A DNA stretch of 64,000 nt from an uncultured Bacteriovoracaceae bacterium (lineage in GTDB: Bacteria; Desulfobacterota; Desulfomonilia; UBA1062). The stretch covers positions 7,567 through 71,566 of the forward strand of contig CAZEMO010000006.1 in the NCBI GenBank assembly GCA_964513375.1, in the 5' to 3' direction. Of this stretch, positions 1 to 64,000 are shown one piece after another. Each line of letters opens with the position of its first letter. Positions within the stretch are counted from its first letter, which is position 1. Both the position numbers and the translations under genes were made by a program. The notes under the pieces are model-generated. The model was not told the origin of the DNA, did not search any database, and worked only from the letters and a program-made list of their open reading frames with translations.

Positions 1-273
1 AAAGCCATCGACTCAATACCAGTGGACGGCTTTACGGAATCTTCCGGGAAAAAGGCATTAAAGAGCAATATGAAAATGGTGCAGAAGATGCTTGGCAAAG
101 GACATTACAGCGATGCCTATAAGAAGCTGCAGGATGATATAATGGTTAAAGCCGGCGTGTGCAAGAATCCAGATCATGCTGATGGAAACAGCTGGCTTAA
201 AGACTGTGATGCCCGGACCAGACTCCACTGGGCTGTAAATGACATCATGGTACTGCTGAAGATTTTAGTTTAA
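1..273 (+). CDS. 3' end of a protein that starts before the window; short helical C-terminal domain, possibly FIMAH-like
   Basis: Frame open from base 1 (KAIDSIPVDG...) to TAA at 271-273; helical pattern with two Cys (GVC...KDC). Family guess is from recall only. Confidence 0.6.
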   Translation, partial: KAIDSIPVDGFTESSGKKALKSNMKMVQKMLGKGHYSDAYKKLQDDIMVKAGVCKNPDHADGNSWLKDCDARTRLHWAVNDIMVLLKILV

Positions 274-284
274 TTTGATCAAAA

Positions 285-1007
285 TCACTCCAGGTGATAA
301 GTGATGGGGATTACAAGCTGAGCCTCGCCGGGCGGCCTGGGAAAGGGGGCGGTGTCGCGGACTGTTTCGATGGCGTTCCTGTCCAGCAATATGAAACCGG
401 AACTTTTTATAACCTTCAACTCTCTTACGTAACCGTCGGCCGTGATGACAAAGGAAAGAAGCACCTTTCCCTGCCAGCCTTTTCTTTTTGCAGGATCAGG
501 GTAGCTGACGTTATTGAGGATCTTATTCCGGATATAGGCGAAGTGTTCGTTTAAATATTTTGCCCTGGCTGATTCTATGCCGTCATCGCCACTGCCCATG
601 CCTGAGCTTGTCCCAGTTCCTTCTTGCGTACCTCCTGCTATACCGGGAGAACCTTCCTTTATATCCTTACCCTGATCCGGTATTTCCGCTCCCATCTGGC
701 TGCTTTCCAGTTTATCGGCTTCCGGCAATTTGATTACCGGCAGAGTTTCAGGGGCAGGTGCCTTACGGGGAGCCTCTTCTTTCTTAGAGACCTGAGGGGT
801 TGCGGGGGTGATAAGTTTTGTATTTATTAATGGTAGCGGTTCGGACTCCTCGACCTTTTTGACTTCAGGTACGGGTTTCAGCAGATCGAAATCCATGACC
901 ATAGCCTTCTTGTATTGTCCAAGGAAAAGGCTGCAAATAATGATAAGGACAATAATTACTGTGTGAAGCAGGAAGGATAGCTGGAAGGCCTTCCTCTGAT
1001 AGCTCAT
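285..1007 (-). CDS. tonB: TonB family energy transducer
   Basis: N-terminal TM helix with His (SFLLHTVII), Pro/Lys/Glu-rich linker, C-terminal YPxxAxxxGxQGxV...DxxA domain; follows exbB/exbD. Confidence 0.93.
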   Translation of the reverse strand: MSYQRKAFQLSFLLHTVIIVLIIICSLFLGQYKKAMVMDFDLLKPVPEVKKVEESEPLPLINTKLITPATPQVSKKEEAPRKAPAPETLPVIKLPEADKLESSQMGAEIPDQGKDIKEGSPGIAGGTQEGTGTSSGMGSGDDGIESARAKYLNEHFAYIRNKILNNVSYPDPAKRKGWQGKVLLSFVITADGYVRELKVIKSSGFILLDRNAIETVRDTAPFPRPPGEAQLVIPITYHLE

Positions 1008-1384
1008 GGACCTTCCTCGGTCTGGAGGCTGATGCGTTTAAATTCAAGTCCCTTGATGACGTCCAGAACACTGACGAAGTTTTGAAGAATAATACTGCGA
1101 TCCGCTCTGATCAAGACAGGGACTTTTTTGTTCATGTTTCCAAGGTCAGTTTTTAATTCTTCCAGAGATACAAGCCGGGAATTCAAATATATTTTTCCAG
1201 CTTTATCGATTTCAACCGTCTGGGTCTTCAGGATCTCGCCTGAACTGCGATGGGCTTTGGGCAGATCCATGGGAATCATTCCGCTGGCTATAAAAGAAGA
1301 GGTCGTGAGTACAATCGTAAGGAGCACAAGCATGACGTCGACCAGCGGTATGACATTGATGTAATCAAACTCTTTTTCTTTCAT
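1004..1384 (-). CDS. exbD: ExbD/TolR biopolymer transport protein
   Basis: INVIPLVDVMLVLL TM motif and IRAD motif. Confidence 0.95.
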   Translation of the reverse strand: MKEKEFDYINVIPLVDVMLVLLTIVLTTSSFIASGMIPMDLPKAHRSSGEILKTQTVEIDKAGKIYLNSRLVSLEELKTDLGNMNKKVPVLIRADRSIILQNFVSVLDVIKGLEFKRISLQTEEGP

Positions 1385-1799
1385 GTTCGATTTCCCAGCT
1401 CATTTGCAGGACCTTAACTTTCCTCAAGAGAAAATTATATAGTGAGACAGCGGGGATGGCTACCAGAAGACCTATGGCAGTGGCCTTCAATGCAAGGGCC
1501 AGACCGACCATTATCTTGCCTGTGTCCATAAAGCCTTCCTGCCCGATCATATAAAAGGTAACCATGATGCCCAGAACAGTTCCGAGCAGGCCGATATAGG
1601 GAGCATTGCTGCCAATTGTCGCAATGAGGTGGATCTTTTTTGTAAGCTCCAGTTCCAGACTCTTTTGATCCGGGTAAGCATCCAGGTTAATATGCTTGAA
1701 AAAATAAAACCTTTCGATTGCAACCCCTATGGCAATGATGCTCAGGAAGATCAAAAAACCTATGATTCCATAATCTACGACATCTTTAAGCCATTCCAT
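1365..1799 (-). CDS. exbB: ExbB (short form) proton channel subunit
   Basis: LATIGSNAPYIGLLGTV and ALKATAIGLLVAIP motifs. Confidence 0.95.
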   Translation of the reverse strand: MEWLKDVVDYGIIGFLIFLSIIAIGVAIERFYFFKHINLDAYPDQKSLELELTKKIHLIATIGSNAPYIGLLGTVLGIMVTFYMIGQEGFMDTGKIMVGLALALKATAIGLLVAIPAVSLYNFLLRKVKVLQMSWEIEHERKRV

Positions 1800-1855
1800 T
1801 TTCTCTCCTCTGTCTGCACCTCTTTATTTGGCACAGGTGCACATATGTAATGCTT

Positions 1856-4279
1856 CTAAAAACTTGCCCTTGCGCCTGCATACCACATCCTTCCCGGGCC
1901 CGGGTTGAACGGATCGGCGTTATAATCATCCAGTACGTTTTTGCACATTATATATGCCTCGTAATGTTTTAAGAATTTCTGTGAAAGCTTGATGTCGATT
2001 TGAATGGGATTATGGAGTTCCTGTTGATAAAAGTATGATGTGGAGAAAGGATCGGTTGGTTGTGGAATGGAAGCCATTGTATACTGGATCTGGTTAAATT
2101 CCATATAACCGAATATGACCAGGTTTGTGCCTGTTCTAAAATACGTCCTCAAATCAAAGGTTATTTTATGTTCAGGGAGTTTTTCAAATTTGTCGCCTTT
2201 ATTTATGAAGGAATCGTCGACATCCGCCTGATTTCTGGCAAAGAGATATGTATATGAGGGTGAGAAACTTATATCCGCTATATTAAAAACATCAAAAAGA
2301 TTCAAATTCAGTGTTGCCTCAAGACCGTGTATAACTGCAGAATCAATATTCCTGTATATATAGTCGTCAATCTTCGTAATGTATATTTTTGTAATTTTAT
2401 CTTTGTAATCGCTGTAGAAATAATCCACACCAAAGATCAGATTTTTGTTGAAGAATGAAAATTCACAGCCGAGATCGAGATTGAATATCTTCTCAGGCTC
2501 AATGTTCACATCCCTGCTCCCCAGATCGGACGATGTCTGGTAGGGAGACACTGTTTTAGAATATGCCTGAAGGGTGGGGAAAGAAGTTTTCCGGGATGCG
2601 GCAGCCTTCAGCTTCAATAAGTCCTTTACAGGCTCATACAATATGTCTCCAACGGGATTGAAGGAGTCGCGCGTTCCCCAGAGCATGGAATCATCCTCGG
2701 CGATGTACTGGTCGATCATTTCAGTGCTTCCGTCGATTCCCTGTTTTTTCCTGTAATTTTCAAGATCCTGCGCATCATAAGAGATGCCGATTGTTAAATC
2801 CACATTATTCAGCAGCTTCATTTCGTCTTCTATGGCACAGGTGAGATAAGCTGCCCCGATTTCAAGTGTTTCGTATTTGCCGGTGCCGTAATATTTGATT
2901 ATCTTGGTTGATTCTTCGTTGTATGCCTGTTCCTCTTCTATGTGGTTGTTTACATAGTACAGCATGGCGAAGTTCAGCCTGTTCCATGACGCAAGTTTGA
3001 AAGAAGGATATATATTGAATCCGTAGGTGTCGCTTGTCCATATGGACCAGGTCATGGTATCCACATCCCTGTTATATGCCAGGACTTTCTCCAGCGGATC
3101 ATCATAAGCCATAAATTTGTTGGTATTTTCATAGTAGTAGGCATTGGCTTTTAATCCGAAGCCGCCTTTCTCGTAAATTATGTATGGAGACACGGCGAAA
3201 TCATTGTATTCGGGCCAGCGGCTTGACGTGTTGCGCAGGATATATGTAGTGTCCGGCAGTCTCCAGCCTTTCTTTCCGGTATAATCATTATAGGTATACA
3301 TGCTTCTCATATCTGTAAAATAAGAGCTGTTTTCCATTTCAGTCAGATTATAAAAACCCGTTGCCCCTATATCCAGATAAGGTGTTATATGGTATCCGAG
3401 TTTACCGTTAAATTTGTATTTTTCATATCCTATGTGATCCCATATCCCTGATTCGTTAAGATAGTAAGTGGCGGCAGAACTGCCGGGATGAGCATAGATA
3501 TCATTTAAAGTAAATCCATAAAGATCATAACGGGAAAGCTTCTGGAGCCAGTCCTCACGCTCTTCGCGGTCGAGTTTCTCTGATACCTTATACCCGTCTG
3601 ACTTATCGTACATGGCGGAGAACTGATAGTAAAAATTGCCTATGGGCGCGCCGTGGGCGAGGCTTGCCACAAAATTATTATATTCGCCGTACTCAGCTGT
3701 GACATCAAGGTACATTCTGGTGGGTTTTTTTCTGATGAGATTGATTGAACCGACGGCGCCCTTCGTGCCGTACAGGGCAGACGTCGTACCGCGGCTTACA
3801 ATGATCTCCGATATATCAGTCAGGCCTATATTATCAATGTCGATTGTTCCGTTGAAGGAATCGATCAGAGGAATGTCATCCACCATCAAGGCTACCTTGG
3901 ACATATCATATCCGCGCATATAAAACTGGGTAGTGCCTTTTCTCTGTGTCGATACCTGTATGCCGGGCACCTGATAAAGGACATCCTTCAGCTCTTTATC
4001 GCTTCTCTCTTCGATATCCTCTTCGGTAATGTCTGTAGTTGCGCCGCCTTTTACTACTTTGCCTTTATCAATGTCCTTAATGCGGCGCTCCTTGACGATA
4101 ATTTCTTCAAGCTGGTATTCATTATCGGTTTTTGTTTTTTTTGCCGGCTTGTCCTCATTTTCCAAAGGCTGGTTCTGCGATTGGACATCGCCTGCACTTT
4201 CAGTTTTGTTTGTTTCCTGCGCTATTAATGGTAGACCAGTTACAAACAGCAACAGTGTTATCAGAGTTAACAATCTCAT
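1856..4279 (-). CDS. TonB-dependent outer membrane receptor
   Basis: Signal peptide from ATG 4279 (MRLLTLITLL; ORF track extends to 4351), plug motifs VPGI...YMRGY...VALMVDDIPL and SALYG...GSINLI, beta-barrel, terminal Phe (GARASF). Confidence 0.93.
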   Translation of the reverse strand: MRLLTLITLLLFVTGLPLIAQETNKTESAGDVQSQNQPLENEDKPAKKTKTDNEYQLEEIIVKERRIKDIDKGKVVKGGATTDITEEDIEERSDKELKDVLYQVPGIQVSTQRKGTTQFYMRGYDMSKVALMVDDIPLIDSFNGTIDIDNIGLTDISEIIVSRGTTSALYGTKGAVGSINLIRKKPTRMYLDVTAEYGEYNNFVASLAHGAPIGNFYYQFSAMYDKSDGYKVSEKLDREEREDWLQKLSRYDLYGFTLNDIYAHPGSSAATYYLNESGIWDHIGYEKYKFNGKLGYHITPYLDIGATGFYNLTEMENSSYFTDMRSMYTYNDYTGKKGWRLPDTTYILRNTSSRWPEYNDFAVSPYIIYEKGGFGLKANAYYYENTNKFMAYDDPLEKVLAYNRDVDTMTWSIWTSDTYGFNIYPSFKLASWNRLNFAMLYYVNNHIEEEQAYNEESTKIIKYYGTGKYETLEIGAAYLTCAIEDEMKLLNNVDLTIGISYDAQDLENYRKKQGIDGSTEMIDQYIAEDDSMLWGTRDSFNPVGDILYEPVKDLLKLKAAASRKTSFPTLQAYSKTVSPYQTSSDLGSRDVNIEPEKIFNLDLGCEFSFFNKNLIFGVDYFYSDYKDKITKIYITKIDDYIYRNIDSAVIHGLEATLNLNLFDVFNIADISFSPSYTYLFARNQADVDDSFINKGDKFEKLPEHKITFDLRTYFRTGTNLVIFGYMEFNQIQYTMASIPQPTDPFSTSYFYQQELHNPIQIDIKLSQKFLKHYEAYIMCKNVLDDYNADPFNPGPGRMWYAGARASF

Positions 4280-4320
4280 TATTGCATCCCTGTACCCAGA
4301 ATCTATTTTTTTATAGAGAA

Positions 4321-4352
4321 AATGAATGCCGGTATGTTTACCGGCATTCATT
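4321..4352. terminator. Perfect 14-bp stem hairpin between lipoprotein gene and receptor gene; intra-operon terminator or mRNA stabiliser
   Basis: AATGAATGCCGGTA-tgtt-TACCGGCATTCATT; on the minus strand the stem runs into TTTTCTCT. Confidence 0.6.
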
Positions 4353-4395
4353 ATGCAGTTTATTCGATGTGATATTGATCGAATTCAATTAGTTC

Positions 4396-5664
4396 TTATT
4401 GATAAACTTCATCATACGCCTTCGCAAAAGCCGGGGGATTCTTTGCCGAGTAGTCGTATTCAACTGGAGAACTGCTGATCACCTCAATACTGACAGGGAA
4501 GTTTAACTTCGTTCCGCTGACAATATTGTTCGAGCCGTCAACGCGGACAATTAAATCAAAATCCACCAGGTAATAGGCCTGCTGCATATTGGCATAGGTC
4601 CAGCCCTGTCTGGCAAAACCGTCCACTGCAACTATCTTGTATGTATAGGCATTCGGGGTGTCGGTTATATAGTCAGTAAGGAACTGGTCAAGCGAAATGA
4701 CCTTTATATTCGAGTAAGGCCCGAAACTCTTAGTTTCTACATTGAACTTTGTAGTCGATTTACCTGTGACGGTGTTATAGGCAGTGTCGTCAACATAGCT
4801 GTCTGTGGTTGCCTGGACTTCAAAGGTTGCAAGCGATCCTGCTGCATCGGGTCTCTTAACATCGATTTTACGGAACATATATATGTCATATGCCCATTTA
4901 GTTCTATGCTTCCCTATAACACCGGGTACTGATGCCGGATAGAATGTTCTCCCGTCTTTGTCTATCATCAGCAGATAGCCCTGGTTGAACTGATCCCATC
5001 TCAGATCGGGAGTATATGCATTCTCAGAATCGAGGCGGAGAAAATCCGTACGGTTGCTGAATCCATCTTTATTGGATCGGGTGACTATGGAATACATTGC
5101 CCTGGCGTCATTCGTTCCCAGCTTGAGCTCAGGATCAGGTGTTGCGGCATTTACGACATTAATGTCAACAAACTGATCAAGTGAATATCCTGAAACATAT
5201 ACACCACCGGAATACAGTATGTCATCTGTCAGTGTATAGCCGGAAAACAGTGCTGCGTGCTCACCTTCGAGTGTGCCTCCCCCATTATAATATGCCCATT
5301 GATCCGGGAAGTTGTACTGTAAAAAATTGCTTGCAACGGGATCGACAACCTGTATAGTCCATGCTTTTGTGTACGTTCCGAACATGGAGGTCTCTGCAAC
5401 TGAGAGGGTATGGTCTCCAATGTCCGCAAACTTGGGTGTATAGGTATATTCAAGCCCAATGCCTTCCAGAACAACGGCATCATCAAGTGACCACACAACG
5501 CTCGTTGGCTTTAATAATGTCTTGATTGAAAAGGCGCATGAATCTCCAGCCGCAATCGCGACGGTTTGCTCCGACGGCGCGCTCTTCAGGATACACCCGT
5601 TAAGCAGGACAACGGCCATGAACAAGAACAGAATTCCCGATAATCTCCTCTTAAATCTTTCCAT
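4396..5664 (-). CDS. Lipoprotein of unknown function; N-terminal PKD/Ig-like domain plus a domain paralogous to 5736-6782
   Basis: Lipobox LNGC; PKD-like YTYTP...GDHTLSV; long blocks shared with neighbour (AYDIYMFRKIDVKRPDA, VISLDQFLTDYITDTP, KNPPAFAKAY). Confidence 0.85.
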   Translation of the reverse strand: MERFKRRLSGILFLFMAVVLLNGCILKSAPSEQTVAIAAGDSCAFSIKTLLKPTSVVWSLDDAVVLEGIGLEYTYTPKFADIGDHTLSVAETSMFGTYTKAWTIQVVDPVASNFLQYNFPDQWAYYNGGGTLEGEHAALFSGYTLTDDILYSGGVYVSGYSLDQFVDINVVNAATPDPELKLGTNDARAMYSIVTRSNKDGFSNRTDFLRLDSENAYTPDLRWDQFNQGYLLMIDKDGRTFYPASVPGVIGKHRTKWAYDIYMFRKIDVKRPDAAGSLATFEVQATTDSYVDDTAYNTVTGKSTTKFNVETKSFGPYSNIKVISLDQFLTDYITDTPNAYTYKIVAVDGFARQGWTYANMQQAYYLVDFDLIVRVDGSNNIVSGTKLNFPVSIEVISSSPVEYDYSAKNPPAFAKAYDEVYQ

Positions 5665-5735
5665 AACACTCTCCTTATAGTTTTTTTATAAATATTTGCC
5701 CTTGTATGATACCAGTCAAATCTTGGTACTGTTCA

Positions 5736-6782
5736 TCAATATGCCTTTGCAAAAGCCGGAGGATTTTTTGAAGAATAGTTGTATTCAACAGTAGACCCGC
5801 TTATAAGTTCAATCCTGACAGGATAATTAATCTTTGTACCGCTCACCACATTATTGGAATCATCGAGGCGGATGATGATATCGTAATCCGGCAGATAATA
5901 AGCCTGCTGCATATCGGCATAGGTCCAGCCTTCTTTAAAGGAGCCATCCAGAGCTAATATCTTATATGTATAGGAACCCGGGGTATCGGTTATATAGTCC
6001 GTTAGGAACTGATCCAGTGAAATTACCTTTACATTCGTGTAATCTCCGAAGCTTATTGTTTCTACATTGAATTTAGTGGTCGTCAGGGATGTTGCTAAAG
6101 TGTATGATGCATCATTCACGTAGCTTTCTGTAGTCGCCTGCGGCTCAAATGTAACAAGCGAGCCATCTGCATCAGGCCTTTTCACGTCGATCTTGCGGAA
6201 CATATATATGTCATAGGCATATTTATTATTATACATATTGGCTATATCGATTATCGAATCGGGGAAGTATGTTCTCCCGCTATAAATCAGATCCAGCAGA
6301 TAGCCCAGAATATACTGATCCCATCTGAGATCGGCATTATACAAACCTGAACCCACGAACTTGGTTCGGTTGGTGAAACCATCCTGGTTGGAGCGGACTA
6401 CTACGGAATATAACTTTCTGGCATCGTGAGTTCCCAGGACACCATCAGGGTCTGGTGTTGCAGCATTTACGGCATCCTTGTCTATAAACTGACCCAGAGC
6501 ATATCCTGAAACCAGTGTGATGCCGTCTTTATAAAGGATTCCTGTTGTAACTGTATAAGCTGAAAACAGGGCTGCTCTTTCATTGGCAACTGGTTTTCCA
6601 CTAAGCTCATACGCATATTGATCAGGCAGGGTATAGTGTAAAAATTGAGGTGCAGTACCGTCGTAAGGTGTATTTTCAGATGGTGTGTTGATGTTATCGG
6701 TTCCGCCGCCGCCTCCCCCTCCGCATGTTATAAAACTCAGAGCAATCAATGAAACGAGAAGCAATGAAAATATTTTTTTCAT
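5736..6782 (-). CDS. Lipoprotein of unknown function, paralog of 4396-5664
   Basis: Lipobox FITC followed by a poly-Gly tether; roughly 60% identical by eye to the C-terminal ~310 aa of the downstream paralog. Confidence 0.87.
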   Translation of the reverse strand: MKKIFSLLLVSLIALSFITCGGGGGGGTDNINTPSENTPYDGTAPQFLHYTLPDQYAYELSGKPVANERAALFSAYTVTTGILYKDGITLVSGYALGQFIDKDAVNAATPDPDGVLGTHDARKLYSVVVRSNQDGFTNRTKFVGSGLYNADLRWDQYILGYLLDLIYSGRTYFPDSIIDIANMYNNKYAYDIYMFRKIDVKRPDADGSLVTFEPQATTESYVNDASYTLATSLTTTKFNVETISFGDYTNVKVISLDQFLTDYITDTPGSYTYKILALDGSFKEGWTYADMQQAYYLPDYDIIIRLDDSNNVVSGTKINYPVRIELISGSTVEYNYSSKNPPAFAKAY

Positions 6783-6918
6783 ATTAAATACCCCCCTGGG
6801 ATTTGTTATTGAAATAATATAATATAGGGTACCTCTAACAATTCATTTCTGAATAAGGGCTATTGCTGGATCTGATCAATTAATGCTTAATGGGCCCCAA
6901 TTATTATAAGTACCCGAT

Positions 6919-6947
6919 ATAATATGCATCAACATGCATAATGTCAA
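6919..6947 (-). promoter_or_regulatory. Sigma70-type promoter for the lipoprotein-receptor-exbBD-tonB operon
   Basis: Minus strand TTGACA (6947-6942), 17 bp spacer, TATTAT (6924-6919). Confidence 0.7.
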
Positions 6948-6953
6948 TTCAAG

Positions 6954-6976
6954 TTTTATGATTTTAAATCATAAAA
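6954..6976. promoter_or_regulatory. Perfect 11-1-11 palindrome just upstream of the -35 box; candidate operator
   Basis: TTTTATGATTT-T-AAATCATAAAA. Confidence 0.5.
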
Positions 6977-7146
6977 TATTCTAAGATTTTCTGTTACAGC
7001 TGATCCAGCTGAAAACTTTAACGGGATCATGGTATGACATCTCATGTATTATTGGAAAAAAATGTTTCCGGCGGCGGGCTCAGTCAAGGAGGAAGACTGT
7101 TTCGCCTGCTGCCGGAAATGAGTTCAGGTAAGCATCTGAGTTATAT

Positions 7147-8517
7147 TCAACAATCCCCAGGTCGCTTTGTACAAGTAATGCTGAGCGCGACCGGAACAAA
7201 AATCATCATCGAAAAAATGAATATGCTGCTCATGGGAAATTCAGTTTCATTATTGCTGACCGATGATATCAGGCAAAGGCTGCTGGATATCTGGCTTGAG
7301 GTTACGATCTCATCATCAGGATCTTGCGGGACGGGATTATTCGGATCAATCGAACCATATACAACAATTTTCTTCTGGTCGACATAATCCCATCCAGCCT
7401 CGTATACGTCAATATCCGTGCATCCGGCCGGCAGGGGTTCCACCTTTATTATGGTTGCCGTCCTTGCAGAGTAGCCCGCGTTATGATCGTTCTCGGAACT
7501 CCAAGGCCAGACCACGGTCTGGTACGATGATTTCTGCGACTGGTCCGGGGCGCATATGGCCTTCTGAGGCACTACGACCCTGTATGGTCCTTCACCGTCA
7601 AGTTTGTTGTCTGCCGTGAGATGTCCCACATCAAGGTCGACGCCTTCTCGCTTTATGGCCAGCATGGCTTTAAGACCGGCCGTTACGAATATCGGGTCAC
7701 CGTTGCTCCTGCCTATGCAGGAAGGGGCGCTGTAGTCGCACCAGCCTATGATGGTTTCAAGCGAGGCATCCGCCTGGCTGTTATAGTAGTAAATAGAAGA
7801 AGGGTATTTGTAATCCTTGTCATAGACCGGATACAGTCCAGAGCTCTCATTGTTGTAGAGAGAGTAGCTCATTGCAAAACCGTCGGGAGAATATACCGTG
7901 ACGCCTGTTGCAGTCTGAAGTATTCCTGCGTCGTTCAGAAGAACCCTCAGTGAGACCCCCGTGTATTCGGCATAGAAGTCGATCGAGCGATTTGCATTCT
8001 GCAGCATGAACTGTGTGTGCTGTCTCAGCTTCTCCAGCATGTCTTTGGTATAGACCTTTTGCGGCGGGTCGATAAGTCCGGGATAATCACTTGCACTTCC
8101 CGGATATGTAGGCCTCTTTTCGCTGTCCTCCATGTTGTTTATCTCAACAGTGTTCGTATAAGTGTCCCCGTCTGAATCCAGGCCATCTATTGCAAGAACG
8201 GCAGCCGCGTTCCTGCCGTGGTTTCTATAGTCCCGCCCGTACTGGTTCAGTGTGTTGTCACCCTGGCCTGATATTCTTCCGTAATTCGTGATGGCATGGC
8301 AATACTGGCAGCTGCCCATCTGTGAACCTTTGTATGTGCCCCCGGTATGGCAGAGCTGGCACTGGTCGAGCTTAGTTCCTGCCATATCAGGATAGGCCAG
8401 CAGGAACTGGGGTGCATCCTTTTCACCTTCATGATGATATGCAGCGAACGCAGATGCTGCAGTCATGATAAAAACAACAATCATTCCGGATACTTTAAGC
8501 CATTTCATTGAGCTCAC
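7147..8517 (-). CDS. Exported diheme c protein with GEGP motif, sulfite-oxidase-like domain and C-terminal membrane anchor
   Basis: Signal peptide; CQLCH and CQYCH; YTGVSLRVLLNDAG...VYSPDGF and DGEGPYRVVVPQ; ends with CLISS, a hydrophobic segment and KR. Matches, from recall, the 'GEGP motif-containing diheme protein' family. Confidence 0.8.
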   Translation of the reverse strand: MSSMKWLKVSGMIVVFIMTAASAFAAYHHEGEKDAPQFLLAYPDMAGTKLDQCQLCHTGGTYKGSQMGSCQYCHAITNYGRISGQGDNTLNQYGRDYRNHGRNAAAVLAIDGLDSDGDTYTNTVEINNMEDSEKRPTYPGSASDYPGLIDPPQKVYTKDMLEKLRQHTQFMLQNANRSIDFYAEYTGVSLRVLLNDAGILQTATGVTVYSPDGFAMSYSLYNNESSGLYPVYDKDYKYPSSIYYYNSQADASLETIIGWCDYSAPSCIGRSNGDPIFVTAGLKAMLAIKREGVDLDVGHLTADNKLDGEGPYRVVVPQKAICAPDQSQKSSYQTVVWPWSSENDHNAGYSARTATIIKVEPLPAGCTDIDVYEAGWDYVDQKKIVVYGSIDPNNPVPQDPDDEIVTSSQISSSLCLISSVSNNETEFPMSSIFIFSMMIFVPVALSITCTKRPGDC

Positions 8518-8542
8518 CCTTTGTCCTGAAATGTTCTATCAT

Positions 8543-9859
8543 TTAGAGGTCCAGACAGTATCTTAATGTGGCTGTTGATTCCTTGTCGATATAGTCTATG
8601 CTTCCGTCCACAGGGTTAACCCTGACCTTGATGGGGTCTTTAAGGCTTGTGTAAGTATAGTCAAGAAGAATTCTGTGCTGCGGAAGCAGGAACCAGTTCA
8701 ATGCGGCGCTGAACGCATCAGCCCTTCTGGAAGATACGTTCTCACCGTCCTTGATCCAGTCGGGGTCTCCTACAAAGTGGTCTGTTCTCAGCGCAAGAGC
8801 GAAGGCGCCATATGTCTTGGCTGAAGGCTTGAACGGTTTTGATGGTACGATAATATTCACCACCCCTCCTGCAAGGGATATGGGTTCGCCGGTTATGCAC
8901 CATGCGGCTGCAGCATACCACGAATAGAATATTGCGTTCATTGCACGTGAATTCGCAGGTTTCAGTCCTGTGAATTCCAGATGAGTATATTCACCGGATA
9001 CCGCAAAAGGCCCCATCGCCCATGCGGCTTCCAGTCCGAAACGCTGTCTCAGATCTGCTTCCTGTATTACACCGAACTTTGTATTGGCATTGAGTACGTA
9101 GACATTGAGGCTGGTTCCAACCATTCCGGTGCTCTTGACCTGCAGGTTGATCGTGGATGCATCGATTTTCTTGGTGCTGCCGGATGCGCCTATCTGGAAC
9201 TGTTTGAGGGCATTTATCGAGGTTGCTGCAAACGGTTTTATTACAAGCCTTGCCGTGAGTTCCGGTTCGTCATGGTATGAACCCCTGGATGAACCGTCCT
9301 CTCCGTTGCCGTTGAATACGCCGGCTCCGAAATTGAACATGTCCTTATAAAATCCGCCTGTTGCCATCAATCCCACGTCACGGTGCGGGCTGAGATAATA
9401 GCCCATGGACCTCTCGGCAAAAAGTATCGCACGGTCAGGGGTCTGCCATTCCAGGCTGAAGGGTTCCTTGAACTGGCCTCCCCTAAGTTTAACGGGATTG
9501 CTGACGAGCCAGTCTACATAAACATCTGTCATATGTTTTTCCGCTGAAGATCCGTTGAATTCATATTCTGCATAGTACTGCAGCCAGTTTATCACCTGGC
9601 CGGAAACCCTCAGTCTGGCTTTCTTTATGTCGAAGCGGTTATCCGCCCTGTCTTTCTCTCCGTAGTAATGATACTCGGCCCAGATGGAGCCTCCTATTTT
9701 CAGCATCGGTCCATTCGGATCAGTGCTTCTCAAGTAAAATCCGTCCTTATATCCTGTTTCAACATTAAATGTGTCGGATGCGAATGCCGGAACTGACGGA
9801 ACCAGAAGTGCAAGGAAAAAGACCGCAAAAACAAACTTAAGTTTTCGATCACGCATCAC
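8543..9859 (-). CDS. OprO/OprP family (oxyanion-selective) porin
   Basis: Signal peptide; FDIKKARLRVSG, GQFKEPFSLE, DVGL...GVFNGNG motifs; GTG start with GAGGAGG SD. Confidence 0.85.
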   Translation of the reverse strand: MMRDRKLKFVFAVFFLALLVPSVPAFASDTFNVETGYKDGFYLRSTDPNGPMLKIGGSIWAEYHYYGEKDRADNRFDIKKARLRVSGQVINWLQYYAEYEFNGSSAEKHMTDVYVDWLVSNPVKLRGGQFKEPFSLEWQTPDRAILFAERSMGYYLSPHRDVGLMATGGFYKDMFNFGAGVFNGNGEDGSSRGSYHDEPELTARLVIKPFAATSINALKQFQIGASGSTKKIDASTINLQVKSTGMVGTSLNVYVLNANTKFGVIQEADLRQRFGLEAAWAMGPFAVSGEYTHLEFTGLKPANSRAMNAIFYSWYAAAAWCITGEPISLAGGVVNIIVPSKPFKPSAKTYGAFALALRTDHFVGDPDWIKDGENVSSRRADAFSAALNWFLLPQHRILLDYTYTSLKDPIKVRVNPVDGSIDYIDKESTATLRYCLDL

Positions 9860-10002
9860 AAAAGCCTCCTCGATAAGTATTTAATATCTTGCCCCATACT
9901 TCTAGGAATATATCGGTAATTTATTATGCCAAACTTTACATATAATTATCGGAAAATGCAGATGAATGAAATTTTTGTGGGAAATATACTGGCTGCTGTT
10001 TT

Positions 10003-11094
10003 TTACCTGTTTTTTATCACATGAACACCGGTGGCCTTGAATGATGCAATCACTTCCCTTCCTTCCTCAAGGGCCAGTTCGGCAGCTGACTGTTCGGTTA
10101 CATAAGCGATCACGGAAAAACCGCAGTCAATTTCGACTTTGAGGTAAAAGCTCTTTGGGACTATATGGGTTATTACGCCTGGAAACACGTTTCTTGCGCT
10201 GGTACTGAGATCCTTTGAAGTCGATACGGTTATATTTTCCGGCCTTATTCCCAGCAGCACTCTTTCTCCCGGCTCTGCCCGGCCGATGGCAGTAATCTGC
10301 ATGCCAGCTGCTTCTGTTACGATTATGCTGTTTTCTGATGATTTCACTACGCCTTCTATCAGGGTTTCCATACCCATGAAGGATGCTATGAATTCGTTTT
10401 CAGGATGGTTCATAACATCTGCGGGGAGGCCTTTCTGAACGATCTGTCCTTTGTCCATTACTGCGATTTCCGTTGACAGCCTTAATGCCTCATCCTGGTC
10501 ATGTGTTACCATAACAGCGGTTGCACCAGTCTCCTTTAATACTCTTCCGAAATCATCAATCAGTGCATCTCTGGTAGGCTTGTCAAGCGCTGAAAAAGGT
10601 TCATCCATGAATATTATGTCCGGCATGACTGCAAATGCGCGGGCCAGACTGACCCTTTGAGCTTCTCCGCCCGATAGAGTTCTGGCCGAGCGCTTCAGAA
10701 GATGGGTGATGCCGAAACGGTCAGCCTGAAGAGCGACCATTTCATTTATATCCTTCCGGGAAGCTCTTCTGAACCTGAGTCCTGATGAAATGTTTGCGGA
10801 AACGCTTGTGTCAAATAGAAGCGCCTCCTGAAAGATGCAGGCTGTCGAACGCCTGTAGTCAAGCATGTCGCCGTTGTGGGACACTTTCTCTCCCCTGAAA
10901 AGAATCGTACCTGAAGAAGGTTTGAGCAGACCTGCAACGGCAAGCAGCAGGCTTGATTTGCCCGCACCGTTGGGGCCTATGAGTGTCAGATGGGACCCCT
11001 TTGCTATGTCAAGTCCGCTGACATTGACAACCTCAACCCCGCCGCGGGCGACTCTGAAATCCTTTATTGAAAGTATTGGTGTCTGATTACTCAT
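10003..11094 (-). CDS. tupC: Tungstate ABC transporter ATP-binding subunit with C-terminal TOBE domain
   Basis: Walker A GPNGAGKS, LSGGEAQR, DEPFSALD, TOBE-type SARNVF...FKATGVHV. Confidence 0.9.
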   Translation of the reverse strand: MSNQTPILSIKDFRVARGGVEVVNVSGLDIAKGSHLTLIGPNGAGKSSLLLAVAGLLKPSSGTILFRGEKVSHNGDMLDYRRSTACIFQEALLFDTSVSANISSGLRFRRASRKDINEMVALQADRFGITHLLKRSARTLSGGEAQRVSLARAFAVMPDIIFMDEPFSALDKPTRDALIDDFGRVLKETGATAVMVTHDQDEALRLSTEIAVMDKGQIVQKGLPADVMNHPENEFIASFMGMETLIEGVVKSSENSIIVTEAAGMQITAIGRAEPGERVLLGIRPENITVSTSKDLSTSARNVFPGVITHIVPKSFYLKVEIDCGFSVIAYVTEQSAAELALEEGREVIASFKATGVHVIKNR

Positions 11095-11789
11095 CTCGGC
11101 CTTTTCCTCTGCTGTATAAGCGTAAGCCCGAGGTTGATCAGGAATGTCAGCAGAAGCAGGATAACGCCCAGGGCTATCGCTATATCAAAATTTCCTTTTC
11201 CTGTTTCCATGACAGTGGCTGTTGTAAGCACCCGCGTATAGCCCTTGATGTTGCCGCCGACCATTATCGAGGCCCCGACCTCGGAAATAACTCCTCCGAA
11301 GCCTGCCATGATGGCTGCCATTAAAGGCAGTCTGGCTTCCTTTGCAAGTATCCACAGCATCTGCGCCCGGGTTGCCCCGAGCCCAAGTATTTGAAGGCGC
11401 ATCTTCTCGGGCAGGTTCTGGATGGCGGCTATGGAAAGTCCCATGATTATCGGTGTGGCTATTACGGCCTGCGCTATAATTATCGCTGAGGGCGTGTAAA
11501 GGAGCCCGAGACTTCCGAGCGGGCCGTTTCTCCATAAAAATATGGTTACGAAAAGGCCGACAACAACAGGGGGCAGTCCCATTCCTGTGTTGATTGTACT
11601 GATTATGAGCTGTCTGCCGGGAAAATTATTCAAGCCTATCAGCATCCCGAAGCCTATGCCCAGGAGAAGGCTTATCAAGGTAGCAAGACCGGATACTTTC
11701 AGCGTAAGAAGGGTGATCCCTATTACCTCAGGGTCAAAAGAAAAAAGCAGGACAATAGCCTGCCAGATGCCTCTTATGATTAAATCCAT
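11091..11789 (-). CDS. tupB: Tungstate ABC transporter permease
   Basis: MGLPPVVVGL and EVGASIMVGGNIKGYTRVLTTA motifs. Confidence 0.93.
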   Translation of the reverse strand: MDLIIRGIWQAIVLLFSFDPEVIGITLLTLKVSGLATLISLLLGIGFGMLIGLNNFPGRQLIISTINTGMGLPPVVVGLFVTIFLWRNGPLGSLGLLYTPSAIIIAQAVIATPIIMGLSIAAIQNLPEKMRLQILGLGATRAQMLWILAKEARLPLMAAIMAGFGGVISEVGASIMVGGNIKGYTRVLTTATVMETGKGNFDIAIALGVILLLLTFLINLGLTLIQQRKRPR

Positions 11790-11802
11790 AGAATGGATAT
11801 AA

Positions 11803-11864
11803 GGGCCTTCCTTGTCCAGGGGAAGGCCCGCTCAACCGGAATTAGGAGAGGTTGCCGGATTGAG
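11803..11864. other. Two adjacent stem-loops between tupA and tupB (likely mRNA stabilisers)
   Basis: GGGCCTTCC...GGAAGGCCC (11803-11829) and CTCAACCGG...CCGGATTGAG (11831-11864). Confidence 0.5.
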
Positions 11865-11883
11865 TTCAAAATATTAATTCTTT

Positions 11884-12720
11884 CTATTCGGGTTTGCCTG
11901 CATCAGGGAAGAAAAGCGGCGAACCATATTTTGTCACGCCGAACTTGCCGATCTCATCCTGGGTCTTCTTTGAGACCATGAAATCAGAAAATGCCTTGGC
12001 GCCTTCAGCATTAACCTTGGGGAACTTTGCCGGATTGACCTCTATCACATGGTAAATATTTAGCAGCCCCTTGTCACCCTCGCAGAGTATGACCAGTCCG
12101 AGATTTTTCTTCAGAGAGAGATATGTGCCTCTGTCAGTAATGGTGTAGCCGTTCTTTTCGGCTGCGACGTTGAGTGTCTGTCCCATGCCGAGGCCTGTCT
12201 GCTGATACCATTTCTGTCCTTCAGGGTTAATATCTGCCGCTTTCCACAGGTTTTTTTCCTTTGCATGCGTTCCTGAATTGTCGCCTCGAGAGAGGAAGAG
12301 CGATCCGCTGTCAGCGATCTGCTTCATGGCATCCTTTGCCGTTTTTGCAGATTTTACCTTCGCCGGGTCTGCTGCAGGGCCTACTATAACGAAGTCGTTG
12401 TGCATTATGAGTTTGCGGTTTATGCCGTTTCCTGCATCTACGAATTTCTTTTCTGCATCAGGGGAATGTACCAGCAGTACATCCGCCTCACCCCTTTCTC
12501 CCATAGCCATTGCCTGACCTGAACCGACGGCAATTGTCTTGACGAAGTAGCCGGTCTGTTTTTCGAATATGGGAAGGAGATCATCCAGAAGACCCGTGTC
12601 CTGTGTGCTGGTTGTCGTGGCTAGGATGACAGTCTTGTTGGCCGGTGCGGCCTGTGATGGAGCGGCAAGCATCAGTGCGGTGATAAGTGCAATGAATACA
12701 GTCAGAAATTGTTTTTTCAT
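11884..12720 (-). CDS. tupA: Tungstate-binding periplasmic protein
   Basis: Signature LATTTSTQDTGLL, GSGQA...GEADV, SRGDNSGTH; likely start ATG 12720 (MKKQFL...). Confidence 0.95.
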   Translation of the reverse strand: MKKQFLTVFIALITALMLAAPSQAAPANKTVILATTTSTQDTGLLDDLLPIFEKQTGYFVKTIAVGSGQAMAMGERGEADVLLVHSPDAEKKFVDAGNGINRKLIMHNDFVIVGPAADPAKVKSAKTAKDAMKQIADSGSLFLSRGDNSGTHAKEKNLWKAADINPEGQKWYQQTGLGMGQTLNVAAEKNGYTITDRGTYLSLKKNLGLVILCEGDKGLLNIYHVIEVNPAKFPKVNAEGAKAFSDFMVSKKTQDEIGKFGVTKYGSPLFFPDAGKPE

Positions 12721-12736
12721 AATATTGGTCTCCTTT

Positions 12737-13654
12737 TTATTTTTCAGGCCACATGAGCATACCGGAACATTTGAAATCGTAATGTCCGAATGCGCCAGCC
12801 TGGTTTTTGAATTCATCAGACCTTAAAACCGTTATCAGTGCCTGAACCTGGCGTTTAAAGAAATTGTCCCTGGCAAGCACCATGTCGAACCTTTCAGTTG
12901 AAAGCGGAATAAAATCAAGTCCCAGCATGGAAGCGACTGAACCTGTTGCAATACCAGCATCTGCTTTACCCGATAACACGGCGAGGCCGACTTCAAGATG
13001 AGTAAAAACCATATTGTCGTAGCCGGTTATTGATGAGGATTCAATGCTGACCTTTTCAATAAGGTCATCAAGCAGAAGCCTTGTCCCTGAACCTGCCTGA
13101 CGGTTTATTATCCTGATCTTTTTTTTGCTGAAGTCATCTATGGTTTTTATATGCTTGGGATTTCCGGCGGATGTTATAATGCCTGTCTCCCGTGTAAACA
13201 TGTTCAGAACTACTGCATCAAGACCTGGAGCTAACCTGGGAATAAAAGGGATATTATATTGTCCGCTTTCCTTATCGAACAGATGTGACCATGCAATATC
13301 GACCAGGCCTTTCCCCAGAGCAGTGAGTCCCTGAGAACTCCCGGTGTTGGCAGAGAATATGAATATGTCAGGGTATAATAATCTGAGCTTAGAAAGCAGA
13401 AGATCGAGAACCGGATCGTTGCTGCCTGCGGCAAGAAGAGCTCCCGGAACGCGGGCGGCCTTTTCCTTCGCCTGATGTATCCCGGCTCTGGCGTTTTCTT
13501 CGATCCATGAATCGATCATGTGCTTCGGGAAAATCCATTTTCCTGTAGCCTTGGTGCAGGGAAGCTTCCCTTCCTTTATAAGGGCGTAAACCTGTTTTTC
13601 GTGTATTTCGAGATAGGAAGCGACCTCTTTTGTGTTCATCATTTCTTTTGACAT
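12737..13654 (-). CDS. Excisionase-like HTH (HTH_17) plus PBP-like molybdate/tungstate-binding domain regulator, TaoR-like
   Basis: MNTKEVASYL...VYALIKEGKLPC...GKWIFPK; AGSND, GSSQGL, NRQAGSGTR; directly upstream of tupABC. Confidence 0.85.
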   Translation of the reverse strand: MSKEMMNTKEVASYLEIHEKQVYALIKEGKLPCTKATGKWIFPKHMIDSWIEENARAGIHQAKEKAARVPGALLAAGSNDPVLDLLLSKLRLLYPDIFIFSANTGSSQGLTALGKGLVDIAWSHLFDKESGQYNIPFIPRLAPGLDAVVLNMFTRETGIITSAGNPKHIKTIDDFSKKKIRIINRQAGSGTRLLLDDLIEKVSIESSSITGYDNMVFTHLEVGLAVLSGKADAGIATGSVASMLGLDFIPLSTERFDMVLARDNFFKRQVQALITVLRSDEFKNQAGAFGHYDFKCSGMLMWPEK

Positions 13655-13755
13655 GACTGGTTTCCAATAAAACGAAATCTCTATGGTGTCCAGAAAAATG
13701 GTACTTATGTTAACTCATATTTACTTCTATAGGTTCATATAGGAATATTTAGGGT

Positions 13756-14730
13756 TTAAAGCTTAAGCCTGTTCCTTCGTTCTGATTCGTTTAGAAAGCA
13801 GCCTTCGATACATTTCGGTGTGCAATGACCGTTGCACGGCTCGACATGGATTGTAACGCTTGTGTCGGGAAAGTGTTCGGAAATGTGCATAGTAAGGTCA
13901 TCGGTAATATCATGTGAGGCTTCCACCGTCATGTATGAATCGACCATGAGATGAAATTCCACAAACCTGAAATGACCGGCCTTTCTGGTTCGCAGCTGGT
14001 GGAGCCCTAGGACTTGCGGTCTATGAATAATTGCCAGCTCATGAATCCAGTTTGTCTCTGAAGCGGGGAGTCCTACATCCAGAAGGTCCTTTGCAGATTC
14101 CTTGGTGAGCTGGAATGCGGCTTTTATTATCATGAGCGCGACAACCAGAGCCGCAACAGGGTCAACCCAGTGGAGGTTGAAGGGGAGTTTCAGCATATCA
14201 TCGATGAATAAAGCCGACATTCCAATCATGACCCCGCCGGATGTATAAACATCTGTCCTTAAATGCCAGGCATCAGCCATCAGGGCCACGGAGTCAGTTT
14301 CCTTTCCGACCTTGAAGAGCTTTTGCGAAACAAAAATATTCACAACGACCGATACGAACATTACGAGAACACCCATGCCGGTTTTGTCGACTCCTGTCGG
14401 GTTCATGAGTTTATGGATTGCCTCGTAAATGATCCAGGCTGCAGCAAGAAAGATGAGGATGGCTTCAATAGTACCTGATATGTTCTCAATTTTGCCGTGA
14501 CCCCAGGGATGTTGTCTGTCGGCAGGGATTCCCGATGTTCGTACAGAGAACAATGCAATCACTGCCGCAAGAAGGTCAACTCCTGAGTGTATCGCCTCGG
14601 ATATGATCGATACTGATCCGATCATAATGCCGACGATGAGCTTTAAAAGAACAAGGATCGAGTTCGATGCAACAGATAGAGCGGCAACCCTTGTTTTTTT
14701 TATGTAATTATCAGAATTTCTGGAAGACAT
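13756..14730 (-). CDS. Cation diffusion facilitator (FieF-like) with Cys-rich tail
   Basis: SEAIHSGVD, HPWGHGKIE, DAWHLRTD, HVEP motifs. Confidence 0.92.
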   Translation of the reverse strand: MSSRNSDNYIKKTRVAALSVASNSILVLLKLIVGIMIGSVSIISEAIHSGVDLLAAVIALFSVRTSGIPADRQHPWGHGKIENISGTIEAILIFLAAAWIIYEAIHKLMNPTGVDKTGMGVLVMFVSVVVNIFVSQKLFKVGKETDSVALMADAWHLRTDVYTSGGVMIGMSALFIDDMLKLPFNLHWVDPVAALVVALMIIKAAFQLTKESAKDLLDVGLPASETNWIHELAIIHRPQVLGLHQLRTRKAGHFRFVEFHLMVDSYMTVEASHDITDDLTMHISEHFPDTSVTIHVEPCNGHCTPKCIEGCFLNESERRNRLKL

Positions 14731-14883
14731 GATAACATCCCGGTTAATTATATTTTTACATAGATTCTACTGTTGTGAGAGTAATTACATACATAAAAAG
14801 TTTTGACAATACAGCAATCAGGAACTCCTTATTAAAATAGCAGGAGTTATAATATAAATAACCTTCTTGGGTATCTTTTATGC

Positions 14884-15090
14884 TTACTCAGGAAGGATTT
14901 TCCTGATACGTTCCAGCAGTCCGATTACAATCTTATCACGCTCTTTCAGGAGATCTTTAAACTCATACGTACGTGCATGATGAAGCTCGACTCTCGTTGC
15001 AACTTCTTCTTTTTTCAACAGCATGCTGATAAGGCCAAGTTCTTCTTTACTGACTTCAAGATTTAACATGGTTTCCTCCTTATCAAACAA
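14884..15090 (-). CDS. Small hypothetical protein
   Basis: 68 aa ORF; probable start at MLNLEV preceded by AAGGAGG. Confidence 0.6.
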   Translation of the reverse strand: MFDKEETMLNLEVSKEELGLISMLLKKEEVATRVELHHARTYEFKDLLKERDKIVIGLLERIRKILPE

Positions 15091-15114
15091 GTTTATGTAT
15101 CTGTTTCCTTCCTG

Positions 15115-16017
15115 CTATTCTTCTATCACGCTTCTGGTTTCAAGCATAAAGTCATAGAATTTTTTCATCATTGACATAAACTTGCGCTTTTTATTGTAAA
15201 CAATGAAAAACTCTCTATGCGAATCGATGCCTTTAACGGTAAGCGCCGACAGAGATCCTTCTTTGACCTCTCTGTTGACTACGCTTCTTGACAGGATGGC
15301 AACACCCAGATTGGCTTCCACCGAGGCCTTGATAGCTTCGGTACTGGTCAGTTCCATGGCAATCTTGACTTCGATATTATATTTCCTGCTCATGTAGTCT
15401 ATAATGTCTCTTGTTCCAGAACCTTCCTCTCTGGCGATAACCTCGACAGGTTCTTCTTTAATCTTCTCAATGCTCAGGTAGGGAAGCTTTGCCCATTTGT
15501 GTTTGTTTGAACAGATTATTACCAGCTCATCCTTCATGAAAAATTCAGATTTAAGGTCAGGATGCTTAGGTATCATCTGCACAAATGCAAAGTCAATTTC
15601 GCCTGAAAGCACCTGATCTGTTGCTTCCTGCCTGTTTAATGAATGCAGGGATATTTCGGCTTTCGGGAAAAGTTCTTTGAACTTTCCCAGGAAACGAGGA
15701 AGTATGTAGATGCCTATTGTGTTCGGGGCGCCAATAATTATCTTTCCTTTATCACCGGTTCCGAACTCACTCATTACAGCTTTGGTTTCCTCAATAAGAG
15801 AAATTATTCTCCCCGAGTATTCATAAAAAACCTGCCCTGCATCAGTCAGCGATATTTTCCTGCTTATTCTGTCAAACAGTCTTACATTAAGGGAATCTTC
15901 AAGATCCTTTATCTGGATACTTACCGAAGGCTGCGAAAGATGAAGTTTTTTTGCCGTTTTTGTAATGCTCAGAGTTTGAGCAGCTATATAAAAAATTCTT
16001 ACCTGATGAATATTCAT
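15115..16017 (-). CDS. LysR family transcriptional regulator
   Basis: SITKTAKKLHLSQPSVSIQIKDLE...LFDR HTH; REEGSGTR. Confidence 0.95.
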   Translation of the reverse strand: MNIHQVRIFYIAAQTLSITKTAKKLHLSQPSVSIQIKDLEDSLNVRLFDRISRKISLTDAGQVFYEYSGRIISLIEETKAVMSEFGTGDKGKIIIGAPNTIGIYILPRFLGKFKELFPKAEISLHSLNRQEATDQVLSGEIDFAFVQMIPKHPDLKSEFFMKDELVIICSNKHKWAKLPYLSIEKIKEEPVEVIAREEGSGTRDIIDYMSRKYNIEVKIAMELTSTEAIKASVEANLGVAILSRSVVNREVKEGSLSALTVKGIDSHREFFIVYNKKRKFMSMMKKFYDFMLETRSVIEE

Positions 16018-16115
16018 TTTGCCTCCATTCGGGGACCGTTATATTTAATTTTGTTTAATATTGTCATTGGATAAATATATTTGACATATGTTTAATTATC
16101 CTTATATATGGTTAT

Positions 16116-16195
16116 AAGCTATAGCACAAGTCTATGGGCTATAGACCTCCTTTTTTAGGCCCACTACCACCTTATTGAGTGGGCCTCTTTTTTTT
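16116..16195 (+). ncRNA. Candidate ~80 nt sRNA or leader RNA
   Basis: TTGACA at 16081 with TATATA/TATATG near 16103-16110; hairpin GTCTAT/ATAGAC; ACCTCCT at 16145-16151; terminator AGGCCCACT/AGTGGGCCT plus T8. Confidence 0.45.
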
Positions 16196-16204
16196 GCTAT
16201 TTAG

Positions 16205-16912
16205 ATGATAATGAAAAAAGATGAAGGATTCAATAAACCGTTCGAAATTCTCAAAAATGTGACAACTGTCAAGAGTGAACCGGAACAGAAAAAAACGAAA
16301 AAACCTGATGATAAACCTCAAGTACCAGCTAAACTATCTGATGAAGAAGTTTTTAATGAGGCAATGGCTGGCACGAAGCGTTTTAAGCAGAACAGAATCG
16401 CACCCGGGCCTGCAGATAAGATGGTACATCTGGACAAAATAAACAAATCAATAAATTCTGATAATGACGAAGTGATGAATATTCTGAAGGCTCTTGTAAA
16501 CAGCGGTACGAGGTTTGATATCAGGCAGACAGGCGAATATGTAGAAGGGCATATCATAACCCTGGAGCCTTTAATAATCGAGAAGTTAAAAAAAGGGGAA
16601 CTGGCTGTACAAGCTTACCTGGACCTGCATGGTTTTATGTCAGAAGAAGCAAAAGAGAAGGTCTCCCTTTTTATCAGAAACAGTTATTCAATGGGATACC
16701 GGTGCATTATGATTATTCATGGCCGGGGTCTTAAATCTCATGAAGGCCCTGTTCTAAAAAATCATGTCATCAACTGGCTGTCTTCAGGTCCCTTGTCCGG
16801 ATTTGTTCTGGCATTTTGTTCAGCCAGACTTTGCGACGGCGGAACGGGAGCTGTCTATGTGCTTTTGAAAGCAAGGCCTGATAAGAAAAAGAGGATAAAA
16901 AGAACGGCATAA
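16205..16912 (+). CDS. Smr/MutS2 domain protein
   Basis: LDLHG, IIHGRG, DGGTGAVYVLL. Confidence 0.92.
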   Translation: MIMKKDEGFNKPFEILKNVTTVKSEPEQKKTKKPDDKPQVPAKLSDEEVFNEAMAGTKRFKQNRIAPGPADKMVHLDKINKSINSDNDEVMNILKALVNSGTRFDIRQTGEYVEGHIITLEPLIIEKLKKGELAVQAYLDLHGFMSEEAKEKVSLFIRNSYSMGYRCIMIIHGRGLKSHEGPVLKNHVINWLSSGPLSGFVLAFCSARLCDGGTGAVYVLLKARPDKKKRIKRTA

Positions 16913-16935
16913 ATATATGCTCAAGTAAGCTCTGT

Positions 16936-17856
16936 TCATCTTTGAATAATATCACCCATCTGGTAAAAAATTTCGCTAAGGGCGGTTTTCATATTGATAC
17001 TGCTGTCCCTCATTGACCTTATTTCATTAAGTTTTTTTGAAATGTTGTCAAAGAAATAACAATCCATATTGTTTAGAGAAATTTTAAGGATTTCTTCGTT
17101 GATGACATTTCGGCTTCCGAGATTAGCAACCATAAAATCCCTTATGAAAGATTCAATTATGGAAAGTGCAATCAATATATCACCGTTTTTTTTTGCGATA
17201 GATTCCGCAGCGCTGAAAGGGTCACTGCCGTTCAGAATACTTAACACTTTGTTTCTTATAAAAGAGACATATTCCACATCGCTGTCAATCAGGCCTCCAA
17301 TAGCGCCGGAAGTCAGTTTCAGGATATCAGGGTCAATATTACTCTCTGAATTATCAAGTGCTATCGGTTTGAATGTGATCTCCTGACATCTTGAGATAAT
17401 TGTCGGCAGCAGCAAACCTGGTTTATGGCTGATTAGAATGAATATTGTGGTACCGGGAGGTTCCTCGAGAGATTTTAAAAGCAAGTTCGCGCTGGACTTG
17501 TTAAGCAGCTCGGCAGGCTCGATAACAACAACCCTGTATCTTGCAAGAAAAGGCTTCAAGCCAAGCTCGTTCAATACGTTACGAACAGGTTCAACCCTTA
17601 TTTCAGAACCATCCGGATTAATCTTAATGAAATCAGGATGATTCCCGCTGGCTGCTTTTATGCAGCTGCCGCACTTGTCGCATGGCTCGACAGGTGTGGT
17701 GGTGCAATTAAGAGCTTTAAAAAATTCAAGAGCCACCATGCTTTTCCCGATCCCTTTTATACCTGAAAATAGAATAGTCCTGGGGATCTTGTCTGTATTA
17801 ATATAAGATTTGATAAGGTCTATTTCACCCTGATGACTTATAATATCTTTCCACAT
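16936..17856 (-). CDS. holB: DNA polymerase III subunit delta'
   Basis: PCDKCGSC...HPD zinc module, ANLLLKSLEEPP, LLPTIISRC. Confidence 0.9.
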   Translation of the reverse strand: MWKDIISHQGEIDLIKSYINTDKIPRTILFSGIKGIGKSMVALEFFKALNCTTTPVEPCDKCGSCIKAASGNHPDFIKINPDGSEIRVEPVRNVLNELGLKPFLARYRVVVIEPAELLNKSSANLLLKSLEEPPGTTIFILISHKPGLLLPTIISRCQEITFKPIALDNSESNIDPDILKLTSGAIGGLIDSDVEYVSFIRNKVLSILNGSDPFSAAESIAKKNGDILIALSIIESFIRDFMVANLGSRNVINEEILKISLNNMDCYFFDNISKKLNEIRSMRDSSINMKTALSEIFYQMGDIIQR

Positions 17857-17874
17857 AGTTATATTTATTAAGAG

Positions 17875-19536
17875 CTATCTCAAGTCTTTGAGAAGCTTTC
17901 TTCGCTCTTTAGTCAGGTCGATGATTTTCTGTTCGACGGCTTCTGTCTGCTTGATTTTATTAGCCGCAATATATGCATCAAGGGCGTCCTTTACATATTT
18001 TGCCTTGACTCTGCCGTATTTCGTTTCAGCAACCTTTTCCAGAGTTCTCGCCAGGATCAAAGCGACATCATAGTCCCGATATCTTGAAAGGTATTTTTTG
18101 CATGCGCTAATCGTTTTTTGAGGATCATTCAATGCATAAGAAGATTCAACAAGGCCCCTCAGATTCTCTTTTGTCTCTTTTGAATCGGCAAGCATGCTGA
18201 AGTACTTGTATGCCTCAGCGTTGCGGCCCTGTTTCAGGTAGAGCGATGATATCCTTGAAAGGGCGTCCGGATCACCCGGTTTTATTTTCAGGAGCAAGCT
18301 GTAGGTTTTCAAGGCCTCCTTGTTATTGCCAGCCTTCTCATAGGCGACACCCAGATTGAACATTACTACAGGGTCATTAGGCGACAGAGCCAGTGCCTTT
18401 TTGTAATATTCTACCTGTGACTCCGGATCACCGATGCTGCCCATTATCTTTCCAAGAAGAGCGACAGCATTCTTATCTGTAGGGTACAGGTCTATATATT
18501 TTTTAAGCAGAGGTTCTGCCGTTTCATAATCCCTTTTCTTCACAGCATCCTGAATTACCGCAATGAGGACTTCCCTGCTGCTGGATTCATAGGAGATGGA
18601 TTTGTAAAGTTCGAGGGCTTTTGCCTTATCGCCTTTTTCTTCATAGGCTTTTCCCAGTTCGAGGATTATGTCACTATTTTTCCTGTCAATAAGGAGGCCG
18701 TCTTCAAGGTATGATATTTTTTTGTCCAGATCAGACCTCGCTCCTGCAATCAAGGCCAGCCTGTAATAGGTATGGGCGGTCTGTTGGTTGTTGCCGATTA
18801 TGTCCGTATTCAATTTTTCGGCATCATCGAGAAAGCCCAGTCTGATATATGCGTTTGTCAGTTTTGTTAATACGTTTTCATCAAGGCCGTCATCTTCAAG
18901 CTGCTTTTTATACATGCTGATAAGGCCCTGGAGATCTCCCTTATTTGTAAGTAGGTCTTCAAGCTGCTTAATGAAAAAACTGTTTTTCGGGAAAGCGCTG
19001 AATGCATTTTTAAGGATAGTGATCTGTTCATTTGAATCCTTGGCGGTTTTAAGCTGTTTTAAAAAATCATCCTCGCTCACCTCGATCTCAATAGGGACCT
19101 TTGCTATGATATGGCTTATATAATAGATATCAATGGGGATTGACCTGATGCCGGTATCGATCAGCTGATTCCTTATCTCTGATGTGGAAATGCTCTGGTT
19201 CAATTCACTTTGTTTGCCGAAGCCCACAATGTCTGCATTGAGGTAGCTTTTAAAGAAAGTGTTGGCATTTATGCCTGTTATTACAAGTGTTTCGTCTCCA
19301 TGAATAAGAAGCGACTGCCCTGCCCTTATGATCCTAGACTCATCATTAACCTTGACTTCAATGGATATGAATCTTGGAGGTGTCCTCATTATAAAGGATG
19401 TGATGGACTCTTTTATCTGTCCGGCTGTACCTCCAAGAGGCAGGATAAAAAAAAGGGATACAAGAACAGCAATCAGAATCAGAACAATTATAAGTGCATT
19501 ACCGGAGATGGTTTTAAGTACATTTCGCATAGTCAT
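17875..19536 (-). CDS. Membrane-anchored tetratricopeptide repeat protein
   Basis: N-terminal TM helix; several TPR-like units (e.g. YYKKALALSPNDPVVMFNLGVAY). Confidence 0.85.
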   Translation of the reverse strand: MTMRNVLKTISGNALIIVLILIAVLVSLFFILPLGGTAGQIKESITSFIMRTPPRFISIEVKVNDESRIIRAGQSLLIHGDETLVITGINANTFFKSYLNADIVGFGKQSELNQSISTSEIRNQLIDTGIRSIPIDIYYISHIIAKVPIEIEVSEDDFLKQLKTAKDSNEQITILKNAFSAFPKNSFFIKQLEDLLTNKGDLQGLISMYKKQLEDDGLDENVLTKLTNAYIRLGFLDDAEKLNTDIIGNNQQTAHTYYRLALIAGARSDLDKKISYLEDGLLIDRKNSDIILELGKAYEEKGDKAKALELYKSISYESSSREVLIAVIQDAVKKRDYETAEPLLKKYIDLYPTDKNAVALLGKIMGSIGDPESQVEYYKKALALSPNDPVVMFNLGVAYEKAGNNKEALKTYSLLLKIKPGDPDALSRISSLYLKQGRNAEAYKYFSMLADSKETKENLRGLVESSYALNDPQKTISACKKYLSRYRDYDVALILARTLEKVAETKYGRVKAKYVKDALDAYIAANKIKQTEAVEQKIIDLTKERRKLLKDLR

Positions 19537-19708
19537 TTATTATCTGTAAAGAATGAATATTGTCCACCGGTTTTTATTTAAGGAAGTGCATTTGTTTTAT
19601 AATGTCTGTCTGTGTTCTCTTGGGTTTTATGAAGTTGACAATGAATATATAAGCAATTAGTTTGACTTATGCATGTTTGAAAACAGCTTTTATTTTACAG
19701 GGGTCAAA

Positions 19709-20254
19709 ATGTACAGAAATCTTGCTTTTAAAATTTTATTGCCGGTCTTTATTTTTTATCTTTGTTCATGCGCAACAATAATAAAATCCAGAGATCATAA
19801 TACAGATGCCACATCAAAACAGAAAGAAGCGACTTTCAAGGATTATGATTCAAATAAAGACAACAGAATATCAACAGACGAGTATGTTGCAAAGCAGATG
19901 AAATATTATGATCAAATGGACAAAGATGGAAGTGAAGGGCCTGACGTCGAAAAATTCATTATTTACTGGTGCAGCGATACTGCTCTTAAAAAAGGAATTG
20001 TGGATCCGACGCTGGCTCCCGTTTACAGGGAAATGGATAAAGATAATGACGGCAATGTTACCACTCAGGAATGCAGGGCTTACTGGATGATGAAATTCAA
20101 TAATGCCGATTTGGACAGGAACAACAAGTTATCCAGACAGGAGTATGATTTGCTGATGAGGGAACGTTTCAAGAGCCTGTTGGATGGACCCAATCAGGAT
20201 GGATATATCTCAAGCGATGATTACAATTCTTTCGGAACATACATGAGGCCTTAA
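19709..20254 (+). CDS. Lipoprotein with multiple EF-hand loops
   Basis: Lipobox LCSC; DSNKDNRISTDE, DKDNDGNVTTQE, DLDRNNKLSRQE and two weaker loops; ORF track starts at 19673. Confidence 0.8.
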   Translation: MYRNLAFKILLPVFIFYLCSCATIIKSRDHNTDATSKQKEATFKDYDSNKDNRISTDEYVAKQMKYYDQMDKDGSEGPDVEKFIIYWCSDTALKKGIVDPTLAPVYREMDKDNDGNVTTQECRAYWMMKFNNADLDRNNKLSRQEYDLLMRERFKSLLDGPNQDGYISSDDYNSFGTYMRP

Positions 20255-20281
20255 TCAAAAAAAATAAAAAGTGAGGGGAAT

Positions 20282-20695
20282 ATGGCAGGTTCACTGAACA
20301 AGGTAATTCTTATAGGAAGGCTTGGGAAGGATCCGGAAATGAGATTCACTCCGTCAGGCAGGGCTGTTACGAATTTTACAATGGCAACAAGTGATTACTG
20401 GATGGATCAGAACAATGAACGTCAGGAAAGAACGGAGTGGCACAGGATTGTGGTCTGGGCAAAACTTGCAGAGACATGTGCAAAGATTTTGTCCAAGGGC
20501 AAACTTGTCTATATTGAAGGCAGACTGCAAACCAGGTCATGGGATGACCGTGACGGGAATAAACGCTATACAACTGAGATCGTTGCTAATGCCATGCAGA
20601 TTCTAAGCCCAATGGATAATTCGGAATCAAAGGATTTTAATGATCCCGGAGCAGCCTCTCAGGAACCTGAAGGATTTGATGATATTCCATTTTAA
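20282..20695 (+). CDS. ssb: Single-stranded DNA-binding protein
   Basis: [35 protein letters not shown]-terminal DDIPF. Confidence 0.98.
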
Positions 20696-20725
20696 TTCGG
20701 GGAGGTTATGCATTGCTGCATAACC

Positions 20726-21760
20726 TTATGCCTGTTCTCGGTTGATATTATTTTCTGGAAGGCTATCGATACTCAGCGGTGATGGCTTATCAAGAATGGA
20801 AGTGAATACATCTACAATTTCCGGGTCCAGCACGTTTCCTTTCATGGAAGATAAAATTTCCAGCGCGGTTTCTTTCGAATATGCATCACGATAAGACCTT
20901 TTGGTGGTGAGTGCATCGTATACATCAGCCACAGCAACTATCCGGGCTTCGATAGGGATATTCTGGGCTTTGGAGCCGAACGGATAACCGTTTCCGTCAA
21001 ATCGTTCATGATGGTATCTTATAATGTTTACGGTAGATTCTGAGAGGTGGGCATCTTTAACAATGTCGGCGCCCCATAAAGGATGATTTTTTATGATATG
21101 CAGCTGCGCCTCATCCAGGGGCCCTTCGCCATGCAGTATGTTTTCGGAAATCCCGATTTTTCCGCAGTCATGCAGCCATCCGCCATACTTGATTGCATTG
21201 AGCTTGTCAGGCTGAATATCAAGGGCGAGTGCCAGCATGATGGAATATTCTGCTACCCTTTCAGAATGACCTTTTGTGTATGGATCTCTTAATTCAAGGG
21301 CATGGATCAGAGAAAGCATTGTTGCTTCATCCCCGGTTCTGATTGATTTTTTCAGTTTATAGCGCTTCATGGCGTCATCAATCATTTCAATAAGAGACTT
21401 GTTGTCCCATGGTTTAACTATAAACCTGAATGCCTCAGCCTTGTTGATTGCGTCAAGAGCTGTCTGGAGATTGACGTAACCGGTCATCAGGATGCATACA
21501 GTATCAGGAGAAATAGCACGTACCCTCGACAGGAGCTCTATTCCGGTCATTGTTGGCATCATGTTATCAGACACAAGAACGGCTATTTCATTGTTTTTTA
21601 CACATTCAAGGGCATCCTGAGCGTTCAGGAAGGTAAGGATATCTAAACCCCGGTCCTGAAAGATTCTTTCAGCCAGGCTTAAAATGAACTTCTCATCATC
21701 TACAAAAAGTATCTGTTCGGACATTGTCCCCCCGTAAGTACAGAGCAATATGTTATTCAT
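20726..21760 (-). CDS. Response regulator with HD-GYP phosphodiesterase domain
   Basis: REC (ILFVDDE, SDNMMP, FIVKP); HDCGK, HHERFDGNGYP. Confidence 0.93.
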   Translation of the reverse strand: MNNILLCTYGGTMSEQILFVDDEKFILSLAERIFQDRGLDILTFLNAQDALECVKNNEIAVLVSDNMMPTMTGIELLSRVRAISPDTVCILMTGYVNLQTALDAINKAEAFRFIVKPWDNKSLIEMIDDAMKRYKLKKSIRTGDEATMLSLIHALELRDPYTKGHSERVAEYSIMLALALDIQPDKLNAIKYGGWLHDCGKIGISENILHGEGPLDEAQLHIIKNHPLWGADIVKDAHLSESTVNIIRYHHERFDGNGYPFGSKAQNIPIEARIVAVADVYDALTTKRSYRDAYSKETALEILSSMKGNVLDPEIVDVFTSILDKPSPLSIDSLPENNINREQA

Positions 21761-21858
21761 ATCATATTTCTTGATTTTGTAAAAAATAAATGAAAAAAAA
21801 TTATATGAAAGATTTCATCTGTTTGAAATAGAGAGCGGTCATGTGTTAGGAGTAGAAT

Positions 21859-22197
21859 ATGCGAAATATAGGTGAAATCGTTGCTGTGTTTATAGATGAC
21901 CAGCCTTCCGTATATGCCAGGATAGAAGATTATGAAGCGGATGTGAAACCAAGATGGTTCAAAGTAAAAATGCTTTTCCTGACCTTTCCACCGCAGGAAA
22001 TAACCTGGCTTCTGAGGGAGGCTCAGGTGGATGGTGAACCGTTTACAATGAATAATATTCCAGTAAGGCTTGATGCCGTCAAAAGCTCTGTCCAAAATCA
22101 TCAGAAGACTGAAACAGATACACAAACATTCAGAAAGTCCGGCGGTAAGATTATAAGTCTTGCCGACAGGACAAGGGGTTCAAAGGAAGAAAAATAG
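21859..22197 (+). CDS. Hypothetical protein
   Basis: 112 aa ORF with AGGAG SD upstream; no motif recognised. Confidence 0.7.
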   Translation: MRNIGEIVAVFIDDQPSVYARIEDYEADVKPRWFKVKMLFLTFPPQEITWLLREAQVDGEPFTMNNIPVRLDAVKSSVQNHQKTETDTQTFRKSGGKIISLADRTRGSKEEK

Positions 22198-22342
22198 CCG
22201 TTAAATATATTTCTATCAGTGTCATCTGCTGATAAGGGAATTATTGGCATAAATATTGATATCATTTTTATAATTAATTATTATTTGGCTGTTTCGTTAA
22301 AGAAGATATTAGGTCTTGCCGATAGGCTTACCGAGGAGTGTA

Positions 22343-24052
22343 ATGGCTACCGAAAGAATTGGCGAAAGATTGGTTAAGAATGCGCTTATCACACCCGAAC
22401 AGTTGATGGAGGCGCAGAAAGCGCAAAGAGTAAGCGGTGTGAGGCTTGGCTCTCAGCTTGTAAAGCTCGGATATATTTCCGAAGAAGAACTGGTCAGCTT
22501 CCTGGGTCAGCAATACGGGCTGCCATCAATCGTACTCAAGAATACCAAAATTGATCATGAAGCAGTAAAACTCGTTCCACATAACATCGTCCTTAAGTAC
22601 AATGCAATTCCGTTTGCCAGGTCAGGCTCGACGCTTAAGGTTGCAATGACCGATCCGGCAAATATCTTTGCTGTCGATGACATCAAATTCCTTACCGGTT
22701 ATTCAATCGAAGTGTATGTGACATCAGAAGAGTCCTTGAAATGGGCGATTGATAATCTCTACGGCAAGGCAGAAGAAAACGAAATGGAATATACCCTTTC
22801 AGGCCTTGAAGAATTTGAAGAGGGTATTGAAATTGATGAAGGATTTGATGATGTCAGTGTTGGGGCGCTTGCACATGAAGCGGAAGAGGCCCCGATAATA
22901 AAGCTTGTTAATCTTATACTTGTCGATGCGATAAAAAAGGGGGCGAGTGACATTCATATCGAACCCTATGAAAAATTTGTACGAGTAAGGTTCAGACTTG
23001 ACGGTATGCTGCAGGAAATTATGAAGCCGCCTATGCGCTTTAAAAATGCTATTACCTCAAGGCTGAAGATCATGAGCAAACTTGACATAGCAGAAAGAAG
23101 GCTTCCGCAGGACGGGAGGATCAAGCTCAGGGTTCAGGGTGGAAAAGAGGTTGAATTCCGCGTCTCTGTGCTGCCAACGCTGTTCGGGGAAAAGGTCGTT
23201 CTGCGTATTCTGGATAAAGCCACCCTTCAGCTTGACATGACAAAACTAGGATTTGAAGAAGAAGCTTTAAAACAATTCAAGGAAGGTATCTACAAGCCCT
23301 GGGGCATGGTCCTTGTTACAGGCCCTACAGGTTCAGGCAAGACAACGACATTGTATTCGTCCATTTCCGAATTAAACAAGATCGATACCAATATATCAAC
23401 CGCAGAGGACCCGGTCGAATTCGATCTCCCCGGCATCAATCAGGTACAGATGCATGAGGAAATCGGACTGACGTTTGCCGCTTCACTGAGGTCTTTTCTG
23501 AGGCAGGACCCTGACATCATTCTAGTCGGTGAGATCAGGGACTTTGAAACGGCTGAAATATCCATAAAGGCTGCTCTTACAGGCCATCTTGTCCTGTCAA
23601 CCCTCCATACGAATGATGCCCCGGCAACAATCAACAGGCTTCTTAATATGGGAATCGAGCCTTTTCTTGTGGCCTCTTCTGTCAACCTTATTGTTGCGCA
23701 GAGGCTTGCCAGAAAGGTTTGCAAGGAATGTATTACCAGCGATGATGTCCCTGTGGAAACACTGGTGCAGATGGGAATGGACCCTGAATTTGCAAAAAAA
23801 GTTACCCCTAAAAGAGGCAGCGGCTGTCCTGTATGCAATAATTCGGGTTTCAAGGGAAGGGTTGCCCTTTATGAAGTTATGACAGTAGGAGAATCTCTTA
23901 AGGAGCTCATCCTGATGGGTGCATCGGCATCTGAAATAAAGAGAGAGGCAATAAACCAGGGTATGAAAACTCTGAGGCAGAGTGGTCTGACGAAGATAGC
24001 AGAAGGTGTGACATCCGTGTCCGAAGTGCTCAGGACAACTATGCCGGATTAA
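22343..24052 (+). CDS. pilB: Type IV-A pilus assembly ATPase PilB
   Basis: MshEN-like N-terminus RIGERLV...LG; GPTGSGKTTT; RQDPDIILVGEIRD; start ATG 22343 after GAGGAG. Confidence 0.97.
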   Translation: MATERIGERLVKNALITPEQLMEAQKAQRVSGVRLGSQLVKLGYISEEELVSFLGQQYGLPSIVLKNTKIDHEAVKLVPHNIVLKYNAIPFARSGSTLKVAMTDPANIFAVDDIKFLTGYSIEVYVTSEESLKWAIDNLYGKAEENEMEYTLSGLEEFEEGIEIDEGFDDVSVGALAHEAEEAPIIKLVNLILVDAIKKGASDIHIEPYEKFVRVRFRLDGMLQEIMKPPMRFKNAITSRLKIMSKLDIAERRLPQDGRIKLRVQGGKEVEFRVSVLPTLFGEKVVLRILDKATLQLDMTKLGFEEEALKQFKEGIYKPWGMVLVTGPTGSGKTTTLYSSISELNKIDTNISTAEDPVEFDLPGINQVQMHEEIGLTFAASLRSFLRQDPDIILVGEIRDFETAEISIKAALTGHLVLSTLHTNDAPATINRLLNMGIEPFLVASSVNLIVAQRLARKVCKECITSDDVPVETLVQMGMDPEFAKKVTPKRGSGCPVCNNSGFKGRVALYEVMTVGESLKELILMGASASEIKREAINQGMKTLRQSGLTKIAEGVTSVSEVLRTTMPD

Positions 24053-24063
24053 TTGGAGGTGTT

Positions 24064-25167
24064 GTGGAAAGTACTATTTATGATCTGTTGAAAAAAATGG
24101 TTGAAAAGGGTGCGTCCGACCTTCACATCACCACCGGCTCTTCGCCGCAGGTTAGAGTCAGGGGAGATTTATTCCCCCTGGATGAGCCTGCCCTTACGCC
24201 GCCAGATACCCGTCAATTGCTTTATTCCCTTTTAACCGAGTCGCAGAAACATAAATTCGAAGAAGACCTGGAGCTTGATTTCTCATTCGGACTTAAAGGT
24301 CTGGCACGCTTCAGGGGGAATGTTTTCATTCAGAGAGGCGCACCGGCAGGTGTCTTCAGGATGATTCCGTATGAGATCATGTCCCTGGAAGCGCTTGGAT
24401 TGCCAAGTGTTACAGGCAAACTTACCTCGTATCCAAGGGGGATGATACTTGTCACCGGCCCTACGGGAAGCGGTAAATCGACTACTCTTGCGGCGTTTCT
24501 CGATAAAATAAACCAGGAGCGCAGAGGTCATGTCATTACTATTGAAGACCCTATCGAATTTGTGCACAAACACAAGAACTGCCTGGTGAACCAGAGGGAA
24601 ATCGGCAGTGATACGAGGAATTTCGGGAATGCTCTGAAGCATATTTTAAGGCAGGACCCGGATGTTGTATTCATCGGTGAAATGAGAGACCTTGAAACAA
24701 TGCAGGCGGCCCTTACTATCTCCGAGACCGGACACCTGGTTTTCGCAACACTGCATACGAATTCTTCAGTTCAGACCATCAACAGGATAGTGGATTCATT
24801 CCCGTCACACCAGCAGCCTCAGGTGCGTGCCCAGCTTGCATTCGTACTCGAAGCGGTCATCGCCCAGCAGCTTCTTCCAAGGGCTGACGGTCTGGGCAGG
24901 GTCCTGTCCTGCGAGGTGATGATAGCGACTCCGGGAATAAGAAACCTTATCAGAGAAGACAAGATTCATCAGATATACTCTCAGATGCAGGTCGGCCAGT
25001 CAAAGCACAACATGCAGACTATGAATCAGTCTTTATATAACCTGTATCTGAGAAAGCTTATAACACTTGAAGATGCCCTGGGCTGGGCTGTGGATGTCGA
25101 GGAACTAAAGCAAATGATGACTTCTACAGGAGGGATAAAGATAAATCCTGGAGGGGAGAGGAGATAG
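24064..25167 (+). CDS. pilT: Type IV pilus retraction ATPase PilT
   Basis: ASDLHI, GPTGSGKSTT, ETGHLVFATLHTNS, IRNLIREDK. Confidence 0.97.
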   Translation: MESTIYDLLKKMVEKGASDLHITTGSSPQVRVRGDLFPLDEPALTPPDTRQLLYSLLTESQKHKFEEDLELDFSFGLKGLARFRGNVFIQRGAPAGVFRMIPYEIMSLEALGLPSVTGKLTSYPRGMILVTGPTGSGKSTTLAAFLDKINQERRGHVITIEDPIEFVHKHKNCLVNQREIGSDTRNFGNALKHILRQDPDVVFIGEMRDLETMQAALTISETGHLVFATLHTNSSVQTINRIVDSFPSHQQPQVRAQLAFVLEAVIAQQLLPRADGLGRVLSCEVMIATPGIRNLIREDKIHQIYSQMQVGQSKHNMQTMNQSLYNLYLRKLITLEDALGWAVDVEELKQMMTSTGGIKINPGGERR

Positions 25168-25170
25168 CCA

Positions 25171-26367
25171 ATGCCAGTATTCGTTTGGGAAGGCAAACTT
25201 GCTGACGGGACTTTAAAAAAAGGTGAAGTCGATGCCGAAAGCAAGGCATCGGTAAATACAATCCTCAGAAGGCAGAGGATTACTCCTACAAAGGTAAAAT
25301 CGAAACCTAAAAATATTGTATTGTTCAAACAAAAGGTAAAGACAAAGGAGATTGTTATCTTTGTCAGGCAGTTTGCAACCATGATAAATGCGGGACTGCC
25401 TCTTGTTCAATGCCTTGAGATACTGGGAACCCAGCAGGGAAATGCAGAATTCAAGAGGATTATCACTACCATCAGACAGGATGTTGAAGGTGGCTCGACA
25501 TTTGCCGATGCTCTTAAAAAACATCCGCAGGTATTCGATGAGCTTTTCGTAAACCTGGTTGCAGCAGGAGAACTTGGCGGTGTCCTTGATATTATCCTTA
25601 ACAGGCTTGCATTGCACATGGAGAAGTCTGAAGCGATCAAGGGCAAGGTAAAAAGCGCAATGGTATACCCGATAATCGTTATTTGTGTAGCGGTTGTTGT
25701 TGTTGCCATACTGATGATATTCGTCATTCCGACATTCAGTGAGATGTTCCTTTCATTCGGAGGGGTTCTTCCTGCCCCGACCCAGATAGTTATAAGCATG
25801 AGCAATTTTTTCAGGGGATACTGGTGGGTCATGTTAATAATAATCATTGCTGCAACTGCGGGCTTCAGATATGCATTGAAGGTGCCCAAGATCAGATATC
25901 AGATAGATAAAATATTTCTCAAACTCCCGCTTTTCGGGCCCCTTCTCAGGAAGGTTGCTGTTGCAAAGTTTTCCAGGACGCTTTCGACGATGATATCTTC
26001 AGGCGTACCTATCATGGACGGCCTCGAGATTACATCAAAGTCTTCAGGGAACATGGTAATAGAGGAGGGCATCAGAAACGTCAGGCAGGCAATCAGCGAA
26101 GGAAAACCGATGGCGGACCCGCTTGAAGCAACAGGGCTTTTCCCCGGCATGGTCGTTCAGATGGTTTCCGTTGGTGAGGCCACAGGCGCACTTGACAATA
26201 TGCTTGCCAAAATAGCCGATTTCTACGACGAAGAAGTGGATGCTGCAGTAGAGGCCCTTACCGCTTCACTGGAGCCAATGCTTATGGTCTTTCTAGGCGG
26301 TACGATCGGCTTTCTGGTCGTTGCGATGTATCTGCCCATATTCAAGATGGGTGCGGTCGTCGGCTAA
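25171..26367 (+). CDS. pilC: Type IV pilus platform protein PilC
   Basis: RQFATMINAGLPL, GELGGVLD, EPMLMVFLG...AMYLPIF. Confidence 0.96.
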   Translation: MPVFVWEGKLADGTLKKGEVDAESKASVNTILRRQRITPTKVKSKPKNIVLFKQKVKTKEIVIFVRQFATMINAGLPLVQCLEILGTQQGNAEFKRIITTIRQDVEGGSTFADALKKHPQVFDELFVNLVAAGELGGVLDIILNRLALHMEKSEAIKGKVKSAMVYPIIVICVAVVVVAILMIFVIPTFSEMFLSFGGVLPAPTQIVISMSNFFRGYWWVMLIIIIAATAGFRYALKVPKIRYQIDKIFLKLPLFGPLLRKVAVAKFSRTLSTMISSGVPIMDGLEITSKSSGNMVIEEGIRNVRQAISEGKPMADPLEATGLFPGMVVQMVSVGEATGALDNMLAKIADFYDEEVDAAVEALTASLEPMLMVFLGGTIGFLVVAMYLPIFKMGAVVG

Positions 26368-26373
26368 TATCAG

Positions 26374-26640
26374 GTGAGCTTTTTCGAGGCCATGATGCTT
26401 GTATGCTTCGGGGCGGCATGGCCTTCCTCGATCTATAAGTCCTATATTTCGAGGACATCAAAAGGGAAAAGCATCGTTTTCCTGGTCATCGTTCTCATCG
26501 GATATTCTGCCGGAATCCTGCATAAGGTTTTCTATAATATGGACCCGGTCATATACCTTTACATTATCAATGCGCTTATGGTCCTAGCTGACATCTTTCT
26601 TTATTTCAGGAACAGCAGGCTCGATCACGAACCGGTATAG
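26374..26640 (+). CDS. Small membrane protein (PQ-loop-like)
   Basis: Three hydrophobic segments; CFGAAWP...SRTSKGKS. Confidence 0.7.
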   Translation: MSFFEAMMLVCFGAAWPSSIYKSYISRTSKGKSIVFLVIVLIGYSAGILHKVFYNMDPVIYLYIINALMVLADIFLYFRNSRLDHEPV

Positions 26641-27338
26641 CCTGAAAAAAACAGCTCTTCATTGATTAGCGTTCTCTTTATCCCGTTTGCTTCGATGACC
26701 AGAAAGCCGTCCGAATCTATATCCTTTATTGTAATCCCGGTTCCGTCGGGTAGCATGGGTTTGTAGTCGGATTTTATATGGTATTTGAGGAAGCATTCTT
26801 TTATCGGTTCAAATCCCATGTCTGAAAATGTATCATACCATTTTCCGAGTGAGTCGATTATGAGACCAGCTATATCGCAGATCACATAACTCCTGCCTGA
26901 AAAAAACTTAAGCGAGCCTGCCTTCCCGGCAATTTCTTCAGGCCATTCAATCTGGTTTACATTGACCCCGATCCCGACCGCAGTAATGGATGCCCTTGAT
27001 TCGCACAGGATTCCAGCAATTTTTCTGCCTGAAACCAGGATGTCGTTCGGCCATTTTATGAGAGGGGTTTCCCCGGGAAGCAATCCGGCTATTGCATCAC
27101 GTGCCGCCACGCCTGCAAACACGGTTAATCTCGTATCTATGCCCGGTAGAGTTATTGTGAGGTATAGATTCCCTTCCGGTGAATACCACTGATGCCCCCT
27201 CCTTCCCCTGCCGGCGCTTTGCCTTTCTGCTGTTATCGCTGTAAACGGCTTGCCATAATCAAGGGCGTACCTGTTGGTGGAATCCACAGCCTCAAGGCTG
27301 ATAAACTCTTTTACAAAGTCTTCTTTTTTATCCTTCAA
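26625..27338 (-). CDS. birA: Biotin--protein ligase (no HTH)
   Basis: DSTN, QSAGRGRRG...W, IKWPNDI...KIAGIL; probable TTG start overlapping valS stop. Confidence 0.92.
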   Translation of the reverse strand: MKDKKEDFVKEFISLEAVDSTNRYALDYGKPFTAITAERQSAGRGRRGHQWYSPEGNLYLTITLPGIDTRLTVFAGVAARDAIAGLLPGETPLIKWPNDILVSGRKIAGILCESRASITAVGIGVNVNQIEWPEEIAGKAGSLKFFSGRSYVICDIAGLIIDSLGKWYDTFSDMGFEPIKECFLKYHIKSDYKPMLPDGTGITIKDIDSDGFLVIEANGIKRTLINEELFFSGYTGS

Positions 27339-29955
27339 GGAGTTTTCCCGCTCTCTCAATCTTTTCAAGCTTGAAGCTCAGCTCTTCCTTAAGTCTTCTC
27401 TGCTCCTCGACGATTTCGGGGTCGGCCTTTTCGATGAAGTTTCTGTTGGACAGCTTTTTGTCCTTCGCCTCAAGGTCAGCCTTGACGTTCTTGAGTTGTT
27501 TGTTCAGCCTGTCCATCTCTTTTCCGATATCGATGACTCCTTCGAGCGGGATGTAAATTTCCATGTCGGCCGTCACTGCAAAGGCGCTCTTTTTTGGGGC
27601 GTCCGCCTCGACAAAGGAAAGCCCTTTGACCCTGGCCAGCCTCTTGACCAGATTCATATGGCCCTCAAGTATGGTCCTGACATCGGGCGATTTGGGTTTC
27701 AAAATGGCGTCGAGTTCTATCGAAGGTGATATGTTCGACTCGCCCCTTACGCTCCTTATGCCTGAAATAAGCTCGATAATGACATCCATATGGCGGGCTT
27801 CATCGGCAAAGTCGAATGCCTGGCTCTCGGACGGATAGGCCGTTATGGTTATGGAATCGGACTTTTTGCCGGGCAGGAGCTGCCATACCTCTTCCGTTAC
27901 GAAAGGTATTATCGGGTGCAGCATTTCGAGTATTGCCCTCAGCACATGAACGAGGACCCATTTGGTCGTATCTGCAGTCTCGCTTTCGAGCATGGGTTTT
28001 GATAGTTCGATGTACCAGTCGCAGAATGTATGCCATGTGAAGTGGTAGAGGCCTTCCGCCGCGTCATTGAACCTGTACTCGTCGAGTGCGGAGCGCGTCT
28101 GAACAATTGCCTTGTTGAGTTCAGTAAGCACCCATTTGTCCGCAGTTGAGAGCGTGAGGCCCGTCTTCTGAACCTCATCATAGTCAAAGACATCGCCCGT
28201 GTTGTTGAGGACGAATCTTCCCGCATTCCATATCTTGTTTATAAAGAAGCGGTAGCCCTGAATTCGCTTTTCGCTCATGCGAACATCACGCCCCATTGCT
28301 GCGAATGCGGCCAGTGTGAACCTTAGTGCGTCCGCTCCGAAGCGGTCCATTTCCACTATCGGGTCGACGAAGTTCCCCTTGGTCTTGCTCATCTTCTGCC
28401 CGTGCTCGTCTCTGACCAGTGCATGCAGGTATACATCTCTGAAGGGCACATCTCCCATGAACTTGAGACCCATCATCATCATGCGTGCCACCCAGAAGAA
28501 GAGTATGTCGAACCCGGTAACAAGGACGCTTCCCGGGTAGAATATCTTGAGCTCCGGTGTTTCGTCCGGCCATCCCATGGTGGAGAAGGGCCAGAGCGCG
28601 GAAGAGAACCATGTATCCAGCACATCGGTCTCCTGCCTGATGTTGGAGGAAGAGCAATTTGTGCATTTTTCCGGATCGGTCGTGCTGACAATGACCTCGC
28701 CGCAGTCGTCGCAGAACCACGCCGGTATCCTGTGGCCCCACCATATCTGCCTGGAAATGCACCATTCCCTTATATTGTTCATCCATTCGTAGTACGTCTT
28801 TTCCCACTGTTGTGGGATTATGCGCGTTCCCCCGGATTTTACCGCATCTATCGCCTTTTCGGCGAGCGGCTTTGTCTTTACGAACCACTGCTTTGAGAGG
28901 TAAGGTTCGATCACGGTCTTGCAGCGGTAGCATTTTCCGACAGGTACCCTGTAAGGCGTCTTGTCCACAAGATATCCCTGCTCCTGCAAATCTGTCTCCA
29001 GTTGCTTCCTGCATTCGAATCGGTCCATACCCTTGTAGGGCCCGGTATTGGGCGACATGAAGCCCGACTCGTCGATGATGACTATGGTCTCGAGGTTGTG
29101 CCTTATGCCCATCTCATAGTCGTTGAGGTCGTGCGCGGGCGTCACCTTTACCGCGCCGGTTCCGAATTCCAGGTCGACTACAGGGTCCGGTATGATCTTT
29201 ATCGGCCTGTTGAGTATGGGCAGGATGGCGTTCTTTCCCACGAAAGACTTGTAGCGCTCATCCTCGGGATTGACCGCAATGGCTGTGTCGCCAAGCATGG
29301 TTTCCGGCCTTGTAGTTGCAACCACGACCTCTCCGCCGCCCTCCATTGGATAGCGTATGTGCCACAGGAAGCTGTCCTCTTCCTCGTGGTCGACCTCAAG
29401 GTCGGATATCGCGCTGTGGCACCTTGGGCACCAGTTGACTATATAATCGCTCCTGTAGATGAGCTCTTCGTTATAAAGGCTTACGAACACCTTCCTGACC
29501 GCCCTGGAAAGGCCTTCGTCCATGGTGAACCTTATCCTGTCCCAGTCGCATGACGCGCCCAGGCGCTTGAGCTGGTTAATAATTAGGCTGCCGTGTTTTT
29601 CCCTCCACTTCCAGACTTCCGTGATGAAGGCGTCCCTTCCGAGTTCGTGCCGGGAAGTCCCATTTTCGGCAAGGTGCCTTTCGACCACGGTCTGCGTGGC
29701 TATGCCGGCATGGTCGGTGCCCGGCATCCATAGTGTGTTGTATCCGTCCATGCGCTTGTAGCGGCAGAGTATGTCCTGAAGCGTGTTGTTGAGTGCATGC
29801 CCCATGTGGAGGACGCCCGTTATGTTAGGAGGCGGAATGACTATGCAGAAAGTCTGCTTATTGTTTTCCGTTGATGCGTGGAAATACTTTCTCTCAAGCC
29901 AGAACTCATACCACTTCTGTTCGATTTCACCTGGATTGTAATCCTGATCAAGCAT
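27328..29955 (-). CDS. valS: Valine--tRNA ligase
   Basis: PPPNITGVLHMGH, KMSKTKGN, WCISRQIWWGH, C-terminal coiled coil. Confidence 0.99.
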   Translation of the reverse strand: MLDQDYNPGEIEQKWYEFWLERKYFHASTENNKQTFCIVIPPPNITGVLHMGHALNNTLQDILCRYKRMDGYNTLWMPGTDHAGIATQTVVERHLAENGTSRHELGRDAFITEVWKWREKHGSLIINQLKRLGASCDWDRIRFTMDEGLSRAVRKVFVSLYNEELIYRSDYIVNWCPRCHSAISDLEVDHEEEDSFLWHIRYPMEGGGEVVVATTRPETMLGDTAIAVNPEDERYKSFVGKNAILPILNRPIKIIPDPVVDLEFGTGAVKVTPAHDLNDYEMGIRHNLETIVIIDESGFMSPNTGPYKGMDRFECRKQLETDLQEQGYLVDKTPYRVPVGKCYRCKTVIEPYLSKQWFVKTKPLAEKAIDAVKSGGTRIIPQQWEKTYYEWMNNIREWCISRQIWWGHRIPAWFCDDCGEVIVSTTDPEKCTNCSSSNIRQETDVLDTWFSSALWPFSTMGWPDETPELKIFYPGSVLVTGFDILFFWVARMMMMGLKFMGDVPFRDVYLHALVRDEHGQKMSKTKGNFVDPIVEMDRFGADALRFTLAAFAAMGRDVRMSEKRIQGYRFFINKIWNAGRFVLNNTGDVFDYDEVQKTGLTLSTADKWVLTELNKAIVQTRSALDEYRFNDAAEGLYHFTWHTFCDWYIELSKPMLESETADTTKWVLVHVLRAILEMLHPIIPFVTEEVWQLLPGKKSDSITITAYPSESQAFDFADEARHMDVIIELISGIRSVRGESNISPSIELDAILKPKSPDVRTILEGHMNLVKRLARVKGLSFVEADAPKKSAFAVTADMEIYIPLEGVIDIGKEMDRLNKQLKNVKADLEAKDKKLSNRNFIEKADPEIVEEQRRLKEELSFKLEKIERAGKLLEG

Positions 29956-30194
29956 ATCTTATCTCCTGGATATTATCTTAAGCCATCCACATATCATTTA
30001 TTAACCGGTTTTAGTCAATTCTTTTTCGGTTTTTCCGGTGCCGGATGAGGTTGTACTGGAAAGACGCCTGCCGGTCATTATAATATCAGGTAAATTTTGT
30101 ATGAGATGAGCAACGATATGAAATATTATGTTTCGTGTGTTTCAGCCCCGACCTGTTCGGGAACTGGACTATAGATCAGTTTTAGGAGGGATAA

Positions 30195-30800
30195 ATGCTA
30201 ATTGATAGAAAGATATCTCTGTTAATAAAGATGCTGTTTCTGGCTGCGATGCTGATCCCGACAGCAGGCTACTGTATGGATAAAGCCCCGGAGGGTCCGA
30301 CTGCGATAGTTATCGATGATGAAACCGGCAAACCAATCGAGGGTGCTGTGGCGATTGCGATCTGGAGGGATGACAAGAAGGACTGCAACTTCATCCAGGG
30401 GCTTCACGGCGGGTGCTTCGGGTTCAAAAAGGCCGAAGAGGTTGTTTCCGATAAAGAGGGAAAAATTTATATCCCTGATTTCTGGAAGACAACACATAAG
30501 AAAGGCGGGACAGGCAATATCTATGACCCACGTTTGACCATCTACAAATTCGGTTATGTCTGCTGGGACCAGCAGAGGATATTTCATCCCAAAAGCAGCT
30601 GGGAAGACCGCAAGGATTTCAACAGGGACAGCCGGATTGTGAGATTGAAGAAGTGGCCGGAGGATATGTCGTTTCATAAACATTTAAGTTTTATTGGTGA
30701 TTGTCTAGGGGGAAATTATTCAGGATCAATAACTCCATTGTTTATGAAAGCATTCAGAGCTGAAGACCCTTATTATTCAAAGGAAATTGGTAATAAATAA
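30195..30800 (+). CDS. Exported protein with beta-sandwich (carboxypeptidase-regulatory-like) domain; possible immunity/partner protein
   Basis: Signal peptide; IDDETGKPIEGAV...SDKEG...YKFGY pattern; AGGAGG SD. Confidence 0.7.
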   Translation: MLIDRKISLLIKMLFLAAMLIPTAGYCMDKAPEGPTAIVIDDETGKPIEGAVAIAIWRDDKKDCNFIQGLHGGCFGFKKAEEVVSDKEGKIYIPDFWKTTHKKGGTGNIYDPRLTIYKFGYVCWDQQRIFHPKSSWEDRKDFNRDSRIVRLKKWPEDMSFHKHLSFIGDCLGGNYSGSITPLFMKAFRAEDPYYSKEIGNK

Positions 30801-30829
30801 TCAAGAGAAAAGAAATAGGAGAAATTAAT

Positions 30830-31411
30830 ATGAGATTGAAATGTTATTATTTTATTTTATTGTTAATTTTTTTGTATCCAATAAATTTATTTTCTTACAA
30901 TAATACAAAAACACATAAGCAAATTACGGATATTTCAATTCAAAGATCCGATTTAGAAAGCTATCTACAAACAGTTCTTGGTTTTCAAAATGGATATAAA
31001 TTCGAAATAAATGAAAATACAATAACAAAACTCATCCAAGACGGCGCCGAACGCGAGGATCTGGGCTATAGAGGATACAATCATTTTTATAACCCATTGA
31101 CCGGTGAAGGTCTTAATGATTCCGGTTTTCCCAGGGTATATTGGGGCTCTGCCACTGGTGTGGGAAAGGGTGCTGAATGCTTGGAGTATTTGACTGTCGG
31201 CATTCCCGCCATGCTTTGGGCGATGGGAAACGGTTGTAGGATGTGCTGCGATAAATCCAATCCAAGTGAAGACGACAACCGTAATGAATATTCGTGGGTT
31301 GGGCAACAAGACGCCGGTAAGCTGACAATTAATTCTGCACTAACAGAGAGTCTTCATTCTGTCTGTCAATTGAAAATGGGAGCCTGCAACAGGTGCCCTT
31401 TAAGTTGTTAG
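30830..31411 (+). pseudogene. Secreted Zn-phospholipase C / S1-P1-like protein, apparently C-terminally truncated
   Basis: Signal peptide then YNNTKTH, GAERED and NHFYNP (cf. PLC HFYDP); later HxxxD/H ligands missing; frame ends in unrelated-looking sequence after NEYSW. Confidence 0.55.
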
Positions 31412-31455
31412 GACAATCTATTTCGTTTTCAAGATTGTTAATACCACAACAGCCG

Positions 31456-31673
31456 TCAATCTATTTTCTTGAGTTTCTCTATCTCCTCGCGGATGATCTT
31501 CTCGATTATGCCGGGCAGGTTCTTTTTAACTGACGCGACAATTTCATTTATGAGGTCAGTTATTACAGGTCTGGCTATGGATTCCACCATTTCAGGGATG
31601 TCTTTTGCCGGAGATTCTCTGGCAGCCTCGGTCACTGCCTCTTCGTCAACAGGCTTTGTTTATTCTTCTGCAA
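31456..31673 (-). pseudogene. Small helical protein gene (ends LPGIIEKIIREEIEKLKKID), one base out of frame with its SD-supported TTG start
   Basis: AGGAGG then TTG at 31673; 218 bp to TGA at 31456 (not a multiple of 3); alternative in-frame GTG at 31635 gives 59 aa. Confidence 0.4.
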
Positions 31674-31806
31674 AACACCTCCTATAACCATTTTGCAGCT
31701 ATTCCAGGACACATTTTTTGCCATTACACCCGGAAAGACAGTTCAATCATGATGATTTCGATTTATATTCAAAATGATGATGTTTGCCATGGCAAGAAAA
31801 AAGGGC

Positions 31807-31930
31807 GACAGGGCGTTAGAACAAGACAGGTCAAGGAGTGACGCGGGCGAGGCGCGAAACATACTTTTAGCGTATTTCGCAGCAACGAACCAAGGAGCGA
31901 CGCAGAGATGTAAATTTAGAACGCCCTGTC
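31807..31930. mobile_element. 124-bp MITE/REP-like element with 11-bp terminal inverted repeats
   Basis: GACAGGGCGTT (31807-31817) ... AACGCCCTGTC (31920-31930); 1 bp from the stop codon of the DAHP synthase gene. Confidence 0.65.
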
Positions 31931-31931
31931 T

Positions 31932-32960
31932 CTAGACGATCTCGGCGAGACGGTTGACGAAGCTCCACGTATCTTTCCACCCCAGGCACGGGTCTGTAAT
32001 CGACTTACCATATGTATTCTCACCCGGCTTCTGCGCGCCTTCGACGATATAGCTTTCGACCATGAGCCCTTTGACCATCTTCAATAGCCTGTTCGAATGT
32101 CTCCTGCTATGCATTACCTCCATACCTATCCTGGGCTGTTCCTTGTATTTCTTGTTGGAATTGGCATGGTTGGTATCGACAATTATCGCCGGGTTAAGAA
32201 GCTGCCTGTCATTAAAGCTTTCCGCGACCATCATGAGGTTTTCATAGTGATAATTGGGTATGCTCCTGCCGTAATGGTCTACGGCACCTCTTAGGATTGC
32301 ATGGGAGAGCGCGTTACCCGAAGTACGGACCTCCCAGCCGTTATGGAGGAACACATGGCTCTGTTGTGCGGCATAGATTGAATTAAGCATAACCGAAATG
32401 TCTCCGCTGGTTGGGTTCTTCATGCCGCATGGCATATCGCACCCGCTTATCGTGAGCCTGTGCTGCTGATTTTCAACCGAACGTGCACCTACAGCGATAT
32501 AGCTAAGAAGGTCATCAAGGTATGACAGGTTCCCGGGATACAGCATTTCATCCGCAGCCGGAAGCCCCGATTCGGACAGCGCTCTTATATGAAGCTTTCT
32601 GAGAGCCTTAATTCCTTCTGTAATGTTCGGCTTTTTATTCGGGTCGGGCTGGTGCATCATGCCCTTATAGCCTTCACCGGTCGACCTGGGCTTGTTCGTG
32701 TAGATACGCGGAACAAGGACAAGCCTTTCCCTGACCTCTTCCTCAAGCTTTGCCAAGCGCGAGACATAATCACACACGCTGTCCTCGTTATCCGCCGAGC
32801 AGGGTCCTATTATAAGAAGAAATTTATCGCTTGCTCCGGTGAAGATTTTTTTTATTTCCGAGTCCTTTTGTTTTTTTAAAAGGCGTAATTCGGGTTTCAT
32901 TGGGAGTTCTTCTTTAATATCTTCAGGGCTTGGTATTCTGTGGATATATTTAAAGCTCAT
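31932..32960 (-). CDS. 3-deoxy-7-phosphoheptulonate (DAHP) synthase, class I-alpha
   Basis: IIGPCSA, YTNKPRS..GYKG, VGARSVENQQHR, GMKNPTSG, DTNHANS, YGKSITDPCLGW. Confidence 0.95.
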   Translation of the reverse strand: MSFKYIHRIPSPEDIKEELPMKPELRLLKKQKDSEIKKIFTGASDKFLLIIGPCSADNEDSVCDYVSRLAKLEEEVRERLVLVPRIYTNKPRSTGEGYKGMMHQPDPNKKPNITEGIKALRKLHIRALSESGLPAADEMLYPGNLSYLDDLLSYIAVGARSVENQQHRLTISGCDMPCGMKNPTSGDISVMLNSIYAAQQSHVFLHNGWEVRTSGNALSHAILRGAVDHYGRSIPNYHYENLMMVAESFNDRQLLNPAIIVDTNHANSNKKYKEQPRIGMEVMHSRRHSNRLLKMVKGLMVESYIVEGAQKPGENTYGKSITDPCLGWKDTWSFVNRLAEIV

Positions 32961-33156
32961 TTTGCACTCCTGGAATTTTAAAGTTCAGCAATGAGGATAC
33001 AGCACAAAATCTCTCGGTTTTTATTTTGATCCTTTTTTGTCATTCCTGCTTACACCTGACTCCTCACTCCTGACATCTTTGACAACCTATATCAAATCGG
33101 ACGACTGCTATCAATTAGCTTGACCGTAAATCTTTCAGACGATATAAACCCGTTCC

Positions 33157-34308
33157 ATGCCAAGCGAGATAATCAACTATAAAGACAAAGAAATCATGCT
33201 TGTAGGCACGGCCCATGTGTCAAAGGGCAGTGTAGATGAGGTGAAAGAGGCAATCAGCACTTTCAAACCCGATATAGTGGCTGTCGAATTATGCAAGGGC
33301 AGATATGATGTAATGAAGAATCCTACCGCCTGGCAGCAGACCGATATCGTCAAGGTCATCAAGGAGAAAAAGGCATTGCTACTCTTTATCAACCTCCTGA
33401 TGGCGTCTTTTCAGAGAAGGGTCGGAGCAAAGCTTGGTATAAAGCCGGGTGAGGAAATGCGTGCGGCCATAGAAGACGCGGAGGCTGCTGGAATTCCGGT
33501 ATCGCTTATTGACAGAGGCGTGCAGACGACGCTTCAGCGGACCTGGTATAAACTATCATTCAGGGAAAAATTCAATCTGATGTTCCAGTCGCTCGTTTCA
33601 ATATTGGGTGCCGAGGAACTTACCGAGAATGATATCGAACAGCTGAAGGAAAAGGACATGCTTACCGCTGCGCTCGAAGAAGTGGCAAAAAAAGCGCCTG
33701 TGGTAAAAGAGGTCATCCTGGACGAGCGCGATTCCTATATGGCTGCAAAGCTTTCAGCGATAGAAGCAAAAAAGATACTCGCGGTAATAGGTGCAGGACA
33801 TATGGAAGGTATAAAATTAAAAATCGGCACGCCGATCGACATTGCCGCCCTCGATGTAATTCCGCCCAAAAAGAAAAGTTTTTGGGGCTGGATATTCGCC
33901 TTCCTCATTCTTTTTCTTGTCATGCTGGGCGTTCATAAGGGAGGCATAGGGCAGGGCATGCATATGATATGGATATGGGCGGCAAGCACTATGTTTTTCA
34001 GCGCAGTAGGGGCGCTTATTGCATTCGGCCATCCCTTGACTATACTTGTAGCCGCAGCGGTATCGCCTTTGACGGCCATACACCCGGCGCTTGCATCCGG
34101 CTGGTTTGCGGGGCTTACCGAGGCGTGGCTTAAAAAGCCCAAGGTGTCTGACTTCGAGACTATACATACCGATATTGAAACAGTGCGCGGTTTCTGGCGC
34201 AACCCCATTACAAGAATACTGCTGGTTGTAATACTGACGAATTTCGGGACGGTGTTCGGTTCTATTATCGCCATGCCCATGTTGACTAAGGTTCTTCTTC
34301 GAAGTTAA
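33157..34308 (+). CDS. TraB/GumN family membrane protein
   Basis: LVGTAHVS, VAVELC, ILDERDSYM, IGAGH, C-terminal TM helices. Confidence 0.9.
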   Translation: MPSEIINYKDKEIMLVGTAHVSKGSVDEVKEAISTFKPDIVAVELCKGRYDVMKNPTAWQQTDIVKVIKEKKALLLFINLLMASFQRRVGAKLGIKPGEEMRAAIEDAEAAGIPVSLIDRGVQTTLQRTWYKLSFREKFNLMFQSLVSILGAEELTENDIEQLKEKDMLTAALEEVAKKAPVVKEVILDERDSYMAAKLSAIEAKKILAVIGAGHMEGIKLKIGTPIDIAALDVIPPKKKSFWGWIFAFLILFLVMLGVHKGGIGQGMHMIWIWAASTMFFSAVGALIAFGHPLTILVAAAVSPLTAIHPALASGWFAGLTEAWLKKPKVSDFETIHTDIETVRGFWRNPITRILLVVILTNFGTVFGSIIAMPMLTKVLLRS

Positions 34309-35021
34309 GGAAGCTTCAAAAAGCGCCTGCCCCTTTCATCGATCTCAAGCCAGGCCCTCTGGTCGGCAAAGGCTGGCAGGACAATAAGGTCTTTCCTCAT
34401 TATCCCCCTGTGAAGATGGCCGCATATGACTGTATCAACGCCTTTTTTATCGCATATGCCGGGTTTGATTTCGGAACTCAGAGGCCTTATTGCGGATGAG
34501 GCCTTTATCATCGCGCCGGCAATCTTTTCCTTTGATTCTGTTTTCAGGTGTTTGTCGAGGAATCTCAGAATCGGCCAGCCGAGAGAGTGGAGGAGGCCAA
34601 ATCCCATGTCGTGAGTTGTAAGGCTGTGGCCATGGGCAAGCAGGTAATCTTTTCCGTAAAGACTGATTTTAAGCTCCTCTTGTCTTATCAACCCGGGAAC
34701 TCTTCCGGATGACATCATCAGAAAATCACGGTTACCTGCAAGAATCCCGGCACCTTCAATCCTGATCGCCTCAAGTACGTTCGATACCCTGGGATCGATT
34801 CCTGTATACCAGTACTCAAAAAGATCACCCAGGATGAAAATTTTTGCATCGGCCCCATGGAATCTGTCAAGCCAGTCAATAAAATGGGCCTCATCTGTTT
34901 TATTGCCAGGTCTCAGGTGAAGGTCTGCTACGAAAATATGCATAAAGACATCAAACCAGAAATGCCTTGATATATCAACCCAATCCTTGTATTCACTATT
35001 AATCATTGATTTCAATCGCAT
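34305..35021 (-). CDS. lpxH: UDP-2,3-diacylglucosamine diphosphatase (LpxH-like metallophosphoesterase)
   Basis: ADLHL, LGDLFEYW, GNRDF, AHG, CGHLH; true start probably at MHIFVADLH. Confidence 0.8.
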   Translation of the reverse strand: MRLKSMINSEYKDWVDISRHFWFDVFMHIFVADLHLRPGNKTDEAHFIDWLDRFHGADAKIFILGDLFEYWYTGIDPRVSNVLEAIRIEGAGILAGNRDFLMMSSGRVPGLIRQEELKISLYGKDYLLAHGHSLTTHDMGFGLLHSLGWPILRFLDKHLKTESKEKIAGAMIKASSAIRPLSSEIKPGICDKKGVDTVICGHLHRGIMRKDLIVLPAFADQRAWLEIDERGRRFLKLP

Positions 35022-35077
35022 TCAGATACCGCTACAACGAAAAAATAAAAAACTTAACCTGTACAGGGAGGTAAATC

Positions 35078-35827
35078 ATGGGTGGTATGTATGCAACCGT
35101 AACAATTGTCGTCGTCGTCCTTCTGTTCCTTTTTTCTGCAATCAAGATATTAAATGAATATGAACGCGCTGTCGTATTCAGGCTTGGCCGTGTTATTGAC
35201 ATACCAAAGGGTCCCGGAATAGTTATAATCATCCCGGTAATTGATAAATTTGTAAGGATTTCACTAAGAACAATTGTCCATGATGTTCCGTCACAGGATG
35301 TAATTACCAGGGATAATGTCACGGTAAAAGTCAATGCCGTTGTTTATTTCCGCGTAGTTAATCCGCTTAAAAGCATAATCGAAGTGGAAAACTACATGTA
35401 TGCCACAGGTCAGTTGAGCCAGACAACGCTTCGCTCGGTATGCGGACAGGCCGAGCTTGACGACCTTCTATCCAAGCGCGATGAGATAAGTGCGCATATC
35501 CAGGATTTGCTTGACAAACAGACCGACCCTTGGGGGATCAAGGTCTCTGCTGTTGAATTGAAACATATCGACCTTCCCGAAGAGATGCAGCGTGCAATGG
35601 CAAAACAGGCGGAGGCGGAACGTGAGAGAAGGGCAAAGATTATAAACTCCGAAGGTGAATTCCAGGCCGCACAGAAACTGCTTGAGGCCGCACAGATAAT
35701 TGCCATGGAGCCTATTGCGCTTCAATTAAGATTCCTACAGACAATAAGAGAGATCTCGACCGAAGGCACCACGAATACGCTCATTCCGTTGCCGATAGAT
35801 TTACTTTCATCCTTCATGAAGAAGTAG
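35078..35827 (+). CDS. SPFH/slipin (stomatin-like) protein
   Basis: [40 protein letters not shown]. Confidence 0.95.
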
Positions 35828-35836
35828 CATTATAAA

Positions 35837-36571
35837 ATGCAGCCTATAAACAGCAGGCAGAACGAACGCTTCAAGGCGCTGCATGAAGCTAAAAAAGATA
35901 AAGGACTGCTCATGCTGGAAGGCAGGCGGCTTGCTGAAGATGCCCTTTCGCGCGGATACAAACCAGAATATTCCGCCATAACGCCTCAATATATCGAATT
36001 ACATGGAACTCCTCAGTTTGATTTTGTCCTGCTCTCTGATGACCTGTTCTTGAAACTTACCGAGACCCGGTCACCGCAGGGTATAATCATTTTCATAAGG
36101 CGACCCTATAAAACAATTGATGATCTGAAAGTACATGACAGGCTTGTAATCCTCGACGGGCTGCAGGACCCGGGAAATGTCGGCACCATAGTGAGGACTG
36201 CGGAGGCATTCGGTTTTGAAGGCATCATAGTGACGCCGGGCACGGCATCACCCTTTTCGGATAAAGCGGCAAGGGCCTCTATGGGTTCCCTGCTGGGTAT
36301 CGATATTGCTCAGGCGGCAGTTGATGAAATCGCTTCCCTCAATCATGAAATACTAAGCCTTGTGCTTGACGGGGGAGAACCTGTGAGGCATGAAATATTT
36401 ACTGGCCGTTGTGCCGTTTGCCTTGGACAGGAAGGATCGGGCCTGAGCGCCGGTATCCTTGCATTGCCCGGGAGAAAGGTATTCATCCCTATGAAGGGCA
36501 GGACGGAATCGCTCAATGTGGCGGTTGCCGCAGGAATTGTGATGGCGATAGCGGCAGGGGCAGTAAAATGA
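35837..36571 (+). CDS. TrmH/SpoU family RNA methyltransferase
   Basis: LQDPGNVGTIVRTA, GQEGSGL, IPMKGRTESLNVA. Confidence 0.93.
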   Translation: MQPINSRQNERFKALHEAKKDKGLLMLEGRRLAEDALSRGYKPEYSAITPQYIELHGTPQFDFVLLSDDLFLKLTETRSPQGIIIFIRRPYKTIDDLKVHDRLVILDGLQDPGNVGTIVRTAEAFGFEGIIVTPGTASPFSDKAARASMGSLLGIDIAQAAVDEIASLNHEILSLVLDGGEPVRHEIFTGRCAVCLGQEGSGLSAGILALPGRKVFIPMKGRTESLNVAVAAGIVMAIAAGAVK

Positions 36572-36598
36572 CGGTTGAGATGTTAATCAAGCAGGGAG

Positions 36599-37393
36599 AT
36601 GGTCATGGATTATTTCAATAAAAAAGTTGTTCTGATAACAGGGGCTGCAAGGGGTATAGGCTTTGCGACGGCGGAACTCCTGGCCGGACGAGGGGCCTCG
36701 GTGGTTATAACCGACATACTTAAGGAGAGACTGAAAGAATCCGTTTCCCTGCTAAAATCAAAAGGTCTGGATGTAACAGGGTTTCCTTCCAACGTAACGG
36801 ATTATGAAAGCTGCACCAGCGCTGTAAAAAACACACTTGAAATCTACGGCAGGCTGGATATTCTCATAAACAACGCTGGCATAAGCATAGTAGCCAATTT
36901 TGAAGAGTGCACTTCGAGCACGTGCGCCAAACTCATGGATGTAAATTTTATGGGTTCCGTGAACATGACACTTGCAGCGCTCGATGCGCTGAAGGCCTCG
37001 AAAGGGCATGTTATTTTTGTTTCAAGCGTCAGTGGCATCAGGGCCATACCAACAGGCAGTCTTTACGGTGCGAGCAAGGCCGCACTCAGAAGTCTTGCAG
37101 AATCCATCAGGCTGGAACTCAAACCCTTTGGAATTCATGTCGGGGTCATAACTCCGGGCTTCACGACATCGGACCCGACGAAGACCGTTATGAAGGGCGA
37201 CGGAACACCGCGACCCATAGACAGGGCCCCTCATGACACGCCAGCGGGCGTTGCAGCCGGGATTGCCATGCTCATCGAAAAGAGACAGCGCGAACGTATC
37301 CTTACTCCTGTCGGGAAGATAACCGATGTGCTTCAGAGGATAAGCCCCTTTTTCCTGGATTTTATTCTGGCCCGTAAAGAGCTTAGGAACTAG
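36599..37393 (+). CDS. Short-chain dehydrogenase/reductase
   Basis: TGAARGIG, NNAG, YGASK. Confidence 0.93.
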   Translation: MVMDYFNKKVVLITGAARGIGFATAELLAGRGASVVITDILKERLKESVSLLKSKGLDVTGFPSNVTDYESCTSAVKNTLEIYGRLDILINNAGISIVANFEECTSSTCAKLMDVNFMGSVNMTLAALDALKASKGHVIFVSSVSGIRAIPTGSLYGASKAALRSLAESIRLELKPFGIHVGVITPGFTTSDPTKTVMKGDGTPRPIDRAPHDTPAGVAAGIAMLIEKRQRERILTPVGKITDVLQRISPFFLDFILARKELRN

Positions 37394-37434
37394 TTGGTAG
37401 ATTTGAATAATACTTTTTTATCAGGGGGGAAAAT

Positions 37435-38094
37435 ATGGTACATCATTATCCGGTAATACTTATAATAGCAGCATTTCTGCTGGCAGGACTTCTGTTTTTT
37501 GAAAAAAAGGAATCGACGAAAGGGCTTTTGAGTGTCAAGCCCGCTCTGTCTCTGCTGTTCATAATTGCCGCCCTGCTTCAGACACACATGAACATGACCT
37601 ATTTTTACCTCGTATTTGCAGGGCTGATACTGTGTCTGATCGGTGATGTCTGCCTGATATTCTTTTTCAATAAAAAGGTCTTTACCGCAGGACTGGGCGC
37701 TTTCCTGGCCGGGCATGTCATGTACACGATAGCATTTTTTTCCTGCGGGACAGCAGGCGCCGTTATGTGGGTGACCACGGTTTCCTGCGTGGCTTTGAGC
37801 ATCGGCGTATTTTTCTGGCTCAAACCCAATCTGGGAAGCATGCTGGGGCCGGTTATCGCCTATATTGTTATCATCTCGGCGATGGCCATCGGAGCGTCTG
37901 CCTTAAAAAGCAACCAGATGCTCGATATGACAGGCAGAATCCTGGTTTATGCTGGAGCCATACTCTTCTATTTATCCGACATATTCGTAGCAAGGCACAG
38001 GTTCGTAAAAAAGGAATTCCTGAACCGGGTCATAGGTCTGCCCATGTATTATACGGCGCAATTCATGATAGCGTTTTCGACAGGGCTCATCTGA
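37435..38094 (+). CDS. YhhN-like (lysoplasmalogenase family) membrane protein
   Basis: KP in TM1, IGDVCL, FLAGHVMY, YLSD, YYTAQ. Confidence 0.88.
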   Translation: MVHHYPVILIIAAFLLAGLLFFEKKESTKGLLSVKPALSLLFIIAALLQTHMNMTYFYLVFAGLILCLIGDVCLIFFFNKKVFTAGLGAFLAGHVMYTIAFFSCGTAGAVMWVTTVSCVALSIGVFFWLKPNLGSMLGPVIAYIVIISAMAIGASALKSNQMLDMTGRILVYAGAILFYLSDIFVARHRFVKKEFLNRVIGLPMYYTAQFMIAFSTGLI

Positions 38095-38101
38095 AGGGGA
38101 T

Positions 38102-39409
38102 ATGCTTCTCGAGATACCATACGATAAAAACGCAATCGTTATCGATGTGCCTGAAAATACAACGGTTTACAGATCGAACTATCCCGAACCTGCCGCTTCA
38201 GCCCCGGCAATAGTATCTGACGCACTTAAGAATTCCACGGGTGCGCCCGGACTGAAGCAGGCGCTTTCGGCAAGGCGTGAAGGCAAAGTGGTAATCGTTG
38301 TTTCAGATATAACAAGACCGATCCCATACAGAGAATTTCTTCCTGAACTCACAAGAGAGATCGAATCGGCAGGGGTCAGGTCCGAAGAGATATTGATTCT
38401 GGTGGCGACAGGCATGCATAGACCGAGTACGCCAGACGAAAGAGAATACATGTTCGGCGATGCGGCAAAAAAATATACCGTCATTGACCATGATGCACAA
38501 GGCGAATTGAAAAGAATAGACGGCCTGAGTTTTTCCGGCAGGCCTGTATTTCTTAACAGATGTTTCGTCGATGCCGGCTTCAGGATTGTGACAGGTCTGG
38601 TGGAGCCCCATTTCATGGCCGGCTTTTCAGGTGGAAGAAAGGCGATATGTCCCGGCCTGGTATCGCTTGATACGATTCAGGCATTTCACAGCCATGATTT
38701 TCTGGCCAGCCCCAGGGCTGCTAACGCAATATTGAAAGATAATCCCTGCCATGAGGAGGCCCTTTCAATTGCCAGACTTGCGGGCGTTGATTATTCGCTT
38801 AACGTTGTCCTTGACTCGAACAAAAGGCTTGTCGCCGCATTTGCAGGCGAACTTGAAGCCTCTCATGAAAAGGCCTGTTCTTTTGTCCGCAGGCACGCCT
38901 GTCCGATTGTTGAAAGCGAGGCAGACGCCGTTATAACAGGCTCAGGCGGCTATCCTTTGGATGCGACATTTTATCAATGCGTCAAAGGCATAGTGGGAGC
39001 AATTCCCGCCGTGAAGCCGGGCGGCAAAATCATTTCCGCAGGCTTCTGCAGGGAGCATATGGGTTCAAAGGAATACCGTGACATCATGTTTGCCCACTCG
39101 CATGCCTGTCATGGTTTTATTGAGAATATAAAGGAATCATGCAGGGTGGAAAAGGACCAGTGGGAATTTCAGATGCAGATAAGGGCCATAGACAGGGTCG
39201 GTACCGGCGGGCTGGTTTTTTTAAGCAGCGGGCTTGATGAAGATGAGGCGGAACATATTTCTGCAGTGTCGATCAATAAAAAGCCGCACCTTATAGAAAG
39301 GGCACTTCAGGATATTATCGGAAGCCTTATTTCAGAAGGGAGAAGTATTGCAGTAATACCTGAGGGGCCTTACTGCACGCCATTATCAGGGAGCAGCGAA
39401 TGGGTGTGA
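38102..39409 (+). CDS. LarA family nickel-pincer racemase/epimerase
   Basis: SDITRP, ATGMHR, EPHFMAGFSGGRKAICPG, YQCVKG. Confidence 0.9.
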   Translation: MLLEIPYDKNAIVIDVPENTTVYRSNYPEPAASAPAIVSDALKNSTGAPGLKQALSARREGKVVIVVSDITRPIPYREFLPELTREIESAGVRSEEILILVATGMHRPSTPDEREYMFGDAAKKYTVIDHDAQGELKRIDGLSFSGRPVFLNRCFVDAGFRIVTGLVEPHFMAGFSGGRKAICPGLVSLDTIQAFHSHDFLASPRAANAILKDNPCHEEALSIARLAGVDYSLNVVLDSNKRLVAAFAGELEASHEKACSFVRRHACPIVESEADAVITGSGGYPLDATFYQCVKGIVGAIPAVKPGGKIISAGFCREHMGSKEYRDIMFAHSHACHGFIENIKESCRVEKDQWEFQMQIRAIDRVGTGGLVFLSSGLDEDEAEHISAVSINKKPHLIERALQDIIGSLISEGRSIAVIPEGPYCTPLSGSSEWV

Positions 39410-39819
39410 ATTTCGAACCGATCGGTATAGTCCATTCCCCGGTCAGGTCAGTCATGGAAGCGCCCAGGTTTTTCACGGTATCTGACATAAAAGGGACCAT
39501 AGAGATCTATCCGGAATTCATACGGGGTCTCAAGTTTATTGAAAGAGAAGAGCGTATAATAGTGTTGTTTCACTTCCATCTTTCCGAGGGATACGAACTT
39601 ATTCAGAGGAAAGACTCCACAAGGGAGTGGAAAGGTGTATTTTCTCTCTGCTCGCCCAACAGGCCGAACCCCATTGGCATGTCCGTGCTCAGGCTTGAAA
39701 AGGTCGAAGGCAACATCCTTTATGTTGCAAACCTTGACATGGTCGACGAAACCCCTGTTTTTGACATAAAGCCATACCGGCATTTCAAAGAGCAGGAAAT
39801 CTCTCAGGCCAACAGCTGA
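39400..39819 (+). CDS. TrmO/TsaA family tRNA methyltransferase
   Basis: PIGIVHSP, GVFSLCSPNRPNPIG, LDMVDETPVFDIKPY. Confidence 0.9.
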   Translation: MGVNFEPIGIVHSPVRSVMEAPRFFTVSDIKGTIEIYPEFIRGLKFIEREERIIVLFHFHLSEGYELIQRKDSTREWKGVFSLCSPNRPNPIGMSVLRLEKVEGNILYVANLDMVDETPVFDIKPYRHFKEQEISQANS

Positions 39820-39888
39820 TTGAAAATATCGGCATTTTGTGGTTTAATTGTCTGTCGCAAAAAATAAAACTCCAGGAGAATTGAAACC

Positions 39889-40761
39889 ATGCAGTATGAC
39901 ATGCCATTATACAGACCGCCATCCGAGGCAAGGGCTCTTATTTTTCAGGTGACGCTCGGCTGTTCATGGAACAAATGTCTTTTCTGCGGCATGTACAAGA
40001 CCAAGCGTTATCAGGTGAGGCCGTGGGAAGACCTTCAGAAAGACATACTTGAGATGTCCATGACATATCCTCATACAAAACGGATATTTCTTGCCGACGG
40101 CGACGTTATAGGCGTCGATACCGGATATCTTATCAGGGTACTCACGCTTTTAAATGAGAAGTTCCCCAGACTTGAAAAGGTCAATGTCTATGCCGGTCCC
40201 ACAAACCTTCTTGCCAAGAGCGAGGATGAATTAAGGGCGTTCAGGGACCTCAAGCTCAGCACTCTTTACCTGGGTATAGAAACCGGCAATGACGAACTGC
40301 TCAAAAGGATAAAAAAAGGGGCAACCTCAGCACAGATAATTGAGGGCTGTACAAAGGCCCTGAGGGCAGGACTCAGGATGTCTACTATAATACTTCTGGG
40401 TCTGGGCGGAGTTGAAGGCAGTCTTGTCCATGCAAAGGATTCCGCAAAAGTCGTCAGTGCAATCGACCCCCAGTTCGTCGCATGCCTGACTCTTATGCTC
40501 GGACCATATAAGGAGCTTTATGAAAAAAAACTCATGGGTGGCGGATTTACTCTTCCGGACAAGCACGGGACGCTTCAGGAGCTCAGGTGGTTTGTCGAAG
40601 ACCTTGATCTTACCAACTGCCGTTTCGGCACCGAACACGCATCTAATTATCTTCCGATCAGCGGTGATATTCCGGCTGATAAGGGAAAAATATTAGGTCT
40701 CATCGACAGGGCTCTGAACGACGAAAAGATGCTGAGGCCGGAATGGGCCAGAGGCCTGTAG
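39889..40761 (+). CDS. Radical SAM protein, function unknown
   Basis: CSWNKCLFC (CxxxCxxC); YRPPSEA N-terminus. Confidence 0.9.
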   Translation: MQYDMPLYRPPSEARALIFQVTLGCSWNKCLFCGMYKTKRYQVRPWEDLQKDILEMSMTYPHTKRIFLADGDVIGVDTGYLIRVLTLLNEKFPRLEKVNVYAGPTNLLAKSEDELRAFRDLKLSTLYLGIETGNDELLKRIKKGATSAQIIEGCTKALRAGLRMSTIILLGLGGVEGSLVHAKDSAKVVSAIDPQFVACLTLMLGPYKELYEKKLMGGGFTLPDKHGTLQELRWFVEDLDLTNCRFGTEHASNYLPISGDIPADKGKILGLIDRALNDEKMLRPEWARGL

Positions 40762-40812
40762 ATTGACAAGCCAAGCTCAGGTGATATACACCTTGATTCT
40801 GGAGGAAATAAA

Positions 40813-42054
40813 TTGATTACAGCAGTAAAGGGAATGAACGATATCCTGCCCGGCGAGATCGCAAAATGGAGATTCGTGGAAGAGACGGCAAGAAGGATTT
40901 TCGGTCTTTACGGATTTTCCGAGCTGAGAACCCCTGTTGTCGAAAAGACAGAACTTTTTTCCAGAGGCATGGGTCAGGATACCGATGTAGTTGAAAAGCA
41001 GATGTACACCTTCATTGACAAGGGTGACTCGTCGCTCACTCTAAGGCCGGAGGCTACGGCCTCGGTAATGAGGGCAGTTATCGAGCATGGACTTCTCGGC
41101 CAGGAACCGGTGCAGAAACTTTTCTCAATCGGCCCGATGTTTCGCTATGAAAGGCCGCAGAAAGGCCGCTACCGCCAGTTTCACCAGATCAACTGCGAGA
41201 GGCTGGGTGAGGCCGGGCCGTTATCCGATGCTGAAACACTTGCCCTTGCATATGACATTGCCGTGGCGCTTGGGCTTTCGGATGTTGTACTCGAAGTAAA
41301 TTCGCTCGGCTGCCCGGCATGCAGACCTGCATTCAAGAAGGCTCTTCAGGGTTTCCTTGAGGCGAAAAAGGAAGACCTGTGCCCGGACTGTCTGAGAAGG
41401 ATGTATACGAATCCACTCAGGGTGCTCGATTGCAAGGTTGAAGCATGCAGAATGGCGGTTGAAGGCGCGCCGGAGAATTCAGGATACCTCTGTGAAGAAT
41501 GCAGAACACATTATGATGCTATGCTTGCGGGACTTGATGCCTTTAATATCCCTTATGAAAAGAATCCCAGGCTGGTAAGAGGTCTGGATTATTATATACG
41601 CACCGCCTTTGAAATGACTGCGAAGGGTCTGGGTTCTCAGAATGCCGTGGGCGGCGGGGGAAGGTATGATGGGCTTGTCGCAGCGCTTGGAGGAAATGAT
41701 GTGCCAGGAGTAGGCTTTGCCTTCGGCATGGAACGCCTGTTAATGCTGCTCCCCGACATAGCTGAAGAAAAAATGGGCTGCTTTATTGCAGCTCTCGGTG
41801 AGAATACCAAGAAAGAGGCTTTGAGGCTTGCTGCACAACTGAGGCGTGAGGGAGTAAGAACTGAATTGGCGCCCGAGAAAAGCTTCAAGATCCAGATGAG
41901 GCAGGCAGGCAAATCCGGCTATCCGATATGTCTGATAGTTGGTGATGATGAGATGGCCAACGGGACTGTCGCTATGAAGGACATGGTAACTGGTATTCAG
42001 AAGCAGGTGAAACAGGAAGATTTATTAAAAAGTCTGGCAGATATTGTCAGATAA
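40813..42054 (+). CDS. hisS: Histidine--tRNA ligase
   Basis: LRPEATA, FRYERPQKGRYRQFHQ, LVRGLDYY, GGGRYDGL; TTG start after GGAGG. Confidence 0.98.
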   Translation: MITAVKGMNDILPGEIAKWRFVEETARRIFGLYGFSELRTPVVEKTELFSRGMGQDTDVVEKQMYTFIDKGDSSLTLRPEATASVMRAVIEHGLLGQEPVQKLFSIGPMFRYERPQKGRYRQFHQINCERLGEAGPLSDAETLALAYDIAVALGLSDVVLEVNSLGCPACRPAFKKALQGFLEAKKEDLCPDCLRRMYTNPLRVLDCKVEACRMAVEGAPENSGYLCEECRTHYDAMLAGLDAFNIPYEKNPRLVRGLDYYIRTAFEMTAKGLGSQNAVGGGGRYDGLVAALGGNDVPGVGFAFGMERLLMLLPDIAEEKMGCFIAALGENTKKEALRLAAQLRREGVRTELAPEKSFKIQMRQAGKSGYPICLIVGDDEMANGTVAMKDMVTGIQKQVKQEDLLKSLADIVR

Positions 42055-42181
42055 CTGGTTTTAAAAGCAAGAGGCGGGTAATGAATGGTACTGAAACGGG
42101 TGCAATATTGAATGTGAATTTAATTTTGCTTTCTCACTTACCACTCATTACTTACCGCTATATTTAATTAAGGAGAGCAGC

Positions 42182-43969
42182 GTGAGCTCAGAAACAGCCG
42201 GTTTTAAGAGGACCCATTACTGCGGAGAAGTAGGCCTTAATGATTGTGGCAAGATGGTAACACTCATGGGCTGGGTGCAGAAAAGGCGCGATTTGGGAGG
42301 GCTTGTTTTTGTAGACCTCAGGGACAGGAGCGGCATATGCCAGGTGGTATTCAATCCCGAGACCGAACCCGAGGCCCATGCAACCGGAGGCACGCTGAAG
42401 ATGGAATACTGTATTGCGGTTCAAGGTGTGCTTAACCCAAGGCCTAAAGAAATGCAAAATGCAGGGATGAAGACTGGAGGGGTGGAACTGACAGCAAAAG
42501 AAATAGTTATCCTTAACGAAGCAAAGACGCCGCCCTTTGTAATCGATGACGCAACGGATGCAACCGAGCTGCTAAGGCTCAAGTACCGGTATCTCGACCT
42601 CAGAAGGCCAACGCTGCAGAAGAACATCCTCCTAAGGCACAAAGCGGCCTTCATAACAAGGCGCTTCCTCGATTCGAAGGGATTTGTAGAGATCGAAACG
42701 CCTGTCCTTACAAAGAGCACGCCGGAGGGTGCACGCGACTACCTTGTGCCAAGCAGGGTTTTCCCGGGGAAATTTTTCGCCCTGCCGCAGTCGCCCCAGC
42801 TTTTCAAGCAGCTCCTGATGATCTCGGGATTCGACCGCTATTTCCAGATTGTAAAATGTTTCCGTGACGAAGACCTCAGGGCTGACCGGCAGCCGGAATT
42901 CACACAGATAGATATGGAGTTCTCCTTCATGACAAGAGACGATATCCTCGATCTTTGCGAAGGGCTCATACGCACGATGTTCAAAGAGACAATAGGAGTC
43001 GAACTGCCCGAGCCTCTGCCCAGGATGAGCTATGATGAGGCGATGAACTCCTACGGCGTTGACAGGCCGGATACGCGTTTCGGCATGCTTCTCAAGGATG
43101 TTTCGGACATACTTAAGGACAGCACGTTCAAGGTTTTTACCTCTACCGTCGAAACAGGCGGGATAATAAAGGGATTTACCATCAAGGGCGGTTCCGTCAT
43201 GTCGCGCAAGGAGCTTGATGACCTGGGCGGATTCGTGGCGGATTTCGGCGTCAGGGGCCTTCTCTGGGCCAAACTGGGCGATGACGGCTGGCAGTCGAGC
43301 ATTGCGAAGTATCTGAACGACGAACAGAAAAAGGCCGTAGAGGAAAGGCTCAGCATGAAAAAAGGCGATGTAGCGGTTTTCATTGCGGGAGATGCGGCCA
43401 TGGTAAATGCAAGCCTCGGAGCGCTCAGACTTCATGTAGGCGCTAAGCTGGGCATAATTCCCGAAAATGAGTTCAGCGCATTGTGGGTCATCGACTTTCC
43501 TCTGTTCGAGTACAACAGGGAGGAAAAGAGGCTCGTAGCCGTCCACCATATGTTTACGGCGCCTCATGAATCCGATCTCAGCCTAATGGACACCGATCCG
43601 CTCAAAGTCCGCGCACAGGCCTACGATATGGTCATAAACGGAAGCGAAGTCGGCGGCGGCAGCGTACGTATCCACAGAAGGGATGTACAGCAGAAGGTTT
43701 TCAATTCGATCGGCTTCACCGAAGAGGAGGCAAAAACCAAGTTCGGTTTCCTGCTCGAGGCGCTGGAGTTCGGCGCACCACCCCACGGCGGTATAGCATT
43801 CGGGCTGGACAGACTGGTGATGCTCCTTGCTGGCGCTTCATCACTCAGGGATGTCATAGCCTTTCCCAAGACGCAGAAGGCATTCTGTCAGATGACTGAT
43901 GCGCCTTCGGAGGTTAATTCGGCCCAGCTTACCGAACTGGGAATTAACCTGATGGATGTCGAATCATGA
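42182..43969 (+). CDS. aspS: Aspartate--tRNA ligase
   Basis: [38 protein letters not shown]; GTG start after AAGGAG. Confidence 0.98.
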
Positions 43970-44775
43970 AAAGGCTATCTGCCATTTTACTGATTATACT
44001 GCTGGCGGCAGGGTGCGCCACGACATCAAAGGATAAAAAAAATGCCGGCTCTGTTCAAGGGTTTGCCACGGAAGAGGAAGCGCTATCGGCAAGCCTTGAA
44101 TGCCTTAAGATTGCAACAGAAGCCAGAAAAAAGGGCAATATCAGTGAGGAAAAAGCGGCGCTTGACCTTGCACTTAAATATCTCAGGGAAGTTGACACTG
44201 AAAACCGTCAGGTTTTGAACGATTCAACAGAGAGGCTTCGCAGTTTAATCGCCATCTCGGGTTTCGAATATGCATCGAAGGAATCCAACGAACTGCTTGT
44301 AGTCTATATGGAAATGCAGAACGCATATGCCGATCATGACAGTGAGAAGATTAAAACCCTGAAGGCGACCCTTGACGCAAAGTTCGAAAAAGCCAGGTCC
44401 GCTACTGCAGAGGCTAAGCAAAAAAAAATTGAGGCCCTCGGGAAAGAAGTGGTCATAAAAAAGGACGATGCAAGGAAGCAAGGGGAGTCGGATTCCGGTA
44501 ACGCCCTTCCATCAATATATACTGTTAAGAAGGGGGATACTCTTCCCAGTATTGCTGCAAGGCATGATATTTATAACGACTCATTTATGTGGCCTCTGAT
44601 ATACAAGGCCAACAGGGACCAGATAAAAGACCCTAAGGTTCTCCATGGCGGACAGGAGCTTAAGATACCAAGAGATATGAGCTTAGAAGAAATAATTCAG
44701 GCGCGCAGGGAAGCAGGTGCGAGCGAACCTGAAAAGATACCCAGGGATGCATTGATTCCAAGGAGGGCAAAGTAA
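43966..44775 (+). CDS. LysM domain lipoprotein
   Basis: Lipobox AAGC; YTVKKGDTL...[15 protein letters not shown]...GQELKIP. Confidence 0.9.
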
Positions 44776-44776
44776 G

Positions 44777-46687
44777 ATGGCAAAATGGGACGAAAAATTG
44801 AAGTTGTTCTACTACACGCCGGGCAAAAACTTTCCATCAGGTATAGAGGACAGGAAAGAGGGTAATTATTACCGTGCTATTTTTAATTACGAGGAAGTTC
44901 CCAAGGTAGATTTCGACATGAGAATCATCCCGATTCAGCCTGCTGATGATATATTCATTACCGATACGACATTCAGAGACGGCCAGCAGTCCATGACGCC
45001 ATTTTCAGTGAAACAGATAGAGACCATATTCGATTACCTGAGCAAGATTAGCGGCGACAATGGCCTCATAAGAATGAGCGAATTTTTCCTTTATACGAAA
45101 AAGGACAAGGCAGCAGTAGATGCATGCCGGGCAAAAGGTTACAAATATCCGAAGATAACGTCATGGATAAGGGCTCACAAGGACGACCTCAAGCTTGTCA
45201 AAGAAATGGATATGGATGAAACAGGCATCCTGACCTCGGTTTCTGATTACCACATATACATGAAAATGGGTCTCGACCGGAAAAAGGCGCTCGATGAATA
45301 TCTGGGCATTGTCAAGGAGACCCTTGCGCATGGTGTGATTCCCAGGTGTCATTTTGAAGATGTGACACGCGCCGACATATTCGGGTTCTGCGTGCCCCTT
45401 GCCAGGGAATTGATGAAGCTCAGCGAAGAGTCCGGGATAGACGTCAAGATAAGGCTTTGCGACACGATGGGATATGCCGTGAGCTTCCCGGGTGCTGCAC
45501 TGCCAAGGTCGGTTGACAAACTGGTAAGGGCGTTTATCGATGATGCAGGTGTGCCCGGCAGACTTCTTGAGTGGCATGGACACAACGACTTTCATAAAGG
45601 ACTTGTCAATGCTACCTCCGCATGGCTTTACGGCTGCCAGGGAGTCAATTGCGCCATACTGGGATTTGGTGAAAGAACGGGCAACACCCCGCTTGAGGCC
45701 ATGGTGTTTGAATACCTGCAGCTAAGGGGAATGGATAAGAGCGTGAATACGGTTGCCGTGACCGAGATGGCCAATTATGTGAATTCGGAAATGAACTATA
45801 ATATACCGCCCAATTTCCCTTATGTGGGAGAGAACTTTAACGTGACAAGGGCCGGCATACATGCTGACGGCCTGGTAAAGAACGAGGAAATCTACAACAT
45901 ATTCGATACCGCCAAAATACTCGGTAAGCCCATAGCGATAGCCATTACGGACAAGTCGGGCAAGGCGAGCCTCGTGCATTGGATAAACAATCACTACAAG
46001 CTCGACAGAGACAATCTCATAGATAAAAGACATCCCGGCATCACAAAGATGTACCAGCAGATTATCAAGGAATATGAGGACGGCCGCATGACAACAATGA
46101 GCGATGAAGAACTTGAAAAGCTTACCATGCGCTTCATCCCGCAACTCTTCCTGTCCGGCTTCGACCTTATCAAGGCGGAGGTCTCGGAATACGCCAGCAA
46201 ACTTATCGAGAAGCTACTTGAAAACAAAAATATGATGAGCATGAAGCGCGATAAAATGGAGGAGGCGCTTGCCGAATTCATTGAGGAGTATCCGTTCATA
46301 CAGTTTGCCTATGTTACCGATATGAAGGGTATCAAGGTGACACGTAACATAACTCAGCCTGAATACCGCGGGCATTTCCTGCACAAGATTAAGGAGCATG
46401 AGGACTGCTCCGACCGTGACTGGTTCAGAAGTACGGTTGAGGACGGCAGGCTTCATGTTAGCGGCATCATGTCATCGAGAATAACCGGGGCTCTCATTAT
46501 GACGGTTTCGGCACCGATAACCGATAAAGATGATGACATGATCGGTGTTCTAGGTCTTGATATACGCTTTGAAGACGTTGTCAAGGTTATACAGAGCGTA
46601 TATGAATCCCAGGGCATGGCCATGAGCCCGAGGGACATTCATAAATACCATGCACTGATGTGGGAGGAGATGAACAAGCAGATTTAA
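44777..46687 (+). CDS. DRE-TIM metallolyase, Re-citrate synthase-like, with C-terminal Cache-like domain
   Basis: DTTFRDGQQ, HGHNDF, GFGERTGN, TRAGIHADG; C-terminal QFAYV...DRDWF...S.ITG...TVSAPI...GVLGLDI; immediately upstream of icd. Confidence 0.8.
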   Translation: MAKWDEKLKLFYYTPGKNFPSGIEDRKEGNYYRAIFNYEEVPKVDFDMRIIPIQPADDIFITDTTFRDGQQSMTPFSVKQIETIFDYLSKISGDNGLIRMSEFFLYTKKDKAAVDACRAKGYKYPKITSWIRAHKDDLKLVKEMDMDETGILTSVSDYHIYMKMGLDRKKALDEYLGIVKETLAHGVIPRCHFEDVTRADIFGFCVPLARELMKLSEESGIDVKIRLCDTMGYAVSFPGAALPRSVDKLVRAFIDDAGVPGRLLEWHGHNDFHKGLVNATSAWLYGCQGVNCAILGFGERTGNTPLEAMVFEYLQLRGMDKSVNTVAVTEMANYVNSEMNYNIPPNFPYVGENFNVTRAGIHADGLVKNEEIYNIFDTAKILGKPIAIAITDKSGKASLVHWINNHYKLDRDNLIDKRHPGITKMYQQIIKEYEDGRMTTMSDEELEKLTMRFIPQLFLSGFDLIKAEVSEYASKLIEKLLENKNMMSMKRDKMEEALAEFIEEYPFIQFAYVTDMKGIKVTRNITQPEYRGHFLHKIKEHEDCSDRDWFRSTVEDGRLHVSGIMSSRITGALIMTVSAPITDKDDDMIGVLGLDIRFEDVVKVIQSVYESQGMAMSPRDIHKYHALMWEEMNKQI

Positions 46688-46752
46688 GTTTTTTATAGGT
46701 CTTATATGACCTATGAGACTTATTAAAAAACCGGATTATATAAGGAGCTTTA

Positions 46753-47958
46753 ATGGCAGGAACAAAGATCACTTTTGAGAATGGAAAACTGAATGTGCCT
46801 GACAACCCGGTAATATGCTTTATCGAGGGCGACGGCATCGGCCCGGATATATGGAAGGCTTCGCAGGCTGTAATGGATGCGGCTGTAGAGAAGGCATATG
46901 CCGGGAAGAAGAAGATAGCATGGCGCGAGGTCCTGGCAGGAGAAAAGGCTTTCAATAAAACAGGCAAATGGCTTCCTGAAGAGACGCTTAAAGACCTAGA
47001 GGAATACCTTGTCGGCATAAAGGGCCCCCTTACTACACCGGTAGGCGGCGGCATCAGGAGCCTTAATGTTACGCTCAGGCAGGTGCTTGACCTGTATGCC
47101 TGCGTGCGTCCGGTAAAATATTACGAAGGCACGCCCGCCCCGGTGAAAAGGCCCGAGCTTGTCAATATAACCGTCTTCAGGGAGAACACCGAAGATGTCT
47201 ACGCCGGGTTCGAATGGCAGCAGGGGACAGACAAGGTAACAAAACTTATCGATTTTCTGAACAGTGAAATGGGGACAAAGATAAGGCCCGACTCGGGTAT
47301 AGGCATAAAGCCCATATCCATAACCGGCACCAGAAGACTTGTCCGCATGGCGATGGAATATGCAGTCAGAATGAAGAAGCCTGTTCTGACTCTGGTGCAC
47401 AAGGGCAATATCATGAAGTATACCGAGGGTTCTTTCAGGGACTGGGGATATCAGCTTGTCAGGGACGAATTCTCGGATGTCGCGGTAATTGAAAGTGATC
47501 TTAAAGATGCTAAAGTTCCTGAGGGGAAGGTCCTTGTAAACGATCGCATTGCGGACTCCATGTTCCAGCAGGTGCTTCTGAGGCCATCCGAATACAGCGT
47601 TCTTGCAGTGCCGAACCTTATAGGCGATTTCATATCCGACGCGCTGGCGGCACAGGTAGGGGGACTCGGCATGGCTCCGGGCGCAAACATAGGCATCCCG
47701 GTTGCGGTATTTGAGGCGACGCACGGAACGGCCCCCAAATATGCCGGCCAGGACAAGGTTAATCCCGGCTCGCTCATGCTCTCGGGCGCCATGATGCTGG
47801 ATCATATCGGCTGGAATGAGGCCGCAGACCTGGTAAGGAAAGGCATAGCTCAAGCCATATCAGATAAAAAAGTTACCTATGACCTTGAAAGACAGATGGA
47901 AGGCGCAACGCTGGTAAGCTGTTCGGGATTTGCAAGTGCGATAATCGAAAGGATGTAA
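46753..47958 (+). CDS. icd: NADP-dependent isocitrate dehydrogenase
   Basis: [45 protein letters not shown]. Confidence 0.97.
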
Positions 47959-47985
47959 GGGATAAGATTATATTCAGCTTCGTAC

Positions 47986-48016
47986 CAGCGCTGCATCAGA
48001 TAGAGATGCAGCGCTG
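47986..48016. terminator. Hairpin between convergent icd and acylase genes
   Basis: CAGCGCTGCATC-agataga-GATGCAGCGCTG. Confidence 0.6.
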
Positions 48017-48033
48017 AAAAATATTTTCTTTAG

Positions 48034-50214
48034 TTATTTCTTTCCTTTGATTTCTTCACCCGGACGGTATTCCTTCTCCAGATGCTGACGTATCTCGGAC
48101 TCATCCCGCCACACGGGTTTCAGCTGACACTTTACGAAAAGAGGCGACTGATCCGCATAATGCGGCGATGATTCATCCAGTGTGGCGCTTCCATACTGGT
48201 GAATGCTGTTGGAGTGCACCAGTCCGTTTTTGTCCCAGCCGACCATGAGGATATAGGAGTCGCCTTCCGCTCCCTTGAGGCGTCCGTCTTTCTGCAGGTT
48301 GCCGTCCACTGCATGCAGCACGTCAGGGCCGCCGCCGAGGCCGAGATCGACATGTCCCCTTATGAGCCGGTTGACCTGATCCCACCTGACATCCACACTG
48401 CCGAAGTTCTTTTTGAGCGTTGAAGCAGCCTTTTCGAATCCCGCCCGCATCTTTTCATCCGTGACATCCTTAACTTCAGGCTTTTCCCTTATGGCAAGGA
48501 TGTTCATATAGCTCAGAACCGCCAGTGCAGCCCCACGGCTCTCAGGATTTGTCTCAAGATTCCAGGCCCGCAGAATGTCCCTGGCATTCCTGAGAGTCTT
48601 ATCATCAGGTTCGGGAAGGGCAAGGATACGGCTTACCATCCCGGCCATCTTGGACTGAGGTGCATAGGTCATATCGTATTTGTATGTGTAAAAGGCCTTC
48701 TCGGTGATCGAAGGATCGCCGCCCAAGAGAACAAGCGCCCTCATGGCGCGGTTTGTCATGCGGTTCTCGATGCCGAATTCCGGGGCGTAATCTTCTCTCC
48801 TGGGATTCTCAGGGTCAAGGGTCGTATGAAAAGGTGTATTGTTGCAGTTCATGACAAAACCGGAGGCCGGATTTTTAACCTGCGGGAGTTTGTCATAGGG
48901 CAGATACCCGGTCCACAGCGTTTGCGAGGTGTTGCCGGGCACGGCCTTTTTCCAGTCGAAACCCTTGGCCCTCAGCGGCAGCAGCGCCTGATAGTGGTAC
49001 AGGATGTTTCCCTCATTATCGGCATAGGTACAGTTGAACATGGGCAGTGTTGCCATGCGTACTGCCTGTTCCCAATGTTCCATTGTATGGGCTTTGTTCA
49101 TCCGGTACCACTGCTCCACCTGGCGGATATCACCCATGCCTGCCCAGCGGATGGCATAGACCCCGTGCGGTCTGCGGACTACCGGGCCATAGACGGACCA
49201 GCAGACCTCCATGTTGACTGTCCAGTGGATCGGGCCCAGCAGCTTTACGCGGATGGGGGCCTTGCGTACCTCCAGGTCGCGCCACTGACCGTCTAAGCGA
49301 TACTGGTTTGGGTTATCGGGATTAATCTCAAGGACATAGGTATCCACAAGGTCGGGATAGTTGTTCGTATGCGCCCAGCCCAGATATTCATTATGGCCGT
49401 GAAAAACAACAGGAGAGCCGGGGAATATCCCGCCGGTCATGTTCCATCCCTCATCGCTGTGTACCTGAACCTCATACCAGGTTACAGGCCCTTCCCAGGG
49501 CTGGTGCGAATTGATTGCCAAAAGAGTATTTCCGTCGGCAGCCCGTCTGGGGGAAACCGCGAATGCATTAGAACCGGCCCTGAGGCCAAACAGCGAAAAA
49601 TCCTCGTTTTTGAATGAAGAAGCGATCATCTCGTCAGCGCGGGAAACGGCCGGACCTTTCTTGTTTGAGAAAAGCCCCTCCAGCACCTTGTCGGCGCCCA
49701 CCATAAGCGGCATCTTATGGACAAATCCTGCCACGATATGCTTGCCGTTTATCGGCGGGAGGCCTGGTAGAACCTCATCCGGATGCAGGGCTGCATAATA
49801 GTTGACGCCGTCGGCATATGCTTCGCAAAGGGCACGCGTTTCGGGGCTCAGGTCTGTCTCGTATCTTGCGTTGACGGTATCCCATAACCGCATGAGCTGT
49901 ACCAGATAATCGTTTCCCGCCCACTTTTTCCCGGCAACTGTTGCCAGCTTGCCGTTCACAGCCATCAGCACCAGCTGGCTGGTCTTGAAATCATCTTCTG
50001 ATTGCGCATAGGCAAGGCCGAAAGCTGCATCTGTATCTTTCTTGCCGAATATGTGCGGCACTCCCCAGCTATCGCGCAAAATTCGCACATCGTATTTCGA
50101 AGCTGTAATGGTCGGACCAGGCTGCGCGGCGTTGACCGTAAAAGTAAAAATCAAGCTCAGGGTAATTATGAAAATGACGGAAATGCAGCAACATGAATTG
50201 ATTTTCCTATACAT
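48034..50214 (-). CDS. Penicillin acylase family Ntn-hydrolase, exported
   Basis: Signal peptide; RDSWGVPHI, GSNAFAV (catalytic Ser), NSHQPW, WAHTNN. Confidence 0.92.
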   Translation of the reverse strand: MYRKINSCCCISVIFIITLSLIFTFTVNAAQPGPTITASKYDVRILRDSWGVPHIFGKKDTDAAFGLAYAQSEDDFKTSQLVLMAVNGKLATVAGKKWAGNDYLVQLMRLWDTVNARYETDLSPETRALCEAYADGVNYYAALHPDEVLPGLPPINGKHIVAGFVHKMPLMVGADKVLEGLFSNKKGPAVSRADEMIASSFKNEDFSLFGLRAGSNAFAVSPRRAADGNTLLAINSHQPWEGPVTWYEVQVHSDEGWNMTGGIFPGSPVVFHGHNEYLGWAHTNNYPDLVDTYVLEINPDNPNQYRLDGQWRDLEVRKAPIRVKLLGPIHWTVNMEVCWSVYGPVVRRPHGVYAIRWAGMGDIRQVEQWYRMNKAHTMEHWEQAVRMATLPMFNCTYADNEGNILYHYQALLPLRAKGFDWKKAVPGNTSQTLWTGYLPYDKLPQVKNPASGFVMNCNNTPFHTTLDPENPRREDYAPEFGIENRMTNRAMRALVLLGGDPSITEKAFYTYKYDMTYAPQSKMAGMVSRILALPEPDDKTLRNARDILRAWNLETNPESRGAALAVLSYMNILAIREKPEVKDVTDEKMRAGFEKAASTLKKNFGSVDVRWDQVNRLIRGHVDLGLGGGPDVLHAVDGNLQKDGRLKGAEGDSYILMVGWDKNGLVHSNSIHQYGSATLDESSPHYADQSPLFVKCQLKPVWRDESEIRQHLEKEYRPGEEIKGKK

Positions 50215-50276
50215 ATCCCCTCCATGAAATTAAGTCCAATCGAAAAAGGTATGTAAAATTATGTCGGTCTATTTAT

Positions 50277-50489
50277 TTATGATTTCTTTTTTCCCAGCAG
50301 GTAGCCGAAGCCCAGACCTATTATAAAGGTACCTGAAACGATTATCCATTTGGGTCCTGAAAAGAGTGTCCAGATGAGAAATTGAAAGGATGTCTGCTCG
50401 AAGTTCTGGAGTATGAAAATGATTCCGAACAGGACAATAATGCCTATTATTATCCATTTCGAGTTTGATTTTATCCCGTCAATATCCAT
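50277..50489 (-). CDS. LapA/DUF1049-like small membrane protein
   Basis: Two TM helices with FILQN motif. Confidence 0.7.
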   Translation of the reverse strand: MDIDGIKSNSKWIIIGIIVLFGIIFILQNFEQTSFQFLIWTLFSGPKWIIVSGTFIIGLGFGYLLGKKKS

Positions 50490-50572
50490 TTTTTAAAGAC
50501 TCCGAGTTGAATAGATGAAAGAATATTGCATGTGCGGGCTAGAAGTGTCAACAGACTTTAGACCTGAAAAAT

Positions 50573-50604
50573 AAAAAATCCCGCCTGAATAAAGGCGGGA
50601 TTTT
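50573..50604 (-). terminator. Intrinsic terminator after rpsT
   Basis: AAAATCCCGCCT-gaataa-AGGCGGGATTTT with A-run on the left. Confidence 0.75.
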
Positions 50605-50621
50605 GAAGACGGCAGGATGTT

Positions 50622-50894
50622 TTATGCTTGTGTTGAGCTTTCGTTGAATTTCTTTGTAAGCCTTGATATCTTGCGTGATACTGTGTTTCTATTCAACACG
50701 CCTTTGTTCACGGCGCTGTCAAGTTTTGCGACCGCTGTCTTGAATGTGGACCTTGCTTCATCGGTGTTCTTTTCTTCAAGCAGGGTGAATGCCTTCTTTA
50801 TGGTTGTATTGATAGTGGACTTGGTGCTCTTATTATTTATACGCCTTTTTTCGCTCTGCTTAACCCTTTTTAATGCAGACGGATTGTTTGCCAT
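50622..50894 (-). CDS. rpsT: 30S ribosomal protein S20
   Basis: MANNPSALKRVKQSEKRR...KGVLNRNTVSRKISRL. Confidence 0.97.
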   Translation of the reverse strand: MANNPSALKRVKQSEKRRINNKSTKSTINTTIKKAFTLLEEKNTDEARSTFKTAVAKLDSAVNKGVLNRNTVSRKISRLTKKFNESSTQA

Positions 50895-50995
50895 ATCTTT
50901 ATATATCCTCCTAAGTATTCTCGCTGTGAGCTAAAACCTAATATATAGGGCTTAATTATATGTCAAGGTTTTTATAGCGCTGGCCTCAAATCGGC

Positions 50996-51065
50996 AAAAA
51001 AAATGCAGGTCCTTGGCGACCTGCAACATATGAGGAGGTTCTACGGGGAATGAACCTTGAAGAAC
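50996..51065 (-). ncRNA. Candidate ~70 nt sRNA
   Basis: TATAAT (51076-51071); hairpin AGGTTC-attccccgta-GAACCT; ACCTCCT (51039-51033); terminator TGCAGGTC/GACCTGCA plus T8. Confidence 0.45.
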
Positions 51066-51162
51066 CTGATATTATATATCGGTACGATTTAAAAAACACT
51101 TAACAGTTTTTTTTATTTTTTTTAAAATATTTTTTATTTTCTTTTTTTGATATATTATTCCA

Positions 51163-52440
51163 ATGAGGAAATCCGCTCAGCCACTTGCTTTCAGGATAAG
51201 GCCAATCAGCCTTGAAAACCTCATCGGGCAGACCCAGGCAAAGAAATATATTACAGACTTTCAAAAAGGCGCCGCCAAGTCCGCAATATTATGGGGGCCT
51301 CCGGGCAGCGGTAAAACTACTGTCGCATCGATTATCAATAATCTGTTCCCGGAAAGGTTCAATTCCCTCAGCGCCGTAACAAGCGGTCTGCAGGAGTTGA
51401 GGAAGGTAACGGGCGACGCCGACAATAAAGCCGAAACACCTATTGTTTTCATTGATGAAATACACCGCTACAACAAGGCCCAGCAGGATGCGCTTTTACC
51501 CCATGTGGAGAGCGGCAGGATAATATTCATCGGCGCAACTACTGAAAATCCTTCTTTTTCTATAATCTCCCCGCTACTTTCGCGGGCGAGGGTCGTTGTG
51601 CTGAAATCACTCTCAGCCAGAGAAATCCTTGCAATTCTGGAAAGGGCGCTTACTGATGATTCGCTGAAAGCCCAGAAAAAAGAGATAGAACCGGATGCTC
51701 TTTCTTCTATCGCCGCAGCGGCAGACGGGGATGCGAGGGCTGCTCTCAATCTTCTTGAATATATAATTACCAGATCGGAGGATTCAGTCATCAGAAAGGC
51801 TGATCTGGCCGGGCTTCTTGAAAGGCCGCTTTATCATGACAGGATGGGAGAGTATCACTACGACCTTATAAGCGCATTTCATAAATGTATTCGGGCCTCC
51901 GATGTAGATGCCAGTGTTTACTGGCTTGCAAGGATGATGGAGGCCGGAGAGGACAGGCTTTATATCCTCAGGCGCATGATCCGCATGGCATCCGAAGACA
52001 TCGGTATGGCCGACCCCAACGCTCTGCGCATGGTTATGGCTGCAAGGGATGCATTCACATCGGTGGGTATGCCGGAAGCAGATATCGCCCTTTATCAGGT
52101 TGCGGTTTACCTGGCTCTGGCGCCTAAGAGCAATGCCCTTTATATTATGGAAATGAGGGCAAAAAAACTGATAGCAAAAACAGGAACACCGCCTGTCCCC
52201 CTTGCCATAAGAAATGCGCCTACAAAACTCATGCAGGAACTCGGCTATGCAAAAGGCTATGCATATGCACCTGATGATCCTGTTGGTGCACTTCAGATGG
52301 AATATATGCCGGAGGGTCTTGAAGGGACAAAACTATATAACCCGGGAAACGAGGGTTTTGAAAAAAGGCTCAAGGAGATAATCGATGCTAGAAACAAGGC
52401 TAAGAGAGCTGCATCAGGACAGACTCGCAGACCTGATTAA
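51163..52440 (+). CDS. rarA: Replication-associated recombination protein A
   Basis: WGPPGSGKTT, FIDEIHRYNKAQQDALLP, GATTENPSF, ASEDIGMADP. Confidence 0.96.
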   Translation: MRKSAQPLAFRIRPISLENLIGQTQAKKYITDFQKGAAKSAILWGPPGSGKTTVASIINNLFPERFNSLSAVTSGLQELRKVTGDADNKAETPIVFIDEIHRYNKAQQDALLPHVESGRIIFIGATTENPSFSIISPLLSRARVVVLKSLSAREILAILERALTDDSLKAQKKEIEPDALSSIAAAADGDARAALNLLEYIITRSEDSVIRKADLAGLLERPLYHDRMGEYHYDLISAFHKCIRASDVDASVYWLARMMEAGEDRLYILRRMIRMASEDIGMADPNALRMVMAARDAFTSVGMPEADIALYQVAVYLALAPKSNALYIMEMRAKKLIAKTGTPPVPLAIRNAPTKLMQELGYAKGYAYAPDDPVGALQMEYMPEGLEGTKLYNPGNEGFEKRLKEIIDARNKAKRAASGQTRRPD

Positions 52441-53743
52441 AAAAGGCGCCCCTTACGTTAGAAAGGATCAGATCGAGGCTGACCTGGAGGCGTTTGACCC
52501 TCAAGTGGTGAAGGATCTGATTAACGGAGTGAACATGTATAAACCGCTTGAGGGCGCAATCGAACCTGTCGAGATCATACCCGCCGGATTTGCATTAACA
52601 GCTCAGGCAGTGCCTTACATTTCATCAGGTGAAAAGCTGATATCCGAAGGAAAAGTCGCTGTGGTTGTTGTTGCCGGCGGGCAGGGTTCGCGTCTCGGAG
52701 TTTCCATTCCCAAGGGCACTGTCGAGGTAAGCCCGGTAATGCACAAGAGCCTGTTTCAGATTCATTCGGAAAAAATCCTTGCCCTTAAGAACAAGTATGG
52801 CTCCCCTGTACATTTTTTCATCATGACATCAAGGGTAAATGATAAGGATACAAAAGAATTTTTTATCCGGAACAATTATTTCGGCCTTAATGAAAACGAG
52901 GTCCATTTTTTCATCCAGGGCATGCTTCCGTCATTTACCGCCGAAGGCCAGTTTGTAATTTCGCAGACCGGAGGGCTTTTCATGAACCCGGACGGACACG
53001 GCGGGACATTCGCCGCTTTAAGGCGCAACGGATGCATCGACTTAATGAAAAACCTGGGTATTGAAGAACTCTTCTATTTCCAGGTGGACAACCCGCTTGT
53101 CAAGATATGCGACCCTCTCTTTGCAGGCCTTCATAGAGAAAAGTCGGCACAGATGTCTTCCAAGATACTCAAAAAAAGAAACCCCGAGGAAAAGGTCGGG
53201 GTGATTGCCAGAACAGGCGGCAGAACATGTGTGATCGAATACAGCGACATGCCTCAGGACCTGCTTTATGCAAATGATAAAAAAGGAGAGATGCTTTATT
53301 GGGCAGGCTCGATTGCCATACACATGATTAATGTGGCTTTTGCAGACAGGATCACCTCTGAGGGGCTTTCGGTTCCCTTTCACAGGGCCGTCAAAAAGAT
53401 TCAGACTCTCGATGAACAAGGCAGGCATCAGGAGATAAACGGGATCAAGTATGAGGGTTTTGTATTCGATGCGCTGCCTCTGACCAATGTATCGGTTACG
53501 CTGGAGATCAAGCGGGAGGATGAATTCGCTCCTGTTAAAAACGCCACAGGTGAAGACTCTCTTGAATCTGCAAAACAGATGCAGTCCGACCTGTACAGGT
53601 CATGGCTTGGAAGTGCAGGCATCAAAGTCCCCAGGGATACTATCATTGAAATAAGCCCCCTCTTCGCGCTTGATGCAGACGATGTAAAAAGGCGTGTTCC
53701 GGAAATTCCGGATATTGCAGGGCAAAAATTTTACATTGAATAA
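52385..53743 (+). CDS. UDP-sugar pyrophosphorylase (eukaryote-type UAP/UGPA family)
   Basis: VAGGQGSRLG..PKG, PDGHGG, YFQVDNPL, KYEGFVFD, FAPVKNA; AAGGAG SD supports start inside rarA. Confidence 0.88.
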   Translation: MLETRLRELHQDRLADLIKKGAPYVRKDQIEADLEAFDPQVVKDLINGVNMYKPLEGAIEPVEIIPAGFALTAQAVPYISSGEKLISEGKVAVVVVAGGQGSRLGVSIPKGTVEVSPVMHKSLFQIHSEKILALKNKYGSPVHFFIMTSRVNDKDTKEFFIRNNYFGLNENEVHFFIQGMLPSFTAEGQFVISQTGGLFMNPDGHGGTFAALRRNGCIDLMKNLGIEELFYFQVDNPLVKICDPLFAGLHREKSAQMSSKILKKRNPEEKVGVIARTGGRTCVIEYSDMPQDLLYANDKKGEMLYWAGSIAIHMINVAFADRITSEGLSVPFHRAVKKIQTLDEQGRHQEINGIKYEGFVFDALPLTNVSVTLEIKREDEFAPVKNATGEDSLESAKQMQSDLYRSWLGSAGIKVPRDTIIEISPLFALDADDVKRRVPEIPDIAGQKFYIE

Positions 53744-53755
53744 CCGGAGGCCTGA

Positions 53756-55921
53756 TTGAACCTTTTTGCCTTATTTGCCAGCTATCTGAAAAAAACGTAC
53801 TGGGGAATTATCATCTGGGTGGGTTCCCTGATGGTGCTCGGTTTTGTAGTAGTCTTCGCCATGCATTCGTTCAGGATAGTGGAAAGGGAGATGGCCGCCC
53901 AGTTCAACCGGGAGCAGGAGCTTCTGGCCGAGCAGATGTCAATGGGCATCCAGCAGTACATGAACGACATCATAAATGTGATGAGTCTGACCTCGCGCAT
54001 AGAACCGGTTGCGGAAGGTGACAGGGAAGAGGTTTCAATAGCCATGAAAAACGCCTACACGTCGCTCAGGAACAAGGTGAACTTCATATTCTGGGAAAAC
54101 GCCTCAGGGATCATGCAATCCCATTTCCCGTCCGATGTTCTGCCCGGGATTGACGGCATGGATTTCAGCTACCGCACCTATTTCAGGGTTGCCCGCCAGA
54201 TGAAGGTGCCCTATGTGTCGGATATTATTCTCGTTGGCGGCGAGGAGAACCGGAACATACCGGACAAGTTCGAAACTTTTCTCATAGTATTCCCTCTCCT
54301 GGGCCATGACAGGAAATTCAACGGCGTCATCGGCTGCGCCATCGATATCAAGAACATAACCGCACAGTATGTAGCAACTGTCAGGCCTTCAAAGACCGGT
54401 TATACCTGGCTGGTGGATGAAACTGGCATGCTCCTCTATCATCCCGATCCTTCCATGATAGGCATGAACATTCATGATGTCATATTGAAAATGAAAAACA
54501 GCGGAATCGCTGTTCAGGGCATAGAAGAAGTAAGACAGGAGATGGAGGTAAAAAACAGCGGAAGCGCTGAAATTGTTTTTCCACATTATCCCAACGGAGA
54601 GCTTACAAATAAGCTGCTTGCATTTTCTTCCGTTCATTTTCTGAACAGGAGGTGGGTCACAGTCGTGACTTCCCCTTACCGTGAGGTTGTGTACCTCATG
54701 CAGGGCACCTTCAAGAACACACTTACGCTCGGTTCCGTCAGCATAGCGTTCATCGTTATAGCCACCTTGTTCCTTTTGAGGATAAACAGGGCGCGCACAA
54801 AAGCGGACGAGCGCAACAGATGGGCGGATCAGGTGCTGACCGCGCATAAAAGACTTGAAACCATATTCAACGGCGTACCCCATTTTCTTGTGACTGTTGA
54901 CGACAGGATGGTCATCAAGGATGCAAACGAGAATTTCTGCGGCCTTTACAAAAAAGAACGCAGCAGGGTGACCGGCATGAACTGTATCGACGATTTCGAT
55001 GAAAAGCAGATATTCTGCCCCGAGGAGGTTATACAGGCCGCTTTTGATACCTCGGCAATCCAGACGCTGAGAGACAGGCTGATCGAGATCGATGGGGACA
55101 AGAGATATTTTGATATCAGTGCCATCCCCCTTGTCGGCATGTCCGGCAGTGTGGACCTTGTGGTCCAGTACGGCGTCGAGATAACCGAGAAAAAGGCGCT
55201 TACCGAAAAGCTCATTCAGGCGGAAAAGCTTGCCGCAGTTGGCCAGATATCGGCCCATATGGCCCATGAGATAAGGAACCCGCTCACATCGATCATGCTG
55301 CATTCCGAGCTTCTGGAGGATGAAGTAAAAGGCTGTCCCGGCGAGAATGTTGAAGCCCTGAGGCTGTTAAAGGTGGTCATAGACGAAATAGACAGGCTCT
55401 CAAACATTACCGAAGAATACCTTGCATATGCCAGGCTTCCCATGCCGAAAAAACAGGTGATCGAAGCGGACTCGATTGTTTCGTCGGTTCTCGAAATGAT
55501 GCTGCCCGAGATGAGCAGGAGAAACATCAATCTGAAATATGCCGCACCCGAGGTTTCTACAAAGATCAATATCGACAACGGGCAGTTCAGGCAGGTGCTT
55601 ATAAACCTCATCAAGAACGCCATCGATGCGATGCCGTCTGGTGGAGAAATCGAGGTGCAGATGATGGAAAGGGGCAAGCATCTTGTATTATTTATTAAGG
55701 ATACTGGCTCGGGAATTCCGAAAGATATAACGAGGCGCATATTCGATCCTTATTTTACGACAAAAGACAATGGCACAGGTTTGGGGCTGTATCTGGTTCA
55801 ATATATAGCCAATGCCCATGACGGGTGGGTGGATGTGGAAAGCCAGCGAGGTTCAGGCTCCACTTTCATGCTGACTCTGCCGGTTTATAGCGGAGAAATG
55901 GAGAAGAAAGATGTTCATTAA
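53756..55921 (+). CDS. Cache-domain sensor histidine kinase with PAS
   Basis: Two TM helices around dCache-like region; AHEIRNPL, NLIKNA, DTGSGI, GTGLGL. Confidence 0.93.
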   Translation: MNLFALFASYLKKTYWGIIIWVGSLMVLGFVVVFAMHSFRIVEREMAAQFNREQELLAEQMSMGIQQYMNDIINVMSLTSRIEPVAEGDREEVSIAMKNAYTSLRNKVNFIFWENASGIMQSHFPSDVLPGIDGMDFSYRTYFRVARQMKVPYVSDIILVGGEENRNIPDKFETFLIVFPLLGHDRKFNGVIGCAIDIKNITAQYVATVRPSKTGYTWLVDETGMLLYHPDPSMIGMNIHDVILKMKNSGIAVQGIEEVRQEMEVKNSGSAEIVFPHYPNGELTNKLLAFSSVHFLNRRWVTVVTSPYREVVYLMQGTFKNTLTLGSVSIAFIVIATLFLLRINRARTKADERNRWADQVLTAHKRLETIFNGVPHFLVTVDDRMVIKDANENFCGLYKKERSRVTGMNCIDDFDEKQIFCPEEVIQAAFDTSAIQTLRDRLIEIDGDKRYFDISAIPLVGMSGSVDLVVQYGVEITEKKALTEKLIQAEKLAAVGQISAHMAHEIRNPLTSIMLHSELLEDEVKGCPGENVEALRLLKVVIDEIDRLSNITEEYLAYARLPMPKKQVIEADSIVSSVLEMMLPEMSRRNINLKYAAPEVSTKINIDNGQFRQVLINLIKNAIDAMPSGGEIEVQMMERGKHLVLFIKDTGSGIPKDITRRIFDPYFTTKDNGTGLGLYLVQYIANAHDGWVDVESQRGSGSTFMLTLPVYSGEMEKKDVH

Positions 55922-56972
55922 AACTATAATCAGTCTGATGGTCATGCTCTTTGCCGCAACGGCGGTAATGGCGGACGGGTCAAAGGTGATTGCCGTGGTT
56001 CCCCCCGGTGCGGACGAAGTGTTTCTGATGTCACAGGGGACCGGTGAGATACTGGGTTTCATTCACAAAAAATACGATTCGAATATCAAAGGTATTCAAT
56101 CCCGCTACAACCTTCCGGAATTAAAAAGCCGGGCGGAAAAGGAACTTATTTCGAGCCGGTCCGACAACGAAGCGGTAAACATGAGAGTGAAAAGCATAAA
56201 GGATGAGTATATTTCAAAACTTAACATTAAAATAAATAAGGTGAAGTCCTTCATATCCCCGGAGACGTCTGCAACCGGGGAGATTGAGTTTACCTATACT
56301 GCCGTAAACAATTCTGACAAAATAATCGCCGACGTTGTTTACACCCCGATGATAGGAAAAATGCAGATACAGACATCGTCGAAACTGGTTCTTGATTTCG
56401 TTGACAGGGCTACGCTAAAGGCAGGTATCGCTCCCGGGAAAAGTTTGATTACGACGGAAGAGGACCCTGACAGATTTTCTTTCCTTCTTGGGCAAATGAA
56501 TAAAAACGATATTGCCTATGCCAGGGAAAATGCCCAAAAAGGATTGTCGCTTAAAATAATCGATATCCATTTCACCAACTCGATCGAATATAAGGATCAG
56601 AGCAAAGTGCTCAGTGTCGAAGAGGCATTTCAGGACAGATTGCAGGATATCCTGACCAGAACATCGAGCGAGAATATATCGGCGCAGGAAGATACGGTTA
56701 AATATAAAGAGGCCCAGAAGGAATTTGATGCTGCGAAATCGGCGGCTCTCCAGGAATTTACACGGGAGGCGGGGGAGCTGAAAAAATCGGCTGTCCGTTA
56801 TTCATCCAAGGCAAGTGATAAAGGCCGGGCGGTTTTTGAAGAAGTGGTGCCCGGTAACTATTTTATATACGCAGTCAAAGACGGACAGGCGGTTTTCAGG
56901 GAAATCTCGGTAGGTAATCGCAAACTGAAAGTCAAAGTTGAAGAACTCCAGAAGGACCCGTTCAAACCATGA
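55911..56972 (+). CDS. Exported hypothetical protein within the two-component operon
   Basis: Signal peptide; overlaps both neighbours' ends. Confidence 0.75.
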   Translation: MFIKTIISLMVMLFAATAVMADGSKVIAVVPPGADEVFLMSQGTGEILGFIHKKYDSNIKGIQSRYNLPELKSRAEKELISSRSDNEAVNMRVKSIKDEYISKLNIKINKVKSFISPETSATGEIEFTYTAVNNSDKIIADVVYTPMIGKMQIQTSSKLVLDFVDRATLKAGIAPGKSLITTEEDPDRFSFLLGQMNKNDIAYARENAQKGLSLKIIDIHFTNSIEYKDQSKVLSVEEAFQDRLQDILTRTSSENISAQEDTVKYKEAQKEFDAAKSAALQEFTREAGELKKSAVRYSSKASDKGRAVFEEVVPGNYFIYAVKDGQAVFREISVGNRKLKVKVEELQKDPFKP

Positions 56973-58324
56973 GCAGAAGAATACTCGTTGTCGATGATGA
57001 AGTGGGCATCAGGGAATCCCTGAAAGTAATACTGGAAAAGGAAGGTTATACAGTGGATACGGCCTCGAACGGAGAGGACGCCTTCAAGATAATCAGACCT
57101 GGCGGGATAGACCTTCTGATCACCGATATCAGGATGGCGGGAATGGACGGACTTGAACTCTTGAAGCTCTGCAAATCTGTCTCGCCGCATTCGGAAGTGA
57201 TAATGATAACAGGCTATGCGGCAGTGGATACTGCAGTGGAATCCATGAAGGAAGGGGCTTATGACTACATAACCAAGCCCTTCAAGAAGGCCGAAATATT
57301 AAAGGCCGTGAGCAAGGCGATAGAAAAACAGACACTGGCGCTGGATAATCTCAAGCTCAAGAAACAGGTCGAATCTCTTGAATCGGGCCTGATCGTAGGC
57401 GCCGAAAGCCGCGCCATGCAGGATGTAATCAATATCGTCAATCAGGCCGCTCCGAGCCAGGCCACCATCCTGATACTGGGAGAGACCGGAACGGGAAAAG
57501 AGGTCATAGCCAATATGATACACCGCCTATCGCCCAGGGCGGCCAGGCCCATGGTAAGGGTCAACTGTGCAGCCATCCCCGAGACTCTGATCGAAGCTGA
57601 ACTGTTCGGGCATGAAAAAGGTGCTTTCACGGGCGCCGAAGGCCGCAGGGAAGGCAGATTCGAATCAGCCGACAAGTCGACCATCTTTCTGGATGAAATA
57701 GGAGAGGTCCCTCAGCCGGTGCAGGTCAAGCTTCTGCGCATACTTCAGGAAGGCCAGTTCGAGAGGCTCGGAAGCAATAAAACAATTACTGTCGACGTCA
57801 GGATTATCGCTGCAACGAACAGGAAAATTGAGGAGATGGTCAGGGAAGGCCACTTCAGGGAAGACCTTTACTGGCGGCTCAATGTCATAACGATAAATCT
57901 TCCGCCTTTAAGAGAAAGGAAAGAAGACATACCGGCACTGGTGCATCATTTCCTTTCGCGCTATGCCATGAAGAACGGCAAGACCGTAAGCGGCATCGAG
58001 TCGAGGGCCATGGACACGCTCATGGAATACGCATGGCCGGGCAACGTCCGCGAGCTTGAAAACATCGTGGAAAGGAGCGTCGTGCTTGACAGGGACGGCG
58101 TGCTCGGCGAGGACGACCTGCCGCGCAATATGGCCTCGACAGGCATCGCCCAGACAAAGGAAATTCTCACATTCACGGTCGGCACCCCGCTGGAAGAGGT
58201 CGAACGCCAGCTCATGGAAGAGACGCTCAAATATACGAAAGGTGACAAGGCCATGGCCTCGCGCCTGCTGGGTGTGTCAACGAGAACGCTGTACAGAAAA
58301 TTCGACAAGACCGAGGATGAGTGA
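56969..58324 (+). CDS. Sigma-54-dependent response regulator (NtrC family)
   Basis: REC domain, GETGTGKE, GAFTGA, FLDEIGE, WPGNVREL, Fis-type HTH. Confidence 0.96.
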   Translation: MSRRILVVDDEVGIRESLKVILEKEGYTVDTASNGEDAFKIIRPGGIDLLITDIRMAGMDGLELLKLCKSVSPHSEVIMITGYAAVDTAVESMKEGAYDYITKPFKKAEILKAVSKAIEKQTLALDNLKLKKQVESLESGLIVGAESRAMQDVINIVNQAAPSQATILILGETGTGKEVIANMIHRLSPRAARPMVRVNCAAIPETLIEAELFGHEKGAFTGAEGRREGRFESADKSTIFLDEIGEVPQPVQVKLLRILQEGQFERLGSNKTITVDVRIIAATNRKIEEMVREGHFREDLYWRLNVITINLPPLRERKEDIPALVHHFLSRYAMKNGKTVSGIESRAMDTLMEYAWPGNVRELENIVERSVVLDRDGVLGEDDLPRNMASTGIAQTKEILTFTVGTPLEEVERQLMEETLKYTKGDKAMASRLLGVSTRTLYRKFDKTEDE

Positions 58325-58451
58325 TTCCGTTCCGCATTCAAGCGCTACCGTTGTCTGCTGCGTCGGAATGCTCCTCGCCATACGTCAAAGTATGTCTGCG
58401 TCGCTTCCTTCCTTGCCTCCTCGGTATCATCTTGAATGCGAAATGGAATCA
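58322..58451. mobile_element. 130-bp MITE/REP-like element with 21-bp imperfect terminal inverted repeats
   Basis: TGATTCCGTTCCGCATTCAAG ... CTTGAATGCGAAATGGAATCA (19/21 match); starts on the TGA stop of the response regulator. Confidence 0.65.
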
Positions 58452-58717
58452 TTATATTTGGACTGTCATTCCGAACATATGTGAGGAATCTTTCTTTTCT
58501 GATGTTCTACTGAGCCATATTTTATCAACTGAAAATGTTGTTTGTTTAATCACATTTTTCAAGAATAAAGGCCAAGCATCTTTTGTTCCTTTTCTTGTTT
58601 TATGCTATAAACCAAAAATAAGTGGAAATGTCTTCCATCTATAGGGGGTGATATGACAGAATGTTTTCCATGTATTAAACTGTTATAACAGGTTGATAAA
58701 CAAAAGATTAAGACAGC

Positions 58718-59263
58718 ATGAGTAAATCAGAAATAAACATCCAAAGGGCTGGCGAACTTTTTATGTACAGTGTTTGGCTACAGAGCCAAATGTCAGACTT
58801 GATCATATTGAAAAAAAACCCGAAGTATATAAACGATTTTATCAATAACCCTTCAATGATTCCTGAGTCTATACATAAACAGAGAGTTAACTACTGGGAG
58901 AAAAAATTCCATACCGTCAAAGAGGAATTTAAGCAGGTCTTCTCTGGATGCTTACTTGAAGAGGAAATCAGAGATTTGGAATATATATACCATATTAGAA
59001 ATTCAATAGCGCACTCACATGTATCATTGGGTCGTGACTACATGCTATACCGCCCAGCCAGAAAGGCTCGTCAGGAACAAGAAATTAGGGAAGCTCTAGG
59101 CTTAACATCCATTAAGAATGAGGTTTCTCCAATGATCCTAAAACTAACTTTCCATGATAATCGCAGATACTTAAATGATTTTAATCGAATCAAAAGACTG
59201 GATGAAGTCTGTTTCAAGAGATTGTCAAGCGAAATAGGGATTCCTCATTCAAGAATAAGGTGA
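58718..59263 (+). CDS. Hypothetical protein with RxxxxH (HEPN-like) motif
   Basis: IRNSIAH in a helical context; AT-rich coding sequence. Confidence 0.65.
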   Translation: MSKSEINIQRAGELFMYSVWLQSQMSDLIILKKNPKYINDFINNPSMIPESIHKQRVNYWEKKFHTVKEEFKQVFSGCLLEEEIRDLEYIYHIRNSIAHSHVSLGRDYMLYRPARKARQEQEIREALGLTSIKNEVSPMILKLTFHDNRRYLNDFNRIKRLDEVCFKRLSSEIGIPHSRIR

Positions 59264-59285
59264 TATTGCTCTTGCTCTAAGAATC

Positions 59286-59358
59286 AAAAGGTGCCTGGCC
59301 TTGAAATTGGACAAATTAATCGATTTGTCATGGATCAAGGCCAGGCGCCTTTTCCTTC
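59286..59358. repeat. Palindromic repeat A, copy 1
   Basis: AAAAGGTGCCTGGCCTTGA...TCAAGGCCAGGCGCCTTTT with inner GACAAAT/ATTTGTC. Confidence 0.8.
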
Positions 59359-59378
59359 CAAAAACATAGGGGGATTAT

Positions 59379-59651
59379 ATGGAATTGTTAATGTGTATTA
59401 TCTCAGTATTTTTCTTATTCTCTTGCGCATCAACATCTGAAATTGTTCCAGCTGACAACGATAATTATATGATTACAAGTTCCAGTGCTACCATGAGCAC
59501 CGGTAACATGAAGCTAGAATTACTTCAAAAAGCCAATGATTTCTGTAATGCCAAAAATCAAACAATGACGGTAATCAATTTTTCTTCTCTTCCATTATGG
59601 CCAGGACACCCAGCTGAAGCTGAGCTAACATTCTGCTGCAAGAATAAATAA
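59379..59651 (+). CDS. Small lipoprotein
   Basis: Lipobox LFSC; ANDFC...AELTFCC. Confidence 0.75.
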   Translation: MELLMCIISVFFLFSCASTSEIVPADNDNYMITSSSATMSTGNMKLELLQKANDFCNAKNQTMTVINFSSLPLWPGHPAEAELTFCCKNK

Positions 59652-59655
59652 CGCC

Positions 59656-59727
59656 AAAGGGCATCAGGCCTTGAAATGGGACAATTGTTAGATTTGTCAT
59701 GGATCAAGGCCAGGTGTGTTTTCCTTC
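59656..59727. repeat. Palindromic repeat A, copy 2 (direct repeat of 59286-59358)
   Basis: Shares GGCCTTGAAAT, GGACAA, GATTTGTCATGGATCAAGGCCAGG and TTTTCCTTC with copy 1; one 1-bp gap. Confidence 0.8.
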
Positions 59728-59785
59728 AAACATTTAAAACATTTTTTCTGTTTAAAAACAGGAGATTTGTTTATAATGTAATTAA

Positions 59786-60283
59786 TTGTCAGCGACAAAA
59801 TATACATGGAGAAAGGCGGCTAAGAAATCACTGAATACAATCAATAAAATTTTAATGAGTCTTCCAGTTGCGTTATTAATAATGACTGGATTCAGCAGCA
59901 TAGCTGCCGGAAAGTCACCGATGACTGATATAGCTATAAAAGGATATGACACGGTTGCATATTTTATTGCCGGTAAAGCAATAAAAGGCAGTGAGGCTTT
60001 TTCATTTCAGTGGCACGACATGACCTGGTATTTTTTATCAAAAGAGAACAGGGACCTCTTCATGTCCGGCCCCGAGAAATATGCTCCACAGTATGACGGT
60101 TATTGTGCCTGGGCCATGACAGAGTCACGTAAAGCCCATACCGATCCTGAAGTTTGGAACATCGTTAACGGAAAGCTTTACTTGAATTGCAGCAAAAGTG
60201 CATATGAAAAATGGAGCAAAGATATTCCAGGCAATATCAAAAAGGCCGATAGGAATTGGTTAAGTTTTTCCAAATATAAGTAA
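59786..60283 (+). CDS. YHS domain protein, Cys form of the YHS (seleno)protein family
   Basis: AIKGYDTVAYF, PEKYAPQYDGYCAWAM, DPEVW.IVNGKLYL; Cys codon is TGT. Confidence 0.85.
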   Translation: MSATKYTWRKAAKKSLNTINKILMSLPVALLIMTGFSSIAAGKSPMTDIAIKGYDTVAYFIAGKAIKGSEAFSFQWHDMTWYFLSKENRDLFMSGPEKYAPQYDGYCAWAMTESRKAHTDPEVWNIVNGKLYLNCSKSAYEKWSKDIPGNIKKADRNWLSFSKYK

Positions 60284-60338
60284 ATTAGAAAAATTCCAGC
60301 CTATTGTGTCCTGCCAGGACCACGGCAAAATTAAGGCA

Positions 60339-60830
60339 TCATTTTTCCGGCATTGAAGAAGAATGATGGCTGACAATAAGCCATTGTTTACCATCCCAGC
60401 CATATGTGAAACTGTATCGCGCCTTGACTGTGTCTCCGGTTCTGGCAAAATGGAAAGTATAAAGGCCAGAGTCTACTGCCATGTTGCAGCCAATCTCTAT
60501 CTGTCTCATGTCGATCTGCCCGGAGGGCTGGTTCTCAAGAAAGTGCTGAAAATAGTCTATTTTTTCTTCTGGTGTGAGTCGAGGTTTGTTTGAGACTGTT
60601 GGCAGAAGAATTGACTTTTGAGCATAATTGGCAGCAACTTTTTGTGGATCACCAGTTTGTAAGGACTCGTTCCATCTGTCAAACAACGCCGCAATTTCTT
60701 GTACGCTGGTTTGAATGCAGCATTCTTTGCAGGCCATCGTTGTCTGAGTAATGTCGTTTGTGGCAGCAGTTGCGCAACCAGAGATGATTAAGCAGGCCAT
60801 GAAAAACAGTGCATGAACTTGGTTTTTCAT
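60339..60830 (-). CDS. SnoaL/NTF2-like lipoprotein (SgcJ/EcaC, CaMKII-association-domain-like)
   Basis: Lipobox ISGC; LFDRWNESL...LLPTVSN, ARYSFTY, WLIVSHHSSSMPE. Confidence 0.85.
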   Translation of the reverse strand: MKNQVHALFFMACLIISGCATAATNDITQTTMACKECCIQTSVQEIAALFDRWNESLQTGDPQKVAANYAQKSILLPTVSNKPRLTPEEKIDYFQHFLENQPSGQIDMRQIEIGCNMAVDSGLYTFHFARTGDTVKARYSFTYGWDGKQWLIVSHHSSSMPEK

Positions 60831-60922
60831 ATGTTTTTTCTCCTCTATCAATTCGGTATGGTTAGAAAATACCACTAAATAAGTTCTAATAAAGTCAGAA
60901 AACTGTCAGGGCCTCTCATTAG

Positions 60923-60989
60923 AAACTCAAGGGGTCAGCCACCGGCAATTGACGACATAATGTAAAATTTTGAGAAACGACCCCTTTGG
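60923..60989. repeat. Palindromic repeat B, copy 1 (67 bp)
   Basis: AAACTCAAGGGGT...ACCCCTTTGG. Confidence 0.8.
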
Positions 60990-61048
60990 CGCGTTCGGGT
61001 TTAGCCTCACCCGAATCACAACTGTAATTTATTCCGGACAGAAGCAGT

Positions 61049-62014
61049 CTATTCTATTGTTTTAACCTTCAGGCCTGCAGGTATTGCAGGAGGCGTCGTG
61101 TCCTGTTGTCCGGGGACGGTGCCGCCGACAAAGGTATTGCTTAATACAAGGCCGTCAACCCAGAACTTCTGCGGATGCGGCACGCCATTGTGATAATAGG
61201 GTGCAATCATGAACTGGTTGAATTTCATGTCGGCATTCGCCCCTGTGCGCAGGATCACGTTTTCCTGGTTGATGATCAGCTGATTGTTAAGCCAGTATTT
61301 TACATAACCGTCAGCCTGGGCCTCGCCGTTTAAAATGCTGTTCATCTTGAACTGGGCTTCGACCAGATACCATTTGCCGTTTGAGATCGTCTGTGTTGGA
61401 CTGAGCCAGCCCTTTCCGTTCATCCACCTGCCGCCAGAATAATAAGCCGAACAGTAATTGTATTTATCAGGGCCGCAGCCGTTTCCGCCTGCTATCGCCC
61501 TGCTTTCGGTAATCGCGCTCAGATCCTGGTTGACTCTTGCAGTATCGATATTCATACCGTCCTGTATTACCAGATGGGGCTTGCCGTTATTGACTTCGAT
61601 ATAGCAGGTCAGGTTGGTATAGGCCGGACCGCTGTATGCGGACTGTTTGGTTGTTAGGATGTAAAACTCGTGAGGGCCGTAGGTCTGCCCGGTCCATGTC
61701 CAGTTGTCGCTGTATTTGACATAATAGCGGACAAACAGTGTATCGGTCGGCGTGACTGCATGCCTCAAGGCGCCAAGTCCTGTCTGTGAGCCTGTTGCGG
61801 GAAAATTGAACTCAAGGACGCTGCTGCCCGTATCACTGTCATTGACCACGGTATGGCCTGAGGCTCCATCATACCAGCCTCTGGAAGAAAAGCTGGCATT
61901 ATTGAAATCTTCGCTTACAAAAACCTCTGCATATAAAGAGGCAGACATCAGGAAAAAAATGCAGATCAAACCAATGCCTGTTTTTAATGTGAACAGTATT
62001 TTTCTGGTTTTCAA
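61049..62014 (-). CDS. Secreted jelly-roll protein, polysaccharide-lyase-like
   Basis: Signal peptide; SEDF, LFVRYYVKYSDNW, WYLVE...KMN, DGYVKYWLN; TTG start after AAGGAG. Confidence 0.7.
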   Translation of the reverse strand: MKTRKILFTLKTGIGLICIFFLMSASLYAEVFVSEDFNNASFSSRGWYDGASGHTVVNDSDTGSSVLEFNFPATGSQTGLGALRHAVTPTDTLFVRYYVKYSDNWTWTGQTYGPHEFYILTTKQSAYSGPAYTNLTCYIEVNNGKPHLVIQDGMNIDTARVNQDLSAITESRAIAGGNGCGPDKYNYCSAYYSGGRWMNGKGWLSPTQTISNGKWYLVEAQFKMNSILNGEAQADGYVKYWLNNQLIINQENVILRTGANADMKFNQFMIAPYYHNGVPHPQKFWVDGLVLSNTFVGGTVPGQQDTTPPAIPAGLKVKTIE

Positions 62015-62197
62015 TGGACATCTCCTTAAATATTATTCTCAATATAATATGCAAAGTTTCAGCCTGAATCTATAATATCAAGCACATTGGACACAAATTA
62101 TAACTATATCAGGTAACTAGGAATGAATATCGAATCAGCAGCAAACACCCGGAGTATTGGAATGCATGCTGAATATGTTACAGTGATAACAACTTTG

Positions 62198-62264
62198 AAA
62201 CTCAAGGGGTAATCTCCCTGTAATTAAGAACATAATGGAATATGTTGAGATGCTACCCCTTTGG
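62198..62264. repeat. Palindromic repeat B, copy 2 (67 bp)
   Basis: 52/67 ungapped identities to 60923-60989 (counted by hand). Confidence 0.8.
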
Positions 62265-62364
62265 TGGGAATCACAGGATGTATAATCAGATGAACCGTTC
62301 AAATGAAAAACCGTGACGTTTAAGCCTGCTTGGGCTACCATCATAATTAACAGAAGATAATCAA

Positions 62365-63195
62365 ATGATGATCGCAGGAAAGGATATGGATATGGCAGAA
62401 AGAAAAGTCGTATGGATAACGGGTGCCTCTTCCGGCATCGGTGAGGCCCTGGCCCGGGAGTATAATTCCAGGGGCCATTTTGTTGTTTTGTCTGCAAGAA
62501 GGGAAGAGGTTTTGAATAAGGTTAAAAGTGAATTGAAGCATCCGGAAAATGCCATGGTGCTGCCCCTGGATATCACCCGGTTCGATACCGTTGATGAAAA
62601 GGTCTCGGAAGTTATTGAGCGGTGCGGCAAGATAGATGTTCTTATCAATAATGCGGGCATCGATTATAAAGACTGGGTGAGGAATACGCCGTTATCGATA
62701 TACCGGACAGTGCTGGAAGTTAATTTTTTTGGAAATATCGCCATTACGCTTAAGGTGCTTCCTCTGATGGAAAAAATCGGATCAGGGCATATCGTTTGTG
62801 TCAGCAGCGTGAACGGCGTACTGAGCGACAAATGCAGTTCCGCCTATTCAGCGGCCAAGCACGGACTGCACGGATTCTATGATGCGCTGCGGGCGGAGTG
62901 CCCGGAGGGTGTCACCGTTTCCATGATCACGCCGGGATTTATCCGTACCAATATCACGGTAAACAGTTTGAACGGAAAAGGATGCATTTATGGAAAGCAT
63001 TCTGATGCATGCCTTAAAGGCATGCCGCCGGAAAAGATGGCGAAATATGTGGTAAAACGCCTGGAAAAGAAATCACCGCTTATTTATGTGGGAGGATTCC
63101 CCGAACGTCTTGCCATATTGATCCATGACCTGTGTCCCGCGTGCTTTTACAAACTGGCGCGCAAGCTGGAGCCGGAGTACTGCAACAACAACTGA
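62365..63195 (+). CDS. Short-chain dehydrogenase/reductase
   Basis: WITGASSGIG, INNAG, YSAAK. Confidence 0.93.
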   Translation: MMIAGKDMDMAERKVVWITGASSGIGEALAREYNSRGHFVVLSARREEVLNKVKSELKHPENAMVLPLDITRFDTVDEKVSEVIERCGKIDVLINNAGIDYKDWVRNTPLSIYRTVLEVNFFGNIAITLKVLPLMEKIGSGHIVCVSSVNGVLSDKCSSAYSAAKHGLHGFYDALRAECPEGVTVSMITPGFIRTNITVNSLNGKGCIYGKHSDACLKGMPPEKMAKYVVKRLEKKSPLIYVGGFPERLAILIHDLCPACFYKLARKLEPEYCNNN

Positions 63196-63265
63196 TATAT
63201 GGATTCAATTTCTTTTTTTAAAATGAAGAGTATATTAAAGAAAGAAGAAGAAAGGAGATCTGAAT

Positions 63266-64000
63266 ATGGATATCAGCAAAAAAGATGAAACATTAACAGT
63301 GACAAAGCAGACCAGACGGAAATTCCTCACCCTTGCCGGTAAAGTTATGGCCTTCATTTCGGCGATGCCTTTACTGAACATTACAGGACGTAAAGCCATA
63401 GCCTCAAGTGTGCAGGCCGGTGAGCCTGAAACAGCCATTTCTATGAAAAGCGGGAATTATACCCTGCTTAAAAACGGTTTTATCGTCGACGGAACCGGCA
63501 AAAAGGGCTTTCAGGGTAACCTGCTTATCGATGGCGACAAGATAGAGAAAATATCGGAGCGTGAAATAAATGCTGAAGGCAAAGTCGTTGACTGCACAGG
63601 ATTGACCGTGATGCCGGGCATCATCGATGCGCATTCCCATATGGACTGGTATCTGCCGATCAGCGGGCATGAGGAACTCAAGCTTCCGTTCACGGCCCAG
63701 GGCATTACAACTTTTATGGCCGGGCAGTGCGGATTTGCAATTGCCGGGTACCGTAAAAACTCTCCTTACATGGGCAAAATCGGAAACAGCTTGTTTCCGA
63801 TGGACCTCATCCATATCCAGTGGGACACCATGCAGGAATATTTCGATTATCTGAAGAAGAACGGAATGACCCACAACATGATGAGCCTTGTCGGGCAAGG
63901 CACCACCAGGACTTCAATACGCGGATTTGACGCTTCGCCCATAACCAAGGACGAAATGAAGGAAATGCTCGGTCTGCTTGAGGACGCCATGGACCAGGGC
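63266..64000 (+). CDS. Tat-exported N-acyl-D-amino-acid deacylase-like amidohydrolase (partial, runs off the window; absent from ORF track)
   Basis: ATG 63266 after AAGGAG; Tat motif TRRKFL; NGFIVDGTG, PGIIDAHSH, QGITT...GQCG; frame open to 64000. Confidence 0.88.
   Translation, partial: MDISKKDETLTVTKQTRRKFLTLAGKVMAFISAMPLLNITGRKAIASSVQAGEPETAISMKSGNYTLLKNGFIVDGTGKKGFQGNLLIDGDKIEKISEREINAEGKVVDCTGLTVMPGIIDAHSHMDWYLPISGHEELKLPFTAQGITTFMAGQCGFAIAGYRKNSPYMGKIGNSLFPMDLIHIQWDTMQEYFDYLKKNGMTHNMMSLVGQGTTRTSIRGFDASPITKDEMKEMLGLLEDAMDQG

Follow-up and report, generated by a model that had tools for sequence, protein, structure and literature searches.

A candidate TonB-dependent outer-membrane uptake system for tungsten or molybdenum encoded beside tupABC

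Overview

Two lipoproteins, a TonB-dependent receptor (TBDR) and an ExbB-ExbD-TonB complex are encoded beside the tungstate importer TupABC in the window, i.e., the whole 64-kb stretch of DNA analysed in this study. Judging from sequence comparisons, these proteins fairly probably take up tungsten or molybdenum (W/Mo) across the outer membrane in an energy-driven manner and supply TupABC. The block is found in numerous unrelated anaerobes, usually beside W/Mo uptake genes, and it is therefore probably an undescribed outer-membrane route for these metals. What is predicted is machinery of a familiar type with a new specificity. To our knowledge, no dedicated TonB-dependent outer-membrane stage beside a Tup system has been reported previously, and our literature search returned nothing linking the two.

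Gene content and organization of the locus

The minus strand from 13654 to 285 carries 12 co-oriented genes, which were located by open reading frames and family searches. The first-pass annotation had read the same gene string, and its genes are real and co-oriented; its count of 11 was in error, as its own list sums to 12. The features are as follows.

12737..13654, minus strand: regulator with HTH_17 (MerR/excisionase-type; Pfam PF12728, 6.4e-13) and PBP_like (PF12727, 1.5e-64) domains
11884..12816, minus strand: tupA, periplasmic tungstate-binding protein (PBP_like_2, 2.3e-53; ATTTST motif)
11091..11789, minus strand: tupB, ABC permease (BPD_transp_1)
10003..11094, minus strand: tupC, ABC ATPase (ABC_tran, 1.3e-28) with a C-terminal TOBE (oxyanion-binding) domain (3.7e-13)
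8543..9859, minus strand: Porin_O_P-family outer-membrane porin (PF07396, 8.6e-41, 140.8 bits)
7147..8517, minus strand: GEGP-motif dihaem c-type cytochrome (NCBIfam NF041762, 'GEGP motif-containing diheme protein', 401.8 bits; cut-off 300)
7054..7118, minus strand: hairpin and U-run resembling a terminator, just 3' of the GEGP stop codon (RNA fold, -26.5 kcal/mol)
6919..6947, minus strand: sigma-70-type promoter of the lipoprotein-TBDR-exbBD-tonB operon (TTGACA-17-TATTAT, 11/12 matches)
5736..6782, minus strand: lipoprotein 1, 348 aa, with a lipobox
4396..5664, minus strand: lipoprotein 2, 422 aa, with a lipobox
1856..4351, minus strand: TBDR (Plug, 3.1e-18; barrel, 7.5e-23)
1365..1799, minus strand: exbB (MotA_ExbB, 1.1e-28)
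1004..1384, minus strand: exbD (ExbD, 1.5e-22)
285..1007, minus strand: tonB (TonB_C, 8.8e-17)
1..273, plus strand: second GEGP-family dihaem gene, truncated by the window edge to its 3'-terminal 90 codons; convergent with tonB

The genes fall into three units: (1) the regulator and tupABC, (2) the porin and the GEGP dihaem protein, and (3) the lipoprotein pair, TBDR, exbB, exbD and tonB. The locus extends beyond the left window edge, where the product of the second GEGP gene is 61% identical (E = 3e-35) to the C-terminus of a 492-aa GEGP paralog in locus L011; there, the paralog gene is followed by CcsA and ResB.

In the first unit, the tupA open reading frame overlaps the regulator gene, and translation probably begins at an internal ATG (position 12720; MKKQFL..., signal peptide), for a product of 278 aa, as in L011. 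TupA scores 259.7 bits against the NCBIfam TupA model and falls short of the 400 set for equivalogs; among solved structures PDB 5my5 is the best match (E = 5.6e-74), and 3lr1, a 'tungstate-binding protein', matches at 2.2e-68, with the ATTTST motif aligned. TupB exceeds the cut-off of NF038017 (268.8 bits) and stays under that of the TupB model (174 bits; cut-off 320), while the top NCBIfam match of TupC is WtpC (298.8 bits, under the cut-off). The order regulator-tupABC is retained in L001, L002 and L011. The PBP_like domain, a periplasmic-binding-protein-like sensor, is also present in the TunR-like regulator of L006.

The second unit terminates in the hairpin (z = -5.5; none of 200 shuffled sequences was equally stable), and the third starts from its own promoter, as had been proposed earlier for the receptor/lipoprotein block. 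The promoter is conserved in three relatives, including L001 and L002, and a palindrome, ATGCAT-N4-ATGCAT, occupies positions 6924-6939 within its spacer. With a promoter of its own and the hairpin upstream of it, the lipoprotein operon is not expected to be co-transcribed with tupABC. A 14-mer common to the two promoters was spotted post hoc and is statistically insecure.

In all three unrelated contexts found (L033, L034 and L035), each without tup, mod or TBDR genes, a Porin_O_P gene lies directly 5' of a GEGP gene. The porin-GEGP pair is missing in the close relative L001 (lipoprotein 1 89% identical), in which tupC abuts the lipoprotein operon. Judged by gene order, the porin and the GEGP protein form a separate two-gene cassette, with the porin as a fixed partner of GEGP proteins, and the earlier reading of this OprO/P porin as a tungstate porin paired with tupABC does not stand.

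Lipoproteins and receptor

Lipoprotein 1 is the founding member of an unannotated family, and lipoprotein 2 is its paralog with an additional N-terminal stretch of ~70 aa (63% identity across 311 aa, E = 7e-140). Neither protein matched a family in Pfam or NCBIfam. The family is small, with 84 relatives in a search of 5.8 billion sequences, and at least 90% of its members retain Cys20. Within the top 50 Foldseek matches of the lipoprotein model, nothing pointed to sequence or fold similarity with BtuG, HmuY or SusD. The TBDR, whose probable start at 4279 gives 807 aa, likewise belongs to a small, uncharacterised clade (62 relatives at E ≤ 1e-30 among 5.8 billion sequences), and its similarity to solved receptors is at the level of the plug only. 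None of the NCBIfam TBDR subfamilies reached its cut-off.

Neighbourhoods of homologous loci

All of the relatives surveyed are MAGs or metagenome contigs. Their loci were sorted into nine architecture types and three distant loci (receptors 37-44% identical), and tup/mod ABC importers, TOBE, MoeA, FmdE, TunR-like regulators and molybdoenzymes were counted as Mo/W genes within a radius of 10 kb. The lipoprotein gene adjoins the TBDR gene, directly upstream and co-oriented, in 30 of the 30 loci with readable downstream sequence, and the two families are co-distributed. Six of the nine types, and two of the three distant loci, have Mo/W genes inside this radius; by our own rough estimate, a genome with 2-3 Mo/W loci would have one this close to a randomly chosen gene in ~1-2% of cases. 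In type G, DUF364 is the sole such gene, together with MolA-like binders, and no Mo/W genes were found in the sequence available for two further types (L017 and L030) and the distant locus L038.

The genes near the block differ between lineages: tupABC and a PBP_like regulator in Desulfomonilia, modABC and FmdE in Smithella, a TunR-like regulator and modABC-TOBE in Desulfobacteraceae, MoeA in Desulfobacterales, and MoeA with modABC in Spirochaetota. Other loci are on unassigned metagenome contigs. An Oxidored_molyb protein followed by tupABC is encoded in L010 and on the contig bearing P0077, and TOBE and an XDH-family molybdoenzyme are encoded in L032. All three distant loci carry the lipoprotein, the TBDR, a protein of the Oxidored_molyb-positive 'OxMolyb2' family and a CcsA-like/ResB-like pair; ExbBD-TonB follows in two, and the third contig ends earlier. 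One of them, L036, has TOBE and modABC within the same gene string.

The first-pass annotation had named as a test whether homologs usually occur without tup/mod genes. The blocks usually adjoin Mo/W genes, and the hypothesis survived. Sequence signals of its iron or cobalamin alternative were also sought: cobalamin and Moco riboswitches were absent from the window and eight loci, and no Fur box was found (best score, 12/19). Together, the adjacency and the absence of these signals support a link to W/Mo uptake.

Alternative substrates

Many loci also hold genes suited to tetrapyrroles or chelates, namely, FecCD/Peripla_BP_2, radical SAM, TP_methylase and CcsA-like genes. The substrate might be a small secreted W/Mo chelator (a 'tungstophore' or 'molybdophore'), made in some lineages by DUF364, radical SAM and methyltransferase proteins and exported by EamA-/AA_permease-type proteins, a reading that we consider unlikely. 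TBDRs typically import chelated metals, and the azetidine chemistry of DUF364 is related to nicotianamine-type chelator synthesis. All of these genes, with FecCD/Peripla_BP_2, recur beside the block, and one DUF364 enzyme, which is found together with radical SAM methylases, forms an azetidine amino acid by cyclising a SAM derivative (PMC12930334). On the other hand, a biosynthetic role for the genes is a guess, no genes recognisable as NRPS, NIS or opine synthases came to light, and the 64-kb window has none of the recurring genes; with no chelator genes near its block, the organism of the window would be a user and not a maker. The Peripla_BP_2 proteins encoded in types E and G have a better match in HI_1472, which we take to be the molybdate and tungstate binder MolA (E = 5e-26 to 7e-16), than in the binders of haem, B12 and siderophores, and they resemble this oxyanion binder at least as much as chelate binders.

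The GEGP protein has a Sec signal, two CXXCH motifs (CQLCH and CQYCH), a central SUOX/PruR-fold domain and a hydrophobic C-terminal tail. Its model is of low overall confidence (pLDDT = 58.9); the top Foldseek match is PruR (7kos; E = 1.9e-3, prob 1.0), followed by SorA, SoxC and YedY, and hhalign relates the protein to the OxMolyb2 family (prob 77%). The predicted SUOX/PruR (molybdopterin-type) fold of the GEGP protein is thus supported. The AF2 model of lipoprotein 1 (pLDDT = 86.8) has PruR as its best match as well, a weak one (7kp2; E = 0.059, prob 0.66), and hhalign pairs the C-terminal domain of the family, in register, with the second of the SUOX-like domains in OxMolyb2 (prob 34-47%). 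The molybdopterin-binding fold once proposed for all three exported proteins is therefore supported for the GEGP protein and no more than suggestive for the lipoproteins.

These matches would suit the capture of an intact pterin-type cofactor (Moco/Wco or molybdopterin) or another pterin by SUOX/PruR-fold proteins, with salvage of the cofactor or its metal. Exported Oxidored_molyb-positive proteins recur beside the TBDR, as do metallophosphoesterases, for which a dinucleotide cofactor would be a possible substrate, and MoeA is adjacent in two lineages. The Sec-type signals imply no cytoplasmic Moco loading, unlike in Tat-exported SUOX enzymes, and fit a binding-protein role like that of PruR (PMC11194511). 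Nevertheless, the lipoprotein-SUOX similarity is under usual confidence levels, hhalign detected no similarity of the lipoprotein to the GEGP profile, the GEGP model is itself uncertain, and the downstream partners are oxyanion importers (Tup, Mod and MolA-like) and no cofactor carrier. Intact-pterin capture, as first suggested, is not supported in that form; it is one possibility beside oxyanion or chelate uptake, and a quite improbable one. Moco is labile, and we know of no demonstration of its uptake by bacteria.

It is similarly improbable that the adjacency to tupABC is incidental and that the block imports an iron chelate, haem or another tetrapyrrole, or a corrinoid: the insulated promoter, the automatic labels 'cobalamin receptor' and 'iron complex receptor', the CcsA-like/ResB-like, TP_methylase, FecCD/Peripla_BP_2 and radical SAM neighbours in other lineages, and the absence of tup, mod, TOBE and MoeA from the available sequence of types G, H and I and L038 are set against Mo/W genes that recur across lineages by non-orthologous replacement (tup, mod, TOBE, MoeA, FmdE, TunR-like regulator and molybdoenzyme), the lack of riboswitch and Fur signals, and scores far under the cut-offs for the NCBIfam BtuB, siderophore-receptor and haem-receptor models.

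Proposed pathway

In the W/Mo uptake system that we favour, the lipoproteins would sit next to the receptor, tethered to the outer membrane, and bind W/Mo species, either in a chelated or otherwise bound form or as the free oxyanion. The TBDR would carry these species into the periplasm, with the proton-motive force relayed via ExbBD-TonB. There, cofactor-free proteins with SUOX/PruR-type folds may receive or process them; the two GEGP dihaem proteins are the candidates in the window, and the double-domain OxMolyb2 protein may take their role in other lineages. TupA would then capture tungstate for import by TupBC, and the PBP_like regulator probably senses the oxyanion, which would place the locus under W/Mo regulation. 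Since small oxyanions normally pass the outer membrane via porins, a requirement for a TBDR is itself presumed.

Comparison with known systems

TBDRs paired with surface lipoproteins include BtuB-BtuG (B12), HmuR-HmuY (haem) and SusC-SusD (glycans). As in these pairs, the lipoprotein gene is immediately 5' of the TBDR gene and strictly coupled to it, and its product presumably captures the ligand and passes it to the barrel. The hosts here are Desulfobacterota and Spirochaetota instead of Bacteroidota, surface exposure is putative, and the context points to W/Mo and not to B12, haem or glycans. The importer resembles TupABC of Desulfovibrio alaskensis (TupA, 5my5) and Geobacter (3lr1) in its TTTS-type motif and the usual order of permease and TOBE ATPase, although the proteins of the window are under the NCBIfam equivalog cut-offs. 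The type E and G binders, MolA-like by sequence, resemble a component of MolBC-A (HI1470-1472), a type II ABC importer of molybdate/tungstate; the window itself is without MolBC-A.

In Azotobacter, catechol siderophores serve as molybdophores. In Pseudomonas aeruginosa, T6SS-secreted ModA docks on IcmP as a non-porin Mo route, according to the account cited in PMC11734730. Both are, like the proposed system, active molybdate scavenging beyond porin diffusion at metal scarcity; they operate in aerobes through T6SS and IcmP or siderophore receptors, with no lipoprotein or SUOX-fold component.

PruR of Agrobacterium and Vibrio (7kos and 7kp2) is a periplasmic pterin-binding SUOX-fold protein with a single domain of ~150 aa; it acts as a regulator of the DcpA cyclase, and its gene lies upstream of dcpA (PMC11194511). 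The GEGP protein and, weakly, the lipoprotein match this Sec-exported, Moco-free fold. In contrast to PruR, they are larger, fused to haem motifs or lipid-anchored, and encoded among transport genes with no dcpA-type gene present. TonB-dependent lanthanide uptake, as outlined in PMC11317620, involves the chelator methylolanthanin. The metal differs, and in that system the chelator is known; the likeness, drawn at the level of gene organisation, is that a dedicated TBDR is encoded together with metal-specific periplasmic and inner-membrane components.

Gene organization and transcription units

The string at positions 285 to 13654 consists of 12 genes, all co-oriented on the minus strand; the first-pass annotation had counted eleven, although its own list sums to 12. 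The features to which the text refers are as follows.

1-273, plus strand: 3' end (last 90 codons) of a second GEGP-family gene, which converges on tonB and is truncated at the window edge
285-13654, minus strand: the string of 12 genes
6901-6914, minus strand, and 13700-13713, plus strand: 14-mer GGTACTTATAWTAA
6924-6939: perfect palindrome ATGCAT-N4-ATGCAT
6947-6919, minus strand: promoter of the lipoprotein operon
8517-7147, minus strand: GEGP gene (dihaem c-type protein)
12737-12816: 80 bases shared by the tupA open reading frame and the regulator gene
13756-14730 and 15115-16017: genes of a CDF cation-efflux protein and a LysR regulator

According to Pfam and NCBIfam, the first gene of the string encodes a regulator with HTH_17 and PBP_like domains, and the TupA-like gene is followed by the genes of a permease and an ABC ATPase with a TOBE domain. 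A hairpin with a U-run lies directly 3' of the GEGP stop codon (-26.5 kcal/mol, z = -5.5), and the promoter that had been proposed at 6947-6919 is indeed near-consensus (TTGACA-17-TATTAT). The string is therefore probably divided into three units, i.e., regulator-tupABC, porin-GEGP, and lipoprotein-lipoprotein-TBDR (TonB-dependent receptor)-exbB-exbD-tonB, the last of which is referred to as the block. The lipoprotein promoter is kept in relatives, including one in which it comes straight after tupC. In the closest relatives, the second GEGP gene is followed by CcsA and ResB genes of cytochrome c maturation, so the locus runs beyond the left edge of the window. All close relatives (loci L001, L002, and L011) keep the CDF cation-efflux and LysR genes in synteny with the tup locus.

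The palindrome sits precisely in the spacer that separates the -35 and -10 hexamers of the lipoprotein promoter; L001 and L002 retain part of it, and it has the appearance of a repressor site. Since it is present at the lipoprotein promoter only, it was set aside as an operator common to both operons. The 14-mer GGTACTTATAWTAA, whose two copies differ by one mismatch and are conserved in relatives, is restricted to the promoters of the lipoprotein and regulator-tupABC operons; it was derived after the fact from these same two sites, and two matches are obtained in 13% of shuffles, and we regard it as a candidate shared operator, i.e., a lead only. GGTACTTAT..TAA is a candidate element in the promoters at 6880-6950 and 13655-13755. 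Fur control of the block was set aside, as the best match to the E. coli-type consensus, the only one used, was 12 of 19, which is background level. Riboswitch control was likewise set aside: Rfam detected no Moco or cobalamin riboswitch, either at E <= 1 in window 1-20000 or at the gathering score in eight loci; its sole match was a chance STnc430, and no conserved structure was found in the 5'UTR of the lipoprotein operon.

The lipoprotein-receptor pair

The two lipoproteins of the window are paralogs with 63% identity over 311 residues, and neither of these lipobox proteins matches a family in Pfam or NCBIfam. A search of 5.8 billion sequences gave 84 relatives of the lipoproteins, and the receptor clade contains 62 relatives at E <= 1e-30. 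The relatives of both are derived from MAGs or metagenomes only and belong to Desulfobacterota (Desulfomonilia, Smithella, Syntrophaceae, Desulfobacteraceae, and Desulfobacterales), Spirochaetota, and unassigned contigs. Of the fetched loci, 30 could be read downstream, and in each of these the receptor gene is directly preceded, on the same strand, by one to three lipoprotein genes; the lipobox residue Cys20 is kept in at least 90% of the family members. Three more distant receptors (37-44% identical) were checked, and a lipoprotein-family gene directly precedes two of them (hmmsearch E 1e-54 to 8e-57). The receptor queried in L037 is preceded by a 248-aa protein without a significant match to the lipoprotein family, and the lipoprotein position of the second receptor of that locus lies beyond the readable stretch. 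Pfam returned no informative family for 39 remote lipoprotein relatives from a profile search of 1.84 billion proteins; many matches in this search covered the N-terminal CarboxypepD_reg-type repeats alone and were disregarded. A profile of the remote lipoprotein relatives against PDB sequences gave nothing useful.

The receptor has an N-terminal plug (PF07715) and a barrel (PF00593), and exbB, exbD, and tonB lie within its operon. It reaches no TBDR subfamily cut-off of NCBIfam: equivalog-level similarity to BtuB was not found (TIGR01779, 65.5 versus 599.7; NF007926, 62.5 versus 836), nor was the level of siderophore or haem receptors reached (TIGR01783, 101 versus 223.5; TIGR01786, 95.8 versus 323.75). 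Pipelines have named members of the clade (P0341, P0342, P0360, and others) "outer membrane cobalamin receptor" or "iron complex outermembrane receptor"; the genomic context suggests that these cobalamin and iron labels are wrong.

Molybdenum and tungsten genes near the block

The loci of relatives (L001 to L038, each in its own coordinates) were sorted into nine architecture types and three distant loci.

Architecture types and distant loci, with the genes found near the block
Type A, Desulfomonilia (the lineage of the window): regulator-tupABC, with or without TOBE, adjoining the block
Type B, Smithella: modABC, FmdE, DUF364, CcsA-like/ResB-like pair; signal-peptide protein in which two Oxidored_molyb-like domains are joined to TP_methylase
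Type C, Desulfobacteraceae: divergent HTH_3 + PBP_like (TunR-like) regulator; modABC-TOBE
Type D, Spirochaetota: MoeA upstream, modABC downstream
Type E, Desulfobacterales: MoeA, DUF364, a radical SAM gene, Peripla_BP_2, and a second TBDR
Type F: 344-aa exported OxMolyb2 (double Oxidored_molyb protein), then tupABC or TOBE + XDH-family molybdoenzyme + GEGP protein
Type G, Syntrophaceae and others: metallophosphoesterase, FecCD, ABC ATPase, radical SAM, Peripla_BP_2, methyltransferase, DUF364
Type H: only TP_methylase and the CcsA-like/ResB-like pair
Type I, short contig: methyltransferase, radical SAM, OxMolyb-like protein
L036, distant: in one string, FecCD/Peripla_BP_2, TOBE, lipoprotein, TBDR, OxMolyb2, CcsA-like/ResB-like, ExbBD-TonB, modABC-TOBE
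L037, distant: FmdE nearby
L038, distant: no Mo/W gene in the sequence available

Six of the nine types, as well as two of the three distant loci, have unambiguous Mo/W genes no more than 10 kb from the block, while the chance level for a random gene is, by our own rough estimate, approximately 1-2%. The first-pass annotation had asked whether homologs of the block usually sit without tup or mod genes; given the six of nine types, the link to W/Mo survives. The survey indicates that the Mo/W genes near the block arise by non-orthologous replacement, as they comprise tup, mod, TOBE, MoeA, FmdE, a regulator, and a molybdoenzyme. The links in type G are weaker; its Peripla_BP_2 proteins match HI_1472, which we take to be the molybdate/tungstate binder MolA, before binders of haem, B12, or siderophores.

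Several other genes recur beside the block. One module (L013 15182-18407; L015 4108-9239; L027-L030) comprises a metallophosphoesterase, a 375-380-aa protein without a family, and an AmmeMemoRadiSam-like radical SAM enzyme with weak matches to the W-cofactor oxidoreductase maturase and MoaA. A short CcsA-like and ResB-like pair (approximately 250 and 260-290 aa) recurs beside the TBDR (L003 4920-6460; L017 7127-8723; L036 13901-15546; L037 1724-3365; L038 13703-15320) and is present even where the adjoining OxMolyb2 has no CXXCH motif. Signal-peptide proteins with a TP_methylase (tetrapyrrole methylase) domain are encoded in L003 (6477-8225), L004, L005, L023, and L017 (8852-9757), and in Smithella this domain is fused behind two SUOX-like domains (SUOX, the sulfite-oxidase-type molybdopterin fold). 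Export is odd for a SAM-dependent methylase fold, and the domain might be a ligand-binding module. Within the 64-kb window, no DUF364, radical SAM, methyltransferase, OxMolyb2, or TP_methylase genes were found.

The Tup importer and the porin-GEGP cassette

The TupA-like protein contains ATTTST, a TTTS-type anion-binding motif that aligns with the motif of its solved relatives, the best of which are Desulfovibrio TupA (5my5, E = 5.6e-74) and a Geobacter tungstate binder (3lr1, E = 2.2e-68). The NCBIfam equivalog cut-offs were missed by both TupA (259.7 versus 400) and TupB (174 versus 320), and these are therefore divergent Tup proteins; the naming rests on structural relatives and the motif, and the tungstate transporter assignment is a prediction. 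The tupA open reading frame overlaps the regulator gene, and its real start is probably at 12720. An extra tupA paralog, approximately 40% identical to tupA of the window, occurs in L001 (6160-7065) and L002 (4253-5161), and a 69-aa TOBE (molbindin-like) gene follows tupC in L002 and L011 (L011 5455-5664); the window has neither.

The porin is a clear member of Porin_O_P (140.8 versus a gathering score of 20.9); a weak match to the ExtI selenite/tellurite-operon porin (16 bits) was also observed. The adjacent gene encodes a "GEGP motif-containing diheme protein" (NF041762, 401.8 bits versus a cut-off of 300) with two CXXCH motifs (CQLCH and CQYCH) and the motif LDGEGPYR, in which G308, G310, and R313 are invariant; with relatives numbering more than 1,000, the family is a large one. 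In three unrelated contexts without tup, mod, or TBDR genes (L033, L034, and L035), a Porin_O_P gene lies immediately upstream of a GEGP gene. The closely related L001 (identity to the window of 99% for LysR, 95% for tupA, 85% for tupC, and 89% for lipoprotein 1) is without the porin-GEGP pair, and tupC abuts the lipoprotein operon there. This makes the porin the partner of the dihaem protein, and its proposed role as a first tungstate route paired with tupABC was not supported. Judged from gene order, the pair is a separate, variably present two-gene cassette and may be a porin-cytochrome module. In L033-L035, the pair adjoins regulators, Rnf genes, or an alpha-2-macroglobulin gene, with no metal uptake genes. 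Although the cassette is separate, GEGP proteins do have a connection with the block. Every Desulfomonilia locus that reaches far enough carries a second GEGP paralog beside tonB, and in L032, which is unrelated, a GEGP gene is located close to the block.

Fold of the exported proteins

The first-pass annotation had proposed that the GEGP protein and the two lipoproteins share a molybdopterin-binding fold, and this holds better for the former than for the latter. Although the AlphaFold model of the GEGP protein has a low overall pLDDT of 58.9, with a better central domain, Foldseek against the PDB placed the pterin-binding SUOX-fold protein PruR (7kos, 7kp2) first (E = 1.9e-3, probability 1.0), followed by SorA, SoxCD, and YedY (SorA/SoxC probability 0.5-0.75). 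The NCBIfam GEGP model matches OxMolyb2 at 2.4e-8, OxMolyb2 itself is above the Pfam Oxidored_molyb threshold, and hhalign of the GEGP and OxMolyb2 alignments gave 77%. We therefore regard the predicted SUOX/PruR fold of the GEGP protein as supported. Its match to SoxC is sub-threshold (15 bits, NCBIfam), and the GEGP alignment as a profile against PDB sequences gave nothing useful. The lipoprotein model is confident (pLDDT 86.8), and its best match is also PruR, at the weak level of E = 0.059 and probability 0.66; hhalign pairs the C-terminal domain of the family, in register, with the second of the SUOX-like domains of OxMolyb2 at a probability of 34-47%. For the lipoproteins, therefore, the predicted SUOX/PruR fold is suggestive rather than established. 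Direct sequence kinship between the lipoproteins and the GEGP protein was set aside, with no BLASTP match and hhalign probabilities of 8% and 2%, and PF00174 (Oxidored_molyb) matched none of the three window proteins.

The signal peptides, as read from the sequence, are of the Sec type without a twin-arginine motif, which argues against classical Moco enzymes loaded in the cytoplasm. By analogy, the exported SUOX/PruR-type proteins appear to be binding modules that carry no cofactor, with PruR, a cofactor-free pterin-binding protein, as the precedent (PMC11194511). An invariant Cys260 was observed in the conservation analysis and is a candidate for comparison with the Mo-ligand cysteine of SUOX.

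Proposed route of tungsten and molybdenum

On the basis of comparative genomics, we consider it reasonably probable that the block is a TonB-dependent outer-membrane system for W/Mo acquisition. The lipoproteins, by their predicted topology, would be the outer-membrane binders of the metal species, and the receptor would import it, driven by its own ExbBD-TonB. Periplasmic SUOX/PruR-fold proteins, i.e., the GEGP dihaem proteins here and OxMolyb2 elsewhere, would receive or process it, and TupA-TupBC would bring tungstate into the cell under the predicted control of the PBP_like regulator. Of this scheme, the genes present, the lipoprotein-receptor pairing, the genomic context, and the fold of the GEGP protein come from the analysis itself, while the substrate with its chemical form, the lipoprotein topology, and the regulation are inferred.

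The candidate chemical forms of the substrate are the free oxyanion, a chelate, and a pterin-type cofactor. A chelate could possibly be made by the DUF364, radical SAM, and methyltransferase proteins and exported by EamA- or AA_permease-like proteins; no candidate chelator-biosynthesis genes were found within the 64-kb window. One DUF364 enzyme converts a SAM derivative to an azetidine amino acid (PMC12930334). A dedicated anaerobe pathway can be drawn, which we offer tentatively and on balance doubt. W/Mo would travel on an organic ligand, either a chelator derived from SAM by the products of nearby DUF364, radical SAM, and methyltransferase genes or a cofactor of the pterin type that other cells release; the lipoproteins, OxMolyb2, and GEGP, all presumed to have the SUOX/PruR fold, would serve as cofactor-free ligand-binding modules outside the cytoplasm, and the haems would release the metal as oxyanion for TupABC or ModABC. 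If true, this would be the first "tungstophore" or the first Moco-salvage route in bacteria. Capture of an intact pterin-type cofactor, as originally proposed for this locus, appears improbable.

Syntrophs and sulfate reducers need W and Mo for key enzymes, among them formate dehydrogenases and aldehyde oxidoreductases, and where the habitat is sulfidic and anoxic, the two metals are in short supply or bound in unavailable forms. Their crossing of the outer membrane has so far been credited to "porins." If the block does acquire W/Mo, an energy-driven dedicated outer-membrane stage would supply a missing step of W/Mo homeostasis, the lipoprotein family and the receptor clade, neither of which has an assigned function, would gain one, and the block would be a marker of W/Mo limitation in anaerobic digesters and sediments. 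The recurring Sec-exported SUOX/PruR-fold proteins would also give that fold a part in the trafficking of metals or cofactors, besides its roles in enzymes and signalling.

Comparison with known systems

In the literature searched, no paper tying a TBDR to tup or tungsten uptake and no mention of the GEGP family were found. Azotobacter siderophores are a non-porin route for Mo that uses other machinery. Another, again with other machinery, is T6SS-secreted ModA with IcmP (as cited in PMC11734730). PruR is a single small SUOX-fold protein encoded upstream of a DcpA-type gene, whereas the window proteins are much larger and resemble it in fold only; no dcpA-type neighbour of the block was found in the window. 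The lipobox cysteine and the strict adjacency to the receptor gene place the pair among TBDR-lipoprotein systems of the kind of BtuB-BtuG, HmuR-HmuY, and SusCD, but the lipoprotein has no homology to BtuG, HmuY, or SusD, none of which is among its top 50 Foldseek matches. In our assessment, the machinery of the block is of a known kind, whereas its predicted specificity is new and so are two of its protein families.

Follow-up and report, generated by a model that had tools for sequence, protein, structure and literature searches.

Tandem lipoproteins with a duplicated head domain: candidate accessory proteins of a TonB-dependent transporter in a molybdenum/tungsten gene context

Several TonB-dependent transporters (TBDTs) are paired with a lipoprotein encoded beside them, as in SusD/SusC, BtuG/BtuB (Bacteroides), HmuY/HmuR and TbpB/TbpA, which handle glycans, B12, heme and transferrin iron. 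SusD is all-helical and TPR-like, and BtuG is a beta-propeller. TBDTs usually carry substrates that are too large for porins. Molybdenum (Mo) and tungsten (W), on which formate dehydrogenases, nitrogenase and many redox enzymes of anaerobic metabolism depend, are commonly assumed to cross the outer membrane passively. The known high-affinity Mo/W capture proteins, TupA and ModA, have the type II periplasmic-binding-protein fold and serve an inner-membrane ABC transporter. In the literature searched, we found no characterized TonB-dependent route for Mo/W that has a dedicated capture lipoprotein, and publications on the GEGP motif, TunR, TonB-dependent Mo/W uptake and molybdophores held no description of the present system.

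We analyzed a stretch of 64,000 nucleotides (the window) from an uncultured Bacteriovoracaceae bacterium (GTDB: Desulfobacterota; Desulfomonilia; UBA1062). Two lipoprotein genes precede a TBDT gene in the order lipoB-lipoA-TBDT-exbB-exbD-tonB; the first three junctions are gaps of 71, 44 and 56 nt, and the remaining ones are overlaps (Table 1). The genes exbB, exbD and tonB overlap or abut and lie in one transcription unit with the receptor, the true start of which is probably M25, at about position 4279. In the position of the lipoprotein gene beside a TBDT, the variable or long tether and the presence of multiple paralogues, the locus resembles the known pairs, and by analogy the lipoproteins would likewise capture a scarce ligand and present it to the barrel, as is presumed for SusD, BtuG, HmuY and TbpB. 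In contrast, none of these four shows a sequence or fold relationship to the head of LipoA and LipoB, and the new family is found in Desulfobacterota, Spirochaetota and Cloacimonadota in a Mo/W context rather than with the ligands of the known pairs.

Table 1. Coordinates of the features in the window.
Feature	Position	Strand	Basis or remark
exbB (1365-1799), exbD (1004-1384), tonB (285-1007)	285..1799	-	ORFs; energizing complex
TonB-dependent transporter (TBDT)	1856..4351	-	Plug and beta-barrel Pfam domains; invariant lipoprotein partner
LipoA	4396..5664	-	ORF; 422-aa paralogous lipoprotein
LipoA insert ('stalk'), residues 25-107	5344..5592	-	Absent from LipoB; beta-rich by eye
LipoB	5736..6782	-	ORF; 348-aa lipoprotein
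LipoB C-domain, residues 203-348	5739..6176	-	Second repeat unit, more compact
LipoB N-domain, residues 41-202	6177..6662	-	Repeat by hhalign; more conserved unit of the two
Sigma-70-like promoter TTGACA-17-TATTAT, 5' of lipoB	6919..6947	-	11/12 positions; best promoter-like site in 200-14000
Perfect palindrome TATGCATgttgATGCATA (TATGCAT-N4-ATGCATA)	6923-6940		In lipoB promoter spacer
GEGP-motif diheme c-type cytochrome, exported, divergent SUOX-like module	7147..8517	-	NCBIfam NF041762, 401.8 bits; weak Oxidored_molyb match
Anion-selective porin, phosphate porin O/P family	8543..9859	-	Pfam Porin_O_P, E 8.6e-41
tupC (10003-11094), tupB (11091-11789), tupA (11884-12816), HTH_17 + PBP_like regulator (12737-13654)	10003..13654	-	Pfam

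In each of the nine related contexts whose downstream flank can be read, one to three lipoprotein genes lie immediately 5' of a TBDT gene of the same strand; locus L020, in which the gene after the lipoprotein is cut by the contig end, falls outside the nine. An orthologous TBDT (58-94% identity) was confirmed by tblastn in seven of these contexts (tblastn-confirmed loci: L001/L010, L002/L004, L003, L005, L007, L008/L018, L012 and L013), and in L019 and the P0077 contig a Plug-domain protein was taken as the TBDT from the Pfam annotation of the gene calls. The exbB-exbD-tonB trio also follows the receptor in L002/L004, L005, L007 and L019. This synteny spans Desulfomonilia, Smithella, Desulfobacterales and Spirochaetota, that is, at least three phyla, and the same TBDT orthologue stays adjacent across phyla at 55-60% lipoprotein identity as the surrounding genes change. 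The family thus displays the conserved genetic linkage to one specific TBDT that characterizes accessory lipoproteins, and on synteny LipoA and LipoB look like partners of the TonB-dependent receptor. The copy number of one to three and the varying stalk length resemble the pattern of surface accessory lipoproteins. We consider it highly improbable that the proteins are instead surface or structural lipoproteins (adhesins or envelope proteins) unrelated to transport, adjoining the receptor through a conserved operon accident: their beta-sandwich stalks do resemble those of adhesins, and we infer both the ligand and the transporter interface, but the retention of one TBDT orthologue across phyla amid changing flanking genes argues against this, as does the recurrence of remote Cloacimonadota relatives in a TBDT-importer operon. 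Among PDB entries the TBDT has plug-domain similarity only, to CirA, PirA and FptA, and no close relative, so no substrate can be inferred from PDB relatives.

LipoA and LipoB are tandem paralogues of a lipoprotein family not previously described. They share 63% identity over 311 residues (BLASTP, E 7e-140), including the identical blocks YDIYMFRKIDVKRPDA, KVISLDQFLTDYITDTP and KNPPAFAKAY, in agreement with the paralogy and long common blocks noted in the initial annotation. Each begins with a signal peptide that ends in a lipobox Cys (MKKIFSLLLVSLIALSFIT-C20 in LipoB, ...LSFIT-C20; MERFKRRLSGILFLFMAVVLLNG-C24 in LipoA, ...VVLLNG-C24), as predicted for a bacterial lipoprotein that is a substrate of Lgt and LspA, and 90% of 144 superfamily members retain this Cys. 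In LipoB the Cys is followed by a Gly7 tether (C-GGGGGGG) and a disordered linker (residues 21-40; pLDDT <50 at residues 17-40 of the AF2 model), the N-domain (~41-202) and the C-domain (203-348). LipoA has ~83 residues more than LipoB between lipobox and core (25-107), followed by its N-domain (108-270) and C-domain (271-422). Both the extra LipoA segment and the poly-Gly tether of LipoB had been recognized at the outset; the label 'PKD-like' given to the LipoA segment was not confirmed, the insert matching no Pfam family at E<=1. At the position of the insert, homologues have beta-sandwich domains of the CarboxypepD_reg or cadherin-like kind, with one to three such stalk domains and stalks of varying length. 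The residue at +2 after the lipobox Cys is Ile in LipoA and Gly in LipoB, neither being Asp. Note that the sorting rule based on the absence of Asp at +2 is established for E. coli only.

Searches of Pfam, NCBIfam and PDB sequences returned no match to either protein, including the LipoA stalk. We collected 84 close homologues of LipoB; when both proteins and 42 family members were scanned against Pfam and NCBIfam, matches were confined to N-terminal stalk domains. HMMER of the PDB with a whole-family profile found nothing, and the sole match of a repeat-domain profile, guanylate kinase, is a chance match. The two similar units per protein seen in the initial annotation were confirmed by profile comparison: the motifs listed there are present, and hhalign sets both units in the same register. 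The duplication signal is faint in the close family, where N- and C-halves align with a score of 20.5 over 81 columns (null 12.1 +/- 2.5; none of 200 column shuffles reached the score), and clear in a distant Cloacimonadota subfamily of 79 sequences (hhalign probability 98.8%, E 6.4e-17, 89 columns, null 9.0 +/- 1.8). N- and C-domains also align end to end in MAFFT. The conserved head of ~300 residues is an ancient tandem duplication of an alpha/beta domain of ~100 residues.

Polar residues of the LipoB N-domain conserved across the superfamily (144 members) are R122, D134, D151, W154, Y161 and R196. Several Arg, Asp, Trp and Tyr positions of this domain are invariant and might contribute to the walls of a pocket for an anion or a cofactor. 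We identified no conserved Cys/His cluster or known oxyanion-binding motif in the family, and LipoA and LipoB lack heme-binding CxxCH motifs. The lipobox Cys is the sole conserved Cys; thus, the family lacks the Cys that ligates Mo in SUOX enzymes.

The AF2 model of LipoB (pLDDT 88, pTM 0.83) consists of two small mixed alpha/beta domains, and the C-domain modeled alone reached a pLDDT of 90.4. This architecture rules out a SusD-like or BtuG-like class on fold, and LipoA, LipoB and 42 members showed no match to SusD or propeller Pfam families. The earlier proposal of SusD/BtuG-like capture proteins for the receptor therefore survives as a partnership supported by synteny and as a functional analogy, not as a likeness in fold. 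Foldseek with the whole model placed 7kp2 first (E 0.03, probability 0.85, TMt 0.46, rmsd 8.4 Å, 11% identity), a weak match, and 7kos fifth (probability 0.51); both are structures of PruR, a SUOX-fold periplasmic pterin-binding protein (PMC11194511). The C-domain model alone had no significant PDB neighbor (best E 0.47), with PruR at rank 30 (E 2.5, TM 0.25-0.27); its top matches, Tudor- or Hfq-like small barrels (E ~0.5, TM <0.3), are not meaningful. Because the C-domain alone lacks such a match, the N-domain is probably the source of the weak similarity to PruR in the model. PruR is a non-catalytic, periplasmic or extracytoplasmic binder of a small ligand and of about domain size, a kind of protein to which the heads of LipoA and LipoB may also belong. 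In contrast, the domain of LipoA and LipoB is duplicated and lipid-anchored, and PruR works in signaling, not in uptake. Since the head has no significant PDB structural neighbor, its fold gives no reading of a binding function; as a confident, compact, duplicated domain without a solved relative, it makes a good structural target.

The motifs follow a spacing (hairpin, short helix, beta, DG, W, beta, K..I) that recalls the SUOX Moco domain and that had been read in the initial annotation as an echo of the sulfite-oxidase-like core of the neighboring diheme protein. At the sequence level this claim is rejected by the negative hhalign comparison of either domain profile with the GEGP diheme family (E 0.1-0.4). 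PF00174 (Oxidored_molyb) did not match LipoA or LipoB at E<=0.1 or any of 42 members at E<=10; the gathering score is 24 bits, which neighboring proteins in L013, L014 and L017 pass at 26-30 bits. An Oxidored_molyb-family protein of Cloacimonadota gives a profile match in the twilight range (E 5e-4 to 3e-3 over 75 columns; 1/200 and 7/300 shuffles reach the score), which is a hint rather than a result, and the alignment falls on the second, non-Pfam unit of that family. Thus, a sulfite-oxidase-like fold of the heads is not established. The lipoproteins might also be enzymes, for instance SUOX-like redox or hydrolytic proteins that free the metal from a complex. Redox partners nearby (the GEGP diheme protein; cytochrome c maturation genes in L002) and the possible distant SUOX relationship would suit such a role, which nevertheless seems very unlikely given the missing Mo-ligand Cys and the absence of any cofactor-binding or catalytic motif or enzyme-family match.

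We next turn to the genes around the lipoprotein-TBDT pair. From their sequences, tupABC and the HTH_17/PBP_like gene of the window are assigned to a tungstate/molybdate-type ABC importer with a sensor-regulator; the NCBIfam TupA model scored 259.7 bits on the window tupA, short of the 400 bits set as its equivalog cut-off. TupABC together with a PBP_like regulator occurs in the window, L002/L004, L003 and L013, and ModABC-type importers adjoin the pair in spirochaete, Desulfobacteraceae and Smithella loci and in the JGI contig. Related neighborhoods also contain nifH/nifDK-like genes and MoeA, XdhC, or FmdE with two molybdopterin oxidoreductases. The GEGP diheme protein (NF041762) is encoded in the window and in L002/L004, and an Oxidored_molyb (PF00174) protein follows the TBDT in L013 (26.1 bits against the cut-off of 24) and in the JGI contig. 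Proteins of these two kinds co-occur with the lipoproteins in the close and the remote branch. In a profile alignment (E 2.6e-4), GEGP...R.VVPQ of the diheme protein corresponds to the motif ...RLVIPQ of true Oxidored_molyb proteins. Both kinds of neighbor are exported, and they probably act on the same cargo as the lipoproteins. In the spirochaete locus, a weak Porin_O_P relative also follows the receptor. Cytochrome c maturation genes lie nearby in L002.

The Mo/W link is not universal. L012 and L020 encode a FecCD/Peripla_BP_2 importer and a radical-SAM protein without Tup/Mod, and a Cloacimonadota operon joins the gene of a 30%-identical lipoprotein to those of a TBDT, two SUOX-like proteins and a complete ECF importer; the cargo may therefore be an organic chelate or cofactor. 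In that operon, the lipoprotein gene abuts the ECF S component (YkoE-type), not the TBDT. Importers of the chelate type (FecCD/Peripla_BP_2), together with a radical-SAM protein and DUF364 ('heavy-metal chelation'; present in L012), are spread over L012, L018, L019 and L020, and a Metallophos phosphoesterase recurs in L001, L002 and L020.

We give about an even chance to LipoA and LipoB being accessory lipoproteins of the TBDT in a Mo/W acquisition route. We infer that the heads would be located at the outer membrane or cell surface, bind a scarce substrate there and hand it to the TBDT barrel, import being powered by ExbB-ExbD-TonB of the same operon. The substrate would most likely be a Mo or W species: a trace oxyanion, a thio-complex, an organic chelate or a cofactor-bound form. 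After import, it would be processed or relayed in the periplasm by a SUOX-like protein, for which the GEGP diheme cytochrome is the candidate here, and final uptake would be carried out by an inner-membrane ABC importer (here TupABC). The two paralogues differ chiefly in the length of the tether (Gly7 or an extra domain of ~83 residues), which would fit heads held at different distances from the membrane. The lipoproteins would thereby be the outer-membrane counterpart of Mo/W capture by TupA/ModA, encoded in the same cluster, although TupA and ModA show no similarity to the lipoprotein head.

These proteins might, however, face the periplasm, anchored either in the inner membrane or in the inner leaflet of the outer one, and act after the TBDT by passing the imported species to the SUOX-like/GEGP protein or to an ABC/ECF binding protein. 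Periplasmic SUOX-like proteins and inner-membrane importers co-occur with the lipoproteins as consistently as the TBDT does, the Cloacimonadota gene adjoins the ECF S component, and we saw no surface-export machinery, Slam for example, among the genes of the window. We regard this arrangement as unlikely: long variable beta-sandwich stalks and one to three paralogues per locus are more typical of surface capture proteins, and in Desulfobacterota and Spirochaetota the lipoprotein gene is always directly 5' of the TBDT.

The accessory role might also be combined with an organic cargo, either a salvaged pterin or molybdopterin-type cofactor or a complex of Mo/W, or of a different metal, with a metallophore, the repeat forming a divergent SUOX/PruR-like pterin pocket. 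The pterin binder PruR is the best PDB neighbor of the whole model, and the twilight match to the Oxidored_molyb-family protein points in the same direction. An anion porin is already encoded here, and the size usual for TBDT cargo exceeds what porins pass. The chelate-type importers with radical-SAM and DUF364 proteins, the vitamin-type ECF importer of Cloacimonadota and the recurring phosphoesterase are also in keeping with such a cargo. We nonetheless hold this reading to be doubtful, as the PruR match is weak and lost for the C-domain, Pfam Oxidored_molyb does not match, 7 of 300 shuffles reach the profile score and most loci carry oxyanion-type Tup/Mod importers.

Returning to the accessory role in Mo/W acquisition, we tentatively extend it to a dedicated TonB-dependent outer-membrane route in strict anaerobes, which we see as possible rather than probable. 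A duplicated-domain lipoprotein would capture the metal species extracellularly, and a SUOX-like periplasmic protein (here diheme-fused) would free or convert it before import by Tup/Mod (or ECF/FecCD); the route may serve chelated, thiolated or pterin-bound forms that are of no use to ModA/TupA on their own. If true, this would explain the Mo/W supply of syntrophs and sulfate-reducer relatives in sulfidic, metal-poor habitats and provide a function for three un- or barely annotated families (the lipoprotein, the GEGP diheme protein and small non-catalytic SUOX-like proteins).

With regard to regulation, an Rfam scan of the whole window revealed no Moco riboswitch and no other element. The looser motif TATG-N10-CATA, also found 5' of the porin gene, carries too little information to be called a shared operator (6 matches against 2.6 expected). 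The longer palindrome in the lipoB promoter spacer is unique within the window and not kept exactly in related loci. Judged by its sequence, lipoB appears to have a strong promoter of its own, the -35 element and flanks of which are conserved in L003 and L004.

In the window, a contiguous minus-strand gene cluster extends from a regulator gene down to tonB (see the table). The flanking gene identities were upheld by Pfam and NCBIfam, and the two lipoproteins, LipoB (348 aa) and LipoA (422 aa), had no match in either. A 365-nt gap separates lipoB from the gene of an exported diheme c-type cytochrome (GEGP protein; NCBIfam NF041762). This gap holds the best sigma-70-like site of the region, TTGACA-17-TATTAT, which is kept in two related loci. 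The spacing after lipoB is 71, 44 and 56 nt, followed by overlapping genes. Given this promoter site and spacing, lipoB, lipoA, the TonB-dependent transporter (TBDT) gene, exbBD and tonB most likely form a single transcription unit.

Features of the lipoprotein-transporter cluster, and recurring sites in related loci
Feature	Position	Strand	Basis
Regulator, HTH_17 + PBP_like domains	12737-13654	-	Pfam
tupA	11884-12816	-	Pfam, NCBIfam
tupB	11091-11789	-	Pfam, NCBIfam
tupC	10003-11094	-	Pfam, NCBIfam
TATG-N10-CATA element	9924-9943
Porin, phosphate-porin O/P family	8543-9859	-	Pfam, NCBIfam
GEGP-motif diheme protein	7147-8517	-	Pfam, NCBIfam
Promoter site 5' of lipoB	6947-6919	-
Palindrome in promoter spacer	6923-6940
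lipoB leader	6783-6918	-
LipoB	5736-6782	-	ORF
LipoA	4396-5664	-	ORF
lipoA-receptor hairpin	4321-4352	-
TonB-dependent transporter	1856-4351	-	Pfam, NCBIfam
exbB	1365-1799	-	Pfam, NCBIfam
exbD	1004-1384	-	Pfam, NCBIfam
tonB	285-1007	-	Pfam, NCBIfam
Recurring Metallophos / DUF364-DUF4213 sites	L001 20245-21303; L002 5490-6605; L020 8073-9239; L012 14590-15426; L018 481-2063; L019 4341-5102

LipoA and LipoB share 63% identity over 311 residues (E 7e-140). Each starts with a signal peptide and lipobox, the Cys of which is kept in 90% of superfamily members (n=144), confirming the initial annotation of the two as tandem paralogous lipoproteins. In LipoB a Gly7 run directly follows this Cys, and the linker is disordered in the AF2 model (pLDDT <50, residues 17-40). 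In LipoA, ~83 additional residues separate the Cys from the core common to both. The proposed poly-Gly tether and extra segment are both present, but the description of the latter as PKD-like was not confirmed, with no Pfam match at E<=1. Since the insert position in homologues is occupied by CarboxypepD_reg-type or cadherin-like beta-sandwich domains, in some cases by several of them, a beta-sandwich stalk is plausible for LipoA. The differing tethers of the paralogues and the 1-3 stalk domains of homologues would fit the earlier proposal of similar heads at unequal distances from the membrane.

The head itself was proposed to contain two similar units. For the close family (42 sequences of low diversity), hhalign of the N- against the C-terminal half initially matched only 21 columns; relaxed settings gave 81 columns with a score of 20.5, reached by none of 200 column shuffles (null 12.1 +/- 2.5, maximum 20.45). 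When 1.84 billion representative proteins were searched by profile, 143 clusters emerged, including a large remote branch of 260-300-aa lipoproteins whose partner proteins carry Cloacimonadota annotation. Within this branch (79 sequences), the N- and C-domains aligned over 89 columns with a probability of 98.8% and E 6.4e-17 (shuffle null 9.0 +/- 1.8), and in MAFFT the two domain types align along their full length. The register is that originally described, pairing GYxLxQF with (A/V)IxLxxF, YxYxI..DG with YxYx...D, W..(F/M)Q.GYLL with W..MQ.AYYL, and K....I.LY with K....I.L. The shuffle-tested scores and the full-length alignment therefore show the duplication to be real and ancient.

AF2 produced a confident two-domain model of LipoB (pLDDT 88, pTM 0.83), and the C-domain modelled in isolation reached pLDDT 90. 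Foldseek comparison of the models with the PDB, a check suggested at the outset, returned nothing at E<=0.001. The top match of the whole model was PruR (7kp2; E 0.03, probability 0.85, TMt 0.46), a SUOX-fold pterin-binding protein (PMC11194511), with another PruR entry at rank 5; PruR is thus the nearest solved structure, at a level of similarity that does not establish homology. With the C-domain alone, PruR ranked 30th (E 2.5) and the leading matches were meaningless, so that such resemblance as exists probably lies in the N-domain of the model. No family member searched matched the Oxidored_molyb Pfam domain (PF00174, the SUOX family), and no sequence relatives of the lipoproteins were found in the PDB. 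The supposed echo of the sulfite-oxidase-like core of the neighbouring diheme protein was not borne out at sequence level, as hhalign of the lipoprotein profile against the GEGP family was negative. Against Cloacimonadota proteins passing the PF00174 threshold, the repeat profile aligned over 75 columns (E 3e-3 to 5e-4), a score reached by 1/200 and 7/300 shuffles, and the alignment fell on their second, non-Pfam unit. In view of the weak PruR match, the negative comparisons and the scores reached by shuffles, we treat the SUOX-like nature of the head as an open lead rather than a finding.

The family has no conserved Cys besides that of the lipobox. This excludes a catalytic Moco site. Most of the polar residues conserved across the superfamily sit in the N-domain (R122, D134, D151, W154, Y161 and R196 of LipoB), suggesting that this domain is the likelier ligand-binding unit.

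In an hhalign comparison, the GEGP motif after which NF041762 is named (KLDGEGPYRVVVPQ) pairs with ...LRLIVPQ, a motif of true Oxidored_molyb proteins (E 2.6e-4). It seems to correspond to the conserved G-x-P-x-R-x-x-x-P strand in the Moco domains of SUOX proteins, which would make the diheme cytochrome a haem-SUOX-like fusion.

The close lipoprotein family is rare: 5.8 billion proteins contained 84 clusters of it, and 11 of 185,579 species genomes, each of them a MAG, encode a member. Carriers are Desulfomonilia, Smithella, Desulfobacterales or 'Deltaproteobacteria', Spirochaetota, Leptospirales and one genome binned as Bacteriovoracaceae. Nine distinct contexts could be read past the lipoprotein genes (one to three per locus), and in each of them the gene directly downstream encodes a TonB-dependent transporter. 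An orthologous TBDT (58-94% identity) was confirmed by tblastn in seven; in locus L019 and the P0077 contig, gene calls place a Plug-domain protein of ~807 aa there. Locus L020, where a contig end interrupts the gene after the lipoprotein, was outside this count. The partnership with the receptor proposed earlier is thus plausible and supported by synteny, but the SUOX-like core is unproven.

Genes related to Mo/W recur in these neighbourhoods. TupABC, accompanied by a regulator of one and the same type, occurs in the window and in related loci L002/L004, L003 and L013. ModABC-type importers accompany nifH, nifDK-like genes and MoeA in a spirochaete, XdhC and an HTH-PBP_like regulator in a Desulfobacteraceae locus, and FmdE and two molybdopterin oxidoreductases in Smithella; another lies near the lipoprotein-TBDT genes of a JGI contig. 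An exported SUOX-like protein recurs, as the GEGP protein in the window and in L002/L004 and as a PF00174 protein encoded immediately after the transporter gene of L013 and of the JGI contig. In place of Tup/Mod, loci L012 and L020 have an importer of the FecCD/Peripla_BP_2 type together with a radical-SAM protein, and L012 additionally has DUF364/DUF4213 and a second TBDT.

In Ca. Tenebribacter (Cloacimonadota), a lipoprotein 30% identical to LipoB is the first gene of an operon, followed by an ECF S component (PF09819), a PF00174 protein of 302 aa, two small proteins of which one is SUOX-like (E 2e-10), a pair of ECF ATPases, a TBDT and an ECF T component. Judged by gene content, this is a candidate for an unusual TBDT-plus-ECF uptake route. 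The contexts in Desulfobacterota, Spirochaetota and Cloacimonadota therefore define a conserved quartet of lipoprotein, TBDT, SUOX-like exported protein and inner-membrane importer, the importer type being variable. Such TBDT-plus-ECF operons (Ca. Tenebribacter davisii, L017 8630-15746; also L014 and L015) hold two or three small SUOX-like exported proteins besides the remote lipoprotein member.

The most economical reading of the locus is an envelope-spanning uptake route. The lipoproteins would capture a scarce cargo at the outer membrane, offering it to the TBDT; co-encoded ExbBD-TonB would energise import; the SUOX-like periplasmic protein, which in the window is joined to two c-type haems, would process or relay the cargo; and an ABC or ECF importer would complete uptake. 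By gene association, Mo/W is the best-supported cargo class. An anion porin adjoins TupABC, which suggests that the free oxyanion already has a route in this cluster. Together with the chelate-type importers of some loci, this leads us to speculate that a larger cargo is favoured, such as a thiometallate complex, a chelate or a metal bound to a pterin.

The nearest functional analogues of LipoA/LipoB would be the TBDT accessory lipoproteins SusD, BtuG, HmuY and TbpB, from which the family differs in sequence and fold. In a literature search of incomplete coverage, which an earlier description may have escaped, we found no account of the lipoprotein family, of what the GEGP protein does or of a comparable TonB-dependent system for Mo/W. 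We rate LipoA/LipoB as a new protein family in a variant of a TBDT-accessory-type system, of interest for its link to Mo/W and because no relative has a solved structure.

The closest genome locus, L003 (CAYNVT010000021.1; LipoB 89%, TBDT 94% and TupB 97% identical), has neither a porin nor a GEGP gene between tupC and lipoB. It is labelled 'uncultured Bacteriovoracaceae bacterium'; other relatives are Desulfomonilia or Desulfobacterota, as is the Desulfomonilia MAG encoding a GEGP protein 90% identical to that of the window. From this last match, the window itself is probably of Desulfomonilia origin. The label of L003 may be a binning or taxonomy error.

As listed, the tupA ORF and the regulator gene share 80 nt. 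Because the TupA signal peptide starts at M33 (MKKQFLTVFIALITALMLAAPSQA), translation probably begins close to 12720, directly past the regulator stop, making regulator-tupABC one operon. TupA scores 260 bits, under the NCBIfam equivalog cut-off (400), and the match therefore does not fix tungstate versus molybdate specificity. Two tupA paralogues are present in L002/L004 and L003.

The spacer of the lipoB promoter contains a perfect palindrome, TATGCATgttgATGCATA, the exact form of which is absent from L003 and L004. Some 70 nt ahead of the porin gene there is a less strict element, TATG-N10-CATA (6 occurrences in the window, 2.6 expected). The two may be a common operator for the adjacent PBP_like regulator. 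The lipoB leader, ~130 nt from promoter to start codon, is well conserved in L003 (about 9870-10000), and its blocks GTTAGAnnTACCCTATATTA, ATAAnAAAT and GGGGGT are retained in L004 (about 9850-10000), where protein identity is 72%. It matched no Rfam family and may be a leader RNA with a regulatory role.

A perfect 14-bp stem, AATGAATGCCGGTA-AACA-TACCGGCATTCATT, followed by TTTTCTCT, lies between the stop codon of lipoA and the receptor. The hairpin overlaps the first ATG of the receptor ORF; as the receptor signal peptide begins at M25 (MRLLTLITLLLFVTGLPLIAQE), translation probably starts close to 4279. The hairpin may act between the cistrons as an attenuator or stabiliser, setting the lipoprotein-to-receptor ratio.

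Metallophos (calcineurin-like phosphoesterase) proteins of 350-390 aa recur near the lipoprotein-TBDT pair in different lineages, as do DUF364/DUF4213 ('putative heavy-metal chelation') proteins, in some cases accompanied by a radical-SAM protein. Both types may act in one pathway with the pair, for example in the processing or synthesis of a chelate or cofactor.

Follow-up and report, generated by a model that had tools for sequence, protein, structure and literature searches.

A pair of long hairpin repeats, here termed repeat A, encloses a gene for a 90-residue lipoprotein in the 64,000-nucleotide stretch of DNA analysed (hereafter the window), and both copies belong to a dispersed, low-copy repeat family whose members sit just downstream of co-oriented genes. 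On balance, we lean towards reading A as a 3' hairpin repeat of the REP/ERIC/Correia kind, which would supply portable homology by which a minimal-mobile-element-type hotspot gains and loses gene modules. The family membership of A, its dispersal, its position and orientation, the allele series in relatives and the breakpoints at A edges are all supported directly. If this ordinary reading is true, the locus illustrates cleanly, in an uncultured lineage, how short hairpin repeats can structure a hotspot of gene flux, with one empty allele, several loaded ones and joints at repeat edges; it would be useful for the annotation of genomes from metagenomes, and would caution against calling cassettes from hairpin pairs alone.

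A strain-variable island holds two copies of repeat A

Judging by the names attached to homologs and by the chromosomal context of the window, which includes valS, aspS, hisS and pilB, the host belongs to an uncultured, sulfate-reducer-type Desulfobacterota lineage of wastewater and bioreactor communities. Metagenome runs from both wastewater and bioreactors carry the window stretch at 100% identity. At 4396-5664 and 5736-6782, beside a TonB-dependent receptor gene, lie tandem paralogous genes with 76-83% nucleotide identity over several blocks, neither of which had a Pfam match. The two copies of A (A1 and A2) are located in a 4.9-kb island between a sigma54 response-regulator gene and an amidohydrolase gene. 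Its features are listed below by window coordinates and strand; related loci carry L numbers.

58324..58450, no strand, MITE-like 127-bp element with 19-bp terminal inverted repeats, at the left island edge, ~14x genome depth
58325..63265, no strand, strain-variable island, 4.9 kb, from the stop of the sigma54 response regulator to the amidohydrolase start (ATG at 63266)
58565..58584, plus strand, solo fragment like the right arm of A, 3 mismatches, chance expectation 0.02 per window
58718..59263, plus strand, 181-aa ORF upstream of A1, weak HEPN-like match
59283..59361, plus strand, repeat A copy 1 (A1), model match 59276-59362 at 100.9 bits, core 59285-59358
59379..59651, plus strand, 90-aa lipoprotein ORF with signal peptide and lipobox LFSC, ribosome-binding site AGGGGGA 6 nt upstream
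59652..59731, plus strand, repeat A copy 2 (A2), model match 59646-59731 at 81.2 bits, core 59655-59727
59855..60283, plus strand, YHS-domain protein gene, in a module (59781-60309) common to three alleles with a different neighbour in each
60339..60875, minus strand, SnoaL/DUF4440-like lipoprotein gene, absent from L022 together with B1
60919..60989, plus strand, repeat B copy 1 (B1)
61049..62014, minus strand, 321-aa secreted ORF, weak polysaccharide-lyase match, flanked by B1 and B2
62194..62264, plus strand, repeat B copy 2 (B2)

A1 and A2 have the same orientation and lie ~370 bp apart on either side of the lipoprotein ORF (59379-59651), in the arrangement that the original prediction had described, with a repeat unit of ~76-80 bp instead of the ~70 bp given there. 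In A1 the outer stem is near-perfect and 19 bp long; it leads through a 5x5 internal loop to an inner stem of 8 bp that is capped by a 4-nt loop, and TTTTCCTTCC comes after the hairpin. The ATG at 59379 is 20 nt away from the end of the A1 core and 17 nt away from the repeat tail at 59361, whereas the core of A2 starts 3 nt past the stop codon of the lipoprotein gene, which ends at 59651.

As DNA, A1 folds at -26.3 kcal/mol (z = -7.1), a value that none of 200 shuffles matched, and A2 folds at -14.1 kcal/mol (z = -2.3). The near-perfect self-complementarity earlier ascribed to copy 1 is therefore real for A1, but it is not a family trait, the members other than A1 having DNA-fold z values between +0.4 and -2.3. 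Because the left arm of A1 is the reverse complement of the family right-arm consensus with one mismatch, A1 looks like a "perfected" quasi-palindrome as judged from its sequence. Copy 2 had been taken to have decayed outer arms; it is indeed diverged, but not simply decayed, since as RNA it keeps 17 of the 19 outer-stem pairs via G.U pairs and two adjacent double (compensatory) changes. Two parts of the family structure are unpaired, the 5x5 internal loop and an A.A mismatch that 10 of 11 copies retain. The proposed structure has 81% of cells paired, with no statistically significant covariation in the 11-copy alignment.

Sequence comparison assigns different histories to the two copies. A1 is 87% identical to A2 and 91-96% identical to copies at other loci. 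A2 and the copy in L022 have in common a derived left arm (GCATCAGG) and a right flank, and A1 lacks that arm. By these marks A2 is the older, diverged copy, orthologous to the L022 copy 5' of the YHS gene, and from the arm and flank in common with L022 we infer that A2 predates the arrival of the lipoprotein gene. The two orthologs are 76.6% identical, compared to 91.3% in the adjacent spacer and 88.1% in the YHS gene; the decay of A2 exceeds that of the neighbouring spacer and fits a repeat under no strong sequence constraint. The spacer between A2 and the YHS gene (59728-59854; 91% conserved, against 88% for the YHS coding sequence) is likely the promoter region of the YHS gene itself, as it contains a TATAAT box. 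The solo fragment resembling the A right arm sits inside the region 58450-58717, which is conserved in L022 (95%) and L013 (73%) and has a second copy in the same genome, minus 104 bp.

The lipoprotein belongs to an orphan family with four members among 5.8 billion proteins, and the motif L-x-[SG]-C-ASTS is retained in all three homologs. The nearest member, from L017, is 71% identical and has no A nearby, whereas a 42%-identical homolog in L020 forms one cassette of a true integron-type array. The AlphaFold model of the lipoprotein has a pLDDT of 82, and a fold search with it gave no meaningful match to solved folds. The region is AT-rich (GC 0.38 versus ~0.46). The gene itself appears to be promoterless, because the 17-20 nt between A1 and its ATG are too short for a promoter.

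Repeat A is a dispersed family located at gene 3' ends

Family A is a low-copy repeat with a near-palindromic unit of ~76-80 bp, discrete ends and unrelated flanks, and the consensus of the aligned copies is (G/A)AACCAAAGGGTGTCAGGCCTTGAAATGGGACAAATTAATCGATTTGTCATGGATCAAGGCCAGGCACCTTTTTCC. The source genome holds at least four further A-like copies, on contigs that match the core 59297-59353 with 2-7 differences and then continue into unrelated DNA. These four contigs have a depth of 11-14, compared to 13 for the genome in the same metagenomes; in total, six A copies of at least 80% likeness lie on genome-depth contigs. A search with a 20-mer of the right arm retrieved seven contigs of relatives from JGI metagenomes, which match at 73-95% identity where DNA is shared and include A copies at non-orthologous loci; being found by this right-arm 20-mer, the sample is biased toward similar copies. 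The recurrence that the original prediction had proposed to look for, in the genome and in its relatives, is thus found. Since one discrete unit recurs at a number of unrelated intergenic positions, both in a single genome and among its relatives, A is a dispersed intergenic palindromic repeat.

A covariance model built on 11 copies and scanned over ~160 kb of the window and related loci detected no further A outside this one locus, and no third copy was found in the window. The viral contigs searched held no copy either. Among GTDB representative genomes, which do not include the source genome, a two-arm pattern gave a single match, attributable to chance, inside a pilB/gspE-like ORF of a Verrucomicrobiota MAG. 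Rfam returned no match at the gathering score, and only generic hairpin matches below it.

Eight of the eight independent A copies lie 3' of the stop codon of a co-oriented ORF, at a distance of 0-80 nt, seven of them within 42 nt:

A1, 21 nt from the upstream ORF stop
A2, 3 nt from the upstream ORF stop
L011x copy, 0 nt from the upstream ORF stop
L011y copy, 37 nt from the upstream ORF stop
L013 copy, 19 nt from the upstream ORF stop
L016 copy, 24 nt from the upstream ORF stop
L022 copy, 42 nt from the upstream ORF stop
L015 copy, 80 nt from the upstream ORF stop, behind half a B repeat

All six full-length A copies fold better as RNA of the plus strand, by 2-6 kcal/mol, owing to G.U pairs. 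The predicted RNA folds range from -17 to -44 kcal/mol and are followed by a tail of 4-5 U, and a simple terminator scan does not call A. Ordinary terminators in the window are short, and each has a sequence of its own.

Alleles of the island differ by whole genes, often at the edges of A

The downstream amidohydrolase gene served as an anchor for fetching relatives. Six different contents lie between the regulator and amidohydrolase genes, those of the window, L021, L022, L010, L015/L011 and L023. The five alleles from relatives are organised as follows.

L021 (82% nucleotide identity, 1.2-Mb contig): regulator gene, MITE, one A, 190 bp, amidohydrolase gene
L010: left flank and A of L021 (including a 6-nt left-arm deletion), then other DNA with an M23 peptidase lipoprotein gene on the opposite strand
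L015+L011: 154-aa gene, half B, A, ~418-aa gene, A, vapBC, YHS, A, amidohydrolase gene
L022 (95% amino acid identity): MITE, conserved region, 216-aa ORF, small GC hairpin, A, YHS, 299-aa ORF on the minus strand, B, SDR, amidohydrolase gene
L023: hicAB, 81-aa ORF, B copy, then amidohydrolase gene

In L021, the island 58325-63265 is replaced by 439 bp that hold the MITE and one A, which is the empty site with a single repeat that had been sought. L022 lacks both A1 with the lipoprotein gene and the SnoaL gene with B1; in addition, the 181-aa ORF is replaced there by the 216-aa ORF, and the two proteins are unrelated. L015 and L011 were joined by a 570-bp overlap at 100% identity. The first A of this array keeps the resident left arm, with the 6-nt deletion common to L010 and L021, while the last A has a full left arm and the resident right flank, and is colinear with the A and right flank of L021. 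A repeat unique to this locus, together with a lipoprotein gene syntenic in relatives, had been named as a ground for rejecting the cassette idea. Neither is the case; the gene is missing from L021, L022, L015/L011 and L023.

Homology between alleles often stops within a few nucleotides of the A edges, namely at the left edge of A2 (window versus L022), at the right edge of the basal A (L010 versus L021) and at the left edge of the last A (L011 versus L021). Other breakpoints of the island lie away from the repeats, at 58685, 59781 and 60309 and at the microhomology CTATTGT, a mark of illegitimate rather than repeat-mediated joining. Two conserved genes enclosing different whole-gene cassettes characterise, at the level of sequence, a hotspot of the minimal-mobile-element type, and the island presents this organisation.

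Several further observations concern the modules of this hotspot. The segment carrying the SnoaL-like gene and B1 (60308-61048), absent from L022, ends in 6-7 bp of the CTATTGT microhomology. The position ~60309, 25 bp past the YHS stop, is a homology breakpoint in three alleles, where the right neighbour is the SnoaL gene, the 299-aa ORF or A. Toxin-antitoxin pairs occupy the same hotspot in relatives, vapBC in L011 (863-1423) and hicAB in L023 (285-753); small secreted proteins are also encoded there, and A or B repeats punctuate these gene sets. The MITE, whose terminal inverted repeats are ATTCCGTTCCGCATTCAAG and CTTGAATGCGAAATGGAAT, starts at the stop codon of the regulator; short-read contigs break at this element, and its ~14x genome depth refers to metagenome contigs. 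B1 and B2 are 77% identical; B copies also flank the amidohydrolase gene in L023, and half a B abuts A in L015. The outer stems of A and B look alike by eye, that of B being AAGGGGTCAG...GACCCCTT; searched as a 12-nt consensus, the shared stem motif has no match in the window at up to one mismatch. Neither a relative at greater distance (73% amidohydrolase identity) nor a YHS homolog from elsewhere carries an A, and both differ in synteny; they were set aside.

Repeat A as a proposed portable 3' hairpin

We propose that each A, lying just 3' of a co-oriented gene, would be transcribed as a long hairpin with a short U run, and may act at the RNA level as a 3' hairpin, that is, as a partial terminator or an exonuclease barrier. 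The same 60-80 bp at the ends of many unrelated genes would then provide portable homology. When a resident A recombines with one carried by incoming or excised DNA, a gene would be added together with one more A, and recombination between two direct copies would delete the intervening DNA and leave one A behind. Such events would probably proceed by general pathways, either RecA-type or template-switch, with no dedicated enzyme involved. The interval between the regulator and amidohydrolase genes would accordingly be a mosaic hotspot, empty with one A in L021 and filled with different gene sets elsewhere. The lipoprotein gene would be a strain-specific, horizontally acquired module between an incoming canonical A1 and the older resident A2.

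Several points count against this reading. A stretch of 60-80 bp at 85-95% identity is a poor RecA substrate. The single orientation of all array copies, the conserved internal loop and the A.A mismatch look like the recognition features of a structure-specific enzyme. Moreover, A1 cannot be an efficient terminator if the lipoprotein gene is expressed, as it lies 17-20 nt before this apparently promoterless gene. The lack of significant covariation in the hairpin counts against it too.

A possible dedicated site-specific system

In an alternative reading, A, and perhaps B, are the sites of a dedicated site-specific system, in which a different enzyme encoded elsewhere would read the folded hairpin and insert or excise cassettes, as in integrons but at other sites. 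We regard this as unlikely. In its favour, small orphan genes and toxin-antitoxin pairs lie between conserved flanks in direct arrays of A, where each copy comes just after an ORF on its own strand; L021 supplies an empty allele with a single A; and in the L015/L011 array the resident left arm sits in the first copy, with a full left arm and the resident right flank in the last. The conserved 5x5 internal loop and A.A mismatch, the promoterless downstream genes, the lipoprotein homolog that is a cassette in the true integron array of L020, and an IS110-family element that abuts a truncated A are also in line with it. In size and shape A falls among the attC palindromes (57-141 bp with an unpaired central spacer or extrahelical bases), given its ~76 bp, its 5x5 loop and the A.A mismatch kept by 10 of 11 copies. 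Sites of the same orientation, each following one promoterless ORF, are A1, A2 and those of the L015/L011 array, while the island also has minus-strand genes and modules without A.

However, the sequence marks of integron recombination are missing. The RYYYAAC/GTTRRRY core sites are absent from all 11 A copies and from B, in agreement with the original prediction, which had noted that the two A copies lack such ends. A scan of 58300-63300 for attC motifs gave no strict pair, and the relaxed pairs do not coincide with the repeat ends. In an integron array, the crossover of each site is followed by bases complementary to those with which the next site begins. This cassette signature was not found in the flanks of A1/A2, L015/L011x or L011x/L011y. 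The positive control, an array of true integron type in L020 (300-2770) that has five sites, does show it: there R'(n) exactly complements R''(n+1) four times in a row. A XerCD/dif-type core at the middle of the repeat was also weighed and dropped, as the central sequence of A does not seem to resemble the dif consensus.

The histories of the repeats argue against the dedicated system as well. A1 and A2 are not sister copies, and A2 and its ortholog decay faster than their flanks. A Campbell-type insertion into A2 is disfavoured, because the derived left arm would then sit in the first copy and not in the second. Several breakpoints (58685, 59781, 60309 and CTATTGT) do not fall at repeats. The notion of a one-gene cassette defined by this A pair is not supported, as A1 and A2 are not the products of one insertion, the cassette signature is absent and breakpoints occur at the 6-7 bp microhomology too.

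No integrase, transposase, HUH protein or other recombinase is encoded among the plausible genes of the window, as originally noted, and no RAYT gene is present in the window. Only the full arrangement, and no excision-type joint, is seen in contigs from four metagenome runs that span several studies, although contigs hide rare forms; contigs with the exact window proteins are all 100% identical to the window. Neither result lends support to the movement of a cassette by an HUH or tyrosine enzyme, as once suggested. A joint 59304->59667 in run X1, considered as an empty site, turned out to be another diverged A copy on a 1.2-kb contig. In L014 (319-1338), an IS110-family DEDD transposase gene is found ~100 bp from an A copy without its outer left arm, and this proximity to a truncated copy suggests that the A hairpin could be an insertion target of an IS110-family element. 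IS110-family elements target attC and REP hairpins (PMC11187229). A literature search on hairpin-flanked non-integron cassettes found nothing relevant.

In its most specific version, A and B would be non-integron gene-cassette sites whose outer stem is common to both and whose centre varies. A recombinase encoded elsewhere would recognise them in the form of folded single strands, loading or unloading single genes and small operons at a chromosomal hotspot that carries just one A in its ground state. We hold this version to be doubtful. If it were true, it would represent a second, integron-independent way to build cassette arrays, and the allele series of L021, L010, L015/L011, L022 and the window gives the exact junctions for testing it.

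Transposition or local duplication as improbable origins

Another improbable account takes A as an active or recently active MITE that inserted independently on each side of the lipoprotein gene, in which case the boxing would be incidental and the allele differences would result from unrelated gene flux. The discrete, dispersed, low-copy unit with inverted-repeat ends, the other small repeats that A adjoins (the high-copy 127-bp MITE and B) and the closest similarity of A1 to copies at other loci are what it would predict. On the other hand, the flanks of the 11 aligned copies show no target-site duplication at the ends of A. Nor is there a case of A present or absent between otherwise colinear flanks, every allele difference bringing in other DNA on one side. 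The co-orientation of 8 out of 8 copies with the upstream gene is likewise unexpected for transposition without selection.

That the two direct copies, 370 bp apart, arose by local or target duplication of one hairpin when the lipoprotein gene inserted, or are two ordinary terminators alike by chance, is very improbable: sequence data on the family contradict duplication, A1 being closer to copies in other loci and genomes (91-96%) than to A2 (87%), and A2 having its derived left arm and right flank in common with the copy in L022, where no lipoprotein gene adjoins it, while chance is countered by the short, unique ordinary terminators of the window and by a 24-mer common to A1 and A2 that occurs exactly twice in the window and in 0 of 100 shuffles.

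Comparison with known systems

Compared to integron attC sites and CALIN arrays, A is likewise an imperfect palindrome of attC length (~76 bp) with an unpaired centre and a conserved mismatch. It is found directly 3' of co-oriented, mostly promoterless small genes, in arrays that include toxin-antitoxin pairs and vary in content between strains, and its hairpin draws, as far as the L014 copy suggests, an IS110-family element. It differs in lacking RYYYAAC/GTTRRRY cores, R'(n)/R''(n+1) complementarity and IntI; in addition, A copies decay, the island has genes on both strands, and breakpoints occur away from the repeats.

With REP/BIME sequences and REPIN-RAYT systems, A shares the form of an intergenic quasi-palindrome at gene 3' ends. 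REP/BIME and REPIN sequences are transcribed as hairpins, and are known recombination substrates and targets of IS110-family elements. They number tens to hundreds per genome, compared to ~6 copies of A, which also has no GTAG-type foot.

ERIC/IRU and the Correia elements of Neisseria are, like A, imperfect palindromes of ~75-150 bp that lie in transcribed intergenic DNA and vary in their presence at orthologous loci, and Correia elements affect transcripts (PMC2649163). In contrast, A has no target-site duplication, no recognised promoter-creating ends and a much lower copy number, and is clustered in one hotspot.

The minimal mobile elements of Neisseria consist of two conserved genes between which strain-specific whole-gene cassettes are exchanged by homologous recombination (PMC3082526). 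They and the NIME/dRS3 arrays belong to another organism and involve unrelated repeats. The organisation is nevertheless alike, in that short repeats punctuate variable DNA.

Follow-up and report, generated by a model that had tools for sequence, protein, structure and literature searches.

Two matched, imperfectly palindromic sequences (repeat B) flank a secreted lyase-like gene of an uncultured bacterium, and the locus raises the question of whether the pair delimits a mobile gene cassette or has some other origin. The window, i.e., the whole 64,000-nt stretch of DNA that was analysed, represents an organism of wastewater, bioreactor and sediment metagenomes, and one of its genes has its closest named relative in a Desulfomonilia MAG. 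The initial annotation took the lyase-like gene to be one unit of an integron-like, non-attC gene-capture hotspot. As a recombination site, B would suggest that anaerobic Desulfobacterota have a second way to stockpile gene cassettes, independent of attC; the evidence argues against this. The repeat pair is real and the islet that holds it is strain-variable, but an integron-like mechanism is unsupported. The locus illustrates that matched palindromic repeats on both sides of a gene do not by themselves make it a cassette.

The repeat pair and its islet

Positions 1–58300 of the window carry core genes (tRNA synthetases, ATPases of type II/IV secretion, transporters and a sigma-54 two-component system). 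The islet at 58.4–62.3 kb is set apart by a GC content of 33–43% compared to ~50% in the flanks, with the drop starting at 58322, and is composed of small, unrelated genes with palindromic repeats between them, the sole cluster of intergenic palindromic repeats in the window. At its left edge lies an element of 130 nt (58322–58451), present in high copy number and bordered by terminal inverted repeats of 21 nt, followed by a weak HEPN-like ORF (58718–59263, plus strand) and a 90-aa lipoprotein (59379–59651, plus strand), the latter placed between two copies of repeat A, of which A1 (59281–59358) forms a strong hairpin with a 19-bp stem (z −7.0) and A2 (59655–59730) a degenerate one. A member of the YHS-domain (seleno)protein family (59786–60283, plus strand) comes next, and then an SgcJ/EcaC (DUF4440, SnoaL-like) lipoprotein gene (60339–60830, minus strand) with a native 72-nt upstream block (60831–60902), the lyase-like gene (61049–62014, minus strand) and an SDR gene (62365–63195, plus strand). 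Additional copies of repeat A and of the 130-nt element occur elsewhere. Five islet proteins gave no PADLOC match that would mark a defence island. Overall, the region is an islet of genes for exported proteins that varies among strains of this uncultured wastewater lineage.

Repeat B had been described as two ungapped 67-bp copies around one reverse-oriented gene, and this description is confirmed, with identity at 52 of 67 positions between 60923–60989 and 62198–62264. The match reaches 4 nt further to the left, to give 55 of 71 identical positions (77%) between copy 1 (B1, 60919–60989, plus strand) and copy 2 (B2, 62194–62264, plus strand). The two are direct repeats in the same orientation with a start-to-start spacing of 1275 bp. 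B1 is found 60 nt downstream of the stop of the lyase-like gene and 17 nt past the native upstream block of the SgcJ/EcaC gene, while B2 occupies the divergent intergenic gap between the lyase-like gene (minus strand) and the SDR gene (plus strand). The significance of the match, taken as a binomial tail corrected by multiplication for every pair of positions in the 64 kb, is ~8e-11, and a pattern composed of the B ends and their spacer occurs twice in the window and in none of 100 shuffles. A small hairpin, TTCGGGT-N8-ACCCGAA (60994–61015), lies between B1 and the lyase stop and has no counterpart by B2.

Likeness between the copies drops off abruptly at the 71-nt borders in gapped alignments of the flanks. 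The left flanks have no common sequence in these alignments, and the sole piece common to the right flanks is the 8-mer GAATCACA, which is equalled by 98 of 1000 shuffles. Such abrupt borders between unrelated flanks show that B is not the trace of a larger segmental duplication. The blocks AAACTCAAGGGGT, ACATAATG and ACCCCTTTGG are unchanged between B1 and B2, the identical blocks measuring 14, 10 and 8 nt. The initial annotation saw in them conserved ends and a conserved centre; with two copies, this pattern falls short of statistical significance, as the mismatches are without significant clustering and the identity runs are matched by 11–30% of random placements of 16 mismatches. Across strain variants, B2 is changed at 62203, 62214, 62216, 62221, 62228, 62230 and 62244; these changes are interior save for a C>T at 62203 in the left end block, and none falls in the centre or in the other end block.

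The term 'palindromic' applies to the repeat in part. The ends of B read GAAACTCAAGGGGT and ACCCCTTTGG, and both copies carry a terminal inverted repeat of 8 bp (8–9 bp with a (T)G extension), AAGGGGTN...NACCCCTT, in which one compensatory difference affects the innermost pair (C-G in B1, A-T in B2). By contrast, single-strand folding of B1 is no better than that of shuffles (z 0.08 and −0.05), and that of B2 is modestly above them (z −2.4 to −2.8). The outer stem common to the two copies is limited to the 8 bp, the inner hairpin that B2 is predicted to form is disrupted in the X9 variant and not kept across variants, and the modest self-complementarity of the whole element is reached by 2 of 500 shuffles for B2 and 21 of 500 for B1. 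On the minus strand, GGGGTAGC in B2 corresponds to GGGGTCGT in B1, with GTAG in the former where the latter has GTCG.

Several roles for the sequence itself were considered and set aside. A scan for sigma-70 promoters and intrinsic terminators found none within B, and a terminator function of B2 is ruled out by its site between divergent genes. A diversity-generating (TR/VR) repeat is excluded by mismatches that show no adenine specificity and by the non-coding nature of B; a small ORF is likewise excluded, as B1 has ATG-TAA. A search of 56000–64000 against Rfam at E up to 1 returned two sub-threshold matches, each of them on repeat A, so that a known RNA family is also rejected for B.

Gene turnover and the recombination-site reading

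Twelve metagenome runs were compared across this region. In the strain represented by contig L010, which encodes a lyase-like protein of 94% identity (DNA ~90%), a 747-bp segment with the SgcJ/EcaC gene and B1 (60308–61054) is absent and the 3' end of the YHS gene is joined directly to the 3' end of the lyase-like gene. The segment is bounded by CCTATTGT (60300–60307) and TCTATTCT (61047–61054), which provide 7–8 nt of microhomology, and on the gene strand the junction reads ACAATAG / AATAG and overlaps the lyase stop codon. The junction is considered real because an assembly artefact would need a 30-mer overlap; the alignment of a sediment (X19) contig also stops at 60307. The pentamer ATTGT was considered as a common junction motif, but at 3.8 occurrences per kb in the islet its presence is probably a coincidence. 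Turnover also affects the left part of the islet: in the sediment run the HEPN-A1-lipoprotein-A2 stretch is at zero depth, and one contig joins 58439 to 59784.

The L010 strain retains the lyase-like gene without B1, its contig bearing the first 9 nt of B2 alone; thus, the gene can be kept without the pair. As the indel corresponds to 60308–61054, the variable unit is not B1-lyase-B2. A 72-nt block (60831–60902) is common to a 79%-identical SgcJ/EcaC homologue from another metagenome (L016), which is without B. The shared block ends at 60902, and B1 therefore starts just outside the gene's own regulatory region.

These data bear on the model proposed initially, in which B and A alike serve as recombination sites for a gene-capture system other than an integron, the recombinase is encoded elsewhere, and recombination between B1 and B2 excises or inserts the lyase module. 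The islet is indeed strain-variable, with single-gene modules and palindromic repeats between them, and one variable module corresponds to one gene plus one B copy, formally an ORF plus a site. Two strain variants lose homology 0–5 nt from the right end of B2: homology of an X15 contig to the window ends at 62269, and the hypervariable 37 nt directly right of B2 (62265–62301) are replaced by 163 nt in one X19 strain. The identical blocks of B1 and B2 could, in addition, act as crossover cores. However, the junctions of the 747-bp indel (60307/60308 and 61054/61055) lie 611 nt to the left and 65 nt to the right of B1 and use microhomology unrelated to B, and the covariance model of B detects no B-like remnant at the left junction. 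No contig of the 12 metagenomes joins B1 to B2 or is without the lyase-like gene, which is weak evidence as contigs drop rare forms. Furthermore, the islet genes are convergent rather than co-oriented, B with other cargo is found nowhere among the searched collections, and no integrase, recombinase, transposase or RAYT domain was detected among the ORFs examined (42 ORFs of at least 150 aa in 1–56000 together with the islet genes; 50 ORFs over the 64 kb). The model is thus regarded as highly unlikely. Still less probable is its broader form, in which B and A mark a non-integron system whose recombinase, located elsewhere, shuffles single-gene modules and has left the breakpoints at the right end of B2 as footprints. 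Of the proposed hotspot, what stands is that gene content of the islet differs between strains; the notion that B forms recombination-site arms that box a cassette does not.

Integron cassettes resemble the islet in that both present single small genes, imperfect palindromes of 60–80 nt between them and strain-variable content, and in that one variable unit comprises one gene and one repeat. An attC site has inverse core and core motifs, RYYYAAC ... GTTRRRY, that are 57–141 nt apart (PMC5027507). No attC R''/R' core pair occurs on either strand of 58300–62500, where 0.86 is expected in shuffles. The absence of core motifs, together with the lack of a hairpin common to both B copies, rules out an attC site, in agreement with the initial designation of the repeat as non-attC. 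The imperfect hairpin of single-stranded attC comprises R and L boxes, a central unpaired spacer and extrahelical bases; B1 is without a convincing hairpin, and the extrahelical-base and spacer architecture is not seen in B. Cassette boundaries of integrons fall inside the site, whereas the indel junctions here are at least 65 nt from B1; moreover, integron cassettes are distinguished from the islet by the convergent genes of the latter and by the lack of IntI in the examined ORFs of the 64 kb, an enzyme that integrase-less arrays also do without.

The Xer recombinases act on dif-like sites of 28 bp, with an 11-bp arm, a 6-bp spacer and a second 11-bp arm, the XerD arm being conserved. Judged by eye against the dif consensus, only CATAATG in B is dif-arm-like, while the right-arm positions mismatch and differ between B1 and B2. 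Resemblance to dif/Xer or Hin-type sites is therefore loose, over 7–13 nt by eye, and both were rejected.

The lyase-like gene and a regulatory reading of B2

The lyase-like gene encodes 321 aa from a TTG start codon, with AAGGAG 7 nt upstream. The product is predicted to form a beta-jelly-roll (AlphaFold2 pLDDT 83) behind a signal-like helix at its N-terminus, with PL36/PL14 alginate lyases as the nearest structures (Foldseek E 7e-11 to 1e-9), and has weak sequence-profile matches to Pfam PF14099 (E 7.5e-4) and the PDB profile 6kcv (E 0.008). Based on the model, it is probably an exported, polysaccharide-lyase-like protein. In RNA run X22, thin contigs cover the lyase ORF (61204–61981) and none covers B, which is uninformative on B transcription.

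A candidate sigma-54-type −24/−12 promoter, (A)GGCTGAAACTTTGCA / AGGCTGAAACTTTGCA (62050–62064, minus strand), starts 51 nt before the lyase start codon, and AGGCTGAAACTTTGCA is the only intergenic match out of seven in the window. The motif is identical and again 51 nt before the start in L010, and orthologues of 53–56% amino acid identity (L012 and L013) have the same motif class 56 and 58 nt before the start, compared to a chance expectation for this class of ~0.05 per 300 nt. A sigma-54-dependent response regulator (56969–58324, plus strand; Response_reg, Sigma54_activat and HTH_8 domains) is encoded with a two-component kinase 3.7 kb away. This points to a candidate link of the polysaccharide-lyase-like gene, with a promoter type that is kept across orthologues, to a sigma-54 two-component system.

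This promoter suggests a reading in which B is cis-regulatory: B2 would be the upstream activating sequence of a sigma-54 enhancer-binding protein, perhaps the 56969–58324 regulator, which would loop to the lyase −24/−12 promoter, and B1 would be a second or vestigial site. Sites of NtrC-family activators are usually ~80–200 bp upstream of a −24/−12 promoter, and the centre of B2, which is ~165 bp upstream of the lyase −24 element, falls in this range. The symmetric ends of B could be protein half-sites, and the activator gene is near. In one diverged sediment strain, the alignable stretch is 62164–62264 only (92 of 101 positions), with B2 as its right part, while the neighbouring intergenic DNA is replaced and unalignable, a pattern that favours a functional site at B2. 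However, the half-sites at the ends of B are 55 bp apart and form no compact dyad, whereas activator-site dyads are usually 16–20 bp. B1 has no partner promoter: the interval between it and the SgcJ/EcaC gene (60831–61048) is without a sigma-54 motif, the native upstream block of that gene ends before B1, and B1 is dispensable in one strain. The covariance model of B finds no B-like site at the operon of the regulator or elsewhere in the window, and orthologous lyase loci are without B-like sequence. The regulatory reading is thus plausible and well supported for B2 only, leaving B1 unexplained, and as an account of the repeat pair as a whole it is rather unlikely.

Origin and distribution of repeat B

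The tentatively favoured explanation is that B1 and B2 are ancient representatives of a short palindromic intergenic repeat restricted to this lineage. B would be a MITE or REP-like relic, i.e., a small palindromic element, non-autonomous and left in two diverged copies, with a 71-nt unit, terminal inverted repeats of 8–9 bp, an AT-rich core and a very low copy number. A trans-acting enzyme may once have placed the copies by recognising their ends. The two copies would simply fill two neighbouring intergenic gaps without delimiting a mobile cassette, and gene turnover in the islet would proceed via junctions outside the repeats, as shown for the one indel at 60308–61054, whose microhomology joint resembles that of illegitimate recombination. 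Today the copies may be inactive, or B2 may have acquired a regulatory role. The relic reading is favoured because of the sharp borders, the compensatory inverted ends, the proximity of repeat A and the 130-nt element, the lineage restriction, a stray fragment of B at a second locus, the mostly interior position of strain changes in B2 and the placement of the indel junctions outside B.

The resemblance of B to MITEs and REPs is in kind only, as formal membership tests failed. Similarly to REPs and REPINs, B is a short intergenic imperfect palindrome that is lineage-specific, clustered with other repeats and subject to a stem-keeping compensatory change. REPs, however, number tens to hundreds per genome family and are marked by a GTAG or CGTC tetranucleotide that is conserved (PMC3733652, PMC3116915), whereas B has two to three copies, no tag common to B1 and B2 and no RAYT in the window. 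With MITEs, B shares a size below 100 nt, an AT-rich core, two direct copies around a passenger gene and terminal inverted repeats, which can also be read as CAAGGGGTN / NACCCCTT(T)G. By contrast to MITEs, target-site duplications are lacking at B1 (flanks CCTCTCA and CGCGTTC), at B2 (flanks ATAACAAC and TGGGAAT) and for the pair as a unit. Further copies are nearly absent, there is no insertion sequence as a parent, and an autonomous parent element was found in none of the collections searched.

Several observations sit uneasily with a relic. Two full copies and one fragment are far too few for an active element; target-site duplications, a transposase or RAYT in the examined ORFs and a conserved GTAG/CGTC tag are lacking; and the persistence of B2 and 30 nt to its left as alignable sequence amid unalignable DNA fits a functional site better.

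A more modest origin would be a short in-situ duplication or a gene-conversion relic, immobile and functionless. The presence of only two full copies, in the same orientation and 1275 bp apart, is consistent with such an event, as are mismatches spread as chance predicts and an interior of B2 that, in one strain, changes faster than adjacent DNA (4 changes in the 71 nt of B2 vs. 0 in the compared 94 nt to the left). Sharp borders and unrelated flanks would, however, be unusual for a duplication that skips 1.2 kb, and neither the compensatory change in the terminal stem, the B2 block that is alignable between diverged strains nor the B1-like fragment at a second locus is readily accommodated. 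A local duplication is, therefore, judged unlikely.

For the relic reading, the distribution of B is informative. With B1, B2 and two strain variants as its input, a covariance model recovers the two copies alone in the window, with scores of 109 and 95 bits (95.5 for B1), the next match scoring 13.7 bits (E 0.29), and gives no match in ~82 kb of related loci. Pattern scans with the exact ends returned four matches in 185,579 species-representative genomes and two in JGI metagenomes, all six at chance level and both of the latter with interiors unrelated to B, and none in IMG/VR, PLSDB plasmids or phage records. In Logan assemblies of samples that contain this genome (four assemblies, 1.1–4.1 Gb), the single match of at least 80% for each B copy is the copy itself. 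An exact-protein look-up of the lyase-like and SDR proteins of the window returned no match. Homologues of the lyase-like protein (53–64% identity) either have polysaccharide deacetylase and glycosyltransferase genes as neighbours or lie in different surroundings, homologues of the SDR protein (83–88% identity) are in non-syntenic contexts, and no B- or A-like repeat was found at the homologue loci of lyase, SgcJ/EcaC or SDR; thus, B does not travel with any of these genes and is lineage-restricted. In terms of novelty the finding is modest, i.e., another lineage-specific short palindromic repeat of uncertain role and a minor curiosity, rather than a new gene-capture system.

The initial annotation was framed against the alternative that the copies are dispersed singly, and on this point the data are mixed: no further full copy was found, but a lone B1-like fragment exists beside an A-like copy. 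This third B-like piece is 24 nt in length, at least 90% identical to B1 at 60930–60953 and located on another contig (7.8 kb, run X1), where it comes 25 nt after the A-like copy (56 nt, six mismatches to A1) and the sequence diverges beyond. The contig has a depth about equal to that of this locus, and its form is seen in 9 of 12 runs. The fragment suggests that B-like sequence is, or once was, dispersed; B-like sequence is very rare, yet not strictly limited to this locus.

Presence/absence variation of the islet

The islet, a low-GC and strain-variable run of small genes, has a second presence/absence polymorphism at 58440-59783. In one sediment metagenome, the depth is zero over this interval, which carries the HEPN-like gene, the first copy of the hairpin repeat A (A1), the lipoprotein gene and the second copy (A2), and a contig of the same metagenome joins 58439 to 59784. 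At the other side of the islet, one strain has 163 nt in place of the 37 nt at 62265-62301, located between B2 (the right-hand copy of repeat B that flanks the lyase-like gene) and the upstream region of the SDR gene, and in another strain the sequence divergence begins past 62269; this interval is a hypervariable spot. A palindrome (GTCCTGCCAGGAC, 60308-60320) sits precisely at the left boundary of the 747-bp segment that varies among strains, in the gap between YHS and SgcJ/EcaC, two convergent genes.

Inverted-repeat element and repeat A- and B-type sequences

A 130-nt element (58322-58451) is delimited by 21-nt terminal inverted repeats (TGATTCCGTTCCGCATTCAAG ... CTTGAATGCGAAATGGAATCA). 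In the metagenomes examined, this element reaches up to about 30 times the depth of the genome, and assembly breaks fall within it. One 17.8-kb contig starts inside the element and ends in an inverted copy; thus, an inverted pair brackets the islet and about 12 kb past the window.

The islet thus contains three or more members of the repeat A family: besides A1 and A2, a half-copy similar to the right arm of the repeat (ATAAAGGCCAAGCATCTTTTG...) is found at 58565-58600, upstream of the HEPN-like gene. In the same set of metagenomes, another contig, 7.8 kb long in run X1, includes an A-like hairpin that matches 59298-59353 with 6 mismatches in 56 nt, followed by 25 nt (GTGCCTAACGCCCTGAAAAAGCCTG) and a 24-nt stretch similar to B1 (the left-hand copy of repeat B) that matches 60930-60953. 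A- and B-type sequences thus neighbour each other at this second locus too.

Regulation and homologues of the islet genes

A sigma-54-type -24/-12 motif is noted 51-58 nt upstream of the start codon of the lyase-like family at four loci (the window, L010, L012 and L013), with the candidate motif of the lyase-like gene at 62050-62064 (-). This motif, together with a sigma-54 response regulator and dCache histidine kinase pair (53756-58324), suggests a polysaccharide-sensing regulon.

Homologues of the SDR gene (62365-63195, +) with 83-88% identity occur at four loci (L017-L020), in wholly different gene neighbourhoods; thus, synteny among relatives is also absent from the DNA on the right side of B2. 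The SgcJ/EcaC (DUF4440) lipoprotein (60339-60830, -) has homologues of 64-72% identity in MAGs labelled Acidobacteriota, Kiritimatiellae, Chlamydiota, Desulfatiglans and Cupriavidus, an unusually even spread that suggests frequent horizontal transfer.
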